From an uncultured Phycisphaerales bacterium (GTDB lineage Bacteria; Planctomycetota; Phycisphaerae; Tepidisphaerales; Tepidisphaeraceae): a stretch of DNA of 64,000 nucleotides. Positions within the stretch are counted from its first letter, which is position 1. Every line of letters begins with the position of its first letter. Under the pieces are notes generated by a model. The model worked only from the letters and a program-made list of their open reading frames with translations, searched no databases and was not told the origin of the DNA. The position numbers were made by a program, and so were the translations under genes. The DNA lies in contig CAVWVQ010000003.1 of the NCBI GenBank assembly GCA_963758525.1, forward strand, positions 2,848,001-2,912,000, in the 5' to 3' direction. Of the stretch, positions 1-64,000 are shown piece after piece.

Positions 1-126
1 CCAGAGCTTTGCCGGCTCGGCGGCCATGGATGATTGAACGAATGAGCCGAAGGCAATGAGAGGGAGAGAAAGCGTGAACGTGAACAGCAAAAAGTGAAAA
101 CGGGGATATTTGCGCATGGGTTTCCC

Positions 127-1170
127 TTAGCCTTGCATTCCCGATCTCAACTCGTCGGCGTTCTGACATATCCATTGCCCACGGGCCAGCGCCATTTTCA
201 GCCACGGAATGCGGCTGACGATCTGCTCCGCGGTGGCGCCGGCCAGCAGCATGGTGCACTCTGCCAGAACGGATTCGATCATCAGCAGCGGCAGGATCTC
301 GACTTCGGCGTTCGATAGCCGCAGCACCGAGTCGTACGCATTAACGAACGCGTGAAACCGCGGCAGGTCGACCTCGGCGGGCCAGTCTTGCGGGGGGACC
401 GACGAATCGATGAATGTCGAGAACGTCGTGGCGGAATTCGCCAGATCGACTACGCACTGTTGAATCCGCGCCCCGTCAAAATCGATCACGCCGACCACGT
501 GTTGATTGCGGAAAAGCGCGTTGCCTGGATGGAAGTCGGCATGCACGATCTGCTTCGGCCAGGCGCGAAGACCGGCGGCGTTGGCCGAGCGCCGCGCTTC
601 GTTGCGCAGCAGGAACACTTCATGAAAGAGATCGCGGCAGGCTGGATCCTGATCGGCGCCCGCGCCCGCAACAGCCTCGGCGTGGCGCAGGAGCCTGGGA
701 ATCTGCGGATGATCGTGGTAACTGCCTGTCGGCGGTGAAAAGCCCGGACGGCATTTGGCCAGCAGTTTATGGCTCAACGCCAGCGTCCGGCCGGCGCTGG
801 CGGTCGCTTCAATCGAACTGTCATAGGGAGAGGACTGCAGATATTCGAAGAGCTCGTAGACCGCATCATCGGTCTGCAACAGCGTGTTGTTGTCATCGCG
901 GGTGGCGATGAGGTGCGGCACGGGAAAATGGTGCTTTGCAAGAAAGAGCTGAATTTCATGCGCGAAGGCAACCTTGAACGGGTCGCATTTTCCGGGGGCT
1001 CGCCGCTTGAGCAGAAAGACGTTGCGATCCGTAGTGACAAGAAGCTTCGGCGAGTGTGCCGAGCCCGCTCGAAGGGGAACCGCCGTGGCGAGGTCACCCA
1101 GATCGTAGCGGCTGAGGATTTGACGAGCCTCCTTGCCGGAAAACTCAAACGGTTTGAGTTCGAGAGCCAA
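127..1170 (-). CDS. APH/homoserine kinase type II-like phosphotransferase
   Basis: Brenner-type motif IVHADFHPGN and VIDFD; TTG start with GGAG upstream. Confidence 0.8.
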   Translation of the reverse strand: MALELKPFEFSGKEARQILSRYDLGDLATAVPLRAGSAHSPKLLVTTDRNVFLLKRRAPGKCDPFKVAFAHEIQLFLAKHHFPVPHLIATRDDNNTLLQTDDAVYELFEYLQSSPYDSSIEATASAGRTLALSHKLLAKCRPGFSPPTGSYHDHPQIPRLLRHAEAVAGAGADQDPACRDLFHEVFLLRNEARRSANAAGLRAWPKQIVHADFHPGNALFRNQHVVGVIDFDGARIQQCVVDLANSATTFSTFIDSSVPPQDWPAEVDLPRFHAFVNAYDSVLRLSNAEVEILPLLMIESVLAECTMLLAGATAEQIVSRIPWLKMALARGQWICQNADELRSGMQG

Positions 1171-1476
1171 ACGAATGTCTCCGATTAAGCGAACGTGACA
1201 ATATTATACAAACGATGTCCGATGCCAATGGATGGCCAGCACTGCGCGACGTGGGATTTCTGCCGCGCTCTGAGGTTCTTATCGGCCCTTCACTATTCTC
1301 ACCGGTTCACTTCGGAAGCGATATTGCCGGGAATGGGTACACCCTAGGATAAAACGTCATTTTGATAACCTGCACCGCTTATACCGCGCTACGCACGTAC
1401 CGATAGGACCGACAGCGGCCTACCTGTTGTCCCGTGAAAACCGGCCGCGAGAGATTTTCAAAAACGGCCGTTCTGT

Positions 1477-4400
1477 ATGCATTGGATGAACTTCATCAAC
1501 TGGTTTGCCGGGGGGGAAAACCCCTACCACACGCTCTACCACTGCATGCGTGGCGATACGCCGTGGGTGGTCACCACGGTCGCGCTCGATCTGGCTGTTG
1601 CGATGGGGTATCTGCTGATCGCCAAGCACTGGTGGGAAAACGAGCGACAACTCAACAACACGAATGCAGCCAAAATCGCGCTGGGGCGGTTGAAAAACAT
1701 CTTCATCTTCTGCGGAATCTGCGGCTATGTGTTCATCCCCATCAAGATGTTCTGGCCGGCATGGCGGCTTTACGACATGTTTATGGGGGTGCTGGTTCTG
1801 TTCACATGGCGGTATGCGCTGGGGGCGCACGACTTGAAGGTGATTTATAGCGCCGTGAAGGGGAACGACAGGCTGGAGCGCGATCTGCAGGATTCTCTGG
1901 CCAATCGCGACCTTCTCGAGAGACTCGTCGCCGAACATACCAGTGAACTGGCCGCCGCCAATGACGCGCTGCGGCGCAGATCGCGGAAAAAGAAGCGGCG
2001 TCGCAGGCGCTGACGATGGAGCGCAATCTGCTGCGCACGCTGATCGACGCGGTGCCGGATCTGATCTACGCCAAAGGGCTCGATGGAAAATACGTTTTAA
2101 GCAACGTGGCCCATTCGCGGTTTGTCGGCCAGCCGGTGCCGGACAACGTCATCGGACATTGCGCCGCTGATTTCTTTCCGACAAATGTTGCCGCCAAACT
2201 CGATCTCGACGACCAGAAGATCTTTCGCCTTGGCGTTCTCATGCTCAACGGCGAGGATCCGATCGCCGATTCCGACGGCCATACGATGTGGATGGCGCGC
2301 ACGAAGGTTCCGCTGCGCGATCCCGCGGGAAAAATCGTGGGCCTGGTTGGAATCAGCCGGAACATCACGCTTCGCAAGGAAGCTGAGGCCCGGCTCAATG
2401 CTCTGAACGAAACGCTCGAGGAGCGTGTCGCGGAGCGGAGCGCCGCCGCCGAGCAGCGTGCCGGGCTGCTGTCGCGATCGGAGGACGCGCTTCGGACGCA
2501 GACGCGCATTTTGCGCCTGGTGCTGACGAGCATGGGCGACGGAGTCGTCGTCGCAGAGAAGGGCGGGCGCGTGATTCTCAACAATCCGGCGGCAGCGCAG
2601 TGGTTCGGACCGGTTCTGGCGGAAACGCGCGCCGACGAACAGCTTCTGGGACTTTATCTGCCCGATGGGCAGACCCCGTATCCTGCCGGCGATCGGCCGC
2701 TCGCCCGCGCCTGCGCGGCGAAGCGGTCAACGAAGCCGAGTCGGTCTTCCGTCGCACGCCCGAGGCTGAAGGGATCTGGCTCAGCGCCACGGCCCGTCCG
2801 CTGCGCGACGACGATGGGACCGTGCAGGGCGCGGTGGTCGTCTACCGGGATATCACTGGGCGAAAACGTGATGAAGCAAACCTGGCCGAGTCAGAGGAGC
2901 GATTCCGTCAGTTGGCCGAGTGCATCGATGAAGTGTTCTGGCTGCACGATCCGGTCGCCGGGCGCATGATCTACGTAAGCCCGACCTATCAGAACGTCTG
3001 GGGGCGCCCCGCGGCCAGTTTGTACGAGGATGCCGGATCACTGCTGGCCGCGATTCATCCCGATGACCGCGATCGCGTGGCGGCCGCGATCGAACGCCAG
3101 AGCCGCGGCGCCAACACGAGCGAGGAATACCGGATTCTGCGCCCGACGGCACGATGCGCTGGATTTGGGATCGCGGTTTTCCGATCAAGGACCGCAACAA
3201 GCACACATACCGCGTTGCCGGCGTCGCGGAGGACATCACCGACCGCAAGCAAGTGGGGGCTGAACTGCAGAAAGCCAAGGAAGACGCCGAGGCCGCGAAC
3301 CGCGCCAAGAGCGAGTTCCTGGCGAACATGAGCCACGAGATCCGCACCCCGATGACCGCGATCATTGGTTTCGCGGACATGATGCTTCAGCCGCATCAGA
3401 CCGCGTGCGATCGCAACGAGTGCGTTCAGGTCGTTCGCCGCAACGCCCGGCATCTGCTGGGGTTGATCAACGACATTCTCGATCTCTCCAAGATCGAAGC
3501 GGGGAAGATGACCGTCGAGCGGATTCCGTGCGACGTGCCGCAGCTCATGGCCGACGTGCTGTCGCTGATGCGTCCCCGCGCGAGGAAAAGGGGCTGCGGC
3601 TCGACGTGGACTTCGACGGGGCGATTCCCCGCAAGATCATGACAGATCCTCTGCGGCTGCGGCAGATCATCGTCAACCTTCTGGGCAATGCCATCAAGTT
3701 CACGAATGAGGGATTGATCGCGGTGCGAGTGCGATGCGAGGGGACCGGAGCATCCAACGTATTGCGGATCGACGTCACCGACAGCGGCATCGGGATGACC
3801 CGGGAGCAGATCGGGCGTCTGTTTCAACCATTCACGCAGGCTGACGAATCCACCACGCGCCGTTTCGGGGGCACCGGCCTGGGGCTGACCATCAGCCGGA
3901 AGCTGGCAAATCTGCTGGGCGGCGATATCGGCATCGAATCCGAACCGGGCATCGGGAGCACCTTTACCGTGTGGATCGGTTGCGGTTCGTGCGTTGGCGT
4001 CGAGCTGATCCAGGGGCTGACGGAAGAAAAGCTTCCCAGCGGCGGAGAAGAGGGGCAGTCGGATCACTTGCTGATTCGCGGCCGAATTCTGCTTGCCGAG
4101 GACGGCCGCGACAATCAGCGTCTGATCTCGACGCACCTTCGGACCGCCGGCGCCGAAGTGGAGATCGCCGACAACGGCCGGGCGGCGGTGGAGATGGCCC
4201 GCTCGCAGCCGTTCGACCTGATCCTGATGGACATGCAGATGCCGGAATTGGACGGATACGACGCCACCGCAGAATTGCGATCCCAGGGCTTCGCGCTCCC
4301 GATTATCGCGCTGACGGCCAATGCCATGTCCGAGGATCGCGCCAAATGCATCGCCAGCGGATGCACCGACTATCTCACGAAACCCATCGAAAGAGGGATA

Positions 4401-4850
4401 CTCTTGAAAACCGTATTGCACCATTTAGGACAATCCGATGTGACGCGTCCCGCCAGCGCCGCCCCTGTCGAATCGCCCAGGCTGCAGTCACGGCCGGATG
4501 TCAGCGAGGGGCCGATCACCAGCACGCTGAACGACTATCCCGGAATGAAAAACATCATTCTTGAGTTTGTCGCGGGTCTTCCGGAGGAAGTGAAGAAAAT
4601 GCAGGAGCTGATGGACGGTCACGACCTCTCGCTGCTCAAGCGTGCGGTGCATCAGCTTCGCGGCGCCGGCGGCGGATATGGGTTTGACGCGATCTCCGAA
4701 AAGGCGACGGCCGCCGAAGAGTCGATCAAGGCGTCCGATAATCTCGAGACGATCCAGGCGAAGATTAATTCCCTGATTGACGTGATTCATCGCATCGAGG
4801 GATTCGACAAGAACAAGGAGAACGCCGCGCTCAAAGGAGATCGCTCATGA
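1477..4850 (+). CDS. Membrane-anchored hybrid sensor histidine kinase (TM sensor, PAS x3, HisKA, HATPase, REC, Hpt), split by about 4 frameshifts
   Basis: ORF pieces 1477-2013, 2016-2969, 2600-3331, 3154-3642 and 3405-4850 join into one protein; motifs [38 protein letters not shown] and Hpt HQLRGAGG. Confidence 0.85.
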
Positions 4851-5743
4851 AGGATACCGTATTGATCGTTGACGATTCGCCGCACGTGCACAAGCTCGTC
4901 GGCGCCTATCTGAAGAACGACGACATCTCCCTGCAGTCCGCCTTTGACGGGGAAGCAGCGATCTCCAGCGCTTCCCAGCGGCGGCCGAGCCTCATCCTTC
5001 TGGACGTGGACATGCCGCAGGTCGACGGGTTTGAAGTGTGCCGGCGTCTTCGCTCCAATCCCGCGACCAACGACACGCCGGTGATGTTCGTCACCGCCGA
5101 CGGCTCGCTCTCCGACAAGGTGAAGGGGCTGAACCTGGGGGCGGTCGACTACATCACCAAGCCATTCAAACCTGAAGAATTGCAGGCCCGTGTGCAGGCG
5201 GCGCTGCGGGCGCGGCGGCAGTTGGCGGCGACTTCATTGGTGGACGGCATCTCCGGACTGTGGAACGAGTCCTACCTGCAGCAGCATCTCCCCGCGCAGA
5301 TCTCGCTGGCGCGGCGCAGCGGGCAATCGCTCTCGTGCGTTGCCGCAAACATCGATGCGCTGCACCGGATCAATCACGACAAAGGTCAGGCCGCCGGCGA
5401 CGACATCGTGCGCGCGGTCGGGCACATTCTGCTGAGCCATTGCCGCGCGGAAGACATCGCGTGCCATTGCCATGAGAAGTTCGTGCTCCTTTTGCCAGGC
5501 ACGTCACGCGTTGGCGCAGCGAAGCTTGCCGATCGGGCGCGTACGGAAATCGAACGGCAGCTCCGTCATCGAGCCGGCGAAGGAATCGAGGTGACCTGCA
5601 GCTTCGGCGTTGCCGACACCCACGGGGAGACTGACCTGTCGGTGGTCGATGGCGCCGACGCCGCTCTCTACCGCGCCAAGCAGAGCGGCGGAAACAAGGT
5701 TTCCATCAGCCGCCCGCCGCAGGCGGACTGCACGGGCGCGTAA
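4847..5743 (+). CDS. REC-GGDEF response regulator, degenerate active site
   Basis: REC LILLDVDMP...YITKPF; the GGDEF position reads RAEDIACHCHEKF. Confidence 0.85.
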   Translation: MKDTVLIVDDSPHVHKLVGAYLKNDDISLQSAFDGEAAISSASQRRPSLILLDVDMPQVDGFEVCRRLRSNPATNDTPVMFVTADGSLSDKVKGLNLGAVDYITKPFKPEELQARVQAALRARRQLAATSLVDGISGLWNESYLQQHLPAQISLARRSGQSLSCVAANIDALHRINHDKGQAAGDDIVRAVGHILLSHCRAEDIACHCHEKFVLLLPGTSRVGAAKLADRARTEIERQLRHRAGEGIEVTCSFGVADTHGETDLSVVDGADAALYRAKQSGGNKVSISRPPQADCTGA

Positions 5744-5787
5744 CATGGTTCAGGATGCAAGGGAACGTGGTCCCGCTCCGCTGACTT

Positions 5788-5880
5788 TAGATTTTCATTT
5801 TTCATTTTTCATTTTTCATTCTTCCTTTGCGGAGAATGAAAAATGCTCAATGAAAAGTGAAAAATGAAAAAGTGGAAATT
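5788..5880. repeat. AT-rich heptamer tract (TTTTCAT)n followed by an inverted (ATGAAAA)-like tract, forming an imperfect hairpin
   Basis: attttcatttttcatttttcatttttcatt...aatgaaaaatg...tgaaaagtgaaaaatgaaaa. Confidence 0.75.
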
Positions 5881-6065
5881 GAGTCCGCTTCCTGAACCGT
5901 AAAACCCCTCTTCGCGCGGGTATCTTCCGCGCGAGCGCGGTTCCCGTGCGCCGCTCATCCCAGAAAAACGGTCTTTTCAGATTGTTGCTAATGCCGGGGC
6001 ACGATCCGCTCGACGAAGAAGATGGCGCGACAAGCGCCCGGCGGACAGATAGAAGGAGATGGAAA

Positions 6066-6973
6066 ATGCCTCAAACGGTGTTGCTTGTGGACGACTCGAT
6101 TCCCCTTCACAAGCTGGTGCGCGCGCAGCTCGAGGCCGAGCCGGTGGAAGTCCACTCCGCCTACGACGGCGAAGCCGCTCTCAATGCCGCGGTTTCCCTC
6201 CGGCCGACACTGATCCTTCTTGACGTCGACATGCCTGAATTGGACGGCTTCGAGGTCTGCCGACGCCTTAAGGGCAATCCGCTCACTGCCTCGATTCCCG
6301 TCATTTTTCTCACCGCCAACTCGCTGGTTGGCGACAAGGTGCGCGGCTTTGATACCGGCGGTGCGGATTACGTCACCAAGCCGTTCAAGCCGGAGGAGTT
6401 GCGGGCCCGCGTGCGCGGCCCTTCGCGCCAAGCATCAGCTGGAGAAGACGTCGATGGTCGATGCCGCGACCGGCATGTGGAATCGCTCGTATCTGGATTT
6501 GCATCTCAAAGCGCAGCTCTCGCTCGCCCGCCGCAGCAACCGGCCGCTCTCTTGCCTGATGATTGAGATCGATCGCTTTACCACGATGGCCGCGACGCAC
6601 GGCGTCAACGCCGCGCAGGAAGCGATCCGCGGCATCGCCCGCATCTCGCTCAGCCAGGTTCGCGCCGAGGACCTGATCTGCCGGTACACCGATTCGAAAA
6701 TCATCGTTCTCGTCAACGGCGCAGAATCGCGCCGCCGCGTCGCGGGTGGCAGAACGCCTGCGGCATGAAATCGAGCGTCAACTGGCGGTCGTCGATGGCA
6801 TGCCGGTCGGGCTCACCTGCAGCATCGGGGTTTCCGATACGCTCGTTGCCTCCGATGAGGCGTTGGTCGATCGCGCCGACGCCGCTGTCTCACGTGCCCG
6901 CCAATGCGGGCGAAACGCCGTTTTTGTCGCGCGTCCTGCTGCCGATGAGGCACACGCGGTCGCCGTCGCCTGA
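6066..6973 (+). CDS. REC-GGDEF response regulator, degenerate active site, 2 frameshifts
   Basis: MPQTVLLVDDS REC domain continues in ORFs 6220-6768 and 6746-6973; the GGDEF position reads RAEDLICRYTDSKI. Confidence 0.75.
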
Positions 6974-6995
6974 CACTGAACACGAGGTCCGCATC

Positions 6996-7934
6996 ATGCA
7001 ACAGCAACTGCTTCTCATCGACGACTCCAAGCACATTCATCCGCTGATCAAGGCGCTCCTCGCCGACGAGCAGTTGGAGATTCACTCGGCGTACGACGCC
7101 GAGTTCGGCCTCAGCATGATCAAGTCGCTCCGCCCGGATCTGATCCTCATGGACGTCGATATGCCGGGCATCAACGGCTTCGAAGCGTGCAAGCGGCTCA
7201 AGAGCGACCCGACCAACGCATCGATCCCGCTCATCTTCCTCACCAGTTGCGGCTCGATCGAGGAGAAGGTGCGCGGACTGGAACTGGGCGCGGTCGACTA
7301 TGTCACCAAGCCCTGCAACCGCGCCGAGCTGCAGGCCCGCGTGCGCGCGTCGCTCCGCATGAGCCAGTTGATCCGCCTTCTGGAAGAAAAAGCGCTGATT
7401 GACGCCCTTACCGGCCTTGGCAATCGCGCGATGTTTGAACAGCGCCTCGCCGCGGAGGTCGCCCTGCGCATTCGTTCCGGCGCGCCTCTCGCCTGCATAC
7501 TGATGGACCTCGACCAGTTTAAGTCGATCAACGATTCCTTCGGACATCCCTTTGGCGACATGGTGCTGCGGAAGGTCGCGTCGATCATAGCCGAGCATTG
7601 CCGGACGGAAGATGTCGCCTGCCGGCTTGGCGGAGAGGAATTCGTCGTCCTCTCGCCCAATACCAGCGCCGAACAGGCAACGATGCTCGCCGAGCGGATG
7701 CGTGCGGCGATTGCCAAAACTTCATTCGTGCAGGGCGGCAAGACCGTCGCCGTCACGTCCAGTTTCGGCGTGGTCGACGCCGGCGACCCGTACGACCGTT
7801 CCCTCCTGGAGCGAGCGGATGCCGCTCTCTATGAGTCCAAGCAGCAAGGCCGAAACCGCGTGACCGCCGCGATGGCGCCAACTCAATCGATCTCGTCGGC
7901 CATGCACGCGATGCCCAGGACGGCAGTCGCTTAG
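6996..7934 (+). CDS. REC-GGDEF diguanylate cyclase (PleD/WspR-like), intact GGEEF
   Basis: DALTGLGNR, DLDQFKSINDSFGH, RTEDVACRLGGEEF. Confidence 0.9.
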   Translation: MQQQLLLIDDSKHIHPLIKALLADEQLEIHSAYDAEFGLSMIKSLRPDLILMDVDMPGINGFEACKRLKSDPTNASIPLIFLTSCGSIEEKVRGLELGAVDYVTKPCNRAELQARVRASLRMSQLIRLLEEKALIDALTGLGNRAMFEQRLAAEVALRIRSGAPLACILMDLDQFKSINDSFGHPFGDMVLRKVASIIAEHCRTEDVACRLGGEEFVVLSPNTSAEQATMLAERMRAAIAKTSFVQGGKTVAVTSSFGVVDAGDPYDRSLLERADAALYESKQQGRNRVTAAMAPTQSISSAMHAMPRTAVA

Positions 7935-8060
7935 AGACGAGTTCATCATCTAAAAGTGACGGGCGCGTGAATCCCCGACGTCGGGCGGCGCCTGCTCTTA
8001 AGGGCCCGCGCACGAATAACCTGGTCAAATAATTAGAAGTCAGCGGACGGCGATTCCCCT

Positions 8061-8113
8061 GTAGCACAGCCGTCTCGGCTGATTTCGGGCCACAGCCGAG
8101 ACGGCCGTGCTAC
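8061..8113. repeat. GTAG-type REP doublet (inverted pair)
   Basis: gtagcacagccgtctcggctg...cagccgagacggccgtgctac. Confidence 0.7.
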
Positions 8114-8183
8114 GCAGCGCGTCACTTATAGCTCCGAAATTGCTCAAGTTATTCGTGCGCGAGCACTAAGATGATGGTGTCGC

Positions 8184-10854
8184 ATGGAACGCCGCCTCAT
8201 CTTCATTCGCGGGATTGTGCAGGGCGTGGGCTTTCGTCCGTTTGTTTTTAACCTGGCGTCTCAACTGAGTCTCACCGGATTTGTCAGGAATGATGACGGG
8301 ACGGTGGCGATCGAGGTGGAGGGGGAGTCGGGCGCGCTGGATCGCTTCGCGACGGAACTTTCGGAGCATCCGCCGGCGCTGGCACGCATCGAATCAATCT
8401 CCAGTGCGTCGGTGCAACTCAAGGGGGAGCGGGAATTTCGGATTGAGACGAGCCGTGCGGGTGAATCGGGCGCGCAGCGATCGGTCTTCATCTCCCCGGA
8501 CGTCGCGACGTGCGACGATTGCCTGCGCGAACTGTTCGATCCGAAGGATCGCCGGTACCGCTATCCCTTCATCAACTGCACGAACTGCGGCCCGCGGCTC
8601 ACGATCGTCACGGGCGCACCCTACGACCGGCCGCGAACAACGATGGCGTTGTTCGCGATGTGCCGGCAATGTCAGGCGGAATACGACGACCCGCGCGACC
8701 GGCGGTTTCACGCGCAGCCGACGTGTTGCCCTCGATGCGGGCCGCAGTTGGAACTGCTCGATGCACAGGGGAAAACGGTCGCATCAGATGATCCGGTGAG
8801 AACGACAGCTGATGCACTTCGCGCGGGCGGGATTGTGGCGATCAAGGGGCTGGGCGGGTTTCATCTGGCGTGCAGCGCGCTCGACGACCAAGTGGTGCGC
8901 GCACTGCGGGAGCGGAAGCATCGTGACGAGAAGCCGTTCGCGATCATGGTTTCCAACGTTGCCGCGGCTCGCGTTTTGTGTGAGGTCGGGCCGGCGGAGG
9001 CGGGGCTGTTGCGATCCCCGTCGGCGCCGATTGTGCTTCTTGCGAGGAAGTCGCTTCAGCACCTCCTGTCGGCAGATGTCGACGGCGACGGTGATCTCAA
9101 AGATGGGCCGACTCTCGCAAACTTCCAAATCACCCTCACCCCAACCCTCTCCCGGGGTACCGGGAGAGGGGGAAATGAAACGGAGTCAAAGGGCGGGCAA
9201 TTCGTGGCGGATGCAGTTGCGCCGGGGAATCCGTCGCTGGGCGTGATGGTTCCGTATACGCCGTTGCATCATCTTTTGTTTGATGGAACCGGTGGACTCC
9301 CGCTGGTAATGACCAGCGGAAATCGGTCCGATGAGCCCATCGCATATGAGAACGACGACGCGGTCGCACGGCTCAGCGGGATCGCGGATCTGTTTCTCGT
9401 TCACAATCGGCCGATTCAGGTGCGGTGCGATGATTCGGTGACGCGGGTTGTTGTGGGGTTGGAGGCGAGCACGTCCCCCTCCCCTGGTACTCCGGGGGAG
9501 GGCCGGGGTGGGGGCCTGACGCGCGCGGATGCGCAGCCACCAAATTCCGCTCCCACGATCCTCTCGCGAATTACCACAATAGAGAGATCGAGCGATTCAG
9601 GCCATGGCTTTGAAGCTCTCGGCGGTGCAGCGGAACGCTCCGCGGCATCAGCACTCCGGTCGGAATTGCCAATCCGGCGATCGCGCGGCTATGCGCCGCA
9701 GCCGATCGCGATGCCCCTCGTATGTCGGCTTCCGATGCTGGCAGTGGGGGGGCAATTGAAGGGAACGGTTGCGCTGGGTCGCGATCGGCACGCGTTTGTG
9801 AGCCACCATTTGGGGGATCTCGACCACTACGAAGCGTTCAAGGCGTTCGAGCGCGACATCGCGTTGTACGAGCAACTTTTCGATGTGAAGCCTCGGCAGA
9901 TCGTTCACGATCTGCATCCCGATTATGCATCCACCGGCTATGCGATGCGGCGGGGCGCTGCGGAGAACGTGCGACTGATCGGCGTGCAGCATCATCATGC
10001 GCACATGGCTTCATGCATGGCGGAAAATCGTTTGGGCGGCCCGGTCATCGGCGTGAGTTTCGACGGCACGGGCTACGGCCTTGATGGAGCCGTGTGGGGC
10101 GGGGAATTTCTCATCGGGGATTATCGTACGTTTGAGCGGGCAGCGCATCTGCGCTACGTGCGGATGCCGGGAGCCGACACGGCAATTCGCGAGCCGTGGC
10201 GGATGGCGCTGGCCCACTTGCTGGATGCAGAGTGCGGCGACGCGGTGCTGCGCGACCGCATTTCGGAAAATATGTTGAAGACCGCACGGCAGATGATTTT
10301 GCGGGGTTTCAATTCGCCGCTGACCAGCAGCATGGGCCGGCTGTTCGACGCGGTCGCGGCGCTGGCGGGGGTACGCGATCGCGTGAGCTACGAGGGCCAA
10401 GCGGCCATCGAATTGGAGTGGCTGTGCGCGCGATTCGACGGTGGTTGGCACCTACCCTTTTGAAATCTATCCCGCGCTTTCGCAGGGTAAGGAAAAAAAA
10501 CAACCGTTGACTGTCGACCCGCGCCGCATGATAGAATGTGTGTGTGAGGAGATTCGCGAGGGAGCGAGTTCCTCTGCCGTGGCGCGACGCTTTCACTCGA
10601 CGGTGGTCGAAATAATTGTTCGGGTGTGCGAGCGTTTGCGGAACGATGGTGGACCTGGCGTGGTTGTTCTCAGCGGCGGAGTTTTCATGAACGTCCTGCT
10701 GACCAGTGAAACGATCGCGCGTTTGCACGGAGCCGGCTTCCGCGTCTACCGTCACCGTCTCGTCCCGCCCAACGACGCTGGACTCAGCCTTGGACAACTT
10801 GCCATTGCCGCCGCGCGGGACCGTGACCCTGCTTCTTCATCCAGACCGGAGTAA
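8184..10854 (+). CDS. hypF: Carbamoyltransferase HypF, one frameshift near 10430, two in-frame repeat-containing insertions
   Basis: GIVQGVGFRP, CxxC zinc fingers (NCTNCGPR, FHAQPTCCPRCGP), RRSRGYAP, QHHHAH, PPNDAGLSLGQ. Confidence 0.93.
9130..9172 (+). repeat. Palindromic repeat (CCCTCACCCCAACCCTCTCCC-GTAC-GGGAGAGGG family) inside hypF
   Basis: Near-identical to the intergenic copy at about 55410-55452; read in frame as ITLTPTLSRGTGRG. Confidence 0.85.
9474..9515 (-). repeat. Same palindromic repeat family, opposite orientation, inside hypF
   Basis: tcccctcccctggtactccgggggagggccggggtggggg, read as SPSPGTPGEGRGG. Confidence 0.8.
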
Positions 10855-10856
10855 CA

Positions 10857-11117
10857 ATGTGTCTGGCCATTCCGGGCAAGGTCATAGAGACGTACCACGA
10901 GCACGAGGTGCTCATGGGAAAAGTCGATTTCAGCGGCATCCTCAAGCGTGTCTGCCTGGAGCACGTCCCCAAAGCCAACGTCGGCGACTACGTGCTGGTG
11001 CATGTCGGCTTCGCGCTGCAATGCATCGATGAAGCTGAGGCTCGCCGTGTGTTCGAATTCCTGGATGACATGAATCAGTTGGACGAGTTACAAGCACCGT
11101 CCGACTCGTCACCATGA
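10857..11117 (+). CDS. hypC: Hydrogenase maturation chaperone HypC
   Basis: [18 protein letters not shown]. Confidence 0.95.
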
Positions 11118-12298
11118 AATATCTGGACGAATACCGCGATGCGTCCACGGCAAAAAGACTTGCCGACGCCATCGCCAAAACCGTCACGCGTCCATGGACG
11201 ATCATGGAAGTGTGCGGCGGGCAGACTCACACAATCGTCAAATACGGCATCGACGAAATCCTTCCGCCGCAAGTTGAACTGGTTCACGGCCCCGGTTGTC
11301 CGGTTTGCGTGACCAGCCTGGAAATGATCGACCGTGCCCACACGATCGCGTCCCGGCCGGAAGTGATCTTCTGCTCGTTTGGTGACATGCTGCGAGTTCC
11401 CGGCTCGCGGGAAGACCTGCTTTCGCTCAAGTCGAAAGGCGCCGATGTCCGCACGGTCTATTCTCCGCTGGATGCGGTGAATCTTGCCGCCGCCAATCCA
11501 ACGCGCAAGGTTGTGTTCTTTGCAATCGGTTTTGAAACGACAGCGCCGCCGAATGCGATGGCAGTGTGGCTGGCGCACAAGCGAAAGTTGATGAACTTCA
11601 GCGTTCTTGTCTCGCACGTGCTGGTGCCGCCATCAATGACGGCGATCCTTCAGGCGCCCGGCAACCGCGTGCAGGGGTTCTTGGGGCCCGGCCATGTCTG
11701 CACCGTGATGGGCTATGAAGAGTATTACCCGATTGCCGCGCACTATCGCGTGCCGATCGTCATCACCGGCTTTGAACCGATCGATATGCTCGAAGGGGTG
11801 CTGCTCACGATTCGACAGTTGGAAGAAGGGCGCGCCGAGGTTGAAAATCCCTACTCGCGAGCGGTGAAACCCAAGGGGAATGAGCAATCGCGCAAGCTGA
11901 TCGATGAGGTCTTTGAGGTGTGCGATCGCAAATGGCGCGGCGTCGGTCTGATCCCCAAAAGCGGCTACAAGCTGCGTTATGAATATCGGGATCACGACGC
12001 GGAGCGGATCTTCGCCGTCGAGGGGATTTCCGCGCAGGAATCGACCATCTGCATCAGCGGCCAGGTGCTGCGCGGCCTGAAAAAGCCCCACGACTGCGCG
12101 GCGTTTGGCACGACCTGCACCCCGCAGCGACCGCTGGGGGCGACGATGGTTTCCGCCGAAGGCGCCTGCGCGGCCTACTACGCTTACGGGCGGCATCTCG
12201 AAATAAGCCGAAAGAAGGATCAGTCCGGAAAGGGAAACGGAAATGGTAATGGACATGCGCTCCCGGTGTTGGAACCCCGTTTAGCCGCGACGCGCTAG
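11114..12298 (+). CDS. hypD: Hydrogenase formation protein HypD
   Basis: [39 protein letters not shown]. Confidence 0.95.
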
Positions 12299-12416
12299 CG
12301 GAGCGATTGGAATGGCTTCCAAGCGCTCCACTGACGCGTCGTGGTAAACCGGGCGGAAGCGCTCGAATGTTGTTGGGTCGCTTCGGCTTGCGAAGCGACG
12401 CTTGCGGAAGGGTTTC

Positions 12417-13049
12417 ATGACGGCAATTTCTGAGCGGAACGCACCCCCGACCTTCGCCCCCGGCGAACTAGCCGCGAAAGTGATGCGCCAATGCCGGGAA
12501 GTTATCGCGACAAAAGAGGAGTTTTTTGCGCAGAACGCCGAGAAGATCTCGCAATGTGCGACTGCGATGTCTGATGCATTTGCGAAGGGGGGCCGGCTTC
12601 TGGTCTTCGGAAATGGAGGCAGTTCCTGCGATGCCTTGCACATGGTTGTCGAGTGCATGCATCCGATCATTCAAAAACGCCCCGCGCTCCCGGCGATCGC
12701 GTTGAACAGTGACATGGCGACCCTTACAGCGATTGGGAACGATCAGGATTTTTCCCTGGCCTACGTGCAGCAGCTTCAAGTGCTCGCCCGGCCAGGCGAC
12801 ATGGCGATGGGATTTTCCACCAGCGGGAAGTCCGCCAACGTCAACCGCGCTCTGCGGGCGGCGCGCGAAATGGGACTGCTTACCGTCGGATGCAGCGGCC
12901 GGGACGGCGGACGAATGCCCGAGTTCTCCGATTATTCTTTTGTGGTGCGCAGTTTCAGTATTCCCAGAATCCAGGAAACGCAGGAAACTTTGCTCCATAT
13001 CCTGTGGGACCTTGTCCATGTGGTCCGTGGTGAGGAAGATGTGTTGTAA
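12417..13049 (+). CDS. gmhA: SIS-domain protein, phosphoheptose isomerase (GmhA)-like
   Basis: GNGGSSCDA, TAIGND, STSGKSAN, RIQE. Confidence 0.8.
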   Translation: MTAISERNAPPTFAPGELAAKVMRQCREVIATKEEFFAQNAEKISQCATAMSDAFAKGGRLLVFGNGGSSCDALHMVVECMHPIIQKRPALPAIALNSDMATLTAIGNDQDFSLAYVQQLQVLARPGDMAMGFSTSGKSANVNRALRAAREMGLLTVGCSGRDGGRMPEFSDYSFVVRSFSIPRIQETQETLLHILWDLVHVVRGEEDVL

Positions 13050-13066
13050 CCGGTAGGAAGTTTTGC

Positions 13067-14155
13067 ATGTCCACTGTTGCCGAAACGCTCGATCTCGCAA
13101 TGTTCGGCTCCTGCCCGCTCCCCAAATATGAATACGACCGCATCCTCCTGGGCCACGGCAGCGGCGGAGGACTGACGGCGGACCTCATTCAACGCCTCTT
13201 CCTTCCCGGTTTTTCCAACGCCACACTCAACGCGCTCGAAGACCAGGCGACGCTCACTCTTGAGAGAGATGCGACCGGCACTTCGCCGCGGATCGCGTTC
13301 ACCACCGACTCTTTCGTGGTCCGTCCCCTTTTCTTTCCCGGCGGGGATATCGGGAAGCTGGCCGTGCACGGCACGGTGAACGATCTTGCGGTCGGCGGCG
13401 CCAAGCCGCTGTTTCTCTCGGCCGCGTTCATTCTTGAAGAAGGGTTGCCGCTGGAGGATTTGCAGCGCATTGTCGCGTCGATGCGCCAGGCCTGCGACGA
13501 AGCAGGTGTCGCATTGGTCACCGGCGACACGAAAGTCGTCGATCGCGGCAAGGGAGATCAGGTCTTCATCACCACCTCCGGCATCGGGATCGTGCCGCAG
13601 GGGCGATCGCTCTCCATCCGCACCGCGCGGCCCGGGGATGTCATCATCGTCTCGGGAACGCTGGGCGATCACGGCATCGCGATCATGTCGCTGCGCGAAG
13701 GAATCGAATTTGAAACCGTGTTGGAGAGCGACACCGCCCCGCTCACCGATCTGGTGCGGGTGATGCTCGACGCTTGCCCCTCCATTCGCTGCATGCGCGA
13801 TCCGACCCGCGGCGGACTCTCCAGCGCGCTCAATGAACTGGCTGCCGCGTCGAATGTCGGCGTCGAATTGAACGAATCTGCGATTCCGCTCAAGGCGGAA
13901 GTGCGCGGCGCCTGCGAGATGCTCGGGCTGGACCCGTTGTACGTGGCCAATGAAGGGAAGTTGATCGCGGTGGTGCCCCCGGACCATGCGCCGCGCGTGC
14001 TTGACGCGATGCGCGCTCATCCGCTGGGCTGCAATGCGGCTGTCGTGGGGCATGTGGTGGAAGACCACAAAGGAATGGTCATTCTGAAATCGCTGGTGGG
14101 CGGCGCGCGCGTCGTCACCATGCTGGCTGGAGAACAGTTGCCCAGAATCTGTTGA
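13067..14155 (+). CDS. hypE: Hydrogenase maturation protein HypE
   Basis: HGSGG, TTDSFVV, GDTKVV, RDPTRGG, C-terminal LPRIC. Confidence 0.95.
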   Translation: MSTVAETLDLAMFGSCPLPKYEYDRILLGHGSGGGLTADLIQRLFLPGFSNATLNALEDQATLTLERDATGTSPRIAFTTDSFVVRPLFFPGGDIGKLAVHGTVNDLAVGGAKPLFLSAAFILEEGLPLEDLQRIVASMRQACDEAGVALVTGDTKVVDRGKGDQVFITTSGIGIVPQGRSLSIRTARPGDVIIVSGTLGDHGIAIMSLREGIEFETVLESDTAPLTDLVRVMLDACPSIRCMRDPTRGGLSSALNELAAASNVGVELNESAIPLKAEVRGACEMLGLDPLYVANEGKLIAVVPPDHAPRVLDAMRAHPLGCNAAVVGHVVEDHKGMVILKSLVGGARVVTMLAGEQLPRIC

Positions 14156-14214
14156 CCCAACACCCGGCCCCGCCCGCTCGACGCGCAAAGGCGGAGCAGA
14201 TCGGAGAAGTTCCC

Positions 14215-15294
14215 ATGGCAGAGCAAACCATCCCGTACGGCCGCAAGACGCAGAAGCCGTCGCCGGTCAAGGAAGTGCATGTGCTCTGGATTACTGCGGG
14301 CCTTGGTTGCGACGGCGATTCCGTCTCCATCACCGCGGCGACGCAGCCAAGCATTGAGGATGTGATCCTGGGAGCGATCCCCGGCCTTCCCAAGGTCCAC
14401 GTTCACAACCCCGTCCTTGCCTACGAGAACGGCGACGAATTCATGAGCTACTGGTACCAGGCGGATGAAGACCGCCTTGGAGCGCCGTTCGTGCTCGTCG
14501 TCGAAGGCTCGATTCCCAACGAAAAGATCAAGAGCGAGGGGTATTGGGCCGCGCTGGGAACCGACAAAAAGACCGGCCAGCCGATTACCACCTGCGAGTG
14601 GATCGACCGTCTGGCGCCCAAGGCGCTGGCGGTTGTCGCGATCGGAACCTGCGCAACCTACGGCGGAATTCACGCGATGCAGGGCAACCCCACCGGCGCA
14701 ATGGGCCTGGCCGATTATCTGGGCTGGGACTGGAAATCCAAGGCAGGGCTTCCCATCGTTAACGTTCCCGGTTGCCCGGTTCAGCCGGATAACTTCATGG
14801 AGACGCTGCTGTATCTGCTCTTCCAGGTATCCGGACTGGCGCCGATGATTCCGCTCGATTCGGAACTGCGGCCGACCTGGCTGTTTGGTAAGACGGTGCA
14901 CGAAGGGTGCGATCGCGCCGGCTACTACGAGCAGGGCGATTTTGCCAACGAATATGGGTCGCCCAAGTGCATCGTCAAGCTCGGTTGCTGGGGGCCGGTG
15001 GTCAACTGCAATGTGCCCAAGCGCGGATGGATGGCCGGCATCGGCGGCTGCCCCAACGTCGGCGGGATCTGCATCGGCTGCACCATGCCGGGCTTCCCTG
15101 ACAAATTCATGCCCTTCATGGACGAACCGCCCGGCGGAAAGCTCTCGAGTTCAACCATCAGCGTTTACGGCGCGATGATTCGCAAACTCCGCGGCATCAC
15201 TAACCACACCGTCAACAAAGAACCGAAGTGGCGGCACACCCGTCCCGAACTGACCACCGGTTATCACCCCACCTCCTACGGAAACAATCATTGA
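14215..15294 (+). CDS. hhyS: Group 1h [NiFe]-hydrogenase small subunit, no Tat signal
   Basis: WITAGLGCDGDS, GTCATYGG, PGCP, HEGCDR, GGICIGCTMPGFPD. Confidence 0.92.
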   Translation: MAEQTIPYGRKTQKPSPVKEVHVLWITAGLGCDGDSVSITAATQPSIEDVILGAIPGLPKVHVHNPVLAYENGDEFMSYWYQADEDRLGAPFVLVVEGSIPNEKIKSEGYWAALGTDKKTGQPITTCEWIDRLAPKALAVVAIGTCATYGGIHAMQGNPTGAMGLADYLGWDWKSKAGLPIVNVPGCPVQPDNFMETLLYLLFQVSGLAPMIPLDSELRPTWLFGKTVHEGCDRAGYYEQGDFANEYGSPKCIVKLGCWGPVVNCNVPKRGWMAGIGGCPNVGGICIGCTMPGFPDKFMPFMDEPPGGKLSSSTISVYGAMIRKLRGITNHTVNKEPKWRHTRPELTTGYHPTSYGNNH

Positions 15295-15307
15295 AAGGAC
15301 CCACGCC

Positions 15308-17110
15308 ATGACAACGATGACTGAACCTGTCAAAGCTTCGCCCCCCGCAACGGGGAAACTGGTCGAGATGTCGTGGGATCCGATCACCCGGATCGTCGGA
15401 AGCCTCGGCATCTATACGAAGATCGACTTTGACAAGAAAACCGTCGCCGAGTGCTACAGCACCTCGTCGATCTTCCGCGGCTACAGCATTTTCATGAAAG
15501 GGAAAGATCCCCGCGATGCCCACTTCATCACCAGCAGAATTTGCGGCATTTGCGGCGACAACCACGCCGTCTGCGCCAACTACGCGCAGAATATGGCGTT
15601 CGGCGTGAAGCCCCCCGCGATTGCCGAGTGGATCGTCAATCTCGGGGAAGCCGCCGAGTACATGTTCGACCACAACATCTTCCAGGACAATCTTGTCGGA
15701 GTCGACTTCTGCGAGCAGATGGTCAAGGAGACCAACCCTTCCGTCTTCGCCCGGGCGGAGCAGACCCTTGCCGCCGGGTCCAACCTCCATGGTTTCCGCA
15801 CCATCGCGGACATCATGCGGGCGCTGAACCCCTTCACCGGCGTGTTCTATCGCGAGGCGCTGGCGATGAGCCGGATGACGCGCGAGATGTTCTGCCTGAT
15901 GGAAGGACGTCACGTCCATCCCTCGACGCTCTATCCCGGCGGCGTGGGAACCGTGCCGACGATCCAGCTCTTCACCGACTACCTCGTACGGCTCATGAAG
16001 TACGTGGAGTTCATGAAGAAAGTCGTTCCGCTGCACGACGACCTGTTCGACTTCTTCTACGAGGCGCTGCCCGGCTACGAAGAAGTCGGCCGGCGCCGCA
16101 TTCTGCTCGGTTGCTGGGGATCGTTCCAGGATCCCAATTACTGCGACTACAAGTATGAGAACATGACCGCGTGGGGCCGTAAGATGTTTGTCACGCCCGG
16201 CGTGGTCGTGGACGGCAAGCTGGTGACCACTGATCTGGTCGACATCAATCTGAACATCCGCATTCTCCTGGGAAGCAGCTACTACGAAAGCTGGGAAGAG
16301 CAGGAGATGTTCGTGACCAAGGACCCGCTGGGCAATCCGGTGGATCGCAATCATCCCTGGAATCAGACCACCATCCCCAAGCCCCAAAAGCGCAATTTCA
16401 AGGGCAACTACACCTGGGTCATGTCTCCGCGCTGGCTGGACAAGCGCACCGGCGATCACCTCGCGCTCGACACCGGCGGCGGGCCGATCGCCCGCCTCTG
16501 GTCCACGGCGCTGGCCGGTCTGGTCGATTTCGGCTACGTCAAGTCCACCGGGCAGAGCGTCAAGATGTATCTGCCAAAGACGACGATGCTGCCGGAAGTT
16601 GAATTCGAGTGGAAGATACCCAAGTGGAGCAACGCGATCGAGCGCGATCGCGCTCGCACGTACTTCCAGGTCTATGCCGCCTGCTCGGCGCTCTATTTTG
16701 TCGAGCAGGCGCTCAAGGAGCTGCACGCCGGCCGAACCAAGACGTGGACTGAGTTCAAGGTGCCCGATGAAGCGATCGGCTGCGGTTTCCACGAGGCGGT
16801 CCGCGGCGTCCTCTCGCATCACGTGGTGATCCGTGAGGGCAAGATCGCCAATTATCATCCGTATCCCCCGACCCCGTGGAACGCCAACCCGCGCGACATT
16901 TACGGCACGCCCGGGCCTTACGAAGACGCTGTGCAGAACACGCCGATCTTCGAGGAAAACGGTCCGGACAAGTTCAAAGGGATCGACATCATGCGGGCCG
17001 TTCGCAGCTTCGATCCGTGTCTTCCCTGCGGCGTCCATATGTACGTCGGCAAGGGAAAGACGCTGGAAGTGCGGCACGCGCCCATGTTCGGCATGCAGCA
17101 GCATGGGTGA
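15308..17110 (+). CDS. hhyL: Group 1h [NiFe]-hydrogenase large subunit
   Basis: MSWDPITRIVGSLG; L1 motif TSRICGICGDNH; L2 motif SFDPCLPCGVH followed by a C-terminal extension. Confidence 0.93.
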   Translation: MTTMTEPVKASPPATGKLVEMSWDPITRIVGSLGIYTKIDFDKKTVAECYSTSSIFRGYSIFMKGKDPRDAHFITSRICGICGDNHAVCANYAQNMAFGVKPPAIAEWIVNLGEAAEYMFDHNIFQDNLVGVDFCEQMVKETNPSVFARAEQTLAAGSNLHGFRTIADIMRALNPFTGVFYREALAMSRMTREMFCLMEGRHVHPSTLYPGGVGTVPTIQLFTDYLVRLMKYVEFMKKVVPLHDDLFDFFYEALPGYEEVGRRRILLGCWGSFQDPNYCDYKYENMTAWGRKMFVTPGVVVDGKLVTTDLVDINLNIRILLGSSYYESWEEQEMFVTKDPLGNPVDRNHPWNQTTIPKPQKRNFKGNYTWVMSPRWLDKRTGDHLALDTGGGPIARLWSTALAGLVDFGYVKSTGQSVKMYLPKTTMLPEVEFEWKIPKWSNAIERDRARTYFQVYAACSALYFVEQALKELHAGRTKTWTEFKVPDEAIGCGFHEAVRGVLSHHVVIREGKIANYHPYPPTPWNANPRDIYGTPGPYEDAVQNTPIFEENGPDKFKGIDIMRAVRSFDPCLPCGVHMYVGKGKTLEVRHAPMFGMQQHG

Positions 17111-17143
17111 CGTGCCATGCATTGGGATCAGGCGTATCTGCAT

Positions 17144-17260
17144 TCCCCTCTCCCGGTACGCCGGGAGAGGGTCGGGGTGAGGGTGATTTCGAAGTCGAGT
17201 GCACGTGGTGCTCGAAGTCACCCTCATCCTAACCTTCGCCCGGGGTACCGGGAGAAGGGA
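17144..17260. repeat. Bipartite palindromic repeat, intergenic copy
   Basis: cccctctcccggtacgccgggagagggtcggggtgagggtga...tcaccctcatcctaaccttcgcccggggtaccgggagaaggg. Confidence 0.85.
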
Positions 17261-17335
17261 CCAGAAGCGGTCGCCGCCGGATGCGATTCCTTGCGACCCG
17301 CTGTGCGACGAGTCGTCATTACGCCAAGGTGAATT

Positions 17336-17914
17336 GTGCCCGATGAATCAGAAGGCGAGCTGCGCGGAAGAATGCAGAGGTTGGAGTCCCTTCTCACGGA
17401 AGTCGATGATGGCGCTGACCCCGCCACCAAAGCGAAGGTCCGCGAGATCGTTCAATCGCTGATGGACTATCACGGGGCGGCGATCGAGAAAATGGTGAGC
17501 GCGATGGCCAATGACGGGAATGGCGGCCGCGCCATGCTCGACAAGCTCGCCAACGACGAGTTGGTGGGCAGCGCGCTGTTGCTCTACGGGCTCCACCCGC
17601 TCGATATCGAGACGCGGGTGCAGACCGCCCTGGAAAAATCGCGGCCCTATCTGCGTTCGCACGGCGGCAACGTCGAGCTGCTGTCGATTGAGGACGGGAT
17701 CGTCAGGCTGCGGATGGAGGGAAGCTGCAAGGGCTGCCCTTCGTCGGCCATGACCATGAAATCAACGATCGAGAAGGCCATTTACGACGCGGCGCCGGAT
17801 GTATCCGCCATTGAGGTCGAAGGTGCGGTCGCAGCCGCGACTTCCAGCGACGAGAAAGCATTTGCACAACCCCCCGACCGGTCGCGTTTTGCTTTACCGG
17901 TTTTCAAAGGATGA
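17336..17914 (+). CDS. hhyE: NifU/NfuA-like Fe-S protein of group 1h clusters (HhyE-like)
   Basis: LLLYGLHP, RPYLRSHGGNVEL, GSCKGCPSS. Confidence 0.8.
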   Translation: MPDESEGELRGRMQRLESLLTEVDDGADPATKAKVREIVQSLMDYHGAAIEKMVSAMANDGNGGRAMLDKLANDELVGSALLLYGLHPLDIETRVQTALEKSRPYLRSHGGNVELLSIEDGIVRLRMEGSCKGCPSSAMTMKSTIEKAIYDAAPDVSAIEVEGAVAAATSSDEKAFAQPPDRSRFALPVFKG

Positions 17915-18642
17915 GCGAATCCCCAAATATGGTGGCACTGCCCCAACAGCCCGGCCAAAAGCCGTTCGACGTGTTGCGACGATTTGCGCGGCGGCGCAAC
18001 GCCGAAGAACGATGCGAATTGTGCGGGGCGGACATCGCCCGCGAGCACGAGCATCTGGTCGAAGTGGCCAATCGCAAGCTGCTCTGTGCGTGCGGCGCGT
18101 GCGCCATTCTCTTCAGCGGCCAGCAGAGCCCGCGATATCGCCGAGTCCCGCGAACGGTGCGATGGCTCCAACGTTTTGAGATGACCGACGCGCAATGGGA
18201 AAGCCTCAGCGTGCCGATCAACCTGGCCTTTTTCTTTCAGAGCACCCCGGCGGCGCGCGTCTGCGCGTTCTATCCGAGCCCGGCAGGGCCGACCGAATCT
18301 CTGCTGCCGCTCGAATCGTGGCACGAACTGGTCGCGATCAATCCCGTGCTGAAAACGATGGAGCCGGATGTCGAGGCGCTATTGGTCAACCGCGTGGGGG
18401 ACGATCACAACTACTACCTGGTTCCAATCGACAAATGTTATGAGCTTGTCGGGCTGATTCGATTAAAGTGGGCGGGGCTGTCAGGAGGCACTGAAGTCTG
18501 GCGCGAGATCACGCGGTTTTTCGCGGAGCTGCGCGAGATCCAATCCGAACCCAAGCCCGCCCGCGGCCCAACCCTCCCCCGGAGCACCGGGCGAGGAAGA
18601 ACGAAACCTTCCTGCAGTGTCGCGCCCCAATGGCTGATCTGA
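17911..18642 (+). CDS. hhaA: Conserved group 1h accessory protein (DUF5947/HhaA-like); its C-terminus includes a repeat copy at about 18567-18600
   Basis: ERCELCG, CACGAC, YPSPAGPTES, PIDKCYELVG, GLSGG. Confidence 0.75.
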   Translation: MSESPNMVALPQQPGQKPFDVLRRFARRRNAEERCELCGADIAREHEHLVEVANRKLLCACGACAILFSGQQSPRYRRVPRTVRWLQRFEMTDAQWESLSVPINLAFFFQSTPAARVCAFYPSPAGPTESLLPLESWHELVAINPVLKTMEPDVEALLVNRVGDDHNYYLVPIDKCYELVGLIRLKWAGLSGGTEVWREITRFFAELREIQSEPKPARGPTLPRSTGRGRTKPSCSVAPQWLI

Positions 18643-19280
18643 ATTTCCACGTCGAGTTTGCCGAAGCGATGCCCTTCGCTGCCGCCCCGCAGTTGATCTT
18701 CAAACTCCGGGTGACCGACGCGGAGAATACGGCTCCGATTCACGCCATCGCATTGCGCTGTCAGATTCGCATCGAGCCCGCCAAACGCCGCTACTCTCCT
18801 GGCGAGCAGGGCATGCTTCCTGACTTGTTCGGCCCGCCGAGCCGCTGGGGTCAGACGCTGCGGCCGATGCTCTGGACCCACGCCGCCGTGGTCGTCCCGC
18901 CCTTTTCCGGCAGCACGCTGGTGGATCTTCCCGTGCCCTGCAGTTACGACCTGACCCTTGGCGCTACCAAGTATTTCTACGCGCTGGAGGAGGGGGAAGT
19001 GCCGTTGGTTCTGCTCTTCAGCGGAACGATTTTCTACGGAACGCAGGACGGCGGCATGCAGGTGGGACAGATTTCCTGGGAGAAAGAGGCCGCGTACCGC
19101 CTGCCGATCGATGTCTGGACAAAGATGATGGACCTCTATTATCCCAACGTCGCCTGGCTCTGCCTGCGGAAAGACGTGTTTAACCGGCTGTCACAATACA
19201 AGTCGCAACGCGCGATCCCGACATGGGAGCAGGCCGTGGAAGAATTGCTCTGCCAGGCAGACGAAGGGGTGGTGCCATGA
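18630..19280 (+). CDS. hhaB: Conserved group 1h accessory protein (DUF6084/HhaB-like)
   Basis: LRCQIRIEPAKRRY, DLFG..RWG, PCSYD, LLFSGTIFY. Confidence 0.75.
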   Translation: MADLNFHVEFAEAMPFAAAPQLIFKLRVTDAENTAPIHAIALRCQIRIEPAKRRYSPGEQGMLPDLFGPPSRWGQTLRPMLWTHAAVVVPPFSGSTLVDLPVPCSYDLTLGATKYFYALEEGEVPLVLLFSGTIFYGTQDGGMQVGQISWEKEAAYRLPIDVWTKMMDLYYPNVAWLCLRKDVFNRLSQYKSQRAIPTWEQAVEELLCQADEGVVP

Positions 19281-20485
19281 ATCGAGAGTTGCTTGAGAAG
19301 ATCGTCAATGCCGTCTTGTATGAAGGGTACATTCTCTACCCGTATCGTCCGTCGGTGAAAAATCACCAGCGATGGACTTTCGGTGGCCTCTATCCGGAAA
19401 GCTGCGATCTGGTCCGGCAGGGAGCCGAGTCGTGCGTGATGCAGACGCAATGTCTGGTCGAGGGTCCCGCGGCAACCTTGCTGCGGGCGAGCGTGCGTTT
19501 TTTGCACCTGACGACGCGAGTGGTCGGCGAACTGCCAGAGCCGGTGGACGAATTGCCCGCCAGCGGAGTTTCCGCCCTTTCCCCCTCTCCTGGTACTCCG
19601 GGAGAGGGCTGGGGTGAGGGTGATTTCGAACGTCGAAAGGCTTTCGACGCGGAGAATCACCCTCAAGATGCCCCTCTCCCGCAGTACCAGGAGAGGGAAC
19701 GGCAAAGCATGCACCTGGGCTACCGCCCGGTCGATTCTCTTCGCGTGGGCGGCAAGATCTATCAGACATGGCAGGAGGCAAGCGAGCGCGAAGTTGCAGT
19801 CGAATCCTTCACGCTCGGCCGGCTGACGCAGAGCACCATGACTCATCCCTTTGCGTTTTCCCCCAGCGAGGAAATCGAACCGTTGCGCAGGGAGGACGGG
19901 AGAATTGTTGCCGTGCTGGTGCGCCGCCAGGAAGCGCTCGGCGGAGTTGCTGAGTTGTCGGCCGCGAAGAAGGCGGATGATCTCTTCCAGATTAGTGTGC
20001 GCGTGATCAATCTATCGCCGATGCCGGGTCCGCAGAGCATGCCGCGCGACGCCGCCCAGTTGTATTCGCTGGCCTCCACGCACACGATCCTGAGCGTCGA
20101 AGGCGGCGCGTTTGCCTCGTCAATCGATCCGCCTCCCGGTTGTCTGCCTTTTGCCGGCGAGCTGCGCAACATCGGCTCCTGGCCGGTGCTCGTCGGCGTC
20201 GAGCCGGATCGCGATACCGTGCTTGCGTCCCCGATTATCCTCTATGACTATCCGCAGATTGCGCCGGAGAGTCCGGGCAATCTGTACGATTCCACCGAGA
20301 TCGACGAAATCCTGAGCTTGCGGATCATGACGCTTACCGACGATGAAAAACTCGCCGTTGCCGGGTCGGATGAGGGCGCGGCACGGATTCTCCAGCGCAC
20401 CGATGCGCTGGGACAGGACCAGATGGCGTCGCTCCACGGAACCTTGCGTGGGCTTCGGACAGTTGCCGGCGGAGACAAATCATGA
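19277..20485 (+). CDS. hhaC: Conserved group 1h accessory protein (HhaC-like) with an in-frame repeat insertion
   Basis: AVLYEGYILYPYR, RWTFGG, SPIILYDYPQIAPESPG..DSTEIDEIL. Confidence 0.75.
   Translation: MNRELLEKIVNAVLYEGYILYPYRPSVKNHQRWTFGGLYPESCDLVRQGAESCVMQTQCLVEGPAATLLRASVRFLHLTTRVVGELPEPVDELPASGVSALSPSPGTPGEGWGEGDFERRKAFDAENHPQDAPLPQYQERERQSMHLGYRPVDSLRVGGKIYQTWQEASEREVAVESFTLGRLTQSTMTHPFAFSPSEEIEPLRREDGRIVAVLVRRQEALGGVAELSAAKKADDLFQISVRVINLSPMPGPQSMPRDAAQLYSLASTHTILSVEGGAFASSIDPPPGCLPFAGELRNIGSWPVLVGVEPDRDTVLASPIILYDYPQIAPESPGNLYDSTEIDEILSLRIMTLTDDEKLAVAGSDEGAARILQRTDALGQDQMASLHGTLRGLRTVAGGDKS
19580..19697. repeat. Bipartite palindromic repeat inside the hhaC-like gene
   Basis: ccccctctcctggtactccgggagagggctggggtgagggtga...tcaccctc...cccctctcccgcagtaccaggagaggg. 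Confidence 0.85.
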
Positions 20486-20807
20486 ACGACTGGGATCCGA
20501 TGGCCGAAAAACGTGAGCTTGAGAGCGCGCTCTCGGCCGGCATCGAATTGAAGCGCGGCGACCGCGTTGTCCTGCGCCGCGCGGCAACGCGGATATCTTC
20601 GATCTGGCCCTGGCCGGGAAGATCGCCACAATCGCTTCCATCGAACAGGATTTCGAGAACAAGATTCATCTTGCGGTTACAATCGACGATGATCCGGGCC
20701 GGGATTTTGGACACACCGGGCAGCCGGGGCATCGTTTCTTTTTTGGGGTGGATGAAGTCGAGCTGGCGCCGGATCGGCGCGACGCATCTTCTGAACAGGT
20801 GTCCTAA
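20482..20807 (+). CDS. Small conserved hydrogenase-cluster protein, one frameshift near 20578
   Basis: GDRVVLR, then in a shifted frame ADIFDLALAGKIATIASIEQDFE...DDDPGRD...HRFFF, ending TAA at 20807. Confidence 0.65.
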
Positions 20808-20841
20808 TGGCCGCAATTTAGGCCGCTGAAGGAGTCTTATC

Positions 20842-21075
20842 ATGAATGAAAACCTTGATCCGCAGGCTGCAGAGGCGAGAGATGTGCTGTGCGTCGCGGG
20901 GGGAATGGCATTGCTGCTGATGGGCGTTGGGCTGGTGATGACACACCCGCAGGTCCGAAAAACGGTGCTCGATGGCGTGTCGCGATTTGTCCCCGATCTG
21001 GCCGGATCGCTCAAGAACGGCCTCGCGGGAATCCTGCCCGACGTGGAGCGTTATCTTAAAGTGCGCTCGATGTAA
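20842..21075 (+). CDS. Small single-TM protein ending LPDVERYLKVRSM (DUF6893-like tail)
   Basis: AGGAG RBS; hydrophobic stretch; C-terminal motif shared with 22200-22358. Confidence 0.7.
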   Translation: MNENLDPQAAEARDVLCVAGGMALLLMGVGLVMTHPQVRKTVLDGVSRFVPDLAGSLKNGLAGILPDVERYLKVRSM

Positions 21076-21104
21076 TCCCCGGTTCCGCGAAAGGAAGCGA
21101 CCAG

Positions 21105-21667
21105 GTGACTCGATACGCTTTTGACTCCTCTCGCAGCCGTTTTACTGTTCAGGCATTTGCCAGCGGGATGCTCTGGGCGTTCGCCCACAATCCGACGATT
21201 GCAATCAAGGACTTCACCGGCAATCTCAATTTTTCCCCTGCGCCGGGGACAAGCCAGCGCTCGACCTGGTGGTCAATGCCCATTCGCTCGAGTCGGTCGA
21301 TCCGATTCGATTGAAGGACAAGCAGGAGATTCAGGACACCATGATGGAGATGCTCGATGTGGCCACCTATCCGATGGTGCGCTACAAGGCCACCGATGCC
21401 ACCGTCACCCAGCTCTCCGACAGTTGGTTCCGCGTGCAGTTCAAGGGGCATTTGTCGCTGCGCGGCGTCACCAAGGCCGAGGAGGTGGACGCACAGCTCA
21501 CCCTGCTTGAAGGTGAGGTCCGTCTCAGCGGTTCGTTTCAGATACTCCAATCGCATTATAAAATTCATCGTCCGTCCGCGGCCGCCGGGCTGCTGATCAC
21601 CAAGGACGAGCTGAAGTTTACATTCGACGTCCATGGAACCATCGCTCCCGAGGGAGGCGCCGCGTGA
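21105..21667 (+). CDS. YceI-like lipid/polyisoprenoid-binding protein, one frameshift, no signal peptide
   Basis: SRFTVQAF..G...HNP; MLDVATYPMVRY; GHLSLRGVTK; KDELKFTFDV. Confidence 0.75.
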
Positions 21668-22215
21668 GCGCGCCGCGGATCCTCATCGCCTGCATCGGGA
21701 ATATCTTTTTGGGAGACGATGCATTCGGCGTCGAGGTGGCCCGTCTGCTGGCGCAGGTTCCCTGGCCCGACAGCATCCACGTCGAGGACTTTGGCATTCG
21801 CGGCGTCGATTTGGCCTACGCGTTGCTTAATAATTACGATGTTGCAATTTTCGTGGACGCAAGCCAGCAGGGCCACGCGCCGGGAACGCTTTTTGTTCTT
21901 GAGCCGGATCTGGCTCCAGTTCTTGCAGACGCCGCCGCGATGGAGACGTCCATTGATGCACATAGCATGGACCCGGCCAAGGTGCTTCGGACCGCGGCGT
22001 CCATGGGCGGAAAGATCCCGCGGGTTTTTGTGGTGGGCTGCGAACCTTCCCCGCTGCCGGGCGACGACGAGGTCGCGTTGGAACTGAGCCCCCCAGTGAG
22101 AGCGGCAGTGCCGCTCGCGGTCCCGATGATCCGCGATCTGGTCCATCGGATCCTCTCCAAAAGCCTGCTTTCGAACGAGGCACAACAGGAGATATCGTCA
22201 TGCTCACCGATATGA
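21664..22215 (+). CDS. Hydrogenase maturation endopeptidase (HupD/HybD family)
   Basis: GNIFLGDDAFG, DFGIRG, VDA, DAHSMDP, VGCEP. Confidence 0.9.
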   Translation: MSAPRILIACIGNIFLGDDAFGVEVARLLAQVPWPDSIHVEDFGIRGVDLAYALLNNYDVAIFVDASQQGHAPGTLFVLEPDLAPVLADAAAMETSIDAHSMDPAKVLRTAASMGGKIPRVFVVGCEPSPLPGDDEVALELSPPVRAAVPLAVPMIRDLVHRILSKSLLSNEAQQEISSCSPI

Positions 22216-22358
22216 AAGTGCTCGCAAACGCGAGCGATGTCATGTCCCGCCTCAATGGCTGGGAAATCAGTGGAATCATTGCGGCCGTGCTCGTTGCGGG
22301 CGTGGCCATCTGGATGCTGCCGGAGCTCATTCGCTACATGAAGATCCGCCATATGTGA
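22200..22358 (+). CDS. 52-aa single-TM small protein (DUF6893-like), not in the ORF track
   Basis: CAGGAG RBS; translates to MLTDMKVLANASDVMSRLNGWEISGIIAAVLVAGVAIWMLPELIRYMKIRHM; fills the gap between the protease and hypA. Confidence 0.75.
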   Translation: MLTDMKVLANASDVMSRLNGWEISGIIAAVLVAGVAIWMLPELIRYMKIRHM

Positions 22359-22370
22359 CCGCGGGGACGC

Positions 22371-22718
22371 ATGCATGAATTATCGATCGCGATGTCGATC
22401 GTCGAGACTGCGATCGAACAGGCCGAGAGTCTCGGCGGCGCCAAGGTGCTGGCAGTCCATCTCAAACTTGGGCCCCTTTGCGGCGTCGTCAAGGAAGCGT
22501 TGCTCGGGTCATACGAACTGGCTGCTGAAAACACCGAGCTGGCCGGTTCGAGATTGGTCATTGTGGAGACGGAGTTGCGGGCATATTGTCCAAATTGCGC
22601 GGTGGAACGCGCCGTCGTGTCCACGACGGACATATCCTGCGTTGAATGCGGCACGCCCACCCCTGAAATTACCAGCGGCAGAGAACTCGAAGTCACTGCA
22701 ATGGAGATTCGCGAATGA
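22371..22718 (+). CDS. hypA: Nickel metallochaperone HypA
   Basis: MHELSI, CPNC, CVECG, GREL. Confidence 0.95.
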   Translation: MHELSIAMSIVETAIEQAESLGGAKVLAVHLKLGPLCGVVKEALLGSYELAAENTELAGSRLVIVETELRAYCPNCAVERAVVSTTDISCVECGTPTPEITSGRELEVTAMEIRE

Positions 22719-23407
22719 GTCAGCAAACCCGCCTCGTTGAGGTGCGCCAGCAGGTCCTCAAGCAGAACGATGTCGTCGCCCGCGCACTCCGCGATCGCTT
22801 TCGCAGCGCCGGCGTGTTCGTCGTCAGTCTTGTCTCGAGTCCCGGCTCGGGAAAAACGGCGTTTCTCGAAAAAACACTGACCATGCTTCGCGAGGAATTT
22901 CGCGTCGCGGCCCTTGTGGGTGATCTTGCCACCGACAACGACGCGCGCCGATTGGCCCGCAGCGAAACGCCGGTAAAGCAGATCACCACCGGCACACTGT
23001 GTCATCTCGAAGCCGAGATGGTGCGCGCCGCCCTGAATGGCTGGAACGAAAGCGAGCTGGATTTTCTGTTTATCGAAAACGTCGGCAATCTCGTCTGTCC
23101 CGCGACCTTCGATCTGGGGGAGGACATGCGGCTGGTGCTCTTCTCGACCACCGAGGGCGAGGATAAGCCGCTGAAATACCCGACGATCTTCAACAGCGCC
23201 GACGTGGCGATCATCACCAAGATCGACCTTGCCGACGCTGTCGAATTCGATCGCGGCGCGGCCCATCGAAACATCCAGTCGGTCCGGCCAGGGATGGAGA
23301 TCATGGAAGTGTCGTCCAAGTCCGGCCAGGGCATGGAGGAATTCCTCCGCTTCCTGCGCACGCGCCGCCGCGAGGCACGCGGTGAGGCGGTTGCCGCCGC
23401 GCGATGA
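22715..23407 (+). CDS. hypB: Nickel-incorporation GTPase HypB
   Basis: SSPGSGKT, CHLEA, ENVGNLVCPA, EGEDKPLKYP. Confidence 0.95.
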   Translation: MSQQTRLVEVRQQVLKQNDVVARALRDRFRSAGVFVVSLVSSPGSGKTAFLEKTLTMLREEFRVAALVGDLATDNDARRLARSETPVKQITTGTLCHLEAEMVRAALNGWNESELDFLFIENVGNLVCPATFDLGEDMRLVLFSTTEGEDKPLKYPTIFNSADVAIITKIDLADAVEFDRGAAHRNIQSVRPGMEIMEVSSKSGQGMEEFLRFLRTRRREARGEAVAAAR

Positions 23408-23520
23408 TTTCAGGGAGATCAACCGATGGATCTCGGCTGATTGTCGCGCGCGGCCTTGGTATATTCCCGCCATGTGATCCGCCATTGTGCCGGGAACTGC
23501 GGATCGCGTGAGGTAACGCT

Positions 23521-24273
23521 ATGCCGATCCACGACTGGACAAAAGTAAACTCCGGGACGTTTCACCATTTTCATCAAAGCTGGATTCAGGAGATCGCACG
23601 GCTATTGAACTCGGGTCAGCTTCCTCAAGGTTTCTACGCGATGGCCGAGCAGGTTGCCGGCGGTTGGGGACCGGATGTGGTGACCTTGGAGACACCTGAT
23701 CATGAGGAAGAACGCGATGCCATGGACGACGGCCCTTCGTCGAGCATCGGGGCAACAGCAGTTGCAGAACGACCGCCGGTGGTCGCGTTCCATGCCAGCG
23801 CCGAGGTTGACATCTACGCCCGAAGGGCAAGCAAGCTTGCGATTCGCCATTCATCGAACGACCGTGTGGTCGCGGTGATTGAAATTGTTTTACCGGGAAA
23901 CAAGTCCTCGGGCCATGCGCTAAGTAAATTCACGGAGAAGGCAGCAGATCTGCTCGATGCCGGCGTCCATCTGCTGATTGTCGACCTGTTTCCGCCGGGG
24001 AGATTTGATCCGGGCGGATTGCATGCGGCGATCTGGCAGGATTCATCGGTGGAACGTCTCCAGTTTGATCCAGACAAACCCCTGACGCTGGCCAGCTATG
24101 TTGGGGGTGAAATGCTGGAGGCATACGTCGAGCCGACCGCGATTGGGCGGACGCTGATCGACATGCCGTTATTTCTGGATCCCAGGAGGTATGTTCCGGT
24201 CCCGCTGGAAATGACGTACCAGTCGGCCTGGGAACTGGTGCCCGCCGTTTGGAGAAAGCGGATCGAGGCGTGA
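23521..24273 (+). CDS. DUF4058-family protein (Planctomycete PD-(D/E)xK-like fold)
   Basis: MPIHDWT..FHHFH..W, PDV, VAVIEIVLPGNK, GVHLLIVDL. Confidence 0.75.
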   Translation: MPIHDWTKVNSGTFHHFHQSWIQEIARLLNSGQLPQGFYAMAEQVAGGWGPDVVTLETPDHEEERDAMDDGPSSSIGATAVAERPPVVAFHASAEVDIYARRASKLAIRHSSNDRVVAVIEIVLPGNKSSGHALSKFTEKAADLLDAGVHLLIVDLFPPGRFDPGGLHAAIWQDSSVERLQFDPDKPLTLASYVGGEMLEAYVEPTAIGRTLIDMPLFLDPRRYVPVPLEMTYQSAWELVPAVWRKRIEA

Positions 24274-24393
24274 GCAGCAAAGTTGAATTGGTAGCTTCTG
24301 CAACGACGCGTGCAAATCAATGATTGACTGATCTACAAAAACAACCACAGAGAGGGAGGAGGCCACAGAGCCCACAGAGAATGCAAAAGCAAG

Positions 24394-24531
24394 AAAATGC
24401 GAAGGGGGTCGGGCCGGGTGACCCCCTTCGCGTTCCGCGTTCCCAGCCAGGAAGCTGGGGTGACGGCCTGACCCCCTTCGCATTTTCAACCGACGGGAAA
24501 GGCTGATGACTGATGACCCCCTTTCCTTTCC
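24394..24531. repeat. Cluster of GAAGGGGGTC/GACCCCCTT REP-like hairpins
   Basis: gcgaagggggtc...gacccccttcgc; related copies at 28001-28031, 28736-28785 and 31930-32030. Confidence 0.75.
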
Positions 24532-24539
24532 AGGAAATA

Positions 24540-24672
24540 GTAACTGTTTACCGTGGCAAAATGACCGAGAATCACAGCATGGAAACGGGCCGCGAGACGT
24601 AATGGCGCGCATTGGGCATCTCAAAATCCCAGCAAAGTTGCTATCTGTGCGCTGCTGACGGTAAACAGTTAC
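24540..24672. mobile_element. 133-bp MITE with 15-bp perfect TIRs and 8-bp target duplication
   Basis: GTAACTGTTTACCGT (24540-24554) and ACGGTAAACAGTTAC (24658-24672), flanked by AGGAAATA at 24532-24539 and 24673-24680. Confidence 0.88.
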
Positions 24673-24696
24673 AGGAAATACGGGCTCTCTTCACTC

Positions 24697-24760
24697 CTGA
24701 ACCCTGAACCCTGAACCCTGAACCCTGAACCCTGAACCCTGAACCCTGAACCCTGACACC
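24697..24760. repeat. Heptamer tandem repeat (CTGAACC)x8 plus a CTGACACC variant
   Basis: Read directly from the sequence. Confidence 0.95.
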
Positions 24761-24841
24761 CTCAACCCTCGCTTTGCCGAACTTAAGTCAAATGATTCTG
24801 CCCTGCTTGCCGCCGACAGCGTCATCCGTGGTTCAATCTCT

Positions 24842-27716
24842 TTAAAACGATTGTCCGCCCGCAACTTGCTTTACCTGATCATCGGACAGCGCCGCGGACC
24901 AGAACCGCACTTCATCCAGCGACCCATGAAACCAGGGACGGCTGGAATCCGCCGGGCGGGCGAGATAGCAGTGCGACTTGGCGGCCGGCGGCCGGAAATC
25001 GGCCAGCGTCATGGGGAACGGACCATCAGCCTCAACAACTCCGTCGATCACCAGCCGGGCGTTCACTCCGTCGAGAATCACCGCTACATACGTCCACGCC
25101 CCGATCGTCGTGAAATGTCGGCTGGCCAACGTGTGAATGCTGCCTCCCTTGCGGGCGATCAGCGCGAAACGGCCGTGTCCGTCATCGGGCGTCAAATGAA
25201 TTGCGTCCGAAGTCTCGGAGCCGATGAACCAAACCGGCTGATCCGGCGGGCCGCTCTCCCGGCGAACCCACGCCGTGATGCTTGCGATGCGCATATCCGC
25301 CACGCTTCGTTCCAGAAGTACCGCCTGCGTCTTTCCATCGAACGTGAGAAAGCCCCTATGCCGTCCCCCGCCGGCTTCCCAATGGGGATGGCCGATCAGG
25401 ATGCCATCGTTGAGGCCCGGGCCATCGAGCGCCAGGCTTTCGTTGGGCGCATCAAAGTCATAACTCACCCATCGATGCGGCGGGGCGTGACGCTGGTCAA
25501 TCCATTCCTGCGGGCAAGCCTGATACGGGACAAAGCCGGTCTGGAAGCCGTTGCCGGCGTGATGCGGCCCGCCGTAGTCGGCAGTGAGCACGGCGTCGCC
25601 GTCGATGCCCGGCGATGCCGCGCCATCCTGCCCGTTTCCCCACACCTGAACGCACCCTTCGACCGTGGCATTTTCCCTGATGAGCGCGTGGTCCTTGACC
25701 TCCGCGGTTTGCAGCGCGCGGGCATCGTCGGCGAGATGCGCATTCTCGGTGATAAACGCGTAGTCCCGGACGCGGGCATGGCCGTCGATCACCGCGTCGT
25801 CCTTGACGAGGGCGTGATCGCTGAGAATCGCGTTGTCCTTCACCTGCGCATTGCCGCGCACTTCGGCGAAGTCCTCGATGTGCGCCGAACCTTCGACGCG
25901 CGCGTTGTCCAGCACCATCGCGTTGGGCCCGACGAAGGCGCTGTCGGCCACATGAGCGGTGTTCGCGACGAAACCGCCGCCGTTGGAGTGCGGCCGGCCG
26001 GGAACATCTGGCGCCGAGGGATTTGCTCCAGCGCCGGAACGGCTCCGCTGATTTTCACGTCATAAGCAAGCCGGCGCCGGGAAGGGTGGGTGCGCCAGGG
26101 GAATTGCATGTCGTCCTGCTCCCACCAGACAAACTGGTCGGGCGTGGCGATCACGACCAGAAAAACGCGATCGGTATCGGCCGGCAGCGAGAGCGCCTGC
26201 GTTCCCTTGTCAAAGAGAGGCGAGGCGGCGGCTTCAGTGCCGTCGCGCCGCCGGGCGACAATGCACGCCCGCCAGTCGGCGGCAACTGACTTGTCCGGCA
26301 AGCCGTGAAATTCCACCGCCACCCGGCTGCCCCAATGACCCTCGGCGGGAACCAGTTCGTGAACCGTGTACCCGCCCGGATTGGGCGCTTTCTCGGGGGA
26401 AACCCGAAAGCGCCCGGAAGCATAGGGCACGGGGAGCAGATCGGGCCAGATCAACCTGCGGTTCTCGGGATTTGCGCGGAAGTCTTCGCACGCCCGCCGC
26501 ATCGCCGACCCGTTGCTGAATGCCCACGTCACCGACCGGCGGGCATAGTTTCCCAAAGCGGCTTTGATGTCCAGCCGCGGGTCGAGCCGGCGGATGCAGT
26601 CAAAGATATTTTCCTTCTCGTGAATGCTCTGCCATAGCCGGCCCGAAAAGCCATCGGAAAGTCCCGGCAGCAAATCGGGATTTTCATCCAGATACGTCCA
26701 GATGGGCCAGCAGAGGTAATAGTCGCGCCCGTGCGCGGGATACCATTGGCTCATGGTGGAGAAATACGGATCGATGCCGCTGACGGGTACGGTGTTGGCG
26801 ACATTGGGGTTGTCCGACTGCTGGGCGTAGAAGTACATGAGGTAGCGCTCCCGGCCGTAGTTTGCGTGGCTCTCCCACCACATTCCCCTCATGCCGCCGT
26901 GTTGCGCCTCCTGGAAGGCGTGCATCAATTCATGCGGGATGACCCAGCTTGGCGGATCGACGCGCAGGCCTGTGGGATCGATGTTGACCACGCCGCCGCC
27001 GGTCATGTATCCGCCCTGGTGCGTCGTAATGTTCACTTTGTAGAGGCGGTTGGGAGATTGGCCGGGAAGAGAGTAGGGGGGCTTGAGCTTGAGGGCCTTG
27101 ATGTAATATTGCCAGCATTCCTCGAAGTTGCGCAGCGTGCCGTGGGCCTGCCCGGCGGTGAAGTTCTCGCTGAGCCCTTTGCCCCAGTAGATCCGAAAAT
27201 GCTTCGACTGCGCGGATTTCTGCCCCCGCCAGTCGGGCAACTCGAAGGTCAGCCCGAATTGCTGCGGCTCGTCATCCCCGACCTTGGCCGACACCAATTT
27301 TGCCGGCGGCTCGACGGCGATCGATTGCACGCGTCCCCGCCACCAGACCTGCAGGCTCATGTCGATCCGGTAGGTGTGGCGTCCGCCGTCTCCGATGACT
27401 TTGGCCGCCGGGATCGTAATGATCTGTGGCGCGGTCGTGCCCGGCGCGTGGGTGCAGACATACGCGACGTTGATGTCGCGATGCGCCGCCGAGCCCGCGG
27501 CGATCACCAAATCCAGATAATTGTTGTATCCCAAGTCCAGATCGGGACCGCCGTTGCCGCCGTCGGCGATCGGATCGCTCGCCCCCTGCAAGGGCGTGGT
27601 ATCGTCAACGGTAATCGGTAGTTGTGACTGCGCCGCGCGGCAGCGCCCGATTGCCGGGGCGACTTAATCAGGATCATCAGCGCACACAGCAGAAAGATTC
27701 GCGGTGTTATGGGCAT
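24842..27716 (-). CDS. Secreted protein: DUF6055-like HExxH metallopeptidase domain, hexapeptide beta-helix and LamG domain; frameshifted
   Basis: Signal-like MPITPRIFLLCALMIL; PHELMHAFQ, WESHANY, RDYYLCWP; AFVGPNAMVL repeats; FHGSLDEVRFW. Confidence 0.7.
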
Positions 27717-27735
27717 TGTTCCAGAAGATAAGGGA

Positions 27736-28000
27736 CTGTAACAAAATAACTTAAACAATTGGTCTGCAATTTGCATGGCTATGGACGGTACGTACACGGA
27801 GGTGCGTAACGTGAGCATCACGGTTCAATTCAAGTATGATACACTGGCCGGTGCGATGAACGAACAGTTTCGACGGCGTTGGGCTGGCTGCGAGGCACTT
27901 GCAATGGGCCGGGGCGGCGTCAGTATCGTCGCGGCGGAGACAGGGATGTCGCGTAATACCGTTCTGCGGGGGATCGCGGAGATTCAGGAACAGGTGATGA
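27736..28000 (+). pseudogene. 5' fragment of an ISAzo13-family transposase, truncated at a REP-like repeat
   Basis: EQFRRRWAGCEALAMGRGGVSIVAAETGMSRNTVLRGIAEI resembles the N-terminal HTH of ISAzo13 transposases; no DDE domain follows. Confidence 0.7.
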
Positions 28001-28051
28001 AAAGGGGTCATCAGCCTTTCCCGTCGGTTGAGTGGATGGTACATTCCCTGA

Positions 28052-28744
28052 ATGGCCCGTAAACCCCGATTCTCCCCCGGCGGCTTGGCGTATCACGTGA
28101 TGAACCGCACTCCGGGGAAGGTCAAGCTGTTCGAGGATGATGGAGACTATCAGGCGTTTGAGAAGGTGCTGATCGAGGCGATCGATCTGCATCGGGGAAT
28201 ACGGCTCTGCGCCTATTGCCTGATGCCCAACCACTTTCATCTGGTGCTCTATCCCAAGACCGACGGCCAATTGTCCCGCTTCATGCAGTGGCTCACCATG
28301 ACCCACGCGGCCCGCTGGCATGCCCATCGCCACAGTGTCGGGCGCGGGCATCTGTATCAGGGCCGCTTCCGGAGCTTCCCGATTCAGCGGGACGGGCATT
28401 TCCTGAGTGTCTGCCGGTATGTGGAGCGGAATGCGCTGCGGGCCAGTCTCGTGGCCAAGGCGCAGGACTGGCGATGGGGTTCGCTCTGGGCGAGGGATGA
28501 CCGCAGCAGCGCGATCGCCCGGTTTCTGGCGCCCTGGCCGGTGGAGATGCCAGGGAGATGGGTGACTCTGGTCAATCGGGCGGAAAGCGAGGTAGAGCTG
28601 GCCGCGTTGCGCCGCGCGGTTGCTCGCGGCCGTCCCTACGGCGATGATCGCTGGTCGCAGCGGACGGCCAAGGCGCTGGGCAGTGACAGCTCGTTGCGCC
28701 CGATCGGCCGGCCGAAGAAATCGAAGCCGCCGAGGAAGGGCTGA
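28052..28744 (+). CDS. REP-associated tyrosine transposase (RAYT/Y1 HUH family)
   Basis: YHVMNR, AYCLMPNHFHL (HUH), GHLYQGRFRS, RYVERN, WRWGS. Confidence 0.88.
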   Translation: MARKPRFSPGGLAYHVMNRTPGKVKLFEDDGDYQAFEKVLIEAIDLHRGIRLCAYCLMPNHFHLVLYPKTDGQLSRFMQWLTMTHAARWHAHRHSVGRGHLYQGRFRSFPIQRDGHFLSVCRYVERNALRASLVAKAQDWRWGSLWARDDRSSAIARFLAPWPVEMPGRWVTLVNRAESEVELAALRRAVARGRPYGDDRWSQRTAKALGSDSSLRPIGRPKKSKPPRKG

Positions 28745-30402
28745 TGGCTGATGCGGAAAGATTGGCTTATGGCCCCCTTTTATCACCTGAATTGGAACAG
28801 CTGCTTCCTCCGCTAACCGTGTCCGACGCGAGCCACTCGTCGAATACCGTAACTGCCGTGAGCGGCACGCCGGTGGACCTCTACGTGCCTGAGGTGCTGA
28901 ACTCCGATGGCAGTTCAGCAGGCTATGCGACGATCAATCTGCACGAAGATGCCAGCGCTGCAAGCGGAGCGTCGTTGCCGTGGACGATCGGCGGGGCAAG
29001 CGCAAGTAAGAACGGCGGGACCGTTACGCAAGCCGCCGATGACTCGGTAACGCTGACGCCGACGGGCGGGAATTACGACTTCGATTTGCAGGTGGTGGCC
29101 GGAGAGTACTCAGAAAGCCAGGCGGTGTATGATGTCGTTGTGCATGTTTATACCGTGGCCGTCGAGTTCAACGACACGCCGGCAACGAATGACGATATTG
29201 TTATGCTCGGCACACCGGCGGAGGGTCCCGATATCCCGCCGAACCAGCCCGAGCTTGGCGCGGCGGTGCAGATGGTTGGCGACGGGCCATCGGGCCTTAC
29301 GGTGACGCTGGACAACCCAGACGGTCGTTTGGGTTTTGGCGAGGGAGCCCCTTCGTCGGAACCACTGTCACAGCCCTCATCGCCCGTCCCGACACAACCC
29401 AGTACCCCAAGCTTTACCCTCCCCACGGACGGCTCGTGGCAGTACGTTTCAGTTTTTGGCCTCGGCGTCAGCGCGGCTGTTGGCGACGCCTCGGTTCGGG
29501 TTTCGGGCAGCGTGCTCCGGCAAGTTGGCGGGTTCGTTCTCGGCAAAAAAGGGGCAACGGTATTTTGGTTCAGCGGGTCTAGCATTACCGTGCAGCCGGC
29601 TGGGAATTACGCGTCGGTTAATAACGGTCCAAAGGAGAGTTACACCGTAGACACCGCCGTGAATAACGCGGCGTCAGCGGTCACCATTCAAGGCAGCGCG
29701 ACACTCACCCCAGCCGGCATCGATCCTAATGCGCCCCAGCTCACTGCCTTACGAATCGGCTTTGTGCAAAACGCTGTCAACTCGATGAGCGTGGTGACAT
29801 ACGCAAACCCGGTTCAGGGCGCAGCCGTTAATGGGGGAGGAATTGCGAATGTCGCTCCCACGGAGGTCTACACGATTCAGGTCCCGACGCTTCTCAACGA
29901 CTCGGCTGTCGGCAGCACGCCGCTTTACGCTCAGCCCGGCAACGATTTCAACGACCCATTGACAAGCAATTCCGTGCAATACGCCAACGGGGTCGCACAA
30001 CCCAGCACAATTGACACGCCGTCACTAATTGGCTGGAAGCAATCGTTGACCCTCAATGCAGATGATGCAAATGGCAATGTCGTCGGCACGGTAACCTATT
30101 CCCTTGCAAGCTTAGCAATCGACGACGTTTTTCGAGATTTTCTGGTCGTGGGCGTGGCAGATTCCAATCAGCACGTTACCACGGTAATTGCCCCGTTGAA
30201 GGAGACGGGTTGGCATTTGAACGTGAATTCGGCGGCCGCCAATCCCAACACGCAAGTCGCAATAGTAAACGGCGATGCAAACGGCGGCTCGCCCCCTACG
30301 GATGCTCCGATATTGAGCGGCGCGCTGCTCAACGATGAAATTGCCAATCCGGCGAATTTGAACCTCGCGGGTGTCGGCAACCCCATACAGGACAATTTCT
30401 AG
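28744..30402 (+). CDS. Beta-rich extracellular-type protein, probably 5'-truncated
   Basis: 552-aa ORF rich in Ser/Thr/Asn/Val with lower GC; its first codons derive from a REP-like repeat; no signal peptide. Confidence 0.55.
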   Translation: MADAERLAYGPLLSPELEQLLPPLTVSDASHSSNTVTAVSGTPVDLYVPEVLNSDGSSAGYATINLHEDASAASGASLPWTIGGASASKNGGTVTQAADDSVTLTPTGGNYDFDLQVVAGEYSESQAVYDVVVHVYTVAVEFNDTPATNDDIVMLGTPAEGPDIPPNQPELGAAVQMVGDGPSGLTVTLDNPDGRLGFGEGAPSSEPLSQPSSPVPTQPSTPSFTLPTDGSWQYVSVFGLGVSAAVGDASVRVSGSVLRQVGGFVLGKKGATVFWFSGSSITVQPAGNYASVNNGPKESYTVDTAVNNAASAVTIQGSATLTPAGIDPNAPQLTALRIGFVQNAVNSMSVVTYANPVQGAAVNGGGIANVAPTEVYTIQVPTLLNDSAVGSTPLYAQPGNDFNDPLTSNSVQYANGVAQPSTIDTPSLIGWKQSLTLNADDANGNVVGTVTYSLASLAIDDVFRDFLVVGVADSNQHVTTVIAPLKETGWHLNVNSAAANPNTQVAIVNGDANGGSPPTDAPILSGALLNDEIANPANLNLAGVGNPIQDNF

Positions 30403-30410
30403 GAGAGAGT

Positions 30411-31471
30411 ATGTGCGGATTCTCTGTGCGTGCATTTCTCATCTTCACCACGCTTGTTTCGGGAGAGTCGCATTTAGCGGCGTCTGCTCAGTCTGAAACA
30501 GCGTCTTTAGGACAGGATTCACCTGGGTGCGCAGTGCGCATGGCGTGTGACATCGCACGTTTCAACCCTTTGGAAATCGACGGCCGCAATGGTGACGGAT
30601 GGGCGGTTTTACAGATCACGCCGGACCGTTGCGGGTACACAGAGCGCGTTGATCTCGCGATGTCCGAGGACGGGCAGGCATTTCCCGTTCCGCCGCCTGC
30701 CTCGCTCGAACGATCAATTGTCGGCGGAACGGTGCATCTGATCTCGGTTCTCTCGGGAAACCCAGGTTGCGTGGAGAGGTTCGAGGAGGTGACTATCGGC
30801 GGTGCTAACGCGCCCGACCCCGGCGTGTCCGAAAAATTTTACTCGCCATTCGAGCACGGAGGTACATTGGTTTGCCGTGTCAATAACGGCTTCCCGGGTC
30901 GATACCGGTTCTGTCCGGCTATTCTGATTCCATCGGAGTGGGCAAGCCAAGTTGAGCCCGCCATTCACTTTGTGCGGCAAAACTCGCAGTTATTCGACCC
31001 GGCCAACCTGCAGCGAGCGCGCCCTCGGCTCGAATCGCTTCTAAAAGATCCCAACCCTCTCCTCTCGGCTGCAGCAGCACGCCTGTTGGCGGCCGTGGGC
31101 GGATCGGACGACGCTATCGAGCGCCAATTGGCGATGACGAGAGACCCGGTGCTTCAAAGTGTCTTCGTCCGGGTTTTGGTTTTCGGCGGTCCAACTACCG
31201 CCTCTACCGATCGGGTAAGGGCGATCTGCAAGTTGGTCGGCTTGCGCACGAGCCAAAGGTCGTTCGGCCGCTTGCTGTCGGGACATTGGCGGCCGCAGCG
31301 CGACGTTTCCCTTGGGACGGACCATGGGATTCGGTAGATCCACTGATACATAGTCTGGCAGAGAAACTCTCTGACGCTTCGAACTCCTCAATCTACGACC
31401 GGCAGCTAATGAAGATGATCCAGGCGACGGCGCACTTTACCGATGCCCGGACCCCCACAACGCGCCAGTGA
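30411..31471 (+). CDS. Hypothetical exported protein with a HEAT-like C-terminal part, probably frameshifted near 31240
   Basis: AGGAG RBS; hydrophobic N-terminus; LESLLKDPNPLLSAAAARLL. Confidence 0.5.
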
Positions 31472-31545
31472 AAGTTGTCGCGACGCAGTGAAAATGGCAC
31501 CTGTTTTAAACGGAAAACGGGACGTCGCGACGTCACTGATTTCCG

Positions 31546-31920
31546 GTGATCGGGCTCACGCCCTTTGGCGTAACCCTTGGCGGCGGCACGTTCGACATGG
31601 CGGACAAAAGCGAAAGCTTCAACCTCCTAGCCGGCAGCGGAACGGTCACCGATTCATCGGCGACTGCTTCGTCCCTGACGATCGGAACCGCCAACGGCTC
31701 GGGCACGTTCTCCGGCGCGATCCGCAACGGCAACGCAACCGTCAGTCTGACGCAAATCGGAACCGGAACGCTCACATTGAGCGGCACATCCGACAACGCT
31801 TCGCTCGCGCTGGACGCCGAGGCGGGGACGACCATTCTGAACAAGACCAGTTCCGCCAGCGTCCACGCCGTCTCGGGGATCACCAACATCGCCACCGGAG
31901 CCCTCGTCCAGCTCTCCCGC
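31546..31920 (+). pseudogene. Internal fragment of an autotransporter-associated beta-strand-repeat protein
   Basis: GTFSGAIRNG..SLTQIGTGTLTLSGTSDN; lacks both termini; ends at a REP-like repeat. Confidence 0.7.
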
Positions 31921-31929
31921 CGCTTGTCG

Positions 31930-32030
31930 GGGAAATGCGAAGGGGGTCACCCGGTCATCAGGGCTCTGTAGAAAACCCCCAGTAACGCGAGAGCGGGGAA
32001 AGGAAAGGGGCCAGCCATCAGTCAGGCCAG
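31930..32030. repeat. REP-like repeats matching the 24394-24531 cluster in inverted orientation
   Basis: ggaaatgcgaagggggtcacccgg; ggaaaggaaaggggccagccatcagtcagg. Confidence 0.7.
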
Positions 32031-32575
32031 CTGCCAGCTTCTTCACCATCCAAGTTCTCTGGTTTACGCTGCGTTCCCATGGCTCGAAGGCTGCGATCCT
32101 CGGTCGACGGTCAGGTCTTTCATGTGCCGAAGCACGTGCCGAAATATTACATCTTCCGTTCCGCCCCCCACCTCGATCTTCCCCCTGAGTACGAGGGGAG
32201 GAGGTAGGAGGATGAATTCGAGCACCGAATAAGCGGCAATGCATATCTGTTGCTTGTCGTAAGGCAAGCGATTTTTTGTTATTTACGCATCGCTCGAATA
32301 CGTAAAATTCTGTAAAGTTGTGTAAAGCCAATCGCTGATTCCGAGCGGCAAACGAGGGTTGACCGCCCGGCGGTCACTCCCGTTGTCCCGGATTGTAAAG
32401 CGGCTGTTTGCCCCCTTGCAGCCCGTGGTAAAAGTTCCCGCGCGCGCGGGACTTGCTTGCGGCTTCGGGCCGGGCTCTTCGTTGTCGAGATTCGCCCGCA
32501 TCGTCGCCGGGTATCCGACGACTTCGGCAAATCTGTCCTTGCAAGTCTCAGTAACAGGTTGTGAAATCGGACGGA

Positions 32576-34124
32576 ATGTCGGCGGCTGTCGAATCCCCAC
32601 TGAGTGAGGCGCTGCGACGCAGGGTCATCGGCGCCGGCGGCTCAACGCGATTGGGAAAATCGCTCTTCCTTGTGGCGCTGCTCATTGGCGTGGTTTGCCG
32701 GGTGGCGCAATACGCATCGGATCAATCCTACTGGCATGACGAGTCCGCGATTGTTCTCAACATTCGCAGCCACACCGCCCGGCAACTCCTGGGTCCGCTC
32801 GATTTTGAGCAGGCGGCGCCGCCGATGTTTTTGCTTACCGAGCGAGCGGTTTTCAATCTGGCGGGCGGCTCGGAGTACGCCATGCGCCTGCTCCCATTCT
32901 TGGCTGGGATCGGAGGGCTTTGCGTGTTCGCTCTCCTCGCGCGGCGGCTGCTGACTGCGCCATGGGACGCGTTGGCCCTGGCATGCTTCGCGCTTGGAGA
33001 TCGGCTGATCTGGCACGCGTCGGAAGCCAAGCCATATGCGCTGGACCTTTTCGTCGCGCTCTTACTGACGCTGCTGGCGGCGGGACAGCGGCGCGGACTG
33101 CCAGCTTCGACCCGGCTGCTTCGGGTGGCGCTGGCCGCGACGCTGGCGATGTGGTTCTCTTATCCAACCGTCCTGATTTTCGCGGCGCTGAGCCTCGCGC
33201 TGCTTCCCGAGACTGTTTCGGCAACCGGCGACGGGTGGATCCGTTATGTCCTGCTGAATGTTCCGCCGGCGGCGTCGTTTCTCTGCGTTTTTGCTCTTTC
33301 GGTACGGGTGCAGCAAAGCCATGCGCTGGTCCATTATTGGGACAGCGAATTTCTTGATCTGCACCGACCCTGGGAGTGGCCGTGGTGGCTTGCGCCATGT
33401 GCATTCGCTTTGCAATTACGCGTTGCCCCTTGCGGGACCGGCGGTTCTCGTCGGCGCGGTCGCGGGCGGGGTGGCGCTCTACCGCACGCGCGGGAAGCAG
33501 TTGCTGGCGATCCTTGCCGGTCCGTTGGCGATTGCGATCGTCGCGGCGGCGGCACACCGCTACCCGTTTGACGGGGCCCGGCTCACCCTCTTTCTCAGCG
33601 GATCGATGCTGCTCCTGGCCGTCATCGGGTTTGAATGGATCTTCTCGCAGGCGCCGCTGCGGCTGCGAAAGGCGACGCTGGCGCTTCCTGCATACGTGCT
33701 GATCACTGCGCTGATAACGGCGGCCATTCACATCGTTCACCCGCGCAACCGCGGCCACATGCGGCCGCTCGCGGAGCACCTCGCACGGCAAGTGAGGAGC
33801 GACGACGCGCTGTTTGTTCTCGAGCAATGCGAATTTGAATGTTATTGGAATTCCGATGACCCGCGTCTCCATTGGTCGCTTCCCCGCGCGGATGCCATCA
33901 CCGCTCGTCGGTTCTGGATCGTGTGGTCGTTTTCCAACACGCGCGCCGCCTCGCGGCGCGAGGCGATTCTCCAATGGGCGCGGAAATTCGCGAGGCAACG
34001 CGAACTGTTTGATTTGCGCGACGCACAGGCGGTGCTCTTTGAATCGACGGGCGCACCGATCGCGCCTCGCGACAACCAACCCCCGGATGTTGCGGGCGTG
34101 CCACATGATGCTCATCGCGATTGA
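32576..34124 (+). CDS. GT-C (PMT/ArnT-like) polytopic membrane glycosyltransferase, one frameshift
   Basis: SYWHDE, QAAPPMF, SEYAMRL, EAKPYA, YPFDGARL. Confidence 0.7.
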
Positions 34125-34149
34125 GCCGAAGTGATTCGTTTTCCCGCCG

Positions 34150-34935
34150 TCAACCGCCCTTGAACAGCCGGTTTATTTTCTTCAGCAGCTTCAGGCCGTG
34201 CAATTTCTGCAGATCGTTGAGCCGTCCCTTCACCGCGCCCACCTCGTGTTCGAGCACCGAAATGTGCGCCGCATCGGCAATGTCTGGTAGCGCATCGGCG
34301 TTTTGCTGATGGGTGATCGCGACCCATTTCTGCTGATTGGTGTGCGTCCAGCTCAGCGGCCGGCAGAGCAGCCCTTCGTCAGCCGCGAGTTTGGCGAAAT
34401 GTTCAACGGTGTAGCAGACCCTGCCTGGGTAAACCCATTCGGCGCCTTCATAGTCGGTTTCTCCAGGGAAATAGGTGGCCGCGAAGATGCCCGAAGGTTC
34501 CAGCGCCTGTTTCGCCTGGGAAAAACAGCGGCGAATTTGCGCCTGGGTGGCGTGTGAGAAGATCGACTGTGCCAGCATGTAGTCAAACTTGCGTCCAAAG
34601 GCGGTCAGCGTGAAATTCGTGTCATTGCTGAAGCTCGGCTGCTTGATCGCGACCAGATCCCCGCCAAGTTCAGTTTCGACTCCCTGATCGATGAGCCATT
34701 GCTCGGGCTCGATGCCGAAATATTTGCCGCGCTCCAGGTAGGGAATGAACAGTCGGCCGCCGCGCAGGGAGCCGCAGCCAATATCCAACAGCGTATGTTG
34801 CTGGCGAAGGCCCAGCGCTGTGAGCAGATTGAACTGACCCGCGCTGGCCAGGTCATATTTCTCCGGCGGCCCCACGAATTCGCGATGCGCCGCAGGGTGT
34901 TCACCAGACGATTCCGCCGAAGCCGGGCTGCTCAT
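34150..34935 (-). CDS. Class I SAM-dependent methyltransferase
   Basis: LLDIGCGSLRGG, FDYMLAQSIFSH. Confidence 0.85.
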   Translation of the reverse strand: MSSPASAESSGEHPAAHREFVGPPEKYDLASAGQFNLLTALGLRQQHTLLDIGCGSLRGGRLFIPYLERGKYFGIEPEQWLIDQGVETELGGDLVAIKQPSFSNDTNFTLTAFGRKFDYMLAQSIFSHATQAQIRRCFSQAKQALEPSGIFAATYFPGETDYEGAEWVYPGRVCYTVEHFAKLAADEGLLCRPLSWTHTNQQKWVAITHQQNADALPDIADAAHISVLEHEVGAVKGRLNDLQKLHGLKLLKKINRLFKGG

Positions 34936-34942
34936 TGATTCC

Positions 34943-36562
34943 TCAGTTGATCTTGTCGACGCGATGGAGAACCCACGGCTGGCCGTCCTGGGGCCCCTGG
35001 ACGGGCTCGCCAAGCGGCGCGCCGAGCTTCAGTTTCCGCTTGCTCAACTCAGCCTGCAGCGTGCTGGCGTGAACTGCTTCGCCAGACGCCGGGCGCGATT
35101 CGTCAAAGAACCCCTCCAGCGCGAATGCCGGTTGCCTGGGTCCCAGCAGGACGGTGTCCCCTTTTTCCAGCGCATACCGCCCGCTGATGTACGTCAGAAT
35201 GCGCGCGCACTTCGGCTCGACCAGCACCCAGTCGCGCGGTCCGACGTGCGTCTCCAGCAGCTTTCCGACGTTGCTCAACGACGCATAACATCCATCGCGG
35301 TAATGCTCGATGAACGGCACGCGCCGTTGCTCGAACGCCACCATCTGACCCAGCCGCAGCAGGTTGGTCGTCCCTCCCAGTATCAGCAGCCCCAGCAAGA
35401 CTTTGTCGGCCCACCGAGGCGGCAGCCGATGATTCAGCTTCGACAGCACGTCCCACCACGCGAAGACCAGAAGCGGAATCACGGGGAGAAAATAACGGTC
35501 CAGCGGCTTGAACAGGCAGAGCATCAGCACCGTGACAATCGCCCAGACGCCCCAGAGCTTGCGTTCGCGCAGGAGCCAGAACGACAGGCCGATCACCACC
35601 AGCGACAGCAGCGAATTCATTCCAAAAAACAGGGCGCTCCGAAGAGCGCTTTGACGCCCGACGATTCGAGCAGGCCGGGAATATTTTCCTTGAAAATCTG
35701 TCGCAGCAGCGTGGAAAGGCTGGCAAACTTCACGTTCAGCAGATAGTCCTCGTACCCGCCCACGCTGGGCGAGCCATGATGATGGCGAATGTTGAGTTTC
35801 CAGTAGAACAGCACGGCGGCGACGATAATTGTCGTAGCGATGAGAGCCGCCCAGAGGCGGGGAATTTCGCCCGCGAGCGCCGACCACATCACGCCGATCA
35901 CAATCGCCGCCAGGAGCAGAAGCATCACCGGGCGCATCGACATCGCCATCCCCAGGCCGCCGATGAGAAAAACCCAGTCAAACCATCGGGGCTGATGGGC
36001 TGGATCGCGCCGTGCGCGAAGACGATCGATTCGAGTCCGACGAGAACCGCCATGACCGCCACCAGAAACGGCATGTCCGACAGGAGTTCATACGAGTAGC
36101 GGTAGAAGAGCCGCGTCATGCCCAGCCCGAGCGTGACCATCGCGGCGGTCGGCCGGTCCGAGTGAAGCAGAAACAGCCGGTAGGTCAGCCCCAGCGCCGC
36201 CCATCCCATGAGGAGCATCACGATCAGCAGCGGCACGACGCTCTGCGTATGGAGGAGCCTGAAGATTCCCGCGAAAAGCAGAGGCAGCCCGGGATACGCC
36301 AGATGATGGGCAATTCCACGATAGGAATAGCCCAGCCCCATGCTGAGATTTGCGCCAGGCTGAGGTACAGCGCGCTGTCGCGCTCCACGCGCCACTGCCC
36401 GTTGAAACCGGCGAGATACATCGCGAACACCGCCAGAAAAAGCACGCGCCGATGGCGGTCGACGATGCCCAGGATCTTGTCAGAAAGACGCGACGGCTCT
36501 GCCTGCGGCCGCGCCATGACAGCGCTGCTCGTCGCGTGGTTCGCAACTTCGGTAACTTCCAT
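34943..36562 (-). CDS. Polytopic membrane protein, GT-C-like, about 3 frameshifts
   Basis: ERDSALYLSLA, YPGLPLL, LLSDMPF and RYFLPVIP across successive frames. Confidence 0.6.
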
Positions 36563-36767
36563 TGGTGCTCTGGCTGCCAATATAGTCCCCAACGCCCCGT
36601 GGGCAATCACGACGCAAATCGATCCGAAGCGCGGTCGCCGCTCGCGGCCTCCCAGCTTGCGCCTTCATCACCACTTGTCGGCGTCGCTCTCGTAGCTCGC
36701 TTTACGTTGTCGCTGGACCGGAAGGCGGCTATGCTTTCTTGAACAGTCCCAAGAGGAGCCGCTTTTC

Positions 36768-37412
36768 TTGCAAATCCTGGAGAAAGTTCCAACTCCCGCT
36801 CAGAATCCCCCAGTGCCGCGCGGTAGCGCCGGCAGGATTGTCGTTCTGGTCATTTGCATCGCCCTGATCGTGGAAGGCGCGGTGGCCTGGACCACGACGG
36901 TCCGGTGGTGGTTTTTCCCCAATAACTTTGCCGTCGTCGAGCCGGGGAAGCTCTACCGCAGCGCCCAGCTCTCACGGTATCTGATCCGCCGGACGCTGCT
37001 GGATCACCACATCGGCCTGGTCATCGATCTGTCCAGAGACGATACCCCCGACACCGCCGCCGAACGGCGAATCACTTCCGAGCTTGGCATCCCCCGGCTC
37101 AATTTCGTGCTGCGCGGCAACGGCACCGGCCATCCCGACCGCTACCCCAGCGCCATCGCCGCCATCGTCCACGCCAACGCCGCGGGGAAAGCCGTTCTGG
37201 TCCATTGCCAATCCGGCGCCCAGCGCACCGGCGGGGTGATCGCCACCTATCGAATGCTCATCGAGGGAAAAAGCGAAGCCGAAGCATTTGCCGAAGCGGA
37301 GCGATACGGGCACGATCCGAAGCGCAACCCGAACCTCATTCCGTTCGTTGAGTCGCACCTTCAGGAATGGAAAGCGCAACTGGCGGCTGAGCATGTGTTG
37401 CCGGGGACTTGA
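36768..37412 (+). CDS. Membrane-anchored dual-specificity/tyrosine phosphatase family protein
   Basis: NFAVVEPGKLYRSAQ; P-loop VLVHCQSGAQRTG. Confidence 0.85.
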   Translation: MQILEKVPTPAQNPPVPRGSAGRIVVLVICIALIVEGAVAWTTTVRWWFFPNNFAVVEPGKLYRSAQLSRYLIRRTLLDHHIGLVIDLSRDDTPDTAAERRITSELGIPRLNFVLRGNGTGHPDRYPSAIAAIVHANAAGKAVLVHCQSGAQRTGGVIATYRMLIEGKSEAEAFAEAERYGHDPKRNPNLIPFVESHLQEWKAQLAAEHVLPGT

Positions 37413-37473
37413 ACTTTGGCGCAGTGCCGGCAAAGGCGATAAGACGGCCAAGCCTCTTTGAATTTCAACCGCT

Positions 37474-40472
37474 TCATTTCCCCTTTGCTTGGTGCAACGA
37501 ATTTCCGGCAGCGACGATGTCAGCCTTGAGCGTTGCATTGTTCAGGATGGCATCGTAGGTTCCCGACGCCGCTGACGTGTCCTGGGCGAACAAAGCCTGC
37601 GCTATCTGTTTTTGAGCCGAGGCGCTGATGCCCAATTGGTCCGATGTGCCCACGAACGCGGCAGGCAGCCCGTTGTTGTCTACCGTTTGCTCAAAGTTAT
37701 CCACGTCGTTCGAGGAAACCGTGGTCTGGCCAAGGCCGGCTTTGTCGAGTTGCGCCGTTTCACGCTCCGTCAGCTTCGGCTCGGCCAATAAGAAAGAGGC
37801 CTCGCGCAATTTGTAGGCCGTGAGCGCAGAGCGTTGTATCTTCTCCCACTTGGTGCTCTTCGCACTCGTCGCGCCGCTGAGACGGTTCTCAGTGGTATAT
37901 GCCGCACTGGCGTAGTCAATGATCTCTTCGAGGTTCAATTCGACAACATTGATTGCCGAAACAAGCGGCTTGGCATTCTTAACGCCAACAAAGCTCTTGG
38001 CGGTTGAGAATATTGCCCTGGTCGGTGCTGCGGGTTTGGCGATAGTCTCATAGGCCGGGCTTGCAGGGTCCACTGCAAGTTGATCGAGATCCAATGACGC
38101 GAGCGCCGAGAGAACCGCGTTCGTAGTCGCCGCTGAAGCGATGCCGGGGACGTTAGGGACGTCGCTTGCAAAATCATTGGCCGCAGCTGCAGCGCCAGCT
38201 GCGGAAGTATCGAAACCGGCTGAGGTCGTCGACACGGCGGCTTGCTGCGATGGGGTCAGGCCGCTATTCGTCGACTGTACGTAAGCAGTGACTACCGCTG
38301 ATTCGTCTCCGTCCCAGCCTTGGGATATTGCGGAGAGTGAATCGACCGAGCTCTGGTTGTTTGAAGTCACCGCTTGGGTGGTGTAACTGTATACCGAGGT
38401 CGCGTTATACGTCGCGTCGTTCGCTACGGTGCCACCGTTGGCGTTTGTGATCAGCAGCGACTCGCCTTCACCATTCTCATTTTCGTCGGTCGTTGAATAC
38501 TGAATTTCGACGGAGATTGCGGTACCCGGCGCAACGCCGTCAAGTGGCACTGGACCTCCATCAATGGGAATGTTGAATGTCCCAGGCATTCCGGTCACCG
38601 TTACCGAGCCCATGGCCGTAATGCTTGAATCCATATTTAACGTTTCGGTGACGGTTGCCGTCCCGCTTGCCACACCCGTCACCATACCATCACCGTCGAC
38701 GGTTGCAGTCTGGTCGTCGCTGGAGCTAAAGGTGACTGCGCCAGGGTCCAAGATGATTGGCTTGCCTTTTGCGCCGTTTGCGGTGACGTTCAACGCTTCA
38801 GTCCCACCAACATCGAGCGCAATGGGAGCGATGGTAAAAGTGGTTGCATAGTTCCCGTGCATGAGCAGCGTCATGTCGTCGGATTGCCGTCCCGAATCAC
38901 CCTGAAAACTGATGGAACTGAGGTCATTGGCCGCGGCAGTATAATTGGTGCCTGCGTTATCCGAGTTACTACCCTGAATCTCGGCCCGAAGCGCGGGCGT
39001 TGACAACACACCTTGATACTTCATATCGACTAGGGCGATTTGCGGATCGCGGTCGAGTTTATAAAACTCGGACTTGTAATTCCCCTGCGCAGCGTTGAAC
39101 TTCACATATATCGTATACAAAAGTACGGTCCAAGCCTGCGCTGGCGTGATGACCGGAGTCTTAGACTGCGGATTAGCGTTATAGGACTTCATCACGTCCG
39201 AGTATTTAAGCCCCGCCGCAGCCAAGGCCTTGGTAGCAAATGCCTTATTGTTGTGCGGCCCGCTCGCCGCTACATTCAAGCCGTACCCAACCGTCGGGAC
39301 CGGCGGCACGTCACTGTCTGAGTAGACATAATCCCGAAATTTTTCGTGGTAGGCAATTACCTCAGCCATTGCGGGATCCACTGGGCTAATTGGGCCAGCT
39401 AGGCTCTGTCTGACGGATCGAATGTTCGGCGCTCGTTAGGTATTGCGCGTTCTTCTATGATCGTCATGATGTTCTCCACATGGAGGACAGATGGCGCACT
39501 ACGAACTCACGGATGATCACTGGAACCTGATCAAGGCACTTTTCCCCGTACAAAAACGTGGCGGACGATGGAACGACCACCGCATCACGCTCAATGGGAT
39601 GCTCTGGATTCTTCGCTCCGGAGCTCCATGGCGAGACATGCCCGAACGCTACGGGAAATGGAAGAGCGTCTATGATCGCTTCAACCGCTGGCGGCGCGAA
39701 GGCTTCTTCGATCGCATCCTCAAAGCACTGCGGATTCGACTCAACAAGGAGGGCAAGATCGATTGGGATCTCTGGCTCGTCGACGGCTCCAATGTGCGTG
39801 CTTCTCGCGCTGCCGCCGGGCGCGCAAAAGGGGGCGCGGCCTCGACTTCGAACCGGCCGACCACGCGCTGGGCCGCTCGCGCGGCGGATGGGGATCAAAG
39901 TTCCACGTGGTTACTGACGGAAAGGGCCTTGTGCTCGCCGTCACCGTTACCGCGGGGCAAACGCACGAATCCACGCAGCTCCACAAGGTGATGCACGCGG
40001 TGCAGCCCCCCTGCACATCGGCTGGCCGGGGAAGATCGCGGGCGACAAAGGGTACAGCTACGAAACCGTTCGCCAGTTCCTGGCCGATTGCGGGATCGAA
40101 GCCGTCATCCCGCGCAAATCCAATCAGCCACGACCAAAGGGCGAGCGATTCGATAAAAGCAGCTACCGCAAACGAAGCCGCATCGAGTGTGCTATCGGAT
40201 GGCTCAAGGAATGTCGTCGGCTGGGAACACGCTATGAGAAGCTGGCTCTTAACTTCTTGAGCTTCGCCAAACTCGCTATCATGCTGAAATACCTGAGGGT
40301 TCTCGATCCGTCAGACAGAGCCTAACGGACCGCTAATGCCATCCCCGGCACCGGCAAGAACCTCACTTGCATTTGCGTGAATGACGTCATAACCCGCCTG
40401 TGTTACAGCATTTGGATCGTTTATGTCTATGGAATAGGAAAATAGAATTCTAGCTTCCAAGCTCTGAATCAT
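37474..40472 (-). pseudogene. Secreted LEPR-XLL-motif protein with a GH24 lysozyme-like domain and Big_2 Ig domain, interrupted by IS5
   Basis: Removing the IS and one TA joins MIQSLEARILFS (ATG at 40472) in frame to ORF 37474-39381; HEKFRDYVYSD...PTVGYG; VTFSSSDDQTATVDGDGMVTGV. Confidence 0.8.
39402..40322 (+). mobile_element. IS5-family insertion sequence (IS427-like), 921 bp
   Basis: 20-bp perfect TIRs GGCTCTGTCTGACGGATCGA; TA duplication; transposase 39491-40325 (YELTDDHW, WRDMPERYG, DKGY, RYEK) with an AAAAGGGGG slip site near 39826. Confidence 0.93.
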
Positions 40473-40655
40473 TTGATGCCCCTTCTGGAGGATTGGACAA
40501 TATTGGCATTCCAGCGAGAGTCAGTCAAGATAATCCCCGAGCCACGACAGAAATGCAGCGTGGCTTCGAGGCTGACTACGTATTGGCAGTCCGCGGGTCG
40601 ATTTGGAGCCGGAAATCGCTGGTTGTAATCGCCGATAAGCCGATAAGCCGGCTAT

Positions 40656-40760
40656 ATGCAAACGTCGATCCGCCAGCCGTACGCTGAATTGAGTCTGCCC
40701 GGGATCAAGCCGATCGATTTCCGCTCGCGGCCCACACGGATCATCGGCGAGCGCTTTTTG
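40656..40760 (+). pseudogene. Truncated ASCH-domain 5' fragment, copy 1
   Basis: SIRQPYAEL..GIKPIDFRSRPTRIIGERF. Confidence 0.7.
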
Positions 40761-40762
40761 AG

Positions 40763-41014
40763 TCAATCTTCCAGCGTTGGGATGAGCAGCACGCGTTTGT
40801 CGCCTTCGGCGCGGAGTTGCCGCTCGATCTGTGACATTAGCCTGGCGTGATCGGAGGCGCGAACGCCGGGTTGGCTGGGAACAACAACAACATAAAGCCA
40901 GTCGTCATCCAGTTTGGAGTCTGACACCTTGAGGTGGATGCCTTGCGTCTCCGCCTGTTTGAGAAGGTGCTCGACCTTTTTCACGATGGGATCAATTTGC
41001 TGCAGGGTGGGCAT
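40763..41014 (-). CDS. 83-aa hypothetical protein, candidate partner/antitoxin of the HEPN gene
   Basis: Co-oriented directly downstream of the HEPN gene; GAAAGG RBS. Confidence 0.65.
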   Translation of the reverse strand: MPTLQQIDPIVKKVEHLLKQAETQGIHLKVSDSKLDDDWLYVVVVPSQPGVRASDHARLMSQIERQLRAEGDKRVLLIPTLED

Positions 41015-41090
41015 GCCGGGCCTTTCAAACCTAAATGAACGTGCGCGATTACGCGCACGTGCGAGCAGTATGCTGCCCTCAGGGCAGCCG

Positions 41091-41490
41091 CTAAACGGTT
41101 TTTGGAAGCGCGTAATCGCGCAAGGTCATATAGAACGAATCAAAGATCGTCTTCATGATGGTGATCGCTTCTCGTGCGTCCCGGCTCTCGACGGCAACCG
41201 AGGGCTTGTAGTCGGCGTCGATCCGAAGCGTATACAATCGCCCGACCAATTCGGACAACTTTTCGCGTTTCTCCTGCCGCATGTTGGGCATGCTGGTCTC
41301 GATGAGCCTTCGAATGCCTGCACGACCGGTTTTGCCCGGATGACTCGGCCCCTCGCGATCGGGTGGCATGGTCAAACCCGCCGTTACAACCAACTCATGG
41401 GTGACCTTCGAATAAGCGGCATAGTAAGCTCGTGACATGCACGAGCGAAATCTTTCCAGCTCCATCAGCTCGTTCTAATTCAACCCACAT
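41091..41490 (-). CDS. HEPN-domain protein, N-terminus apparently damaged
   Basis: SRAYYAAY, SH, LRIDADY; upstream MWVEL (ATG 41490) is out of frame with NELMELERF. Confidence 0.72.
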
Positions 41491-41539
41491 ATTTCACACC
41501 CGAAGCATCATCGCAGCATTTTAGCCGATACCGCATACT

Positions 41540-41662
41540 ATGCGAGCGCTAAGCATCCGTCATGCTAAGCATCCGTCAGCCGTACGCTGAATTGATTCCG
41601 CGGGGAGTCAAGCCGATCGGGTCCCGCTCGCGACCGGCGCGGTCATCGGCGAGCGGTTTTTT
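41540..41662 (+). pseudogene. Truncated ASCH-domain 5' fragment, copy 2, with an internal tandem duplication
   Basis: MRALSIRQPYAELIPRGVKPI..RSRP...IGERF; gctaagcatccgtca is duplicated. Confidence 0.7.
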
Positions 41663-41674
41663 AAGACCTCCTTG

Positions 41675-42652
41675 TCAAAATCCGGCCGCCGGCGCGAATT
41701 TTCCGATCAGCACGCCCGCCGCGAACACCAGGGCTCCGCCGAGCATCACTTGCACGGCGGCGGTGACGAGCGGCGAATCCATGTAGCGATGGCGGATCCA
41801 GGAAATGACGCACAGCTCAATCGCCACGATCACGACGGCGATCGCCGTCGCAATTCGGAAGCTGCGGAGCAGATAGGGCAACGTATGACCGAGCCCGCCG
41901 GCGGCGGTCATCGCCCCGCAGACAACGCCGCGCAGCAGCGGCTTTCCCCGGCCGCTGAGCGTGCCATCATCCGACAGCGCCTCGGCAAAGCCCATTGAGA
42001 TGCCTGCTCCGACCGAGGCGGCCAGCCCGGTGATCAGCGCGTCCCGGCTGTCTTTGGTTGCGAACGCGATCGCGAACAGCGGGGCGAGCGTCGAAACCGA
42101 TCCGTCCATCAGCCCCGCGAGCCCAGGCTGGACGATCTGCAGCACGAACATCCGCCGTCGCGCCACGTCCTCCTCATCGCGCACTTCCGGCGGGAGGTGC
42201 TCCTTCTCCAATTCCCCCGCGCGGCTGGCGTGTTGCCGTTCAATCTCCGCCAGGTCGCCCAGCAGCTTGCGCACCTGTGCATCCTGCGAGTGCTGGGCGG
42301 CATGCTCGTAAAATCTTCGAGTTTCGTACTCCATTGACTCGGCGCGCTTCCGCATCGCGTCGAGACCCAACTGCTGAGTCAGCCAGACCGGCTTGCGCTT
42401 GATGAAGCCCTTCACGTCCTGCCTGCGAATCAGCGGAATGTGGTCCCCAAAACGCTGGCGATAAAGATCGAGCAGCATGCGGCGGTGCTCGTCTTCCTCG
42501 GCCATCATTTTCTTGAACACCTCGGCGCTCGCCGGGTAGGTGGTCCGGAGCCGATCGGCAAATTCGCCGTAGATGCGCCCGTCTTCATCTTCCGATGCAA
42601 TTGCCAGCGCCAGGATCTCCTGCTCGGTGAGATGCTTGAATGCTTTAGCCAT
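41675..42652 (-). CDS. mbfA: Rubrerythrin-VIT1 iron exporter MbfA
   Basis: LALAIASEDEDGRIY, EExxH, QPGLAGLMDGSVSTLAP, GISMGFAEALSDDG. Confidence 0.92.
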   Translation of the reverse strand: MAKAFKHLTEQEILALAIASEDEDGRIYGEFADRLRTTYPASAEVFKKMMAEEDEHRRMLLDLYRQRFGDHIPLIRRQDVKGFIKRKPVWLTQQLGLDAMRKRAESMEYETRRFYEHAAQHSQDAQVRKLLGDLAEIERQHASRAGELEKEHLPPEVRDEEDVARRRMFVLQIVQPGLAGLMDGSVSTLAPLFAIAFATKDSRDALITGLAASVGAGISMGFAEALSDDGTLSGRGKPLLRGVVCGAMTAAGGLGHTLPYLLRSFRIATAIAVVIVAIELCVISWIRHRYMDSPLVTAAVQVMLGGALVFAAGVLIGKFAPAAGF

Positions 42653-42732
42653 GATTCGGCATATCATATCCAGCGCAGAGTGAAAGGCGCGCGAAGTTGC
42701 GGAATCCATCACGGCGCGGTCTGATTGCCCGC

Positions 42733-43299
42733 ATGATTCAATTGAGACATTTCCGCCTGCTCTTGACGATCGGAGTCGCAAGCACTTGCCTGTCGTGCGC
42801 AAAAGATCCCAATTACTACTCGAAGGTTTCCGATGTCGGCGAAGGGGGCCGGGGATACACGATCACGCGAATTCCCATCGAGAAGCCGGCAGTTGCGCCG
42901 ACAGCGCCTCTGCCGCCCGGCGACGCGACCGTTCATGAAACCGGCGTTCGCAAGTCTCAGACGCAATGGATGACCGCGCTGAAGGAACATTCGCCGTTCG
43001 ATCTGTCGGATCTGATGGAGGATCGCTTTACCCTCGTCGGCCCCGACGGGAGCACGCTCGGCAAGGATGAATTCGTCGCGCTCGTCCGCGACGGCCGGCT
43101 GGTGGTTCAATCCGAAGACATCGAAGAATCGTCCGTGGCCGAGTATGGCAACGCCGCGATCATGAACGGCATCGTCAAGATTCAGGCCACGAATGACGGC
43201 AATGACATCAGCGGCTCCTACCGCTTCGTGGACACATGGATCTGGAAGAGTGGAAAGTGGAAGAAGGCGTCGGCGGTCTTTTTGAGCATCAAGGAATGA
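42733..43299 (+). CDS. Lipoprotein with an NTF2-like (DUF4440) domain
   Basis: Lipobox-like CLSC; YGNAAI, YRFVDTWIWKSGKWK. Confidence 0.7.
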   Translation: MIQLRHFRLLLTIGVASTCLSCAKDPNYYSKVSDVGEGGRGYTITRIPIEKPAVAPTAPLPPGDATVHETGVRKSQTQWMTALKEHSPFDLSDLMEDRFTLVGPDGSTLGKDEFVALVRDGRLVVQSEDIEESSVAEYGNAAIMNGIVKIQATNDGNDISGSYRFVDTWIWKSGKWKKASAVFLSIKE

Positions 43300-44006
43300 A
43301 CACCGCCCACGGCTCCCTGCATCGCCGGGTTCTGCTCGTCTGGATGCTGGCATTGACCACCGGCGCTTCGCTGGGGCTGCAACTGGTCCGCCAGGCCTGG
43401 ACCCGGGAAGGGCGATTCTGGAACATCGCCTGGGACCTTTTCCTCGCATGGGTTCCCCTCGCGGCGGCGGTCGCGCTGGAATGGATTCATCGCAGCCATC
43501 CGCGGCGCAACTGGGCGCTGCTGGCGGCGCTGGCCATCCTCTGGCTTCTCTTTTTCCCCAACGCCCCGTATCTCGTCACCGAATTCGTTCATCTCGGTCC
43601 GCAGCCGCAGCGTGACGCCGTCTGGTGGTGCGACCTGGTCGTCATCCTCCTGATCGCCTGGAACGGCGTCCTCCTGGGCTTTGCGTCGCTCTATCTCGTG
43701 CAACAAGTGATCCGCGAACACCTCGGCGCATCCGCAAGCTGGTTCGTCGCGACGGCATGCCTCGCCCTGGCAAGTCTGGGAATATCGATGGGCCGATTCG
43801 AGCGCCTCAACAGTTGGGACGCGATCGTGCATCCCCGCACGATTGTCCGCTGCTTCCGCCGGTTCGAGGACCCGCATATGTTTGCCCGCAATGTGGGGCT
43901 GGCGGTGCTGCTGGGAGGGATGCTGCTGCTGGAGTATGTAACACTGGCGGCGTTGATCGCAGCGGTGAGTGGGGGTCGCGCACGGACGCTTCTGGAAGAG
44001 CAGTGA
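43296..44006 (+). CDS. DUF1361 membrane protein
   Basis: WDLFLAWVP, WLLFFPNAPY, GRFERLNSWD. Confidence 0.85.
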   Translation: MNTAHGSLHRRVLLVWMLALTTGASLGLQLVRQAWTREGRFWNIAWDLFLAWVPLAAAVALEWIHRSHPRRNWALLAALAILWLLFFPNAPYLVTEFVHLGPQPQRDAVWWCDLVVILLIAWNGVLLGFASLYLVQQVIREHLGASASWFVATACLALASLGISMGRFERLNSWDAIVHPRTIVRCFRRFEDPHMFARNVGLAVLLGGMLLLEYVTLAALIAAVSGGRARTLLEEQ

Positions 44007-44048
44007 GTTTGGGCTCGCGGATTGTCCTCGAACCGTCGTCCGTGTGTC

Positions 44049-45569
44049 TCAATCCACAAAATTCCAAAGCGTGTAATACGCCACGTTGTGCAGCAACGGC
44101 TGCTTGTCTGCGGATCTGACGCCATCGGTATGCAGCTCGTGAACGGCGCCGATTTGAAGGCCGTCGACCGCCAGATGAACGGATTTCCCATCGGCGCTGA
44201 CGGTCGCGGATTTGATCGTCGGCGTCGTGGGATCGACTTCGGGGCTGCCGTATTCAGATCGGTAGATGTAGCGGAAGGTGTTCATTTTGTAGCTGGCGAT
44301 GTCGCCGGCGCTGGCTTTGTCGACCGGCTCGGTGAACGTGATGTCAAACCCATTGTGCGCGAGCTGCACGTTGTACATCTCAAACGGCAGCTTCCCGGTC
44401 CAGACGAGGCGTTCGAGCGCGAAGAGCCTGGGCCCGACCGACCCCCAGCCGCGATTGGTGCCGCCGACGAAAAATGAGCCGTCGGGCGCCTGGATCATGG
44501 GGACGATCCCGGAGGCGAAGCCTTCGCGGAACGGGAAGCAGACGCCCTGATAGCGTCCCTTCACGGTCTGCAAGACGAACCGGCCGATGTTGCTGTGATG
44601 CTGATCGGCGCAAAAGATCTGATGTTCGAATGGTCCGAATTTTCCGCCGCTCATGTCGCAGACGATCCCGCTCTGTGACTGCCCAAGCTTTTCGTACGGC
44701 TGGAGGATCGGCGGCGGAAGGTATTCGGAGATCTTCTGCGCTTCGATATAAATCCGGCTCTGGCTCTGCGGATCGGGCGGTCGCGTCCCCATGTTGGGAG
44801 CCAGCGAATACCACTTGTTGCCGATCGGATGGCCCTGAAACGATCCCGGCACCAGGTAATGCAGTGCGTCTGCGCCGTTCCATGGCCCCTGGTTTTCGCT
44901 GTAAAACATCTCCCCCTTCTCGTTCATGCCGATGCCGCCAGGCGAGCGGATTCCGGAGCAGGTTGGGATTGCCTTTCCGTCAGGCGTGATGCGCAGGCAC
45001 CACCCGCGAAACGGCGAGTCGCTGGTGAACGATCCGGTGAGCGTGAGGAGCACCCAGAGGTTTCCCTCGCGATCGAACTTCGACATGAAGGCATATTCGT
45101 GATAGTCGCCGTTGATGCCCCAGGTGTCGCAGAAAGTTTCATAGACGTTGGCATGGCCGCGGCCGTCGCTGTCTTTGAGGCGGGTGACTTCGCCGCGCTG
45201 AATCGCATACATCCAACCATCGCGGTAGGCGAGGCCGAGGCACTCGTGCAATCCGGTTGCCCAGCGTTTGAAGGTGACGTTTTTTGGATCGCCGTAGGCG
45301 TTCTCGACAAGATAAATGTCGCCGTGCCGGGTGCCGACAAAGAGTTTCCCGTCCGCCAGGACTTCCGTTCCGCCGCATTCCAGTTCGATGCCGTCGGGAA
45401 TGGGGAATGTGATGATCTTGTAATATTCCGCCTCGGCCTTCGCGTCCGATGCGCCGCTGGCCGTTCCCTTTGCGCCCGCGAAGGATCCGCCAGGAAGCAT
45501 CAGGAGAAGAACGAGGATCGACGAAAGGGAGCATGCACTTTTTTCAGTCGCGAGATTCGAGCTATTCAC
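44049..45569 (-). CDS. Secreted beta-propeller protein (sugar-dehydrogenase-like, Planctomycete type)
   Basis: Signal peptide; GDYHEY, GIRSPGG, ENQGPW, GKFGPFEHQ, GTNRGW. Confidence 0.7.
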   Translation of the reverse strand: MNSSNLATEKSACSLSSILVLLLMLPGGSFAGAKGTASGASDAKAEAEYYKIITFPIPDGIELECGGTEVLADGKLFVGTRHGDIYLVENAYGDPKNVTFKRWATGLHECLGLAYRDGWMYAIQRGEVTRLKDSDGRGHANVYETFCDTWGINGDYHEYAFMSKFDREGNLWVLLTLTGSFTSDSPFRGWCLRITPDGKAIPTCSGIRSPGGIGMNEKGEMFYSENQGPWNGADALHYLVPGSFQGHPIGNKWYSLAPNMGTRPPDPQSQSRIYIEAQKISEYLPPPILQPYEKLGQSQSGIVCDMSGGKFGPFEHQIFCADQHHSNIGRFVLQTVKGRYQGVCFPFREGFASGIVPMIQAPDGSFFVGGTNRGWGSVGPRLFALERLVWTGKLPFEMYNVQLAHNGFDITFTEPVDKASAGDIASYKMNTFRYIYRSEYGSPEVDPTTPTIKSATVSADGKSVHLAVDGLQIGAVHELHTDGVRSADKQPLLHNVAYYTLWNFVD

Positions 45570-48370
45570 CAGTTCACCTCCGCCTGGAACGTCGCTTCAT
45601 TATTTTGGAATGTGATCGGAATCAATAGTTGCTGAATCGGCCCGCCGGAGCGAACCACCGGCTGCAGGCCGGGCGCGTCGATCTTCACGGAGTACTGATC
45701 GCCCACCGACCAAACCCCCGGCGATTTGGATTCGATCTTCGGACCGCTCGCGGCCAGAAAGTACATGCCCGCAACCGGTTGCTTCGCAGTCAGATGGAAC
45801 TTGCGGACCAGGGATACGGACTTGGCCACCTCGGGAATCGGCTGCTCCTCGATGAGCACGTCGTTGAGAATGTAATGGAACGCCGGTCGTTCCAGTTTGT
45901 CCAGAACGTATCCCTTGTATTGGCCGCCGATGTTGCGCTCGCCGGGCACGACCTTGGGCCATTCCGCGGCCGGGCTTGCGAGCACGGCAAATGCGGGACC
46001 GTCGGGCATGTGCAGGATGTCGGCGCCCAGCGGGCCCAGCGCCTTGCCGCCGCGACCGTCCCATTGCCCCCTGGCATCGAAGAATCTGCCCCGCCACGCA
46101 ACCGCAAGACGCACGGCATCGGCATCAAAGCCGACGCTCATCTGCTCGGGATAGCCGACGAGCACCGCGCGGACGCCGATCTTGCCCGGCACGAATAAGC
46201 CTGGCTCGACGAAGGTGCGATGGACGATCGGTTGATCGATCGGGACCAGTTCGAACCCGTTTGACGGCGCCAGCCCGGCGGGGAGTGCCATGCGGTCGCC
46301 CTGCGAGAGATAGTCCCAGATCGCGTCGATTTGCCCTTCCATCGTGCCCCCGGCGATGTCCTTGTAGGCGACGTCGCCATGATCCCAGAAGGACGGCATG
46401 CGTGTCGCGCGGTTCAGCTTCGCCGGATTCTCCAGGAGTTTTGCGAACCAGTCATGACGGAGCCGGGCATGGACTGTGCTGAGATCGATCGCGGGCATCC
46501 CCAGCGATTTCGCTCCGCTCACCCCATGACAGTTCACGCACCCCAGCCCGCGCGTTCCCACCAGCTTGCGCCCGTCGCTGGCGGTCTTTTCTGCGTACGC
46601 GGGCGACGCGTCGGGCGCCGGGCCGTCGGTTTGTTCAAGAGCGGCAGTCAGTCCGGCGAGGCGGTCGCTGCTGAACATCGGCATGCGCGTTGCCAGCACG
46701 GGGCGCACGTGCAGTTTTCCCTGAAAGACGATCTGGTCGATCGCATCGGGCAACAGCTTTGCGCCGACGTTGGTCAGGCGCGGCGGGAGCCGGCCTTCGT
46801 CGCCCATGTCAAATTCCGCGGTCATCGTGAAGAAGTCAACCCGATCCGGCGCCGGCCCGCCGACGCCATCACGGGTATGGCAGGCGTAGCAGTTCATCTT
46901 TGCCACGTCGCGATGTACCTGCTCCGCCGGAGAGAGGGCGGCTGACAGCGCCGTCTTATCCTTCAGCGCCGCGGAAATGGCCGCAACCTGATCGGTTCGC
47001 AGATCATATTTGGGCGCATCTTTTCCCGCTTGCGCGGCGAGACAACCAGCCGGTGAGCCCGGATCGAGCAAGGCAAGCCCCTTGGCGGAGCTGCCAGGCT
47101 TGAGGCCCTGCAAATTGTGACACGCTGCGCAACCCAGCGTCTGGAACAGCTCACGACCATGCCCGGCCTTTTGCTCGTCGACGGTGAACTGCTCACTCTG
47201 CAACGGAAGCAGCGGGGCTCCGATGCTGGAGAGGATTCGCGCCGGGATTGCCTGCTTCTTGATGTGCGGCCCCTGCCATTGAACGCTGAGCGAGAAACCG
47301 GCGGAGGCTTGGAAAAACGTCACATCGATCGCATGATCGCCGGCAGCGAGTTGGACGACTCCGGACTTCTCCGTCACCCCATGCCCGCCGTCATTGTCGA
47401 CTACTTCCTTCTGATCGATATACAGCCGCGAACCATCGTCGGAAGCCGTGAAAAACGTATACTTGCCCGCCTTGGCGATGGAGATGACGCCGCTGAATTT
47501 CACCGCAAAATTGATCTCCGGCAGCTTGGGAATTTCAAGGGAGAAGGTGCTGAGAGTTCCGTTGGAAGCCGACTGCAGCTTTTCGAACGTCTCGATTCGC
47601 GCATCGGCCGGGCGCGCCAGGTAGAGGTCATACCGCACCCCCGGCACGCGGGCCGGCTTGGCGCCGGCGGCCTGGGGATTGGTGATCTGATCGCGCAACA
47701 GATAGACCGCGATGCTCTGAGCCTCGCCGCGGCTCAACAGCAAGTTGGGCATCCGCCCGGCGGGGCGGTCCTTTGTCGGATCGAGCAGAAACAACGTCAG
47801 TTTTTCAATCGTCGTCTTCATCGCCAAATTTGCCAGCGGCACGGAAGGAACCGTCAGGTTGCCTTTCTTCTCTGGCGCATGGCAGGCGACGCATCCGACG
47901 GTGTGAAACAACTTGCGTCCAGCTTCGACCGTCTTCTCATCGGATGGCGCCGCCGTGGGAATGACAGGACCTCCAAGCGACACCAGAAAATGCGTGAGCG
48001 CTTCGACATCCTGCTGCCTGGCATCGGCGTCGAGGTCGCGAAGCAGATCGGGCATCGTGGTGCCGGGCTTGATCGCGTGCGGGTCGGAGAGAAACGTGCG
48101 CAGATATTGCGAGGTGATGCGCGATCCGGCCGCGCTCAGATCGGGCGCACCTTTTCGATCGATCCGCGGGCTGTCCGTCTGATGGCATGCGGTGCAGTTG
48201 AGTTCCCCCAGCAGCAATTCGCCGGAGCTGGCCGCATCAGGCGGCTTGGGCGCGTGCTCAAGCTGCTCGTAGCCGGGAACGATCGGCGGCGATTGAGCCG
48301 CCAGTGTCGCAGAACTCAGCAGAACAGTGAAAAAACAGCCGGCAATCACACCGCGACCGAATATTTGCAT
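45566..48370 (-). CDS. Multihaem c-type cytochrome with a PA14 domain
   Basis: Five CxxCH motifs (CTACH, CVACH, CAACH, CYACH, CVNCH); PA14 SDDGSRLYID..VDNDGGH. Confidence 0.85.
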   Translation of the reverse strand: MQIFGRGVIAGCFFTVLLSSATLAAQSPPIVPGYEQLEHAPKPPDAASSGELLLGELNCTACHQTDSPRIDRKGAPDLSAAGSRITSQYLRTFLSDPHAIKPGTTMPDLLRDLDADARQQDVEALTHFLVSLGGPVIPTAAPSDEKTVEAGRKLFHTVGCVACHAPEKKGNLTVPSVPLANLAMKTTIEKLTLFLLDPTKDRPAGRMPNLLLSRGEAQSIAVYLLRDQITNPQAAGAKPARVPGVRYDLYLARPADARIETFEKLQSASNGTLSTFSLEIPKLPEINFAVKFSGVISIAKAGKYTFFTASDDGSRLYIDQKEVVDNDGGHGVTEKSGVVQLAAGDHAIDVTFFQASAGFSLSVQWQGPHIKKQAIPARILSSIGAPLLPLQSEQFTVDEQKAGHGRELFQTLGCAACHNLQGLKPGSSAKGLALLDPGSPAGCLAAQAGKDAPKYDLRTDQVAAISAALKDKTALSAALSPAEQVHRDVAKMNCYACHTRDGVGGPAPDRVDFFTMTAEFDMGDEGRLPPRLTNVGAKLLPDAIDQIVFQGKLHVRPVLATRMPMFSSDRLAGLTAALEQTDGPAPDASPAYAEKTASDGRKLVGTRGLGCVNCHGVSGAKSLGMPAIDLSTVHARLRHDWFAKLLENPAKLNRATRMPSFWDHGDVAYKDIAGGTMEGQIDAIWDYLSQGDRMALPAGLAPSNGFELVPIDQPIVHRTFVEPGLFVPGKIGVRAVLVGYPEQMSVGFDADAVRLAVAWRGRFFDARGQWDGRGGKALGPLGADILHMPDGPAFAVLASPAAEWPKVVPGERNIGGQYKGYVLDKLERPAFHYILNDVLIEEQPIPEVAKSVSLVRKFHLTAKQPVAGMYFLAASGPKIESKSPGVWSVGDQYSVKIDAPGLQPVVRSGGPIQQLLIPITFQNNEATFQAEVNW

Positions 48371-48523
48371 CAATGTACGCTCCGCCAGTCCGGGGTGCTC
48401 TATAAGGATCCGCGGGAGAATAATACCTCGGCACTTTCGCTCGTCCAAATTATTCGCTGGAATAACGAGGAACATCGGCGGGTTGTAGCGATGACGAACC
48501 ACTTTTCTCACGAAAGGATCTTC

Positions 48524-48781
48524 ATGAAGAAGGCATCGCGCATCACATCAACGTTGGCCCTCGCGGCCATGACTGGGCTGGTTGCCGGGGCTGGCATGTC
48601 GCTGGTTGGTTGTTCCAACGGCACTTCTGCTGGAATGAACGCTGGCGACAAGGCGACTGCGCCGCACGATTGCAAAGGGACCAACGACTGCAAGGGGAAG
48701 GGCGGCTGCAAGACCGGTGACAACGGCTGCAAAGGGAAGAACTCCTGCAAGGGTCAGGGCGGCTGCAAAGTCGCTGCCTGA
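48524..48781 (+). CDS. Cys-rich lipoprotein, bufferin BufA2-like RiPP precursor
   Basis: GAAAGGA RBS; lipobox LVGC; CKGTNDCKGKGGC...CKGKNSCKGQGGC. Confidence 0.8.
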   Translation: MKKASRITSTLALAAMTGLVAGAGMSLVGCSNGTSAGMNAGDKATAPHDCKGTNDCKGKGGCKTGDNGCKGKNSCKGQGGCKVAA

Positions 48782-48813
48782 TCGCGAATCCGCCGGAGCA
48801 TCACGAATACCGT

Positions 48814-48856
48814 CGCGCTGTGCTGCGGCAAATGCCGCGGCACAGCGCGGCATTTT
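48814..48856 (+). terminator. Strong hairpin, probable terminator
   Basis: cgcgctgtgctgcggca-aa-tgccgcggcacagcgcg followed by gcatttt. Confidence 0.55.
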
Positions 48857-48966
48857 CGTTCGCTGCGCGGATGCTCCCGCTTTAGAGTGGTTTCGTCACG
48901 TTCTCATCACTTCGCCCGCGATGCGCTCGCCATCCATCACGACGGTTCGGCTATCATCCACCCTGC

Positions 48967-50224
48967 ATGGGCCTGTTTGAAATCACCACGCTGGTGATCG
49001 TCCTGACGGCGGTCTTCAGCTATCTGAACGCGCGGTACATTCGGCTGCCGACCACCATCGGAGTCATGGCGATCTCGTTGACGGTCTCGCTTGGACTGCT
49101 CGGACTCGGCGAAGTGTGGCCGGCGTTTCGACTGCAGGCTTCCGCGCTGGTCGCGCATATCGATTTCAATCGCGTGCTGTTCCACGGGATGCTTGCATTT
49201 CTGCTCTTTGCCGGCGCAACACCTCCAACTGGAGGAATTACGGCGGCAGTTGATACCGGTCACGCTCCTTGCCGTGTTTGGAACGATCATCTCCATGTTC
49301 CTCATCGGCATTCTCGCGTTCCAGGCGATGCGATTCGGCGGCGTGCAGATTCCGCTCGTCTGGTGCCTGCTCTTTGGGGCGCTGATATCCCCGACCGATC
49401 CGATTGCCGTCGTCGGGGTGATGCAAAAGCTCAAGGCGCCGCCCTCGCTCGAGGCGCAGATCGCCGGAGAATCGCTCTTCAACGATGGCGTTGGGATCGT
49501 GTTTTACAGCGCGCTGGCGGTGTCCGTAGGCGCGGGAGTCACGCCGTCCGCGATGCACATCGTCCGCATGGCGGCTCAGGAGTCTTTTGGGGGGATTGCC
49601 GTCGGACTGGTGAGCGGTGTTTTCATCAATTGGATGCTGAGGCGCGTGGACGACTATAAGGTGGAGCTGCTGCTGAGCCTGGCCTTGGCGATGGGGAGCT
49701 ACGTGCTGGGCGATCTTCTGCACGTCTCGGGGCCGATCTGCACGGTGGTGGCGGGGCTGATGATCGGCAACTATGGTCGCTTCTCGGGAATGTCCGAAGC
49801 GAGCCGGCAGAATTTCGACACATTCTGGGAACTGCTCGACGAAGTCCTCAACGCGGCCCTGTTCGTCCTGATCGGCCTGCAAGTGCTGGCCATCCCGCGG
49901 GGAAGAATTTACCTCATCGCGGCCTTGTTATGCGTACCGGTCGCCCTGATTGCCCGTGGCGCCAGCGTGGGGGGAATGGTGACGCTGCTGCGCCTGTCGC
50001 GACCGATCCGTCCCGGCACGATCCGCATTCTCACCTGGGGCGGGTTGCGCGGCGGGGTGTCGATGGCCTTGGCCCTGTCGATCGCGCCAGGGCCGTACCG
50101 GGAGCCGATCATTCTCGCGACGTACGCAATCGTCGTCTCGTCGATTCTGGTGCAGGGACTGACGGTGGGGAAGCTGGTGGCGCGAATGGAGCGCAGACCG
50201 AATCCGAGCGATAAACCCGAATGA
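48967..50224 (+). CDS. CPA1/NhaP Na+/H+ antiporter, one frameshift near 49218
   Basis: ISPTDPIAV, GESLFNDG, WGGLRG, ILVQGLT. Confidence 0.9.
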
Positions 50225-50299
50225 CGAAACCCCAAACCAGAATCGAATGTATTCAAATCCGAATGACCGAAGGACGAAATGGAAATCCGCCGTTGTAAG

Positions 50300-51784
50300 A
50301 TGGCGGCGATGTCGCTTCGGCGAAAAATGTCCCTCCAGATCGCGGCGACGATCGCCGGGCTGCTGCTGACCATCGCGGCGTCGCTCTGGGGGCTCAATGG
50401 TCTGCGCCAGGATTACGGCCTGGCATTGACGGGATACAGCGATCTCCGCCGGGTGTTCGAGGCGGGGTCGCATCTGGCGACGGCGCGCGCCCTGCTCGCG
50501 CCGCAGGGCGCGAATCGGGGGCGGGCGCTGACGGAAGTGCAGACGGCGGCGGACATGTTTCAAATGTTCGATGCCGCGGCAACCGGCGGTGCATCGCCGT
50601 TGCCATTGTCGAACGTCGCCCCGGTGAACGCCGCGCTGCGTGATGCGGTGGAACAGCTTGGCGCTCCCGCAGGCGGCGCGGATGCCGATTTAAAAGCGGT
50701 CGCGCGGGCGCTGGGACGCGTCGGAGATTTGGCGGCGGAGATACGGCAGCGCATTCAGGCCAGCCAGGATGCGGCACGCGACAAACGCCGGGCGACCGTC
50801 ACGGCCATGGGCGTGGTCTCGGCGCTGGCGGTGCTCGGCGCAGTCCTGCTGGGAATCTGGCAGTATCGCGGAGTCATCATTCCGCTGGCCCGCCTCAATC
50901 TAGGCGTGCGCAAAGTCGCGCGCGGGCATTTCTCGCAGCGCGTCGAGGTGAAGGGAAACGACGAGATCGCATCGCTCGCGGCGGATTTCAACCGCATGGC
51001 CGGCGAACTCGACGACTTCTATCAGCAGCTCGAACGCAAAGTAGCGCAGACCAGCCGCGATCTGGTCCGATCCGAACGGCTCGCCAGCGTCGGCTATCTT
51101 GCGGCGGGTGTCGCGCACGAAATCAACAACCCCCTTGGAATCATCAGCGGCTACGCGGAGATGTCGCTGGAGCAGCTCAAGCGATCGCCCTGCGGGAACG
51201 GCGAAATCGCCGGGGCGCTGCAGGTGATCTGCGACGAGGCGTTTCGCTGCAAGGATATCATCGCCAAATTGCTCAGCCTTTCTCGCGCTGGAGAAGACAG
51301 CCGGTCGCCGGTGGATCTGGCTGCGGTGACACGGGAGGTGGTTGGCATGATGGCCGGCTTACGCGATTATCGCGATCGGAAGATCGACGTCGCGGCCTCG
51401 GCGCCCAAGAATCTCATGGTGCGGGCCAATGAGGTGGAAATGAAACAAGTCGTGCTGAATCTGCTCGTCAACGCGCTGGAAGCGTCACCGGCCCAGACAG
51501 GCGAAGTGCGCGTGGAACTCACGGCCGACGAAAATCTCGTGCGGCTGGTGGTGAGCGATAACGGGAAAGGGATGAGTGCCCAGACTGCGGCGCGCGCGTT
51601 CGAGCCGTTCTTCACCGAAAAGAAGGGCGCGCTGCAGCCGGGGACGGGGCTGGGCCTGTCGATCACGCATGCGATTGTGGAAAGCCATGGCGGACGCATC
51701 CGCGCCGAGAGCGACGGACCCGGCCGGGGAAGCCGGTTCGTCGTTGAACTGCCGGCGGCGCAGCCGGTGGGGGAGGTGGCATGA
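50300..51784 (+). CDS. HAMP-domain sensor histidine kinase
   Basis: Two TM segments; GVAHEINNPL, NLLVNA, GTGLGL. Confidence 0.9.
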   Translation: MAAMSLRRKMSLQIAATIAGLLLTIAASLWGLNGLRQDYGLALTGYSDLRRVFEAGSHLATARALLAPQGANRGRALTEVQTAADMFQMFDAAATGGASPLPLSNVAPVNAALRDAVEQLGAPAGGADADLKAVARALGRVGDLAAEIRQRIQASQDAARDKRRATVTAMGVVSALAVLGAVLLGIWQYRGVIIPLARLNLGVRKVARGHFSQRVEVKGNDEIASLAADFNRMAGELDDFYQQLERKVAQTSRDLVRSERLASVGYLAAGVAHEINNPLGIISGYAEMSLEQLKRSPCGNGEIAGALQVICDEAFRCKDIIAKLLSLSRAGEDSRSPVDLAAVTREVVGMMAGLRDYRDRKIDVAASAPKNLMVRANEVEMKQVVLNLLVNALEASPAQTGEVRVELTADENLVRLVVSDNGKGMSAQTAARAFEPFFTEKKGALQPGTGLGLSITHAIVESHGGRIRAESDGPGRGSRFVVELPAAQPVGEVA

Positions 51785-52389
51785 ATCTCGCGGAACTGCG
51801 GCCCAAGGGACTGGTCATGGTGGTGGACGATGAGCCGCGCATGCGCGAGTTGCTGGTTCGCGCACTGACGCAATGGGGATTTGGCGTCAGCTCGGCCCGG
51901 AGTGGTGAAGAGGCGTTTCGCATGGCCGAGACGAGCGCGCCGGAGATCGTGCTGCTCGATCTGAACTTGCCGGGGATGGACGGACTCGAATGCTTCGCAC
52001 GGCTGAAGGAGAAGTTGCCGCGCGTTCAGGGAATTGTTCTGACAGGCTTTGCCAGCGTTGAGTCAGCCCGGCAGGCCGTGCACCTGGAGCTGGTGGAGTT
52101 TTTGACCAAGCCGTGTCATTTGGGCGAATTGGAAACTGCGCTTGACCGCGCGATGCGTCGGCTGATGCCAACGAAGAACACCCCGACGCCCGCGGCGCTG
52201 CACGCGCCAGGCGCGGCGGGCACTGCCACGGGGATGACGCTTGATGAGATGGAGCGCGAGCATATCCTCGCGACGCTGGAGCGCAATGACGGGAATCGCA
52301 CCGCGTCCGCGGCCGCGCTGGGAATCAGCCGGCGAACGCTTTATTACAAGCTTGAGGAATACCAGCGGCAGGGGCATGCCGTGAGGTGA
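51781..52389 (+). CDS. Response regulator, REC plus Fis-type HTH, no AAA+ domain
   Basis: LLDLNLPG; LGISRRTLYYKL. Confidence 0.88.
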   Translation: MNLAELRPKGLVMVVDDEPRMRELLVRALTQWGFGVSSARSGEEAFRMAETSAPEIVLLDLNLPGMDGLECFARLKEKLPRVQGIVLTGFASVESARQAVHLELVEFLTKPCHLGELETALDRAMRRLMPTKNTPTPAALHAPGAAGTATGMTLDEMEREHILATLERNDGNRTASAAALGISRRTLYYKLEEYQRQGHAVR

Positions 52390-52396
52390 GGGAGGG

Positions 52397-52610
52397 AGAT
52401 CTCAAATCTCAAATCTCAAATCTCAGATCTCAGATCTCAAATCTCAGATCTCAAATCTCAGATCTCAAATCTCAGATTTCAAATCTCAGATTTCAAATAT
52501 TTCAAATCTCGGATTTCAAATCTCAGATTTGAGATATCTGAGGTCTCATATCTGAAATATCTCTGAGGTCTCAAATCTGAGATATCTGAGATCTCAAATT
52601 TGAGATTTGA
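52397..52610. repeat. Heptamer array (ATCTCAA/ATCTCAG)n with inverted copies, between convergent genes
   Basis: Read directly; TGAGAT-type inverted units occur in the 3' half. Confidence 0.9.
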
Positions 52611-52622
52611 CATCTGCCGTGC

Positions 52623-53921
52623 CTACCGGTTGTTGCCCGCCGCGTGCGGAACGCGCGCGGGGCGTCCGTGCCGCGGCGATGGCTTGCGGGCGATCGATTT
52701 CCGACGGACCTGCTTCAGCCGTCGGTCGACCTGCACCGTCGGCTTGATCATCCCGGGCAATGATTCGTAGACCTCGAGCGTCTTCCCCGCAATCACATCC
52801 CATGTGAACGATTCGGCGACGGCTTGGCGCCCTTTTTCGCCCATCAGGCGGGCGTGCTTCCAATCCTGGAAGAGCGTGCCTAATCCCCAGGCTACGGAGT
52901 CGCCGTGCGGATAGATCTTCAGCCCGTCAACCCCGTGGCGGACGTATTCGTTGGGGCCGCCGTTCATGGTGGCGATCACAGGCTTCCCCGCGCTCCAGGC
53001 TTCGAGCACGACGATGCCGAACGGCTCGTTGCGACTGGGGACGCACAATGCGTCGCTCATCTTGAACAGGTCGATCAATTCGTTTCCCTCGCGATGACCG
53101 AGGAAACGGACGGCATGGCCGATGTGCAAATCCTTGGCGCGATGCTCAAGACTGTGGCGCAGATGACCGTCGCCGGCGAAGACGAATTTGGCGTGGGGGT
53201 AATAGTGCAGCACGTGCGGCACGGCATCGAGCATCAGATCGGGGCCCTTCTGCTGCACGAGCCGGCCGCAGAAGAGAACCGTTGGGTCGGTTGGGCCGAT
53301 GCCATAGCGGAGCTTCACCGCGCCTTGATCCAGTTCGCCGGCGAAGCGATGCATGCTGACGCCGTTGTAGACAACGTCGATCTTCCCTCCCGGCACTTCG
53401 TACATCCACATCAGCTCTTGGCGCGTGGCGTGGGAGACGGCGATCACGCGGTCGGCCCAGTAAGTGCCGGCCCGCTCCTGATGGCGCACGCGCTCCGATT
53501 GCCCGCCGTGGAAGACGTTGCCCGATCGACCATAGTCAGTGGAGTGCATGGTCAGCACCCCGCGCCGGCCGCGGCCCTGCTTGATCCAAATCATCGCATT
53601 GACGGCCAGCCAGTCGTGAGCGTGGACCACGTCAAACTCGCCGACGAAGTCTTCAACGCCGGCAAAGTGGTGCGCGAACGACGAACACATGCCGTTGACT
53701 TCATCGACGAAGTCGTTGGCGAGGTTCATAGGGCAGCGGTGATAATGAACACCGTAAATCTGCTCGTAATGTTTTTGCCCAGCCGACAGGCGGGTGAAAA
53801 CGTGAACCTGATGGCCCGCGCGCTCGAGTGAGGCCGCCAGCTCCGTGACGTGCGCAGCCACTCCGCCGACGGCAATGGAGTGGAGAGATTCCCAGGACAA
53901 CATCGCGATTCGCATTGTCAA
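52623..53921 (-). CDS. Glycosyltransferase family 4
   Basis: LSWE...GG, HAHDW, GRLVQQKG, EPFGIVVLEA. Confidence 0.9.
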   Translation of the reverse strand: MTMRIAMLSWESLHSIAVGGVAAHVTELAASLERAGHQVHVFTRLSAGQKHYEQIYGVHYHRCPMNLANDFVDEVNGMCSSFAHHFAGVEDFVGEFDVVHAHDWLAVNAMIWIKQGRGRRGVLTMHSTDYGRSGNVFHGGQSERVRHQERAGTYWADRVIAVSHATRQELMWMYEVPGGKIDVVYNGVSMHRFAGELDQGAVKLRYGIGPTDPTVLFCGRLVQQKGPDLMLDAVPHVLHYYPHAKFVFAGDGHLRHSLEHRAKDLHIGHAVRFLGHREGNELIDLFKMSDALCVPSRNEPFGIVVLEAWSAGKPVIATMNGGPNEYVRHGVDGLKIYPHGDSVAWGLGTLFQDWKHARLMGEKGRQAVAESFTWDVIAGKTLEVYESLPGMIKPTVQVDRRLKQVRRKSIARKPSPRHGRPARVPHAAGNNR

Positions 53922-54050
53922 TAAATTCCCAAGAGTCGCAGGAAGTACGGATGGGCGATGCCGCCGGTTCGCAACGTCTTCCTCTATACGGCTTTTCGTC
54001 AGATCGGTTTATGAGACGTGAAAATTGCGGGGAAAACTGCGAAGAAAAGA

Positions 54051-54783
54051 TCAAACCGACTCAAACTGCCGGCCCCTGGGGTCGGCGATTGCGAGCACCA
54101 TCGCGTGAAGACTCCTTGGTTTGGCGGGCACGAGTGTTCGCGCGATCGACTGCAGTGTCGCGCCAGATGTCATCACGTCGTCAATCACCAGAACGCGCCG
54201 GCCGGCAATGGATGTCGGATCGGTCAGGTTGAACGCGTCCTGCAGGTTTTCGAGGCGCTTCTGATGCGAATGAAGATTCGTCTGGCTCGGCGTGTTGCGA
54301 CTGCGCTTCAGCGGACGACACAGCCGCGAGCTCCCGAGGCGGCGGGCGATCACCTCAGCCTGGTTGTAGCCGCGCTGAAATTGCCGAAACGGGTGCAGCG
54401 GCACGGGGATGATCCGGTCCGCCAGACCGATTTCCTCGATGGCGCGATTCTTGCGCCAGTCGGTCTGCCAGGTGCTCCGCGATCGGCCACTGCCGGTGGT
54501 ATTTCATCCGGTGGATGAGATCTTTCAGCGGCTCGTCGAACCGCCCGAGCGCCACGATCGACTCATAATGGGGCACGCCCTTTCCCAGGCAACGGGGACA
54601 AGGCGCATCGCGCATCGGCAGCGGCATTGCGCACCGCTCGCAGGCCGGCGCACTGGCCAGGGCCTCGATCTGGGCGTTGCACGTCGCGCAAAGAAAATTC
54701 CCCGTGGCCGGAGCATTGCATGCCGCGCATTGCGCGGCAAAGCAGAGGTCGATCACATCGCTAAGCAACGTGTGAAGCCGCAT
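54051..54783 (-). CDS. comF: ComF-family double zinc ribbon/PRTase protein, one frameshift
   Basis: CxxC pairs, RGYNQA, VIDDVMTSGATL. Confidence 0.85.
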
Positions 54784-54797
54784 CGTTTCACGGATCG

Positions 54798-55151
54798 TCA
54801 CATGCCAGGGCGGTAGCGTTGCGCGAAACGGAACGTTTGGAAAATGGGCATCACCAGGCAGATGCAGGGGGCAAATCCCAACGCAAGCGTGAGCACCGGG
54901 TGCGGCAGCAGCGGGAGGAAGAAACAGACGATGCCCACAAGGACGAGCGGCACCGACCAGACCATCATGTGTTTGCCCCCAAAGCGATTGATGGCAAACC
55001 AATAATCGTCTGACCGCAACGATTGAGACAGACGAATGCCGTAAAAGCGGTTGCGTCCGATGCGTCCCTGCGCGAGCGGGATGCAAACCCCGATGATGAG
55101 CAAGCCGGTGATGGTCCAACTCGTGCCAAGAATGATTGCAACAGGATCCAT
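54798..55151 (-). CDS. SdpI/YhfL-family membrane protein
   Basis: NRFYGIR...SDDYWFAINRFGG; three TM segments. Confidence 0.8.
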   Translation of the reverse strand: MDPVAIILGTSWTITGLLIIGVCIPLAQGRIGRNRFYGIRLSQSLRSDDYWFAINRFGGKHMMVWSVPLVLVGIVCFFLPLLPHPVLTLALGFAPCICLVMPIFQTFRFAQRYRPGM

Positions 55152-55192
55152 TTGATCTCCCGGAAGGCGACCATTGGAATAATAGCATTCAT

Positions 55193-55301
55193 GTGGCATT
55201 GGCGTCTCGCCCATGTCGGCTGCGCCGTGTTTCAGAAATCGCTCGATATCAGATGTTCTCTTTCTCTCACGTCGCCAACAAGGGCGAGACGCCCATGCCA
55301 C
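55193..55301. repeat. GTGG-type REP inverted pair
   Basis: gtggcattggcgtctcgcccatg...agggcgagacgcccatgccac. Confidence 0.7.
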
Positions 55302-55335
55302 GAGGGCAATCGCATGTGGACAAAACCGGCTCTGG

Positions 55336-55452
55336 TCCCCTCTCTCGGTACTCCGGGAGAGGGTGAGGGTGAGGGTGATTTCGAGCATCGATGGCACTTG
55401 ACATTCCAAATCACCCTCACCCCAACCCTCTCCCGGCGTACCGGGAGAGGGA
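55336..55452. repeat. Bipartite palindromic repeat, intergenic copy
   Basis: cccctctctcggtactccgggagagggtgagggtgagggtga...tcaccctcaccccaaccctctcccggcgtaccgggagaggg. Confidence 0.88.
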
Positions 55453-55547
55453 GCAGAAGCCACATGCGATCGCCCTGCCCATGCCACGGCGACGCAGCTC
55501 AGAGCGTTGGAATCAATCCGCACCGGCGAGTACGATGGTTGCTTCCA

Positions 55548-56891
55548 ATGTCATCCAAAAAAGCCATCGAAGCGTTGCCACTTTCCGCCAAGGCGCGGCG
55601 GACGCCTGACCAGCCGATCAGTTACCTGATTTCGGTGGTGATGCGCAATCCGCGACTGATCAATCTTGCCGCCGGGCTGGTCGATCCACTGACGCTGCCG
55701 GTGGAGGAGTGCGATGCGATTACACGGAAGATTTTTTCCGATCCGCAGCGCGGGCGCGCGGCGCTGCAATATGACACGACGATCGGGTTGAAGGATCTGC
55801 GCGCTGCGGCGCTGCGGCATATTGAGACGCTCGAAAGCAGATCAGCCGCGGAAATGGGGCTCTCGCCGGATCACATCGTGGTGACGACCGGGTCGCAGCA
55901 GGCGCTGTATCTGCTGGGAGACGTGCTGCTGGATCCCGGCGATATCGTGATCGCGGCGCAGCCGAGCTATTTCGTCTATACCGGCGCGGTCGCGTCGCTG
56001 GGGGCGACGGTGCTGACGGTGCCGATGGATGATGACGGGATGGATGTCGAAGCGGTGGCGGCGCTGCTGGCGAAGCTAGAGGGCGACGGCCGGCTGTCGC
56101 GCGTGAAGATGGTCTACTGCACCAGCTATTTCCAGAATCCGACGGGACTGACGCTCTCGCTGGCGCGGCGTCCCCGATTGCTGGAGATCGTCCGGCAATT
56201 CAGCCGATCGCATCGCATCACGATCCTGGAGGACGCGGCGTACCGCGAGCTGCGTTATGACGGCGACGCGCTGCCGTCGATCAAATCGTTCGATGCGGAC
56301 AATCGCCATACCGCGCTGAGCCAGACGTTCAGCAAGCCGTTTGCCCCGGGGTTGAAGCTCGGATTCACGGCGATGCCCGGCGATCTGCTCGAAGCGGTTT
56401 TGCATCAGAAGGGAAATCACGACTTTGGCTCATCGAGCCTGGCGCAGCACATCGCCTTCGAATCGCTGCACGATTCCAGCTACTTCTCGCACGTTGCCAG
56501 GCTGCGGCGCAGCTATCGCGAGAAGCGCGACGCGATGCTGACCGCCTTGGATCGGTATATCCCGCGCGATGCGGGAATCAGTTGGACACGCCCGCATGGC
56601 GGGTTGTACGTCTGGATGACGCTGCCCAAACATCTCGACACATCGCGCAACGGAACGATGTTTGAGGCGGCGCTGGAAGCCGGCGTCGTGTACGTTCCCG
56701 GCGACTATTGCTCGCAGCCTGGTGCGGATGGGCTGGTCCCCAGGCACCAGCTGCGCCTGAGTTTCGGCCAGGTCGCCGAGGAGCAGATCGAACCGGGAAT
56801 TGAGCTCCTGGCGGGAGTCATCCGTCATCAACTTGCCTCGCGCCCGCAAGTGCGCGAGGCCGCCCCGTCGGCCGCGGGGTCGGCGCGATGA
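55548..56891 (+). CDS. PLP-dependent aminotransferase class I/II (LysN-like)
   Basis: TTGSQQAL, FQNPTG, EDAAY, TFSKPFAPGLKLG. Confidence 0.88.
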   Translation: MSSKKAIEALPLSAKARRTPDQPISYLISVVMRNPRLINLAAGLVDPLTLPVEECDAITRKIFSDPQRGRAALQYDTTIGLKDLRAAALRHIETLESRSAAEMGLSPDHIVVTTGSQQALYLLGDVLLDPGDIVIAAQPSYFVYTGAVASLGATVLTVPMDDDGMDVEAVAALLAKLEGDGRLSRVKMVYCTSYFQNPTGLTLSLARRPRLLEIVRQFSRSHRITILEDAAYRELRYDGDALPSIKSFDADNRHTALSQTFSKPFAPGLKLGFTAMPGDLLEAVLHQKGNHDFGSSSLAQHIAFESLHDSSYFSHVARLRRSYREKRDAMLTALDRYIPRDAGISWTRPHGGLYVWMTLPKHLDTSRNGTMFEAALEAGVVYVPGDYCSQPGADGLVPRHQLRLSFGQVAEEQIEPGIELLAGVIRHQLASRPQVREAAPSAAGSAR

Positions 56892-58557
56892 GCCGAACGA
56901 TCTTCTGGTATATCTTCAAGGACCTGGTGCGGGTGTTTCTGCTGGCCAGCGGTGCGCTCGCGGGGATCATGAGCTTTGGAGGATTGCTCCGTCCCCTGAC
57001 CCATCAGGGCCTGGACATCGAGCAGGTCGGAAAGGTGCTCACCTATTTCGGCCCGGCGATGACGACCTATTCCTTTCCCATCGCGGCCCTGTTCGCAACC
57101 ACCATGATTTACGGCCGCCTCGGCGCCGACAATGAGCTGACGGCATTCCGCGCCGGCGGGTTGAGCCTCGTGTCTCTTTCCGTGGCCGGGCCCGCGCTGG
57201 TTTTGGGGCTGATCGTCGCGACGGTCAGCCTGCTGTTCCTCTGTTTCGTCGTCCCGGCATGCACGCTGCGCGTGGAGAAAGTGCTGTATTCCAATTTCGC
57301 GCAGCTCGTGGCCAACCACATCGAGCGGACGCACGAGATTGAATTCGGACAGTACACCATTTTCGCGCAGGAAGCGTGGGTCCCGCCGCTGGATCCCAAG
57401 GCAGGGGGGCAGCAACAGGTGGTGTTGCGCGGGCCGACGATCGTGACCGATGAGCACCCGCTGAAGGATGACCCAACCTTTCGCGTTCCGAAGGAATTTT
57501 CCACCGCGGCGCAGGCGGTGGTCTTCATCGATCATCGGCCGGATGACGAACAGGTCTACCTGACCGTGCGCCTGGAAGATGGATTTCGGTTTCCGCGCCG
57601 GTTCGAGGAATCGATGCAGGCCGGCGTTGAAGAAACCGTGGTCGGGCCGATTCTGCTTCCGTCGCCGATCAAGGAAGACACCAAGTTCATGGACGTATGG
57701 AAGCTCAAATGGCTGTATAACCACCCATGGTTCAGTCAAAACCTCCGCGAGCAAGTCGGGAATCTCATGCGGCAGGATCAGTCCAGAACATTCCTGGATC
57801 TGACGCGGAATCAACTGAACGGTCCGGAGAATCAGGCGGTGTTCAATTTTGAACCCGGCGAGCGCTACATCCTCGGGCGCGAGCCCGGCGCGCCCGGGCC
57901 ATCAATAGCAGCGCAACAGAAATCGCGATCAAGCCGTCCGCGCCGGGGGGGCCGCGGCTGACGATCTTCCGGCGGGAATTGCCGCAATTGCCGGCGTCGG
58001 TCGTCCGCGCCAGCGAACTGCATTTTCGCGCGAACCCCGCCAGCGACGACCAGAGCATGGATTGTTCGGTGAGCCTGCTCGACTGCACCACCGACACCGA
58101 GCAGGGCCCCGCGCCGCGGGCTAATTTCTCGCAGCAGTTTACTGCGCCGATGCCCGCGAAAGTCGCCGGGATCTCGCACCGCGGGCTGAAGTATTACGAG
58201 AATCAGCCGCAGGCGATGATGCTGCGGCACGATGAGCTGATCCTGCTCAACAAGATTGTCGCTGAGTGTCACAATCGCGCGTCGTTCGCGATCAGTTGCC
58301 TGATTCTGGTGATGGTCGGCTCCTCGCTGGGCATGATTTTTCGCAGCGGGAATTTCCTGACCGCGTTTGCCGTCAGTTTCATTCCCGCATTGCTGAGCAT
58401 CACGCTGACGATCGCCGGCCAGCGCACCGCCGGCAACATTCCGCTCAAGGGAAGCGGCGCGGATCCGCTGATGCTGGGACTGTCGCTGATCTGGATGGGA
58501 AATGTGATCAATTTGGTGATTGCCGCCTGCCTTCTCCTGCGTCTGCACCGCAAATGA
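56888..58557 (+). CDS. lptF: LptF/LptG-family LPS export permease, one frameshift near 57910
   Basis: YGRLGADNELTAFRAGG; RASFAISCL..GSSLG. Confidence 0.75.
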
Positions 58558-59735
58558 AGATCATCGACCGCTACGTCATCGCGAGCTTCATCAAGAACTA
58601 CGCCATCAGCTTTATGGTGCTGGTGGGGATGTATGTGGTGCTCGACATGGTGTTCAACTTCAGCAATCTCGTGCAGTTTCAGGCCACCGGAAGCACCGTG
58701 CAGAATCTGTTCGACACGCTCCGCGACATCGCGGATTATTACTTCTACCAGTGCTTCCTGTTCTTCGTGCAGCTTTCGGGAATCATCCCGGTGGTCGCCG
58801 CCGCGTTCACGCTGATGCGCCTGAGCCGATTCAACGAGCTGACCGCGCTGCTGGCGGCGGGAATGCCGCTGCTGCGGGTTTCGATGCCGATCATCATCGC
58901 GGCACTGATTCTCAACAGCCTGGTGCTGGTCGATCAGGAAGTGCTGATTCCGCGAATGATTCCGAAGCTCACCCGCGAGCACAACGACATTCACGAGTCG
59001 GCCACCAACTACTACACGGTGCGGGCGATGCAGGACGCCGACGGCGGGCTATTTTACGCCGCGCGCTACTTTCCGTCGCCGCCCGATGCCCCGCCGACCA
59101 TCTCCGAGCTGACCGTTATTCAGCGCAGCGAAGTGACGCATCACCATGTTGACGCCTCGGGCAATGTGGTCGACGAGCAGGTGCTCGAGCCATATGCAAA
59201 GATCGTCGCCAAGTCGGCAGTGTGGGACGCGGCCCACGCGCAATGGAATCTCACCGAAGGCCGCCGCGCCACCGGTCTGCGCCCCGACGATCGCACCGCC
59301 GCTCAATCTCCGTGCGCCGTCTATTCCAGCGGCGCGACGCCGGAAGAGATCGGCCTGTATCGCAGCGGCAACTTCGTCGATCTGCTTTCGACGGAGCGCA
59401 TCGACGAGCTGCTCGCCCGCCCCAAGAGCTACGGCCGGCTCAGCCTGTGGCGCGTGAAGCACTGGCGGTTCACCCAGCCGTTGATGAATGTCATTTTGCT
59501 GCTGCTGGCCATTCCCTGCGTCCTCACCCCCGAGCCGCGCCAGCTCAAGGCCGCCGCCACCAAAACGCTGATTCTCACCGGCATCGCCATGGGCAGCGTC
59601 TTCCTTTCACAGCAGCTTGCCGCCACGCCCCTGTCGGGATTTCCCCCCGACCGCTGGACCGCGCTGATGGCCTGGCTTCCCGTCTTCATCTTCGGTCCCG
59701 TCTCGGTTTATTTATTGGACCGAGTGAAGAGCTGA
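58554..59735 (+). CDS. lptG: LptF/LptG-family LPS export permease
   Basis: MKIIDRY, NELTALLAAG, AWLPVFIF. Confidence 0.8.
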   Translation: MKIIDRYVIASFIKNYAISFMVLVGMYVVLDMVFNFSNLVQFQATGSTVQNLFDTLRDIADYYFYQCFLFFVQLSGIIPVVAAAFTLMRLSRFNELTALLAAGMPLLRVSMPIIIAALILNSLVLVDQEVLIPRMIPKLTREHNDIHESATNYYTVRAMQDADGGLFYAARYFPSPPDAPPTISELTVIQRSEVTHHHVDASGNVVDEQVLEPYAKIVAKSAVWDAAHAQWNLTEGRRATGLRPDDRTAAQSPCAVYSSGATPEEIGLYRSGNFVDLLSTERIDELLARPKSYGRLSLWRVKHWRFTQPLMNVILLLLAIPCVLTPEPRQLKAAATKTLILTGIAMGSVFLSQQLAATPLSGFPPDRWTALMAWLPVFIFGPVSVYLLDRVKS

Positions 59736-59740
59736 GGCAG

Positions 59741-59818
59741 GGTTCAGGGTGTCGGGGTTCAGGGTTCAGGGTTCAGGGTTCAGGGTTCAGGGTTCAGGGT
59801 TCAGGGTTCAGGGTTCAG
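59741..59818. repeat. Heptamer tandem repeat: GGTTCAG, a GGTGTCGG variant, then (GGTTCAG)x9
   Basis: Read directly; reverse complement of the array at 24697. Confidence 0.95.
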
Positions 59819-59930
59819 CAGAAAACGAGTGCCGAAGTGTTGCGGCTATTTGCTTTTGGCCGGGGCGCATCGTAGATCATTTTGGTCGGGCCTGATGAAC
59901 CTGACCAAAGTCTTCTTCCCCTTTCTGGCT

Positions 59931-59964
59931 GCGCCGGCCGTGCCCACACGGCCGGCGTTTTTTT
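59931..59964 (+). terminator. Rho-independent terminator
   Basis: cgccggccgtg-ccca-cacggccggcg followed by T7. Confidence 0.8.
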
Positions 59965-60040
59965 ACCGATGTCGAGCAGAAAGCTCACGGCTCAATTGCC
60001 CCCGGTTCAGAAAGCGGTTCCAGAATCCCAAATCCGCCTC

Positions 60041-60126
60041 ACCACGCCGAGTCTGAGGTACCCCGAAGGCTCGGATTTCCTCGGTGCTCCATCCGAGCCT
60101 TCGGAGTACCTCAGACTCGGCATGGT
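60041..60126. repeat. Long near-perfect palindrome (REP-like)
   Basis: gccgagtctgaggtaccccgaaggctcggat...atccgagccttcggagtacctcagactcggc. Confidence 0.8.
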
Positions 60127-60222
60127 TGTGAAACCGGACGCTTAGTAGCTTGCGGCGCCGACGATCCCACCCCAATTTCCGGGGGTGTAACTTTTATTGT
60201 GGCGATTGCAGATTTTGCGATC

Positions 60223-60290
60223 GTAGGGCGGGATTCATCCCGCCGTTTTCTCAGCCGGCCAACAAATCGGCGGGATGAATCCCGCCCTAC
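60223..60290. repeat. GTAG-type REP doublet
   Basis: gtagggcgggattcatcccgcc...ggcgggatgaatcccgccctac. Confidence 0.85.
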
Positions 60291-60512
60291 TCGGAGCCGA
60301 TCGCCACTTTCGAGCGCCACACCCATTTCCGGATGTTTCCCGGATTTTGATTGACCCGCCTTGGCGCGATTTCTACACTGCTGCCCGCAGATCGACGTGC
60401 CAATCTCCGAGGACATCGGAGGGAAATTCCTGTCGGCCGTTACGGTGTTTCGACAACTCAATGTTGCGCAGGCGCTTGACGCCGGGCTCTTGCCGTTGAA
60501 CAGTCTCTCGGC

Positions 60513-61457
60513 ATGAACCTTTTGGCGCCGGCGAAAATCAATCTTCACCTGCGGGTCGGACGCCGGCGCGACGATGGATTTCATCCGCTGGTCTCCTGGA
60601 TGTGCACCGTCGGGCTCTTTGACAACCTGACCCTCGAGCCGGTCCATATCGATCCCATCTCTGAACGCGGGGCCGGCTCGCGATACGTGACTCTTGTTTG
60701 TGACGCACCTGATCTGGCGGTCGATCAGACGAATCTGGTCGTGCGCACCGCAGCCGGCTTTTTGGAGGCGGCGCGCACGACGCACGAGGTCCCCGCCACC
60801 GCGGGCTTCCACGCCACGCTCGTCAAACGAATCCCCATGGGCGCAGGGCTTGGCGGCGGAAGTTCGGATGGCGCCCGCGCGCTGCTGGGATTGAATGCTT
60901 ACTTCCGAACCGACTGGCCGGCGAGCAAGCTGTCGGCGTTCGCAGCCCGGTTCGGGAGTGACATGCCTTTTTTTGTCCATGGCCCAAGCAGCATTTGCAG
61001 GGGGCGGGGCGAATTCGTCCGGCCGATCGCTTCGCCGGCGCCGCAGTGGGCGGTATTGCTTCTGCCCGACATCATGATGCCGACGGCGCAAGTCTACCGG
61101 CGATTTGACGAGATGGGCCTCGGCAACGACCGCGAAGTAGAAGCTGAATTGAACTGGGCCTCGTGGTCGCGATTGGGCGTTCAAGAGCTGCTTTTCAATC
61201 TCGTCAACGACCTCGAACCGCCGGCTTTTGCCATCGCTCCGGCACTCGCGGACCTTCGTCAACAGGCGGAACAGATCGTGAAGCGGCCGGTCCGCATGAG
61301 CGGCAGCGGCAGCAGTTTGTTCACGCTCTTCGATCACCAGGCCGAGGCGGACACCGCCGCGCGGGAGCTCGGAAAGCGACTGGATGTCCGCGCCATGGCC
61401 GTTCAACTCGCTCCCGATCTTCTCGACGATCTTCATAAGCCACGCGTCGACCCCTGA
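60513..61457 (+). CDS. ispE: 4-diphosphocytidyl-2-C-methyl-D-erythritol kinase
   Basis: APAKINL, KRIPMGAGLGGGSSD, GSDMPFF, MSGSGS. Confidence 0.95.
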   Translation: MNLLAPAKINLHLRVGRRRDDGFHPLVSWMCTVGLFDNLTLEPVHIDPISERGAGSRYVTLVCDAPDLAVDQTNLVVRTAAGFLEAARTTHEVPATAGFHATLVKRIPMGAGLGGGSSDGARALLGLNAYFRTDWPASKLSAFAARFGSDMPFFVHGPSSICRGRGEFVRPIASPAPQWAVLLLPDIMMPTAQVYRRFDEMGLGNDREVEAELNWASWSRLGVQELLFNLVNDLEPPAFAIAPALADLRQQAEQIVKRPVRMSGSGSSLFTLFDHQAEADTAARELGKRLDVRAMAVQLAPDLLDDLHKPRVDP

Positions 61458-61475
61458 TTCCGGATGGCGCTCCCC

Positions 61476-61583
61476 GTGGCACGGGCGTCCCGCCCGTGTC
61501 TGTTGCGCGGAGCTTAAGAAACATCTGGATAGCAACGGTTCTGCACCTCCACGTCGCTCGCACGGGCAGGATGCCCGTGCCAC
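61476..61583. repeat. GTGG-type REP inverted pair
   Basis: gtggcacgggcgtcccgcccgtg...cacgggcaggatgcccgtgccac. Confidence 0.75.
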
Positions 61584-61718
61584 GATTCAAGTCACCTGCG
61601 AATACGCGCTCCGCTGCGCGTCGCGGCTAACCTGATGGGGCTCTTGCTGCTGAAGCCCCTACACGATTCATTTCTCCTCCGTTTCTCACCCACATCCCTC
61701 ACCTTAGGAGATATCACC

Positions 61719-62225
61719 ATGCATCTCACGGAAATTCGCATCAACCTCTGCCCCCCAGGCGGCGCGAGCCGTCTCAAGGCGTTCTGCTCTCTCACCTTTG
61801 ACAACACGTTTGTCGTCCGCGACGTCAAACTCATCGACGGCCATGACGGGCTGTTCGTCGCCATGCCTTCCCGCAAGCTGACGGACCATTGCCCGCGTTG
61901 CACCGAGAAAAACCATTTGAGGTCCAAATTTTGCAATCAGTGCGGCCATCGCCTCGACCCCGAACGGGCCGCGCGCGCACGCGACGGGGTTGGAACCCCG
62001 ATCCGCCCGAAGCTGCACGCGGATATTGCCCACCCGATCAGCGTCAATTCCCGGCGGGAGATCGAGAGCCAGGTCGTCCATGCCTATCGCAATGAGGTGG
62101 AACGCAGCAAGCAGCCGGGTTATATCGCCCCGTCGCTTGACGCCGAAGATTTCGAGCTTTATGATTCCCGCCCGGTTCGGGAGCACGACCCCGTGTCGCA
62201 GTTGCGCCCGATCGGCACCGCCTAA
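61719..62225 (+). CDS. spoVG: SpoVG-family protein with a zinc-ribbon insert
   Basis: LKAFCSLTFDNTFVVRDVK, FVAMPSRK, CPRC/CNQC, DIAHPI. Confidence 0.9.
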   Translation: MHLTEIRINLCPPGGASRLKAFCSLTFDNTFVVRDVKLIDGHDGLFVAMPSRKLTDHCPRCTEKNHLRSKFCNQCGHRLDPERAARARDGVGTPIRPKLHADIAHPISVNSRREIESQVVHAYRNEVERSKQPGYIAPSLDAEDFELYDSRPVREHDPVSQLRPIGTA

Positions 62226-62246
62226 GCAGCGGTTGCATGCGATATC

Positions 62247-62297
62247 ATGATTGCTCCTTGCCTATCCTCCCCATCGCTCGCGGTGGTCGTACGATAG
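62247..62297 (+). promoter_or_regulatory. Candidate ilvB attenuator leader peptide MIAPCLSSPSLAVVVR
   Basis: Short ORF with Leu and three tandem Val codons just before its stop, 165 nt upstream of ilvB. Confidence 0.5.
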
Positions 62298-62462
62298 GCC
62301 GGTACGCAGATGGCTCCGTTTATTCGGATCATCGCCCCGGCCCTCAGTCGCCTTGCCGTTTCTTTTCCCCGTTTTGCCAATTTTTTGCCAGTAATGTTTG
62401 ATGCGTGTCTGCCGTCCCGATAGAGTTGACGGTTTGCACAATCCAGAAACAGAGTGACCGCT

Positions 62463-64000
62463 ATGTCCACACTCCAGTCCAAGCCCCCAATCGCAGCTCC
62501 CGCCCCAGCCAAGCCCCGTTACAAGGGCAAGTCGGGTGCGCGGATCTTCCACGAAATGCTCATTCAGCAGCACAAGGTGGAACTGATGTTCGGATATCCC
62601 GGCGGAGCGATCCTGCCGGTGTTTGACGAGCTGTACAAAACCCCCGCCAAGTTCATTCTCAACCGTCACGAGCAGAGCTCCGGCCATTGCGCCGACGGCT
62701 ATGCCCGCGCTACCGGCAAGCCGGGCGTCTGCATCGTCACCAGCGGCCCGGGCGCCACCAACACGGTCACCCCGCTGGCGACCGCTCAGATGGACTCAAT
62801 TCCGATCCTCGTTTTCAGCGGCCAGGTCGCGACGAAAGTGATCGGCAATGACGCGTTTCAGGAAGCCGACGTCACCGGCATCACCCGCCCCTGCACCAAG
62901 TGGAACTATCTGGTGAAAGACGTGCGGGAACTGCCGCGCGTGATCAACGAGGCGTTTCTGATTGCAACGTCGGGCCGGCCCGGTCCCGTGCTGGTGGACC
63001 TGCCCAAGGATGTGACAACGGCGATCTGTCCCGAGGAAGTGGACGACCATCCCCGCGAGCATCTGCTCAACAAGCGCCGCCTCGCCTCGACTCACTCGGC
63101 GCACGCCCACCAGGCAGAGGCAGCCGCGGAGCTGATGAACAGTGCGGAGCGTCCGGTTCTCTACGTGGGCGGCGGAGCGATCATCGCCGGGGCCTACGAC
63201 GCGCTCAAGAAAGTCGCCAACAAGGGAAACATCCCCGTCACCACCACGCTGCTGGGCCTGGGCGCGTTTGACGAGCACGATCCCAAGTCCCTGAACATGC
63301 TCGGCATGCATGGCAGCGCCTATGCGAATTATGCCGTCCAGGAGTGCGATTGTCTGATTGCCGTTGGCGCCCGCTTCGACGACCGCGTGACCGGCAATCT
63401 CGCCACTTTCGCCCCCAAGGCGAAGATCATTCATATCGATATCGATCCCAGCTCGATCAGCAAGAACGTTGACGTGGACGTGGCCGTCATCGGCGACGCC
63501 CGCCAGGGTCTGGAATTCATCGCCCAGCATCTCGAGCACCGGGATCGGCACGAGTGGTTCAGCAAGATCAATAGTTGGAAAAAACGCTATCCGTTCAAAT
63601 ACCTCGACGACAGCAAGAATTCCAAGCCGCAATTCGTGATCGAAGAGATCCATCGCCAGACCAACGGCGAAGCCATCATCACCACCGGCGTCGGCCAGCA
63701 TCAGATGTGGGCCGCGCAGTTTTACCGCTGGCGTTTCCCCCGCCAGATGATCACCAGCGGCGGCCTTGGAACCATGGGCTATGGCCTGCCCAGCGCCATG
63801 GGCGCACAGCTCGGTTCCCCTGGCAAGACTGTCATCGACATCGACGGCGACGCCAGCTTCCTCATGACCTGTTCGGAGATGGCAACCATCGCCGAATACA
63901 AGATCCCGGTGAAGATCGCGATTCTCAACAACGACTTCCAGGGCATGGTGAAGCAGTGGCAGGACTTGTTCTATCAGCGCCGCTACTCGCAGACCGTGAT
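62463..64000 (+). CDS. ilvB: Acetolactate synthase large subunit, runs off the window end
   Basis: [43 protein letters not shown]. Confidence 0.95.

Follow-up and report, generated by a model that had tools for sequence, protein, structure and literature searches.

Organisation of the locus

The window analysed here is a 64,000-nucleotide stretch from the genome of an uncultured Phycisphaerales bacterium (G000). An open reading frame on the + strand (1477-2013, 178 amino acids) begins with a putative membrane sensor domain and is the first piece of a hybrid histidine kinase gene, which is followed by three REC-GGDEF genes. The features are as follows, with residue equivalences taken from alignment:

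1477-1821, +: predicted ETR1-like three-helix membrane sensor domain of the CxxCG type, clade I (residues 1-115)
1543-1545, +: C23, the N-terminal Cys common to bacterial ethylene receptors, kept in 330 of 334 domains
1588-1620, +: D38-x6-Y45-x2-I48, equivalent to ETR1 Asp25, Tyr32 and Ile35; A49 stands in place of Pro36
1702-1728, +: F76-x2-C79-G-I-C82-G83-Y84, covering the ETR1 Ile62, Cys65, Thr68 and His69 positions (putative rewired metal site)
1744-1776, +: K90 ... P94 ... D100; K90 and D100 are clade I polar residues that co-occur with D38
1822-4850, +: rest of the hybrid histidine kinase, in pieces (coiled linker, three PAS, HisKA, HATPase_c, REC, Hpt)
4847-5743, +: REC-GGDEF 1, degenerate active site (HCHEK), RxxD kept; its start overlaps the kinase stop
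6066-6973, +: REC-GGDEF 2, degenerate active site, RxxD kept, frameshifts at about 6422 and 6723; ends approximate
6993-7934, +: REC-GGDEF 3, intact GGEEF and RxxD

As assembled, the first frame ends at 2013 and the kinase continues through four more. Comparison with the intact orthologue (locus L058, protein P0001) places four single-base deletions at about 1973, 2711, 3142 and 3583, and the relatives P0001-P0003 (1110-1129 amino acids, 69-76% identical over the domain) map onto the five window frames. All domains and motifs of a hybrid kinase phosphorelay are present, split by the four frameshifts here and intact in L058. We think it rather doubtful that the gene is a recent pseudogene and not the product of mis-assembly. 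Four frameshifts in 3,373 bases do exceed the background rate, which was 8 in 62,151 over the 50 query ORFs (of 153) that survived filtering (Poisson P about 0.001), and the second REC-GGDEF gene carries two more. However, all four kinase lesions are single-base deletions, mostly at short G or C runs, and 8 of the 50 conserved genes elsewhere in G000 are also broken. Moreover, the five pieces contain no in-frame stop and give a dN/dS of 0.08-0.17 against L058, a measure that is blind to very recent decay. Our conclusions about the family stand whether the kinase is a pseudogene or an assembly error.

Downstream, RxxD is present in all three REC-GGDEF proteins and GGEEF only in the third, which is probably an active diguanylate cyclase. 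The kinase and its REC-GGDEF cassette are intact in L058, and at L006 a similar cassette lies 3′ of the kinase and adjoins flagellar genes. The coupling to c-di-GMP genes proposed in an earlier note on this DNA is thereby upheld, with REC-GGDEF genes starting at 4847, a cassette kept in L058 and L006, and GGDEF-EAL fusions among relatives. It is likely that the sensor steers the choice between swimming and biofilm growth; SynEtr1 and AzoEtr1 both control biofilm (PMC11819568). Between REC-GGDEF 1 and 2 (5770-5890) lie short tandem repeats rich in T and, after them, an A-rich counterpart; L058 has none of this.

Relationship to the ETR1 ethylene-binding domain

The motifs that the earlier note had picked out are all present in the 1477-2013 frame: YHC (C23), D38-x6-Y45-x2-I48 and C79-G-I-C82-G-Y84 (nt 1711-1728), without the His, followed by WPAWRL. 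M103, just past D100, stands at the ETR1 Lys91 position. The charge bias of the domain fits an N-out/C-in arrangement, and an AlphaFold2 model built from a 49-row alignment predicts three long helices (28-58, 64-90 and 96-131; mean pLDDT 75), so that this signalling protein would begin with three membrane-spanning helices. C23 could possibly form an inter-subunit disulfide; a single N-terminal Cys is also described for cyanobacterial ethylene receptors (PMC6682694).

Scans of the sensor domain against Pfam and PHROGs returned no significant family. Neither the window protein nor the clade II protein at L048 reached the PF25487 (ETR1_N) cut-off, for which the control L023 scored 132.9 bits, and PF25487 had no match across the whole of G000. 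Because the Pfam model misses them, sensors of the CxxCG type are annotated just as generic kinases. A PDB sequence search with the window domain gave no match, and one with the canonical ETR1_N alignment found no solved domain. Fold searches of the domain against BFVD and PDB returned nothing at E<=0.001, and a wide fold search returned generic helical bundles only, the best being a designed protein (Z 10.0, rmsd 3.1, 95 aligned).

The canonical set for profile-profile comparison was gathered by PF25487 (13 of 301 genomes) and from plasmids, and includes AzoEtr1, whose length and D35/C75/H79/K98 agree with PMC11819568. With hhalign, clades I and II together matched 22 canonical sequences including AzoEtr1 at 95.7% (E 8.5e-9), clade II matched the canonical set at 95.6% (E 1.2e-8), and A1 matched A2 at 92.8% (E 4e-7); clade I alone was weaker against canonical profiles (33.6-42%). 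A reversed control gave 0.65% and the best of 50 column or block shuffles 12.9%. When searched against 401 genomes, the CxxCG family profile gave nine weak matches, eight of them ETR1_N-type, and in the Atlas features the top matches of both clades were ETR1_N clusters (0.95 and 0.94). Two loci, L005 and L187, were removed as spurious matches. Residues 1-115 are thus distantly homologous to the ETR1 ethylene-binding domain, although the Pfam ETR1_N model misses them. The homology asserted in the earlier note is borne out by the profile-profile search (95.7%, E 8.5e-9, against controls of at most 12.9%); of the two kinds of homology check it proposed, the profile match was obtained and the structural one produced only generic bundles. 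Judged by alignment, the CxxCG family is a homologue of the ETR1 domain, yet no member of it by the defining binding residues.

Distribution and architectures

A search with the domain found 338 longer proteins (120 of them listed) and 51 of near its own length; a two-clade profile search gave 570 matches (120 listed), and an exhaustive profile search gave 396 clusters at 50% identity, 281 of them at E<=1e-10 (150 listed). With 338 longer homologues and 396 clusters, the sensor domain is no chance pattern. All 14 named GTDB loci of the family are from Planctomycetota, as are all organism names among the family matches listed; this range rests on the named members, the 396 clusters carrying no names. 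Within the window's own class the domain occurs in 22 of 300 other genomes (24 matches in 301 genomes, minus G000 and one canonical domain; the match L054 is very divergent), and one genome, G576, has two. Another, G640, holds both L048 (clade II CxxCG) and L032 (a canonical-type domain without Asp25).

The 334 non-redundant, mostly full-length domains divide into 284 of clade I, the window type, and 50 of clade II. In its commonest form (36 of 80 loci) clade I is a kinase of about 400 amino acids with a lone receiver after it; clade II domains are fused to kinase-REC or GGDEF-EAL, the latter fusions making up 12 of 120 among the matches listed. The genes that recur beside the short form encode a HAD phosphatase (at 17 of the 80 loci), an NAD-dependent epimerase (at 15) and a K+ channel-like protein (at 10), none of which points to a ligand. 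The 50% representatives also include many members of 130-200 amino acids (P0373-P0412), which may be stand-alone proteins, phage proteins or fragments.

No relative turned up in viral scans that used A1 and L183 as queries. A viral contig, L202, does carry the CxxCG type, as a 192-amino-acid protein; the next protein is weakly PAS-like, and there is no kinase (L202:3986-5259). Separately, we observed small, mostly stand-alone ETR1_N proteins with an intact CGxxH in phage or prophage-like regions, past the tail genes or near lysis genes (L183:1468-1875, L169:1393-2262, L195, L196, L199, L200 and L201). L200 has a muramidase nearby, and gene 65 of Maribacter phage Molly_1, a 289-amino-acid ETR1_N protein, lies between tail genes and an amidase.

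Residues retained and lost

Assigning the metal-site residues depends on the alignment register. Used alone, hhalign put C79, G80 or C82 at Cys65, varying with the input, and the BLOSUM profile sum before gap costs was slightly in favour of C82 (30.3 vs 27.9); the conservation pattern preferred C79 (r 0.67 vs 0.29). Position 38 and C79 are 40 residues apart in 307 of 334 family domains, just as Asp25 and Cys65 are in 27 of 29 canonical rows. Two intermediates, L183 (CGVTH) and L201 (CGFGH), keep CGxxH and have a Cys-to-Pro distance of 15, as in the window domain, against 14 in canonical domains. An unforced 75-row alignment yields the C79 register, and in a quick tree of the same 75 rows a long branch (SH-aLRT 100) separates the CxxCG rows from all others, L183 and L201 being the closest to them; since this tree has few columns and is unrooted, we claim no order of events. 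The 40-residue spacing, the two intermediates and the unforced alignment therefore support C79 as the probable equivalent of Cys65, C82 of Thr68 and G83 of His69. Registers placing C82 or G80 at Cys65 were judged less likely. The register of the earlier note, with C79 at Cys65 and His69 replaced, is thus sustained.

Conservation was assessed in two sets, the 334 domains and the 148 of 150 listed clusters that cover helix 2. Within clade I (n=284) the Asp25, Tyr32, Ile35 and Cys65 positions are kept in 279, 283, 284 and 283 domains, respectively; Tyr32 is one of seven ethylene-binding residues. C79 is kept in 333 of 334 domains and 147 of 148 listed clusters, whereas Pro36, Ile62, His69 and Lys91 are each present in 0 of 334. 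Among the 148 listed clusters, position 82 is Cys in 119, Thr in 13 and Ser in 9 (141 together), position 83 is Gly in 139 and His in none, Tyr84 is found in 142 and Asp38 in only 28. The complete CxxC occurs in 118 of these clusters; in the domain set, 279 of the 284 in clade I and 40 of the 50 in clade II have it. At the Asp25 position clade II has Asn in 26 of 50. Y45, W52, F76, Y84, R97 and W111 make up a near-invariant aromatic and polar shell. The first Cys is thus the core of the site, the second usual but replaceable, and the Asp specific to a clade and not family-wide. The co-occurrence of D38 with K90 and D100 in clade I is a hint only, because it represents one evolutionary event.

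The divergent, conserved subfamily that the earlier note foresaw therefore exists, as 334 domains in two clades with C79 in 147 of 148 listed clusters. Its expectation of a conserved CxxC holds for the near-invariant C79, though not strictly for the pair (118 of 148). The Asp that it pointed out is kept in the window protein and clade I, though not across the family (28 of 148). The losses of Pro36, Ile62 and Lys91, like the kinase frameshifts, are absent from that note.

Discussion

Arabidopsis ETR1 likewise has a three-helix N-terminal membrane domain ahead of its kinase (PF25487; PMC10266040 and PMC6586836). The window domain resembles it in the Asp25, Tyr32, Ile35 and Cys65 positions, the 40-residue Asp-Cys distance and a small hydroxyl at Ser98 (T110 here), but differs in having His69 changed to Gly, Thr68 to Cys, Ile62 to Phe, Pro36 to Ala and Lys91 to Met, together with a one-residue insertion before the loop Pro, no GAF and no PF25487 score. 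AzoEtr1 (Azospirillum brasilense Sp7, 525 amino acids, L168) and SynEtr1 (Synechocystis) also have an N-terminal Cys followed by PAS and a histidine kinase (PMC11819568), and a lifestyle output is likely to be common to them and the window sensor. However, these receptors keep D35/C75/H79/K98 and bind ethylene, whereas the window sensor is without the His and Lys and its protein is a hybrid kinase with Hpt, encoded at the head of a REC-GGDEF cluster. Canonical planctomycete ETR1_N kinases (L020-L032, L182-L190) and the phage-type L183 and L201 have YMPRxxC and WPAYRL in common with clade II, and L183 and L201 additionally show the one-residue insertion of the CxxCG family, but all of these keep CGxxH, and the CxxCG family lies beyond the long, 100%-supported branch. 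Two cysteines three apart are also found in Cu(I)- and thiol-handling CxxC proteins of the Atx1/CopZ and thioredoxin folds. Those folds are unrelated: no Pfam match to such a soluble alpha/beta fold appeared at E<=1, and the predicted model is all-helical. No description of the His-less family was found in the mostly open-access literature searched; the 1,221-sequence alignment behind PMC10266040 could include His-less members. We regard the CxxCG family as genuine, a variant group of ethylene-receptor domains that Pfam does not see.

Because hundreds of proteins, all uncharacterised, are built to this design, the sensor likely detects a small molecule, and one other than ethylene. In our preferred reading, to which we assign a probability of about 0.4, the ETR1-derived domain would hold Cu(I) in a thiolate site where one position is left open to some other small ligand. 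We favour it because the His, Lys and (mostly) Asp relay has been lost while the Cu-binding Cys is kept and a sulfur has been added beside it. The copper site would have changed from Cys/His to Cys/Cys/Gly with Cu(I) still on cysteine sulfur. C79 would be the main thiolate and position 82 a second donor (Cys, or Thr/Ser in about 15% of the diverse listed members); at Gly83 the space of the lost imidazole may be left free for a soft ligand, perhaps CO, NO or a sulfur volatile. The Asp25 relay could be dispensable with His69 and Lys91 gone, and in clade I D38 may pair instead with K90/D100. The signal would then pass from helix 3 through the three PAS domains to the kinase, its REC and Hpt, and on to the three REC-GGDEF proteins (one predicted to be catalytic, two degenerate), which may set c-di-GMP and hence a motile or attached lifestyle. 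Several properties of ETR1 given in PMC10266040 bear on this scheme: Cys65 and His69 are the Cu(I) ligands, Asp25 polarises His69 and bridges to Lys91, Thr68 lies 2.7 Å from the Cu in the model, and lower coordination numbers favour Cu(I). Against it, the second Cys is missing in 29 of 148 listed clusters, and the loss of the His may cost the metal, because the ETR1 C65S/H69A double mutant retains only residual Cu binding (PMC10266040).

A metal-free thiol redox switch, in which a reversible C79-C82 disulfide or a reaction with membrane quinones or oxidants moves helix 3, is unlikely in our judgement. In its favour, the CxxC is present in nearly all clade I domains (279 of 284) and in most of clade II (40 of 50), the His ligand is lost, and CxxT and CxxS variants do occur in redox proteins. 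But an i,i+3 disulfide in the middle of a helix is strained, the same 29 clusters keep C79 alone, and no redox gene recurs nearby (one MsrA and two aldo-keto reductases in the 55 neighbours scanned). Somewhat less probable again is a site with neither metal nor redox chemistry, where the domain would offer a pocket for an organic or lipid ligand, or register a membrane state, and C79 would serve packing or covalent chemistry. The near-invariant shell of Y45, W52, F76, Y84, R97 and W111 is what such a pocket might look like, and three of the seven ethylene residues are lost along with Lys91; yet the residue kept best of all (147 of 148 listed clusters) is the one Cys by which ETR1 binds Cu, and an O or S donor is kept at position 82 in 141.

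We consider it distinctly unlikely that the domain is still a receptor for ethylene or another alkene, of lower affinity and with Cys82 replacing His69 as second Cu ligand, even though D25, Y32, I35 and C65 are kept in clade I and G000 has no canonical receptor. The Phe at the Ile62 position reproduces the etr1-4 change, which abolishes ethylene binding. Two points in PMC10266040 speak for retained binding: anionic donors favour Cu(I)-ethylene back-bonding, and a natural D25N variant works. In our own set, clade II has Asn there in 26 of 50. However, PMC10266040 also reports that K91M cuts ETR1 binding to 6% of wild type, and the essential residues named in PMC6586836 (Ile35, Pro36, Ile62, Cys65 and His69 among them) include three, Pro36, Ile62 and His69, that are absent in 334 of 334 domains. 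With Pro36, Ile62, His69 and Lys91 gone, the window sensor is therefore unlikely to bind ethylene with high affinity.

That Cu(I) itself, or another soft metal, is the signal and is bound reversibly by the CxxC seems very unlikely. A bis-thiolate CxxC is a classic Cu(I) motif and the ancestry is from a Cu-binding fold, but no copper pump, oxidase or efflux gene is among the recurring neighbours at the 80 loci, no copper gene turned up in a scan of 55 of the 131 listed neighbours (E<=1e-12), and the outputs are c-di-GMP enzymes and lone receivers.

A bolder extension of the Cu(I)-thiolate reading, which we put forward as speculation of rather low probability, is that the CxxCG proteins form a hitherto undescribed sister group to the ethylene receptors, wide in distribution, whose Cu(I)-bis-thiolate, buried in the membrane, senses another gas or volatile (a sulfur volatile, CO or NO), and that they arose via phage-borne ETR1-like proteins. 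Small phage-borne proteins do show intermediate states (CGVTH in L183, CGFGH in L201). If this were true, the ETR1 fold would be a general, re-tunable module for copper-based gas sensing. The ligand geometry of the ethylene receptor copper site is itself debated, and no solved structure appeared in our PDB sequence search; the joint loss of His69, Lys91, Pro36 and Ile62 with Cys65 kept amounts to a natural experiment on what this fold binds without its histidine. Some carriers are in culture (Tautonia plasticadhaerens WP_145270814.1, Humisphaera borealis WP_206292137.1 and Tundrisphaera lichenicola P12), so the signal is directly testable with existing ETR1 assays. Such work could uncover a further signal that feeds into biofilm control in planctomycetes, or provide gas biosensors with a new scaffold.

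The neighbouring hydrogenase cluster

The earlier note placed the sensor directly upstream of both the c-di-GMP genes and an H2-scavenging cluster. The first part is accurate, the cassette beginning at 4847; hypF and hhyL, however, lie 6.7 kb and 13.8 kb downstream of the sensor start. A role as H2 sensor or regulator of this cluster is highly improbable: the genes are on the same strand with 250 bp between REC-GGDEF 3 and hypF in this genome, but none of the 22 other carrier genomes has an HhyL match, none of the eight HhyL genomes has the domain, and the hydrogenase clusters of G672, G406 and G534, one of them from the same genus, are without the sensor. The zero overlap of the 22 carriers with the 29 genomes holding any HhyL match, or the eight with close HhyL, amounts to no association and not to exclusion, since chance predicts just 2.1 and 0.6. 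At relatives' loci no hyp or hhy gene was seen in 117 (25 of at least 10 kb) or in an overlapping 110 (28 of at least 15 kb); short loci are uninformative on this point, and L058 ends 370 bases past the cassette. The proposed link to hhyL is thus unsupported and largely refuted, the cluster being in all likelihood a chance neighbour. The likeness of CGICG to the HhyL nickel motif RICGIC was treated as coincidence.

Further observations concern the cluster itself. The hypF gene (8184-10854) has an apparent frameshift split near 10450, in keeping with the indel load of the genome. REP-like palindromes occur at 9145-9170, 17146-17171 and 55426-55451, with 86 exact-pattern copies in G000; one sits in frame within hypF, which is longer than its relatives, and ORF 28052-28744 encodes what we take to be a protein resembling REP-associated transposases. 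Between hypD and hypE lies a gene that by resemblance is GmhA/SIS-like (12402-13049), also present in G672, G406 and G534. In G406 (L150:3045-7984) a different, divergently oriented REC/GGDEF pair precedes hypF.

Follow-up and report, generated by a model that had tools for sequence, protein, structure and literature searches.

An inverted-hairpin repeat lies in frame within hydrogenase-cluster genes and brackets DUF559 nuclease genes in a Phycisphaerales bacterium

The window, a stretch of 64,000 nucleotides from the genome of an uncultured Phycisphaerales bacterium (G000), contains a NiFe hydrogenase gene cluster on the forward strand. The N-terminal three quarters of hypF (8184..10463) match TIGR00143 at profile positions 2-635 (E 5e-211) and carry two repeat inserts, while the C-terminal part (10441..10854, profile 641-740) lies in another frame. 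These are followed by hypC, hypD, a gmhA-like gene, hypE and the genes of the NiFe hydrogenase small and large subunits (10857..17110), all intact and syntenic in the same-genus genome G001 and in G002. Downstream of a NifU-like gene are a DUF5947 gene whose product is extended by 23 aa at the C-terminus (17911..18642), a DUF6084 gene without an insert (18630..19280) and a conserved hydrogenase-cluster gene without a Pfam match, which contains a +48 aa insert (19277..20485). The DUF5947 gene and the last gene were termed hhaA-like and hhaC-like in the initial annotation. The support found here consists of the DUF5947 and DUF6084 matches and of synteny in G001 and G002.

The repeat found within and between these genes is real and far beyond chance, with 381 arms at 265 loci in the 6.5-Mb genome and no matches in the reversed-genome control. 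Each arm is ~45-50 nt in length and is composed of a purine/pyrimidine tail and an 11-bp hairpin. The arms are usually paired tail-to-tail, which produces a fold-back of ~120 nt, and inverted pairs account for 97 of the 265 loci. Arms were confirmed at the positions claimed in the initial annotation, and the three copies described there as intergenic do lie between called coding segments. The first is an inverted pair with the full ~120 nt fold-back (17143-17192(-)/17212-17264(+); z -8.6), located between the hydrogenase large subunit and the NifU-like gene; G001 and G002 have no pair at the junction matching 17143..17264. The second is a single arm (32165-32208, + strand) belonging to the CCCCCACC...CCCTCCCCC subfamily, and the third is an inverted pair between divergent genes (55333-55384(-)/55406-55456(+); fold-back z -11.3).

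The inverted arms of ~45-50 nt agree with the terminal inverted repeats of MITEs. The target-site duplication expected of a class II non-autonomous MITE was absent at 86 pairs, where the longest direct repeat had a mean of 3.14 versus 3.18 in shuffled-pair controls. The arms also have no terminal tag, as GTAG occurs near the arm end in 8 of 144 arms and CGTC/GACG in at most nine. Rfam returned chance hairpin matches for 9000-20000 of the window, all far below the gathering scores, and no RPE model was among the NCBIfam matches listed for the window proteins (for HypF, the best 25 families). A literature search with the repeat motif, with coverage outside subscription journals, found nothing relevant.

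Both inserts in HypF are whole inverted pairs. Insert 1 (9054..9197, + strand; ~aa 291-338) adds 48 aa to a loop of the YrdC-like domain and has an intact right arm (9125-9176(+)) and a decayed left arm. Insert 2 (9468..9668, + strand; ~aa 429-495) adds 67 aa near the YrdC/Kae1 boundary and has an intact left arm (9473-9515(-)), a decayed right arm (~9545-9585) and extra sequence. Local alignment to intact pairs reached 119 and 90, respectively, against shuffle maxima of ~44-53, and the long fold-back has been lost in both (z -3.3 and -2.2). These sizes, measured against the same-genus orthologues in G001, are close to the ~45 and ~60 aa originally estimated, and the insert peptides are as quoted there. 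The decayed second arms, together with the hypF frameshift and the DUF559 link described below, are points beyond the initial annotation.

The gene at 19277..20485 contains a full inverted pair in frame (19577-19629(-)/19654-19698(+); fold-back z -9.9), probably the most recent of the cluster's three internal inserts. All three are inverted-pair elements, in frame and free of stops, and alignment to homologues delimits them at +48 and +67 aa in HypF and +48 aa in the third, with none present in G001 or G002. A fourth coding insertion had been proposed for the same operon. The single decayed arm concerned (18567-18600, + strand) is at the 3′ end of the DUF5947 gene, in a tail that is not conserved. 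It brings a net gain of 64 nt, a length not divisible by 3, at the boundary to the following gene, and the protein runs 23 aa further to a different stop. The count of four insertions is therefore reduced to three internal ones and a tail extension. The density of the repeat in the cluster is moderately unusual, as was suspected, with five loci in 10.6 kb, an interval chosen post hoc, versus at most three in any of 473 fixed tiles.

Five repeat loci within 10.6 kb and a frameshift in hypF might also be the marks of a pseudogene region, in which the hydrogenase cluster, or at least hypF, is decaying and gathers repeats after the loss of selection. As such decay would have it, one relative that carries an arm at site 2 (P0005) ends prematurely at 434 aa. 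This explanation is improbable. The split in hypF lies near 10430-10450, close to a (GC)n run (~10425-10450), and is probably an assembly error. The assembly has frameshifts in 26 of 144 conserved orthologues, hypF included, so that a split in the 2.6-kb hypF is expected. The remaining genes of the cluster are intact, the invariant HypF residues are retained (invariant-column check), and the frame is kept by all three internal inserts. Moreover, the relatives P0002 and P0003 have the same repeat at the same HypF loops and yet have intact C-termini.

Both HypF inserts map to loops that are predicted to be disordered. In the AlphaFold2 model (mean pLDDT 83.8), values below 50 are found only at 300-338, at 426-491 and at the truncated end, which fits the loop location anticipated for the inserts. 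The HypF structures 3VTH and 4G9I in the PDB do not contain them. Among 106 measured HypF homologues, the window's own included, long loops were present in 11 at site 1 and in 4 at site 2, and the HypF loops are thus a recurrent landing place for inserts.

It could be argued that the inserts are missing from the mature proteins because splicing removes the long RNA fold-back or the ribosome passes over it. The 120-nt hairpins of intact pairs are indeed very stable (z -8.6 to -11.3). The HypF inserts have persisted, however, though their long fold-back is lost, and no Rfam family reached the gathering score in 9000-20000. With every internal insert in frame and stop-free, and one peptide frame strongly preferred across the genome, removal of the inserts is highly improbable.

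The genome-wide count of coding and intergenic copies, proposed in the initial annotation, placed 22 of the 265 loci in called coding segments (~9%), compared with 60% of random intervals. A test based on the flanks only gave 18 of 265 loci against 214 of 600 random intervals. The counts come from a simple gene caller of our own on an indel-prone assembly, and 23 frame-disrupting candidates, confounded by assembly indels and ordinary intergenic sites, were left out. In-frame inserts are found in ileS and tsaD, each the only copy found in the genome, and in valS, dus, hsdM and putA. The candidate at C3:1210797 was rejected as a coding insert, as it is a DUF559 cassette itself running into the neighbour gene.

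Hairpin-first arms of the flank-only set read PSPGTPGEG in 10 of 11 cases and PLPWYS in one, and never the hydrophobic PPLPVLRERVGVRV (binomial P 5e-4), a frame that is stop-free as often (127 versus 110 of 169). The frames were classed by eye from the peptides, and two hairpin-only copies (ileS, dus) were excluded as ambiguous. Coding copies therefore use the P/G/E-rich frame with few exceptions. This pattern argues for selection on the translated peptide and provides a measurable sign of it; part of the bias may come from a target-sequence preference that follows codon phase. The RPE-like process originally suggested is upheld in so far as the orthologues, structure prediction, essential genes and frame bias all point to repeat DNA being read as protein loops. 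Membership of the RPE family was not borne out, given the ~9% coding share and the lack of a CGTC or GTAG tag.

The genes bracketed by the repeat encode proteins of ~120-150 aa that match the DUF559 profile PF04480 (E 4e-33) and PDB 3HRL (E 4e-22). PMC3424549 places DUF559 in one group with Vsr and with the homing endonuclease of a group I intron. A DUF559 gene of G000 is located at C3:1103216-1103659. Both stand-alone DUF559 genes of G000, one of them frameshifted in the assembly, are bracketed by arms in pair orientation (chance 5e-5 each). Class-wide, 26 of the best 30 DUF559 loci are bracketed, and such a hairpin occurs in 1 of 167 control windows. Outside the class, with a pattern tuned to the class, 7 of 21 DUF559 loci are bracketed on both sides and 12 have an upstream hairpin. 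At least four repeat copies are present in 25 of 33 genomes with DUF559 versus 13 of 118 without, kin among them not being independent; the 13 are draft genomes with no DUF559 match at E<=1e-15. The hairpin variant of a genome's own cassette was dispersed in all five genomes tested (3-63 copies), and G114 contains two cassettes and two hairpin variants, with 15 and 90 dispersed copies. When variants were compared across genomes, three of the 20 off-diagonal cells were non-zero, one of them in G056, which has 55 G105-variant copies and no cassette assigned to them. Among the papers listed in a search with coverage outside subscription journals, none tied DUF559 to repeats by title or abstract start.

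The same data may be read as a REP-type family of the ordinary kind, dispersed through a Y1 (RAYT-like) transposase or through gene conversion, with DUF559 as cargo captured between the arms, or the hairpins as its regulatory ends, and with in-frame inserts as described above. The genome does contain 23 Y1_Tnp matches (PF01797), and 13 repeat-rich genomes are without a DUF559 match. HUH-type insertion is not expected to leave a target-site duplication, and the absence of one here is compatible with it. The pairs also resemble REPINs as these are described in the available text of PMC3337134. None of the 23 Y1 matches is bracketed by arms, however, and just one has a single weak arm, so that Y1 transposases were rejected as the repeat's partner. 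The lack of a GTAG or CGTC tag also speaks against this origin, as does the bracketing of DUF559, which is near-universal in the class and matched by variant. On balance, a REP-type family of this kind is rather unlikely.

The joint reading preferred here, to which we give fairly good credence, is that the repeat is a likely non-autonomous partner of the DUF559 cassette and that the in-gene copies likely end up in the proteins as disordered loops at the surface. The DUF559 protein would recognise the arms and cut there, and both the cassette and the pairs lacking the gene would thereby be copied elsewhere in the genome, by analogy with RAYT and REPINs. Insertions that break the frame, hit the protein core or give the hydrophobic frame would be purged. 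Those that survive would be in tolerant loops, with their arms decaying one at a time, and are probably neutral passengers that give HypF no new function. In a broader proposal, which we judge to stand about even, DUF559 proteins may be transposases that serve a class of bacterial mobile element not described so far. Such an element would carry a Vsr-like PD-(D/E)XK nuclease gene flanked by a hairpin arm on each side, and both it and the 120-nt derivatives that lack the gene would spread with no duplication of the target. In this lineage, essential proteins (IleRS, ValRS, TsaD, HypF) would keep receiving P/G/E-rich loops from it, under a filter of selection for the disordered frame.

The in-frame insertion of REPs and RPEs is already published, and the HypF inserts are a new example and no surprise. 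Published REP families have a Y1 transposase or no known enzyme, and PMC3733652 leaves the enzyme open for CGTC repeats. For the present family, genomic position, phyletic distribution and hairpin variant all link the repeat to another class of enzyme, DUF559. The arm as putative substrate and DUF559 as putative enzyme give a concrete handle on how a very common bacterial repeat spreads.

RPEs (Ogata 2000, 2002, as given in PMC10969869) are ~150 bp in length, with nearly half found in ORFs. Housekeeping genes with no relation to one another carry them in frame and encode the same peptide again and again, which the host fold is predicted to accommodate. The present repeat is similarly a palindromic repeat in frame in protein genes, with three such copies in the window and 18-22 coding loci genome-wide. 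It differs in its ~45-nt arms, ~120-nt pairs and ~9% of loci coding, and in a host genome of 6.5 Mb where the hosts of RPEs have reduced genomes. The available text of PMC10969869 names no mobilising enzyme for RPEs, whereas the repeat here brackets DUF559 genes.

GTAG/CGTC REPs are described in PMC3733652 (Di Nocera 2013) as stem-loops of 20-40 bp, present as monomers and inverted dimers. They are mainly intergenic, with a minority in frame, including in tRNA synthetases; double insertions within one ORF occur, and among the entries of Additional file 3 is a REP of Opitutus terrae located at HypF residues 3-9. The high copy number, mostly intergenic location and inverted dimers are shared by the present family (381 arms, 97 of 265 loci as pairs), which differs in having no terminal tag and DUF559 as partner instead of a Y1 tyrosine transposase. 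Its stem sequence is absent from the text and the compared supplements of that paper, and it may be listed in the consensus-bearing figures.

The repeat also resembles REPIN-RAYT, REPtron and TIRtron systems, in which a small enzyme gene is flanked by inverted hairpins, gene-less pairs are dispersed and variants are matched, as far as these are set out in PMC3733652 and PMC3337134. The enzyme of those systems is a HUH/Y1 transposase, and the gene flanked here encodes a PD-(D/E)XK Vsr-like nuclease (PF04480); repeats flank none of the 23 PF01797 matches. The flanking variant is the dispersed variant of the genome, as in REPIN-RAYT, with DUF559 in the place of RAYT. By this analogy, the repeat and DUF559 are likely a REPIN/RAYT-like pair with a different enzyme.

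The repeat is built of arms of about 45 nt, in each of which a AAATCACCCTCACCCCAA-type tail leads into a hairpin (11-bp stem, 4-nt loop), and it falls into two subfamilies with the stems CCCTCTCCC and CCCTCCCCC. An HMM search of the studied Phycisphaerales genome, G000 (6.47 Mb, 61% GC, six contigs), returned 381 arms at 265 loci, and the same HMM found none in the reversed genome used as a control. Inverted pairs with inward tails account for 97 of the loci and single arms for 157. Intact pairs are predicted to form fold-back hairpins of ~120 nt (z -8.6 to -11.3). The repeat lacks a GTAG or CGTC tag, has no target-site duplication at 86 pairs and, over positions 9000-20000 of the window, matches no Rfam family at its gathering score. 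By rough gene calls, the non-coding loci have divergent gene neighbours at 49 sites and convergent ones at 29, unlike classical REPs.

In the window, which is G000:C3:2848001-2912000, the NiFe hydrogenase cluster spans positions 8184-23407, in the order hypF, hypC, hypD, gmhA-like, hypE, small and large subunits, NifU-like, DUF5947, DUF6084, an unnamed conserved gene, YceI-like, maturation protease, hypA and hypB. Gene order is identical in the same-genus genomes G001 and G002, which also conserve the gmhA-like gene (SIS domain, 12402-13049) between hypD and hypE. The initial annotation placed the repeat in frame at four points in these genes and compared it to the Rickettsia palindromic elements (RPEs). 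The feature is real, with three internal inserts, and the RPE-like reading is right in part only. Relative to the G001 orthologues, HypF is longer by 48 aa at one site and by 67 aa at the other, and the product of gene 19277-20485 by 48 aa. Both HypF segments are missing from the PDB HypFs 3VTH and 4G9I. Each aligns with a whole pair, of which one arm has decayed, and the long fold-back is gone from both; the pair in gene 19277-20485 is intact, and this insert is probably the younger. An AlphaFold2 model of HypF (27 sequences) has a mean pLDDT of 83.8, and values under 50 are confined to 300-338, 426-491 and the cut end. The invariant HypF columns are retained. The inserts are very probably translated loops. 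The fourth copy, a decayed single arm at 18567-18600, lies in the tail of the DUF5947 gene. In G001 and G002 the stop of this gene overlaps the start of the next; in the window there are 64 nucleotides extra, a different stop and a protein 23 aa longer. This copy is a tail extension and not an internal in-frame insert.

The hypF reading frame ends at 10463, with the last 100 profile positions in another frame. Among 144 well-conserved G001 genes, drawn from 21 stretches (~420 kb of the 5.4-Mb genome), 26 have G000 orthologues split across frames, hypF among them, and a split 2.6-kb gene is therefore to be expected from assembly errors. The G000 assembly is indel-prone, and frameshift findings there call for caution. 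Response-regulator/GGDEF ORFs at 5946-6768 look split too. Of the HypF relatives with repeat inserts, P0002 and P0003 have intact C-termini and P0005 is truncated.

The two HypF loops were surveyed in 106 homologues, after 14 of 120 matches whose anchor motifs were not matched had been left out. The site-1 loop has a median of 11 aa and exceeds 25 aa in 11 proteins; the site-2 loop has a median of 9 aa and exceeds 22 aa in four, both counts including the window's own HypF. Related hairpin peptides are often present in the long loops, and HypF of the compared genome G056 carries an insert at one further site. The two loops are tolerant sites used repeatedly. Inserts resembling other repeat families, also in further loops, were seen in the homologues P0003, P0039, P0059, P0064, P0069 and L019; site 2 of P0003 holds two different repeats, adjoining.

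Across the genome, 22 of the 265 loci fall within called coding segments, where the share for random intervals is 60%, and a flank-only test gave 18/265 against 214/600 random. These counts are approximate, since both tests rely on a custom dicodon gene caller and the assembly is indel-prone. Genes with coding copies include those for IleRS, ValRS, TsaD, Dus, HsdM, PutA, an MBL hydrolase, a DUF4011 helicase, an M48 peptidase, MMPL and GH43; no second copy of ileS or tsaD was found in G000. The DUF4011 helicase (L068:3323-8730; G000:C3:3988322-3993729) has taken up the repeat at three or more separate points, and in one of these inserts the arms are amplified in tandem. Of the 11 hairpin-first arms in the flank-only set, 10 are translated as PSPGTPGEG, as are 13 of 14 when the coding lists are pooled, and the hydrophobic frame PPLPVLRERVGVRV is never used among them. 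Stop-free arms are available in 127/169 cases for the PPLPVLRERVGVRV frame against 110/169 for the PSPGTPGEG frame (bias P 5e-4). Selection on the translated peptide is the simplest cause of this bias; a target preference with codon phase is a lesser explanation.

G000 has two stand-alone DUF559 genes, both on contig C3, one intact (1103306-1103629) and one frameshifted (1210856-1211138). Each is bracketed by arms that are oriented as in the empty pairs. The chance of such bracketing for random 330-nt intervals is 5e-5. Bracketing is absent from three weaker DUF559 matches, which are partial or lie within larger proteins, and from all 23 Y1 transposase matches in G000. One of the 23, a Y1 transposase-like gene at 28070-28690 of the window (PF01797 match at G000:C3:2876085-2876432), does not have this repeat at its flanks. 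DUF559 matches occur in 33 genomes of the class. Of the best loci of 30 of these, G000 included, 26 are bracketed by this type of hairpin compared with 1 of 167 control windows, and a generic hairpin finder gave 23/30 against 20/223. At least four arm-pattern copies were present in 25/33 DUF559-positive and 13/118 DUF559-negative genomes (151 in total, relatives not being independent). The hairpin variant of a genome's own cassette is dispersed in G030 (3 copies), G114 (15), G105 (14), G084 (18) and G056 (63), and 17 of the 20 cross cells of this five-genome test are empty. A second variant in G114, with 90 copies, matches a second DUF559 gene. Other groups supplied 21 loci (alphaproteobacteria, Chloroflexota, Bacteroidota and two Phycisphaerales), and the class-tuned pattern brackets 7 of them on both sides. 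At L031 (G039:C31:14862-15179), a hairpin-bracketed DUF559 lies within an open frame of 1272 aa; here an entire cassette seems to be read in frame in a larger gene.

The DUF559 protein matches PDB 3HRL, and in PMC3424549 DUF559 is placed together with Vsr and with a homing endonuclease from a group I intron. Within a literature of limited coverage, no publication tying DUF559 to repeats was found. The anatomy of the repeat, its positions and its associations are established; that DUF559 is its mobiliser is somewhat more likely than not. The arm-DUF559-arm cassette would be the autonomous unit, and empty pairs and single arms its derivatives. The nuclease may cut at or near hairpins, and new copies would be inserted with no duplication of the target. 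Among the rare copies inside genes, those that persist would all keep the frame, lie in loops and be read in a disordered frame.

At least five other repeat families occur in G000, each with a few in-frame copies: a GTAG-type REP (171 loci, 1 coding), the families GCGTCGCGG (63, 1), CACGGGTT (36, 3) and GTGGCACGGG (31, 2), and TTCAGGG arrays (36, 1). Heptamer arrays in the window at 52383-52623, 24696-24769 and 59738-59825 consist of TCTCAAA/TCTCAGA, laid out as an inverted block, and of CCTGAAC with its reverse complement. PMC3733652 records a REP in O. terrae HypF, at the N-terminus. Going by PMC10969869 and PMC3733652, RPEs and intragenic REPs work in the same way as the present repeat, which is set apart from them by its size, by the share of copies that are coding and by tags. 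In architecture it is a parallel to REPIN-RAYT, but the enzyme class, DUF559, differs.

Follow-up and report, generated by a model that had tools for sequence, protein, structure and literature searches.

How did a Y1 transposase gene, a set of scattered repeats and several truncated genes come to lie side by side in one island, and does the transposase have a part in the breaks? The island belongs to a 64-kb window, the whole stretch of DNA analysed here, from an uncultured Phycisphaerales bacterium whose 6.47-Mb genome is a long-read metagenome bin with 6% contamination and several frameshifts. An earlier note on this DNA had proposed that a RAYT acting on cognate REP-like repeats captures or shuffles pieces of surface-protein genes. 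We argue that TIRtron ends have piled up to form the island and that the TIRtron enzyme likely connects each of its ends to target DNA separately, a reading to which we give a probability of about 0.58. The observations behind it are the limits of the element, near-identical copies in unrelated places, sharp ends, truncated flanks that cannot be rejoined, and occasional long direct duplications. The island is one decayed TIRtron example and not a new system.

The TIRtron and the pieces around it

The transposase gene is part of an intact 795-bp TIRtron at 27993-28787, where it lies between 24-bp terminal inverted repeats (TIRs) rather than REPs, as in the TIRtron class, and the limits of this element are identical in three other family-A copies of the genome (Table 1). 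A contig of data set X1 also begins its match at 27993, next to another flank; that flank, a low-agreement consensus of two contigs that is absent from this genome, is a mere hint. The encoded TIRYT matches PF01797 with 52 bits (cut-off 23), its H61, H63 and Y123 are invariant across 40 relatives, and its structure model (pLDDT 93) has 4ER8 as the best fold match and also matches the ISDra2 fold. The claim of an HUH/Y1 enzyme with cognate repeats that mark breakpoints was right, but they are not a RAYT/REP pair: the NCBIfam model REP_Tyr_transpos (NF047646) scores the protein at 58.2 bits, under its 80-bit cut-off, the repeats are terminal and inverted, and the gene is multi-copy, whereas a RAYT/REPtron gene is single-copy and not self-duplicating. 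The REP hairpin reading was rejected: no GT(A/G)G-hairpin was found on either strand of 27701-29100, and single TIR ends fold no better than shuffles (z -1.3 to +0.4 in four stretches), only the paired ends at 24390-24490 folding (z -8.1 against shuffles).

The repeats lie where they had been placed, six TIR-family matches of the window all falling within 24393-31957. They are local in the window only, the genome holding 86 TIR motif matches of six families in 24 clusters, and the single repeat family of the earlier note resolves into at least two (A and E), with stubs from other IS besides. Apart from the intact element, the island repeats are loose ends of the family-A TIRtron and of family E. 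The family-A TIRs, GGGGTCAT/GGGGCCAT, are one base from the published TIRtron consensus; the GGGGWSAS core is exact in three of eight TIR copies of the window (family E) and off by one base in family A. The family-E end of the gene-less mini-element recurs elsewhere in the genome. The 25-bp inverted match between 24486-24510 and 28007-28031 is indeed perfect, and its 25-mer occurs at these two places only in the genome. The dead family-E end is interrupted by a DDE-IS end (31962-31995) and an A-like TIR (31996-32023); its TIRYT start at 32079 was read by eye, Pfam giving no match there. A 98.5% copy of the 133-bp MITE sits at C3:2843612-2843745, likewise at a family-A end; by its end motif this MITE may be of IS66 type.

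Several gene breakpoints coincide with the repeats. The ISAzo13 fragment does stop at one, since it is 99.6% identical to C3:4297641-4297904 and diverges exactly between 27992 and 27993, the first TIR base; the three ISAzo13 pieces of the genome all lie in TIR clusters and none is whole. ORF 28744 does start out of another, its first 14 codons being element DNA with the start within the right TIR region; surface-protein homology begins within about 8 codons of the TIRtron right end, and from about residue 22 the protein corresponds to the C-terminal half of a P0001-like protein (1021 aa, 49% identity, aligned residues about 484-1020). The autotransporter piece, said to end at a third repeat, fits less exactly: it is 61% identical to P0008 residues 274-392, has 874 relatives at E<=0.001, mostly far longer, and its homology stops at residue 124-126, near the third TIR end but 10-13 nt short of it, while its 5' break lies at no TIR of the six families. 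That all gene fragments break at repeats did not hold. The DUF6055/LamG gene appears to keep its own start and stop, uncut at the repeats; homologues occur in 2 of 140 other family genomes, each as one single frame (1239 and 1460 aa). It is the largest gene of the island. ORF 30411 has no break at a repeat either; no homologue of similar length was found, and its apparent frameshift may be an assembly error, since one X1 contig has an extra base within the gene. Full-length parents of the fragments did not come to light: the severed N-terminal half of ORF 28744 was sought in the genome, the sole other match being a separate large gene, and with the queries used parents were found neither in this genome nor among 140 other family genomes for ORF 28744 and 120 for the autotransporter piece (strict cut-off).

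Table 1. Features of the island (window coordinates)
Feature	Position	Strand	Remark
Gene-less mini-element: facing family-E TIR ends 24393-24416 and 24464-24487, a partial third one between them	24393-24487	.	arms 96% complementary
Family-A left-end remnant fused to E end; holds 25-bp match to 28007-28031	24486-24531	-	
Unrelated 133-bp MITE, 15-bp inverted ends, 8-bp target duplication	24540-24672	.	8 bp outside TIR
DUF6055 + hexapeptide + LamG gene, two frameshifts	24842-27716	-	Pfam matches
ISAzo13 5' stub, model positions 4-51 of 387	27729-27992	+	cut exactly at TIRtron left end
Left TIR of family-A TIRtron, 24 bp	27993-28016	+	homology of other copies begins at 27990-27994
TIRYT, 230-aa HUH/Y1 transposase (HuH = H61-F-H63, Y123)	28052-28744	+	PF01797, relatives, predicted structure
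Right TIR of family-A TIRtron	28764-28787	-	20/24 identical to left TIR
PKD/Ig-like surface-protein gene, 3' half (ORF 28744)	28788-30402	+	frame opened by ATG inside element end
ORF 30411, orphan secreted-looking gene	30411-31471	+	directly behind ORF 28744 gene
Autotransporter-associated repeat protein, internal piece, about one repeat unit, both ends cut	31546-31920	+	
Dead family-E TIRtron left end: TIR, leader, first TIRYT codons at 32079	31931-32140	+	

Kinship with known elements

The TIRtron/TIRYT class was named in 2013 by Di Nocera et al. (PMC3733652). As in the accessible text of that paper, a RAYT-like tyrosine transposase lies here between terminal inverted repeats, some of them with a GGGG-W-S-A-S-like core, which in the class too is shared by part of the TIRs only, and the TIRs form small repeat families, dimers and clusters; in contrast to the present analysis, that text describes neither insertion sites nor truncated neighbours, and neither long duplications nor chained ends. 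The protein resembles TnpA-Y1 subclass 2.1 as given in the accessible parts of Quentin et al. 2018 (PMC6006769), with 230 aa against a median of 238, an NHFH motif within NH[YF]H, a C-terminal extension (a helical tail at 144-215) and no REP, and on these features it likely belongs to this subclass, which corresponds, from what the accessible texts give, to RAYT group 1 of Bertels et al. 2017 (PMC5581495). It departs from the Y---NP motif of the subclass in having YVERNA, the consensus of the 40 relatives being YVERNP. No group of RAYT-like proteins is larger than subclass 2.1, which occurs in about 15% of species (PMC6006769, Table 1), with 1.9 copies per genome, 49% mean identity and 6.3% duplicates in the published account as accessible, and the accessible part of a preprint (10.1101/2021.07.10.451892) describes RAYT group 1 as single-copy and unable to duplicate. 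In contrast, the present genome holds 48 TIRYT matches, some as much as 99% identical to each other. Within family B, seven copies share 84-99% identity over >760 bp, and four of the seven, all on contig C3, have a partner at 95% or more; the four full-length family-A copies share 82-93% identity. Among 112 full-length relatives, 70 have an inverted repeat with a score of at least 14 around the gene.

With REPtrons and TnpA-REP (RAYT groups 2 and 3; PMC8266576, accessible text; 4ER8), the TIRYT shares the HUH fold, the catalytic residues and an expected 5'-phosphotyrosine strand transfer, but GTAG-tagged hairpins are absent here, the few repeats are confined to element ends, and the gene is multiplied along with them. 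The IS200/IS605 TnpA (IS608, ISDra2) has the same Y1 fold and likewise no short target duplication; its elements have two distinct subterminal hairpin ends and insert cleanly, whereas here the ends are one inverted sequence and the flanks could not be rejoined in any of 13 cases. The accessible text of PMC11708052 describes IS with large duplications or deletions and no target duplication, the element sitting at a deletion or between the two halves of a long duplication, as some do here; insertion into DNA breaks is proposed there for such IS, and a work cited there has 'insertion with long target duplication' as its title. Such cases are the exception among those IS, unlike the TIRtrons of this genome, with no clean insertion among the 13 paired elements. 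No study of TIRYT transposition was found in the literature searched, subscription papers and unread supplements lying outside its scope. Within that literature, two works only mention TIRYT or TIRtron.

Joints, flanks and target duplications

For 32 of 63 outermost TIR ends, a homologue of the flank exists elsewhere; in 15 of these 32 the alignment that reaches furthest ends -3 to +2 nt from the TIR, and in 23 it ends within 16 nt, both counted by hand. Since any insertion truncates its target, the first of these counts does not by itself point to separate-end joining in particular. Only 7 of the 41 flank frames scanned match any Pfam family, and in five cases the domain breaks off at the joint or close to it; among the cut flanks are pieces of an integron integrase, of a group II intron maturase, of an alpha-galactosidase, of a DUF4058 protein and of IS. 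The outer ends of TIRtrons are sharp and the inner ends of partial copies variable. The last shared base is G in 9 of 14 joints, which were entered by hand with one ambiguous joint of 15 omitted, and this G may belong to the TIR itself.

None of 13 paired TIRtrons has an exact target duplication at the assumed limits or a homologue spanning its joined flanks, though 8 have a one-flank homologue (2 merely local copies), and this holds even among copies 96-99% identical. As a control in the same assembly, the TA duplication is kept by 9 of 9 IS5-type copies and duplications of at least 14 bp by 3 of 3 copies of another IS; one further IS family has no clean duplication. Short target duplications sought in 41 relatives (15 nt slack) showed no consistent length or offset. 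For most elements no empty site is available for comparison, so that unrelated flanks look the same as an insertion followed by a later deletion. Duplications of 0.3-1.6 kb enclose some TIRtrons. Long duplications anchored at an end were found for 4 of 67 elements versus 4 of 291 random points (Fisher p 0.043), a marginal enrichment that comes from related genomes and leaves 63 of the 67 elements without one; two further long duplications are one of 528 bp around a 60-bp mini-element and one of about 295 bp at locus L042.

Proposed separate joining of ends and its rivals

We infer the cut site, strand and substrate of the TIRYT. HUH enzymes form a 5'-phosphotyrosine intermediate that is resolved by a 3'-OH (PMC8266576, accessible text). 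The TIRYT would nick at the outer edge of the TIR, remain on the 5' end of the element via Tyr123, and be released by a 3'-OH that a nick, a break or a fork end supplies in target DNA; the base at the joint would be a purine, in most cases G. Both TIRs are the same sequence on opposite strands; hence, the two joints could form at different positions. A long duplication would result where the joints overlap and a deletion where they lie apart; aborted events would leave chains of partial ends, and repeated events at one spot together with other IS inserting at TIRs would build a mosaic. The action of the TIRYT would likely delete, duplicate and reshuffle neighbouring genes. Shuffling, deletion and duplication are supported; capture of outside DNA is not shown. 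A doubtful extension of separate joining is that TIRYTs are a widespread HUH class which, one end at a time, ligates a fixed DNA terminus to free 3' ends. They would then be break-joining, cassette-swapping machines that take up DNA from the chromosome or from outside into a variable slot next to the element, and neither clean transposases nor domesticated single-copy genes.

The main competitor, possible and yet clearly less probable than separate joining, is that TIRtrons insert cleanly as units and that the mosaic arose later, through adjacent deletions and inter-copy recombination in a neutral 'IS graveyard' collecting other elements. Adjacent deletion and recombination often remove IS target duplications, and IS are also central in large duplications (PMC11708052, accessible text). 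Other IS do gather here, 3 of 9 IS5 copies lying at most 5 kb from a TIR end, a zone that makes up 5% of the genome (p 0.008), and a DDE IS sitting inside a TIR with a 9-bp duplication, and many copies are old, as the identities in family A indicate. However, clean insertion predicts some intact cases, and none was seen among the 13, even at 96-99% identity, whereas ordinary IS keep theirs; alone, it also leaves the chained partial 5' ends and the inter-family joints unexplained.

We regard it as improbable that the TIRYT and TIRs are a host-kept cassette-capture system, in which fixed loci would take up fragments, foreign ones among them, between facing TIRs and exchange them under selection. 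Two Sulfuricurvum genomes, G153 and G188 (97% identical), have the element and its neighbours in common with different DNA beside the left end, and in G157 a 4.35-kb TIR-containing island, absent from 4/4 congeners compared, lies between two genes that are adjacent in them, observations from other phyla that speak for separate joining as well; two facing ends also flank 24532-27992 of the window, and the missing fragment parents would suit such a system. Nevertheless, deletion explains the missing parents equally well, the flanking DNA is largely junk (IS, intron and integrase stubs), and we saw no cassette order, promoter or site that is conserved. The nearest TIR copies face each other in 15 of 20 cases, but facing TIRs are expected between any two neighbouring elements, so we do not take this as independent evidence or as proof of capture. 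Moreover, surface-protein genes, whose pieces the earlier note took to be captured or shuffled, are not enriched nearby: 4 of 24 TIR clusters lie within 20 kb of LEPR-XLL surface-protein genes versus 4.7 expected, a null result at 5, 10 and 20 kb (the RHS pattern applied beside the LEPR-XLL motif performed poorly), and the cut flanks are varied. Specificity for surface-protein or polymorphic-toxin genes was rejected on this proximity result; by HMM, 2 of 4 matches to RHS cores fall in one TIR cluster, too few for a test. Plasmids (at E 1e-20) and phages (at E 1e-10), also searched for empty sites, gave no match, in keeping with poor horizontal spread. The congeners G001 and G002 share the hydrogenase cluster, the gene order after hypB differing, and the island cargo genes had no match in the stretches of these two genomes compared.

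It is very improbable that, in this long-read metagenome bin, a repeated element led the assembler to build the joints as chimeras. The contamination and frameshifts of the bin would allow for this, and the joints at 27993 and 28787 are bridged by no contig of four public runs, where stretches without contig cover are evidence in neither direction. On the other hand, the copies differ by 7-18%, are <800 bp long and lie inside a 5-Mb contig, more repetitive IS (99%+) retain matching flanks, and the same patterns recur in unrelated genomes; four abutting X1 contigs, possibly from the source sample, cover 29003-31937 and bridge the joint between ORF 30411 and the autotransporter piece, and X2, from another study, shows the same joint as C3:2843141. 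The 80 metagenome loci, mostly short, served as a spot check only. Least credible of all is a classical RAYT shuffling surface-protein gene pieces on REP-like hairpins, for which speak the closest solved structure, E. coli TnpA-REP 4ER8, and the two surface proteins among the three cut genes of the window, and against which stand the score below the RAYT cut-off, the absent GTAG hairpin, the unfolded single repeats, the few, terminal and element-bound repeats, the multi-copy gene and the lack of surface-gene bias.

With sharp ends, copies up to 99% identical and joints at nucleotide resolution, these elements offer defined substrates for asking how, and whether, such enzymes move. Separate joining of each end to a 3'-OH, if it takes place, would be a way not yet described by which deletions, long duplications and gene fusions arise in many phyla, and possibly an end-joining tool. 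Within the island, an inversion of 24532-27992 between the 25-bp arms would be compatible with the orientation of the ends.

Identity of the element and its enzyme

The island is a real feature of this genome, a decayed cluster of TIRtrons, an already named class of elements lying between terminal inverted repeats (TIRs) and carrying an HUH/Y1 transposase (TIRYT). The earlier note had described a RAYT flanked by REP-like hairpin repeats, but the transposase scores under the RAYT cut-off, and the flanking repeats are 24-bp TIRs that carry no GTAG hairpin, do not fold singly, and bound a 795-bp element. Di Nocera 2013 (PMC3733652) described this type as TIRtron/TIRYT, and Quentin 2018 (PMC6006769) equated it with subclass 2.1, RAYT group 1, to which the TIRYT of the window likely belongs. 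The catalytic residues H61, H63, and Y123 are invariant across 40 relatives, and a confident structure model best matches Escherichia coli TnpA-REP, followed by ISDra2 and IS608. An inverted repeat brackets the gene in 70 of 112 full-length genes examined, a set including copies from this same genome (G000). Of 31 related genomes, 24 have a TIRYT match, counting G000 and the unpublished G004, which supports no other claim made here. The top-scoring named relatives of the transposase come from bins of Phycisphaerales and other planctomycetes, pointing to a planctomycete as the likely host.

Features of the island and their counterparts on the same contig (C3, CAVWVQ010000003.1) of G000
Feature	Window position	Position on C3	Remark
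Loose ends	24393-24531		Facing family-E pair and family-A left-end remnant
MITE, 133 bp	24540-24672	2843612-2843745	Both copies at or inside family-A TIRtron ends
ISAzo13 stub	27729-27992	4297641	C3 position is that of the second stub
Y1 transposase	28052-28744		PF01797
Loose end	31931-32140		Left end of dead family-E element
DDE IS or its end	31962-31995	2843772-2844952	PF01609
Island borders			Hydrogenase cluster with DUF4058 gene on one side, glycosyltransferase gene on the other

Gene breakpoints and insertions at the TIRs

The repeats lie where they had been placed, the six TIR-family matches of the window all falling within 24393-31957, and the claimed 25-bp inverted match is perfect and found at just these two places genome-wide. 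The proposal that gene fragments break at the repeats holds for two genes. The ISAzo13 fragment matches the second stub at 99.6% and diverges from it exactly at the first repeat base; this second stub continues for another ~165 bp before a TIR of a different family cuts it off, the third ISAzo13 piece is a C-terminal stub within another TIR cluster, and none of the three pieces in the genome is a whole copy. ORF 28744 does start out of a repeat, its ATG and first 14 codons being element DNA, followed by homology to the C-terminal half of a PKD/Ig-like protein of 1021 aa. The autotransporter piece, which is an internal repeat unit, was said to end at a third repeat, but its homology stops 10 to 13 nt short of it. 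Neither the DUF6055/LamG gene nor ORF 30411 is cut at a repeat.

Other mobile elements sit at the TIRs. Each MITE copy has its own 8-bp duplication, and the DDE (PF01609) IS and its miniature interrupt the TIR sequence itself and carry a 9-bp duplication; the MITE and DDE IS are also found together at TIRs at C3:2843612-2844960, and this IS may target TIRs. A short tandem repeat between the MITE and the DUF6055 gene is common genome-wide and unrelated. A non-coding repeat of ~300 to 400 bp (32133-32526) has some ten genomic relatives, several beside TIR ends or TIRYT starts, and an IS5-type element (39398-40324) has nine near-identical genome copies, three at most 5 kb from TIR ends.

Missing target duplications and a proposed joining mechanism

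The genome holds 48 TIRYT matches and 86 TIR matches, the latter of six families in 24 clusters. Group 1 is called unable to duplicate in a preprint (10.1101/2021.07.10.451892). Family-B copies are 84 to 99% identical in unrelated contexts, and four on C3 each have a partner at least 95% identical, the threshold by which a duplicate counts as recent in PMC5581495. A homologous flank was found elsewhere for 32 of the 63 outermost TIR ends; its alignment stops between -3 and +2 nt from the TIR in 15 of them, within 16 nt in 23, and at least 42 nt away in 9. Such sharp stops would follow from any insertion, and the G that is the last shared base at 9/14 joints may belong to the TIR itself. The outer ends are sharp; on the inner side, partial copies stop at varying points, and they stack in one orientation, across families too.

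The telling result, beyond what any insertion gives, is the absent second flank. None of the 13 paired elements has an exact duplication at its assumed limits, and none has a homologue spanning the rejoined flanks, though for 8 of them one flank has a homologue. As controls in the same assembly, all nine copies of the IS5-type element keep a TA duplication and all three copies of another IS keep one of at least 14 bp; one further IS family gave no duplication resolved by script. Long direct duplications do occur: one of 528 bp encloses a 60-bp mini-element, one at C3:2841565 exceeds 730 bp, and partial ones reach 5 to 6 kb back. In the pooled set, which excludes locus L042 (duplication of ~295 bp, flank below 1 kb), a long duplication accompanies 4/67 elements versus 4/291 random points (p 0.043).

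The published literature searched held no mode of action for TIRtrons. HUH enzymes are described as leaving a 5'-phosphotyrosine that is resolved by a 3'-OH (PMC8266576), and we infer that TIRtrons join their TIRs to a 3'-OH one end at a time. Both ends being one sequence on opposite strands, each TIR could be linked to a target 3'-OH independently of the other; joints formed at two different positions would yield a deletion or a long duplication without any fixed short duplication, and aborted events would leave stacked partial ends. The main rival holds that elements first inserted cleanly and were later altered by adjacent deletion and recombination, which are known to remove target duplications (PMC11708052); some clean insertions should then survive, and the 13 paired elements include none. 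No public contig spans the joint at 27993 or the one at 28787, both of which may be assembly errors. Four abutting contigs of public run X1, which may be the source sample, cover 29003-31937, and one joint outside the window recurs in run X2. The decayed cluster is a good test case for the proposed one-end-at-a-time joining.

A preference for surface-protein genes in the suggested capture or shuffling is not supported. TIR clusters show no enrichment near LEPR-XLL surface-protein genes, 4 of the 24 lying within 20 kb of one, versus 4.7 expected, and among the cut flanks are a maturase, an integron integrase, an alpha-galactosidase, and DUF4058. Neither G000 nor the family genomes searched yielded full-length parents for the two surface-protein pieces, a result equally compatible with deletion and with capture.

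Other lineages and genomic setting

Two genomes at 97% identity, G153 and G188 (Sulfuricurvum according to locus L065), have the element and its neighbours on both sides in common and differ in the left-end flank: one has an RHH-PemK pair between facing TIRs, the other a membrane gene apparently fused to a C-terminal piece of Hsp70. In Sulfurovum G157 (L056), a 4.35-kb block carries, besides the TIRtron, a loose TIR, two cargo genes, and an addiction module, and its two bordering genes are adjacent in all four congeners compared. In Nitrospira G154 (L053), the element splits a ~1.6-kb duplication that is single in two congeners.

Several loci deserve mention in their own right. A phosphagen (arginine) kinase gene (L056:8565-9602) is cargo of the TIR-containing island of the Sulfurovum bin, and a small membrane gene, apparently fused to an Hsp70 C-terminal piece (L289:559-1083), stops just before a TIRtron left end. 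In G000, a TIRtron at C1:198700-210700 (L141) has a group II intron maturase stub on one side and an integron-integrase stub on the other, within an array of ~110-bp repeats, possibly integron cassette sites. At L157:5044-15330, a large LEPR-XLL surface protein precedes a series of small genes, TIR ends of four families stacked together, and a TIRtron, an arrangement resembling a tip-and-partner array. Type VI secretion genes (VasE, DotU; L182:10943-13100) lie just upstream of the TIRtron cluster preceding the window.

The bin (91% complete, 6% contaminated) comprises 6.47 Mb in six contigs, C3 accounting for 5.04 Mb. The hydrogenase cluster (8184-23407) has TIR clusters on either side; a DUF1501 gene lies ~25 kb upstream of it (C3:2829900-2831350), and in the compared genomes G001 and G002 this DUF1501 gene follows hypB within ~3 kb. 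Several window genes are frameshifted (24842-27716, 30411-31471, 32561-34124), and some of these frameshifts may be long-read assembly errors, given an extra base in a public contig in one case. A toxin-antitoxin-like pair of small genes, including one for a HEPN domain protein, occupies 40763-41465.

Follow-up and report, generated by a model that had tools for sequence, protein, structure and literature searches.

A leader-tagged, T4-lysozyme-like multidomain gene interrupted by an IS5-family element in a Tepidisphaeraceae genome

In GH24 lysozymes, roles have been assigned to a Glu, an Asp and a Thr residue (PMC2976769, Table 2), whose mutual distances in GH24v are about 8.6, 8.8 and 4.8 angstrom, and a hydrophobic residue followed by Gln forms a substrate motif (PMC8334348). 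SagA and TtsA, chromosomal proteins with a T4-like catalytic triad, serve outside phages and act on the wall of their own cell beside a secretion system (PMC8334348). Pesticin (PF16754) is a non-phage lysozyme fold aimed at bacteria. In planctomycetes, the N-terminal ExLExRxLL motif is believed to act as an export signal for proteins of the cell surface (PMC8567305, which cites work calling the leader a probable export signal since 2004), and the cargoes described there include protease, Ig-like and integrin-beta domains. A secondary SecA_DEAD/T1SS-related module has also been reported (Kamneva, Poudel, Ward 2015, PMC4452313); its abstract and section 17 name no substrate, and section 17 presents the role of the cassette as unproven.

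Here we describe a locus in a window of 64,000 nt (the whole stretch of DNA that was analysed) from an uncultured Phycisphaerales bacterium of the Tepidisphaeraceae (GCA_963758525.1, contig CAVWVQ010000003.1; the genome is also labelled G000). The gene is interrupted by an IS5-family element, and the rebuilt protein carries a short leader, a T4/GH24-like lysozyme domain, a Big_2 domain and a jelly-roll plus four-helix module. Unlike the cargoes described in PMC8567305, it has a predicted cell-wall hydrolase fold. The fusion is one of several leader plus GH24 proteins in Tepidisphaeraceae, and this series matters more than the disrupted gene. Such an insertion is commonplace; the gene family is unusual. 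Our literature search, which covered few subscription journals and no supplements, returned no published account of a leader-lysozyme fusion.

The interrupted gene and its leader

The rebuilt gene and the element within it comprise the following features.

40479..40484, minus strand: Shine-Dalgarno-like AAGGGG, read from the sequence, 6 nt ahead of the ATG
40323..40472, minus strand: 5' gene piece, codons 1-50, which now continues for 3 codons into the end of the IS before a stop
40437..40472, minus strand: short ExLExRxLFS-type leader (LEPR-XLL/Planc_extracel-like) by matrix score, without an upstream Arg-rich stretch
39402..40322, plus strand: IS5-family element, 921 bp, with 20-bp terminal inverted repeats at 39402-39421 and 40303-40322
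39400-39401 and 40323-40324: TA duplication flanking the element
39491..40322, plus strand: IS5 transposase split over three frame segments, with DUF4096 orfA ahead of DDE orfB
37474..39399, minus strand: 3' gene piece (P0001), an open reading frame of 641 codons plus stop

The terminal inverted repeats are perfect, and orfA matches the IS5 transposase model NF033580 with 119 bits (cut-off 110). As in other IS5 elements, the length is about 0.9 kb, the inverted repeats are short, TA is duplicated and orfA and orfB are frameshifted; unlike them, a second frame change lies inside orfB in all 9 genomic copies. These copies share 99.2-100% identity, and TA stands on both flanks at 9/9. The element has recently spread, and a recent insertion, as the preliminary description had proposed, is supported.

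Excision of the element plus 2 nt restores a frame of 691 codons from 40472 to 37474 on the minus strand, whereas removal of 0, 1, 3 or 4 extra nt leads to a stop near codon 50. The 49-codon open frame by itself is weak evidence, since 42% of random frames stay open. An ungapped alignment matches the 5' piece to residues 1-47 of the intact homolog P0005 (34%, E 2e-6), and homologs carry the same leader, which together confirm the join; the same alignment test gave no match to homolog P0004. An assembly artefact or chance join could be imagined from indel-type frameshifts elsewhere in the assembly (murQ is split over two frames in this genome), but it is extremely improbable: the inverted repeats are exact, the target duplication is as in the other copies, a single join among five is open, and the 5' piece is homologous to an intact relative. 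Thus the split by an IS5 element, the single frame after removal of the element with one TA and the AAGGGG ribosome-binding site, all claimed earlier from the letters, stand. The cut falls after codon 50 and parts the leader from all remaining domains. P0002, a near-identical protein encoded on a contig of 3.3 kb, has this internal Met of the gene as its first residue. A promoter scan stayed at chance level (1 found vs 2.2 expected).

The leader scores 15.5 bits on a matrix built from 64 same-genome paralogs, whose own leaders range from a minimum of 1.9 to a median of 30.6 bits, and those of intact homologs score 20.1-30.8, with one at 6.9. Among 8.6 million 14-mers, 97 score at least as high. 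About 64 proteins of this genome carry the ExLExRxL(L/F)S core, and the same leader opens 5 of 8 homologs; in this protein the core begins at residue 3, and in the homologs at residues 3-8. Like LEPR-XLL proteins (PF07595, NF012209), the protein has this core at its N-terminus; unlike them, it is small and lacks the Arg-rich RRL stretch ahead of the core in the consensus RRLxxExLExRxLLA (PMC8567305). The library check proposed earlier was negative, with the leader absent from the 17 and 43 genome matches listed for NF012209 and PF07595, respectively. Only 8 and 0 sites in this genome pass the respective cut-offs, so both models are insensitive in this lineage. The leader assignment proposed earlier holds for the core and not for the full motif or its HMM detection; the sequence features support membership of the planctomycete ExLExRxLL class in a truncated form.

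A divergent lysozyme-like domain

The lysozyme-like domain lies wholly within the 3' piece, with counterparts of the key T4 residues.

38848..39369, minus strand: T4/GH24-like lysozyme domain, uninterrupted, from profile match, Atlas, fold search and residue table
39343-39345, minus strand: Glu, counterpart of T4 Glu11 where the first helix ends, by alignment
39316-39318, minus strand: Asp, counterpart of T4 Asp20, by alignment, at +9 from the Glu
39292-39294, minus strand: Thr, counterpart of T4 Thr26, by alignment, at +17 from the Glu
39013-39018, minus strand: Tyr-Gln, counterpart of Phe-Gln, the hydrophobic-Asn/Gln peptidoglycan-binding motif, from the residue table

The GH24/T4-type homology had been read from E-x8-D, T-V-G-Y-G and Q-I-A-L-V-D-M, and several comparisons now agree with it. 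Over two collinear segments, the family profile A2 matched both T4 lysozyme (174l, E 8.9e-7) and T4 gp5 (7cn7, E 2.4e-6), and the nearest Atlas clusters are Pesticin and Phage_lysozyme (0.93-0.94). In the VIA fold search the top 16 rows were all lysozyme-superfamily chains or T4-lysozyme fusions; the best, phage endolysin 4evx (rmsd 2.3, 78 aligned), has a Z of 7.2 that lies in the range of unrelated matches. The predicted model has a pLDDT of 76-92 in the N-lobe and below 50 in the C-lobe, and its Foldseek search gave nothing at E<=0.001 (best E 0.057).

Library detection failed. A Pfam search of the domain returned no family at E<=1, PF00959 and PF16754 included, and neither family matched anywhere in this genome. 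No match came from single-sequence searches of Pfam, NCBIfam, PHROGs, PDB sequences, PADLOC or phage genomes, and the Phage_lysozyme HMM check suggested earlier came out negative. Three homologs scored 13.6-16.6 bits on the PF00959/PF16754 test, below the 22.3 cut-off. Because the score is below the PF00959 cut-off, we file the domain, judging by its sequence, as a divergent T4-lysozyme-like subfamily and not as a PF00959 member.

Like T4 lysozyme and T4 gp5 (GH24 viral type), the domain keeps in register the Glu, the Asp, the Thr, the hairpin glycines, the interdomain helix and the hydrophobic-Gln pair. Unlike T4 lysozyme, its catalytic hairpin has 2 inserted residues and lacks the turn Gly, which places the Thr at +17 rather than the +15 of homologs. 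A D-x-D-P-Q-I-A motif is new, a C-lobe Ser-x-Trp-x-x-Gln motif is lost, and the protein is non-phage, multidomain and leader-tagged. It shares with pesticin a non-phage setting and the nearest Atlas cluster (0.94; 4epf, Z 5.3), and differs in that PF16754 gives no match, no uptake domain of the pesticin type was seen, no immunity gene lies next to it and the lysozyme domain is N-terminal.

All four counterparts are retained in this copy and in P0007, and key catalytic or substrate-binding residues are altered in the other 5 of 7 subfamily members. A role other than catalysis is therefore a real alternative, and some members may be inactive binders. In this reading the protein would be an adhesin whose catalysis is lost or being lost, and whose fold would bind peptidoglycan or another amino-sugar polymer and tether the cell to debris or neighbours. 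In P0006, whose architecture is the same throughout (42% identity), Ser replaces the Glu and Ala-Ala the substrate motif, although 14 further columns do not vary. Across the subfamily, the Glu is replaced by Asp or Ser in 2/7 and the Asp by Asn in 1/7. The Asn/Gln of the substrate motif persists in 2/7 (His in 2 more) vs 17/17 other rows, which were chosen by HMM and are thus biased towards conserved sequences. The subfamily sits on a long branch (0.84), and none of its 7 members retains the Ser-x-Trp-x-x-Gln-type C-lobe motif seen in its sister. However, that motif is also missing in 8/17 other rows, ordinary P22-like endolysins among them, the Glu difference taken alone is not significant (p 0.19), the Thr is retained 7/7, and two members have the full residue set. 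We regard an adhesin as somewhat unlikely. The drift of catalytic residues provides a natural series leading from enzyme to binder.

Big_2, the C-terminal module and relatives

Three further features follow the lysozyme-like domain.

38635..38820, minus strand: Big_2 Ig-like domain (Pfam-matched core), PF02368, E 1.1e-7
38275..38592, minus strand: first part of the C-terminal module, a beta jelly-roll by prediction, bearing a conserved acidic motif (AlphaFold2, alignment A4)
37477..38274, minus strand: C-terminal module part 2, four long and further short helices (predicted), the first pair a small-residue hairpin

The Big_2 domain named in the preliminary description was confirmed by its HMM (32.2 bits vs a cut-off of 22.8). 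The helical C-terminal domain was only partly borne out: a helical bundle is predicted, but a beta jelly-roll precedes it (AlphaFold2, mean pLDDT 82). No Pfam family was found in the module in 16/16 members, and searches against PDB sequences, Atlas and Foldseek gave no match. Jelly-roll matches were non-specific (Z 6.5-7.8), and the pore-former AhlB was among tied matches of the helical part, at a Z of 7.5 that is unremarkable for helical bundles. Since the VIA rows are tied and non-specific, we neither claim nor exclude a fold family; the module is a new, unannotated and widespread domain family.

The gene could instead encode a contact-delivered toxin, in which the jelly-roll would bind a target and the hairpin would insert in or cross the outer membrane, bringing the lysozyme or a swapped domain to the periplasm, pesticin-like in effect. 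P0014 and P0022 carry the same leader and C-terminal module around a wholly different middle domain, as if cargo were swapped. An RHS core is found in one of this genome's leader proteins (3684-aa frame). Among related GH24 domains, one forms an RHS tip (L003) and another belongs to an Hcp/VgrG-type locus (L040), and giant LEPRxLL proteins have been seen within a partner bacterium (bioRxiv 10.64898/2026.03.19.712371); the AhlB match would also fit. However, the module is mostly alone, at 12/14 loci behind what by eye are ordinary signal peptides, and the hairpin is only mildly hydrophobic (best 19-residue mean 1.26 vs up to 2.1 in relatives). The subfamily members P0003, P0005 and P0007 end in other C-termini, no immunity gene is adjacent, and searches gave the P0022 middle domain no identity. 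Unlike polymorphic toxins, whose toxin domain lies at a variable C-terminus, the subfamily carries its lysozyme domain at the N-terminus. We consider such a toxin improbable. An Ntox44-like RNase, suggested by eye for the P0022 middle domain, found no support in these searches.

GH24-type loci lie on leader-tagged proteins in 6/10 cases in 141 Tepidisphaeraceae genomes and in 0/10 in 400 other Planctomycetota genomes; the order-level search covers the same 141 genomes as the family-level search. The subfamily is present in 2 of the 141 and absent from both congeners searched. Its sister is the leader-tagged canonical GH24 of genome G406 (support 87/88; hhalign 98%, E 2e-13), and monophyly of all leader-tagged GH24 domains has a p-AU of 0.33, which neither establishes nor rejects it. 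The lysozyme domain is N-terminal in the subfamily and C-terminal in G327 C31 and G436.

The non-phage setting proposed earlier agrees with the cellular character of the scanned neighbours. A tblastn search of 50,697 phages gave no match to the lysozyme domain, and pattern scans with profile A2 were confirmed in 0/81 metagenome, 1/183 genome and 0/118 viral stretches. Word-indexed protein searches added only relatives of the C-terminal module and generic Big_2 proteins. P0011 (3036 aa, repetitive) was dismissed as a chance match.

Export and possible function

The stop codon is followed after 61 bp by the end of a convergent phosphatase gene, leaving no room for a downstream immunity gene, and none was found adjacent at the locus; next to the G327 homolog lies an aldose epimerase gene. 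The secondary SecA_DEAD cassette is complete in this genome (HlyD, GAF-HlyD, PqqD-like-M50 and a short SecA_DEAD), like the module of PMC4452313, but it is unlinked to this gene, 200 kb away. A short second SecA_DEAD was present in 5/5 relatives tested, and TolC-type genes are present in the genome. We infer that this cassette may export the protein.

The absence of an immunity gene would also suit an autolysin that opens the host's own peptidoglycan for secretion or for a surface structure, as SagA and TtsA do. Non-phage T4-like muramidases in such a role exist (PMC8334348), and a full peptidoglycan pathway is found in a Tepidisphaeraceae member (PMC13514998). Unlike SagA and TtsA, however, the gene has no secretion-operon link, no Sec signal or membrane anchor by eye and a patchy distribution that spares both congeners; its GC3 is 0.63 vs 0.74-0.76 in neighbours, and its loss is tolerated. 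An autolysin is thus very improbable.

The explanation that best fits the sequence, to which we give an even chance, is an exported muramidase acting on foreign peptidoglycan and now disabled. The leader would route the protein out, probably via the SecA_DEAD/M50-HlyD/HlyD cassette and a TolC-type channel, with both membranes crossed in a single step. Such export would spare the cell's own periplasmic peptidoglycan, which we propose as the explanation for the missing immunity gene. Outside, the Glu, Asp and Thr in T4 register would cleave MurNAc-GlcNAc bonds of exposed walls of Gram-positive neighbours and of damaged or dead cells, Big_2 would act as a spacer, and the C-terminal module would anchor the enzyme to a surface. 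The benefit would be feeding plus local competition. Against this muramidase reading counts the fact that the wall of intact Gram-negative cells is out of reach for an unaided lysozyme. The insertion would disable the gene because a downstream restart would yield a leaderless cytoplasmic protein.

If active, such enzymes would show that planctomycetes of a family common in soil attack or recycle the cell walls of bacteria. More broadly, and as an unlikely conjecture, Tepidisphaeraceae may use the LEPR-XLL-type route as an immunity-free antibacterial channel, with phage-type lysozymes on leader-tagged proteins in at least 5 architectures and a jelly-roll plus helical-hairpin module delivering swappable cargo. 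Bacteriolysis would then be a further trait of these soil and peat polysaccharide degraders. The G406 protein of about 200 aa, the smallest fusion, would serve as a ready reporter for the putative secretion system. The usual leader cargoes are huge and hard to assay; a cargo of 200-700 aa with easily measured predicted lysis makes both leader export and the SecA_DEAD/M50/HlyD cassette as exporter testable. MurQ homologs occur in 5/5 genomes, so MurNAc use would be possible; MurQ also serves ordinary recycling.

The IS5 insertion and the reconstructed gene

The genome under study (G000; 6.47 Mb, 61% GC; the window is C3:2848001-2912000) contains nine copies of an element encoding an IS5-type transposase, one of which interrupts the gene:

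40472 to 37474, minus strand: reconstructed gene, split after codon 50
39402-40322: IS5 element, 921 bp, perfect 20-bp inverted repeats, TA at either side

Five joins of the two gene pieces were tried, and a single open frame, of 691 codons on the minus strand, resulted only when the element plus 2 nt was excised. Over its residues 1-47, the intact homolog P0005 aligned with the 5' piece without gaps (E 2e-6), and the homolog P0004 gave no alignment; the P0005 alignment indicates that the join is real, confirming the preliminary description, in which removal of the element and one TA restored the frame. All nine copies are TA-flanked, share 99.2-100% identity and differ at just 10 columns, and the 3' piece runs for 641 codons without a stop or frameshift. 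The near-identical copies and the intact 3' piece point to a recent insertion, as had also been proposed.

Several other genes appear to be split over two frames, including two in the window (32561-34124 and 35925-36606; glycosyltransferase-like membrane proteins, judged by eye) and murQ (G000:C3:1663943-1664645), which suggests indel errors in the assembly. An assembly artefact could likewise account for the split gene, an explanation that we consider highly improbable. Within orfB of the element, a second frame change near a C-run (about 40005-40010) is common to all nine copies, so either the double frameshift belongs to the element's design or the element is non-autonomous.

The lysozyme-like domain and its subfamily

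As a single sequence, the lysozyme-like domain had no match in Pfam, NCBIfam, PHROGs, PDB sequences or phage genomes, so the proposed HMM check for Phage_lysozyme was negative. A seven-sequence profile matched T4 lysozyme (E 8.9e-7) and the lysozyme of T4 gp5 (E 2.4e-6), with the matching regions forming two collinear segments, and in the Atlas the domain adjoins the Pesticin and Phage_lysozyme clusters (0.93-0.94). In the AlphaFold2 model (mean pLDDT 62), the N-lobe is well modelled and the C-lobe poorly. T4 lysozyme chains formed the top Foldseek rows, none significant, and chains of lysozyme fold headed the VIA ranking (best Z 7.2, rmsd 2.3, 78 aligned), which is weak on its own. The focal copy has equivalents of Glu11, Asp20 and Thr26, whose catalytic roles are covered in parts of PMC2976769 including Table 2, and of the hydrophobic-Asn/Gln substrate motif defined in a passage of PMC8334348. 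With the profile match, the Glu/Asp/Thr equivalents bear out the GH24/T4-type assignment made earlier.

Searching 1.84 billion representative sequences with this domain returned 10 matches: the near-identical P0002, eight homologs (P0003-P0010, 38-46% identity) and one discarded as a chance match. Five of the eight homologs start with the same short leader and the other three are without their N-terminus; every full-length homolog combines leader, lysozyme-like domain and Ig-like stretch. In a 24-row tree that left out P0002 (same protein), P0009/P0021 and P0010 (partial), L053 (contig-end cut) and L055 (below cut-off), the subfamily formed one group (100/99), with a leader-tagged canonical GH24 of the family genome G406 as sister (87/88, not starred).

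Of the seven subfamily rows, 5 retain Glu, 6 Asp, 7 Thr and 2 Asn/Gln (a further 2 have His); of the 17 other rows, the corresponding counts are 16, 15, 17 and 17. Fisher values for this comparison (0.0005 for Asn/Gln, 0.19 for Glu) are overstated, since the comparison rows were HMM-found and kin are non-independent. Only 2/7 subfamily rows keep all four residues, and the focal hairpin has a two-residue insertion and lacks the turn glycine; both count against activity. A non-catalytic binder is therefore a possible reading, which we regard as unlikely for a copy that has all four equivalents. The protein is instead predicted to behave as a GH24 muramidase fitted with a planctomycete export tag, although it fails the formal HMM tests of both the GH24 and leader families.

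Among 141 family genomes, the subfamily occurs only in G000 and G327, and it is absent from both congeners searched. GC3 of the focal gene is 0.63; four neighbouring genes have 0.74-0.76 and the median over 64 leader paralogs is 0.75, a difference that fits lateral acquisition.

The leader, its GH24 fusions and export

About 64 long ORFs of G000 carry an ExLExRxL(L/F)S motif close to the start. On a matrix derived from them the focal leader scores 15.5 bits, a level reached by 97 of 8.6 million 14-mers. Unlike the consensus RRLxxExLExRxLLA, which a passage of PMC8567305 describes as "thought to" act as an export signal, it has no Arg-rich stretch. Of the LEPR-XLL motif announced in the preliminary description, the ExLExRxL core stands, whereas NF012209 and PF07595, which pass only 8 and 0 sites in G000, both miss this leader.

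The family GH24 survey joined a profile search (4/141 genomes) with PF00959 (6/141), giving 10 GH24-type loci in 8 genomes. Leader-GH24 fusions are recurrent, at six of these loci.

Leader scores of the leader-tagged GH24-type loci
G000, focal gene: 15.5 bits
G327, C14: 6.9 bits, degenerate
G327, C31: 21.6 bits
G406: 19.2 bits; frameshifted, about 200 aa
G436: 25.1 bits
G387: 22.4 bits

The remaining four loci have scores under -7; one is flanked by hcp and a vgrG-like gene, two are prophage-like (by eye) and one stands alone. In 400 other Planctomycetota genomes, PF00959 matched in 10, none with a leader; two of these are poorly assessable (one contig-end cut, one below cut-off), and the G000-derived matrix may lose sensitivity in other classes. 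A single origin of the fusion is neither established nor rejected (p-AU 0.33). No GH24-like domain other than the focal one was found in G000, and no published description of such a protein came up in the literature listings searched. In other Phycisphaerae, a GH24 domain forms the tip of an RHS protein (L003, genome G145) or has hcp and a vgrG-like gene at its sides (L040, genome G437). G000 also encodes a protein of 3684 aa (G000:C3:4593262-4601067) that combines the leader with an RHS core, placing the leader on a polymorphic-toxin-type scaffold.

A candidate export system lies 200 kb from the gene:

G000:C3:3092704-3100586 (L035): complete secondary SecA_DEAD / M50-HlyD / GAF-HlyD / HlyD cassette

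Its genes are HlyD, GAF-HlyD, PqqD-like-M50, an HlyD segment and a short SecA_DEAD; a second, short SecA_DEAD is present in 5/5 relatives tested. A portion of PMC4452313 terms this secondary module secretion-related, without a defined role. The intact protein may have been exported through the cassette in one step, bypassing the periplasm, to hydrolyse foreign peptidoglycan for food or competition, and separation of the leader by the IS would have abolished this function; we give this reading an even chance. An autolysin is improbable, the least likely of the functional alternatives. MurQ homologs were found in 5/5 genomes tested (3 above cut-off), those of G000 and G406 in pieces. For two giant LEPRxLL proteins that it reports within a partner bacterium, a preprint (10.64898/2026.03.19.712371) attributes export to other routes.

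The C-terminal module and the neighbourhood

The C-terminal module model is good (pLDDT 82) and shows a jelly-roll with four long helices after it; the helices had been foreseen, the preceding jelly-roll had not. None of 16 members matches a Pfam family, and fold matches were tied and non-specific. The module recurs in P0004 and P0006, and the tails of P0003, P0005 and P0007 differ. Of 518 stretches from a metagenome scan, 14 were confirmed. In two (P0022) the leader and module flank another middle domain, of about 290 aa (P0014/P0022, L020:4945-7065), with a weak match (E 0.07) to a hypothetical protein of 821 aa encoded by a Pantoea plasmid. In the other 12 the module lies near the N-terminus after ordinary-looking signal peptides (by eye); one of these proteins has a tail that we take to resemble PEP-CTERM. 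In genome G421 one protein has leader and module only, and a DUF6438 gene follows it. Its occurrence behind signal peptides and with other partners marks the module, as judged from sequence, as a general extracellular one, not lysozyme-specific. Hydrophobicity of the first helical hairpin in the focal protein (1.26) is less than in most stand-alone relatives (1.2-2.1). This unannotated family includes many soil metagenome proteins (L021-L032, L011, L012, L013), in which a pair of cysteines often marks the tip of the hairpin, together with conserved acidic motifs.

On the downstream side, 61 bp separate the focal stop codon from the end of a convergent dual-specificity phosphatase gene, which leaves no space for an immunity gene. 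A contact-delivered toxin is an improbable alternative, slightly ahead of an autolysin. At other leader-GH24 loci only frames of at least 130 aa were listed, so small immunity genes could escape there. In G327, an aldose epimerase gene adjoins the subfamily member.

Upstream lie mbfA and a HEPN gene (41091-41465; PF05168 22.2 bits, PADLOC HEPN_IX E 2e-4) with an unannotated 83-aa partner ORF (40763-41014). These two are bracketed (40668-41661) by 92-bp direct repeats of 83% identity that do not recur in the rest of the genome, and are possibly an inserted toxin-antitoxin-like pair. A 103-bp palindromic, REP/MITE-like element with 26-nt arms (41031-41133) has about 60 related copies genome-wide and relatives in both congeners. 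Finally, 28744-31985 holds a 552-aa low-complexity, extracellular-looking ORF without a Pfam match, along with a HEAT-like ORF and a short fragment of PATR repeats; these may be what is left of another locus for a large exported protein.
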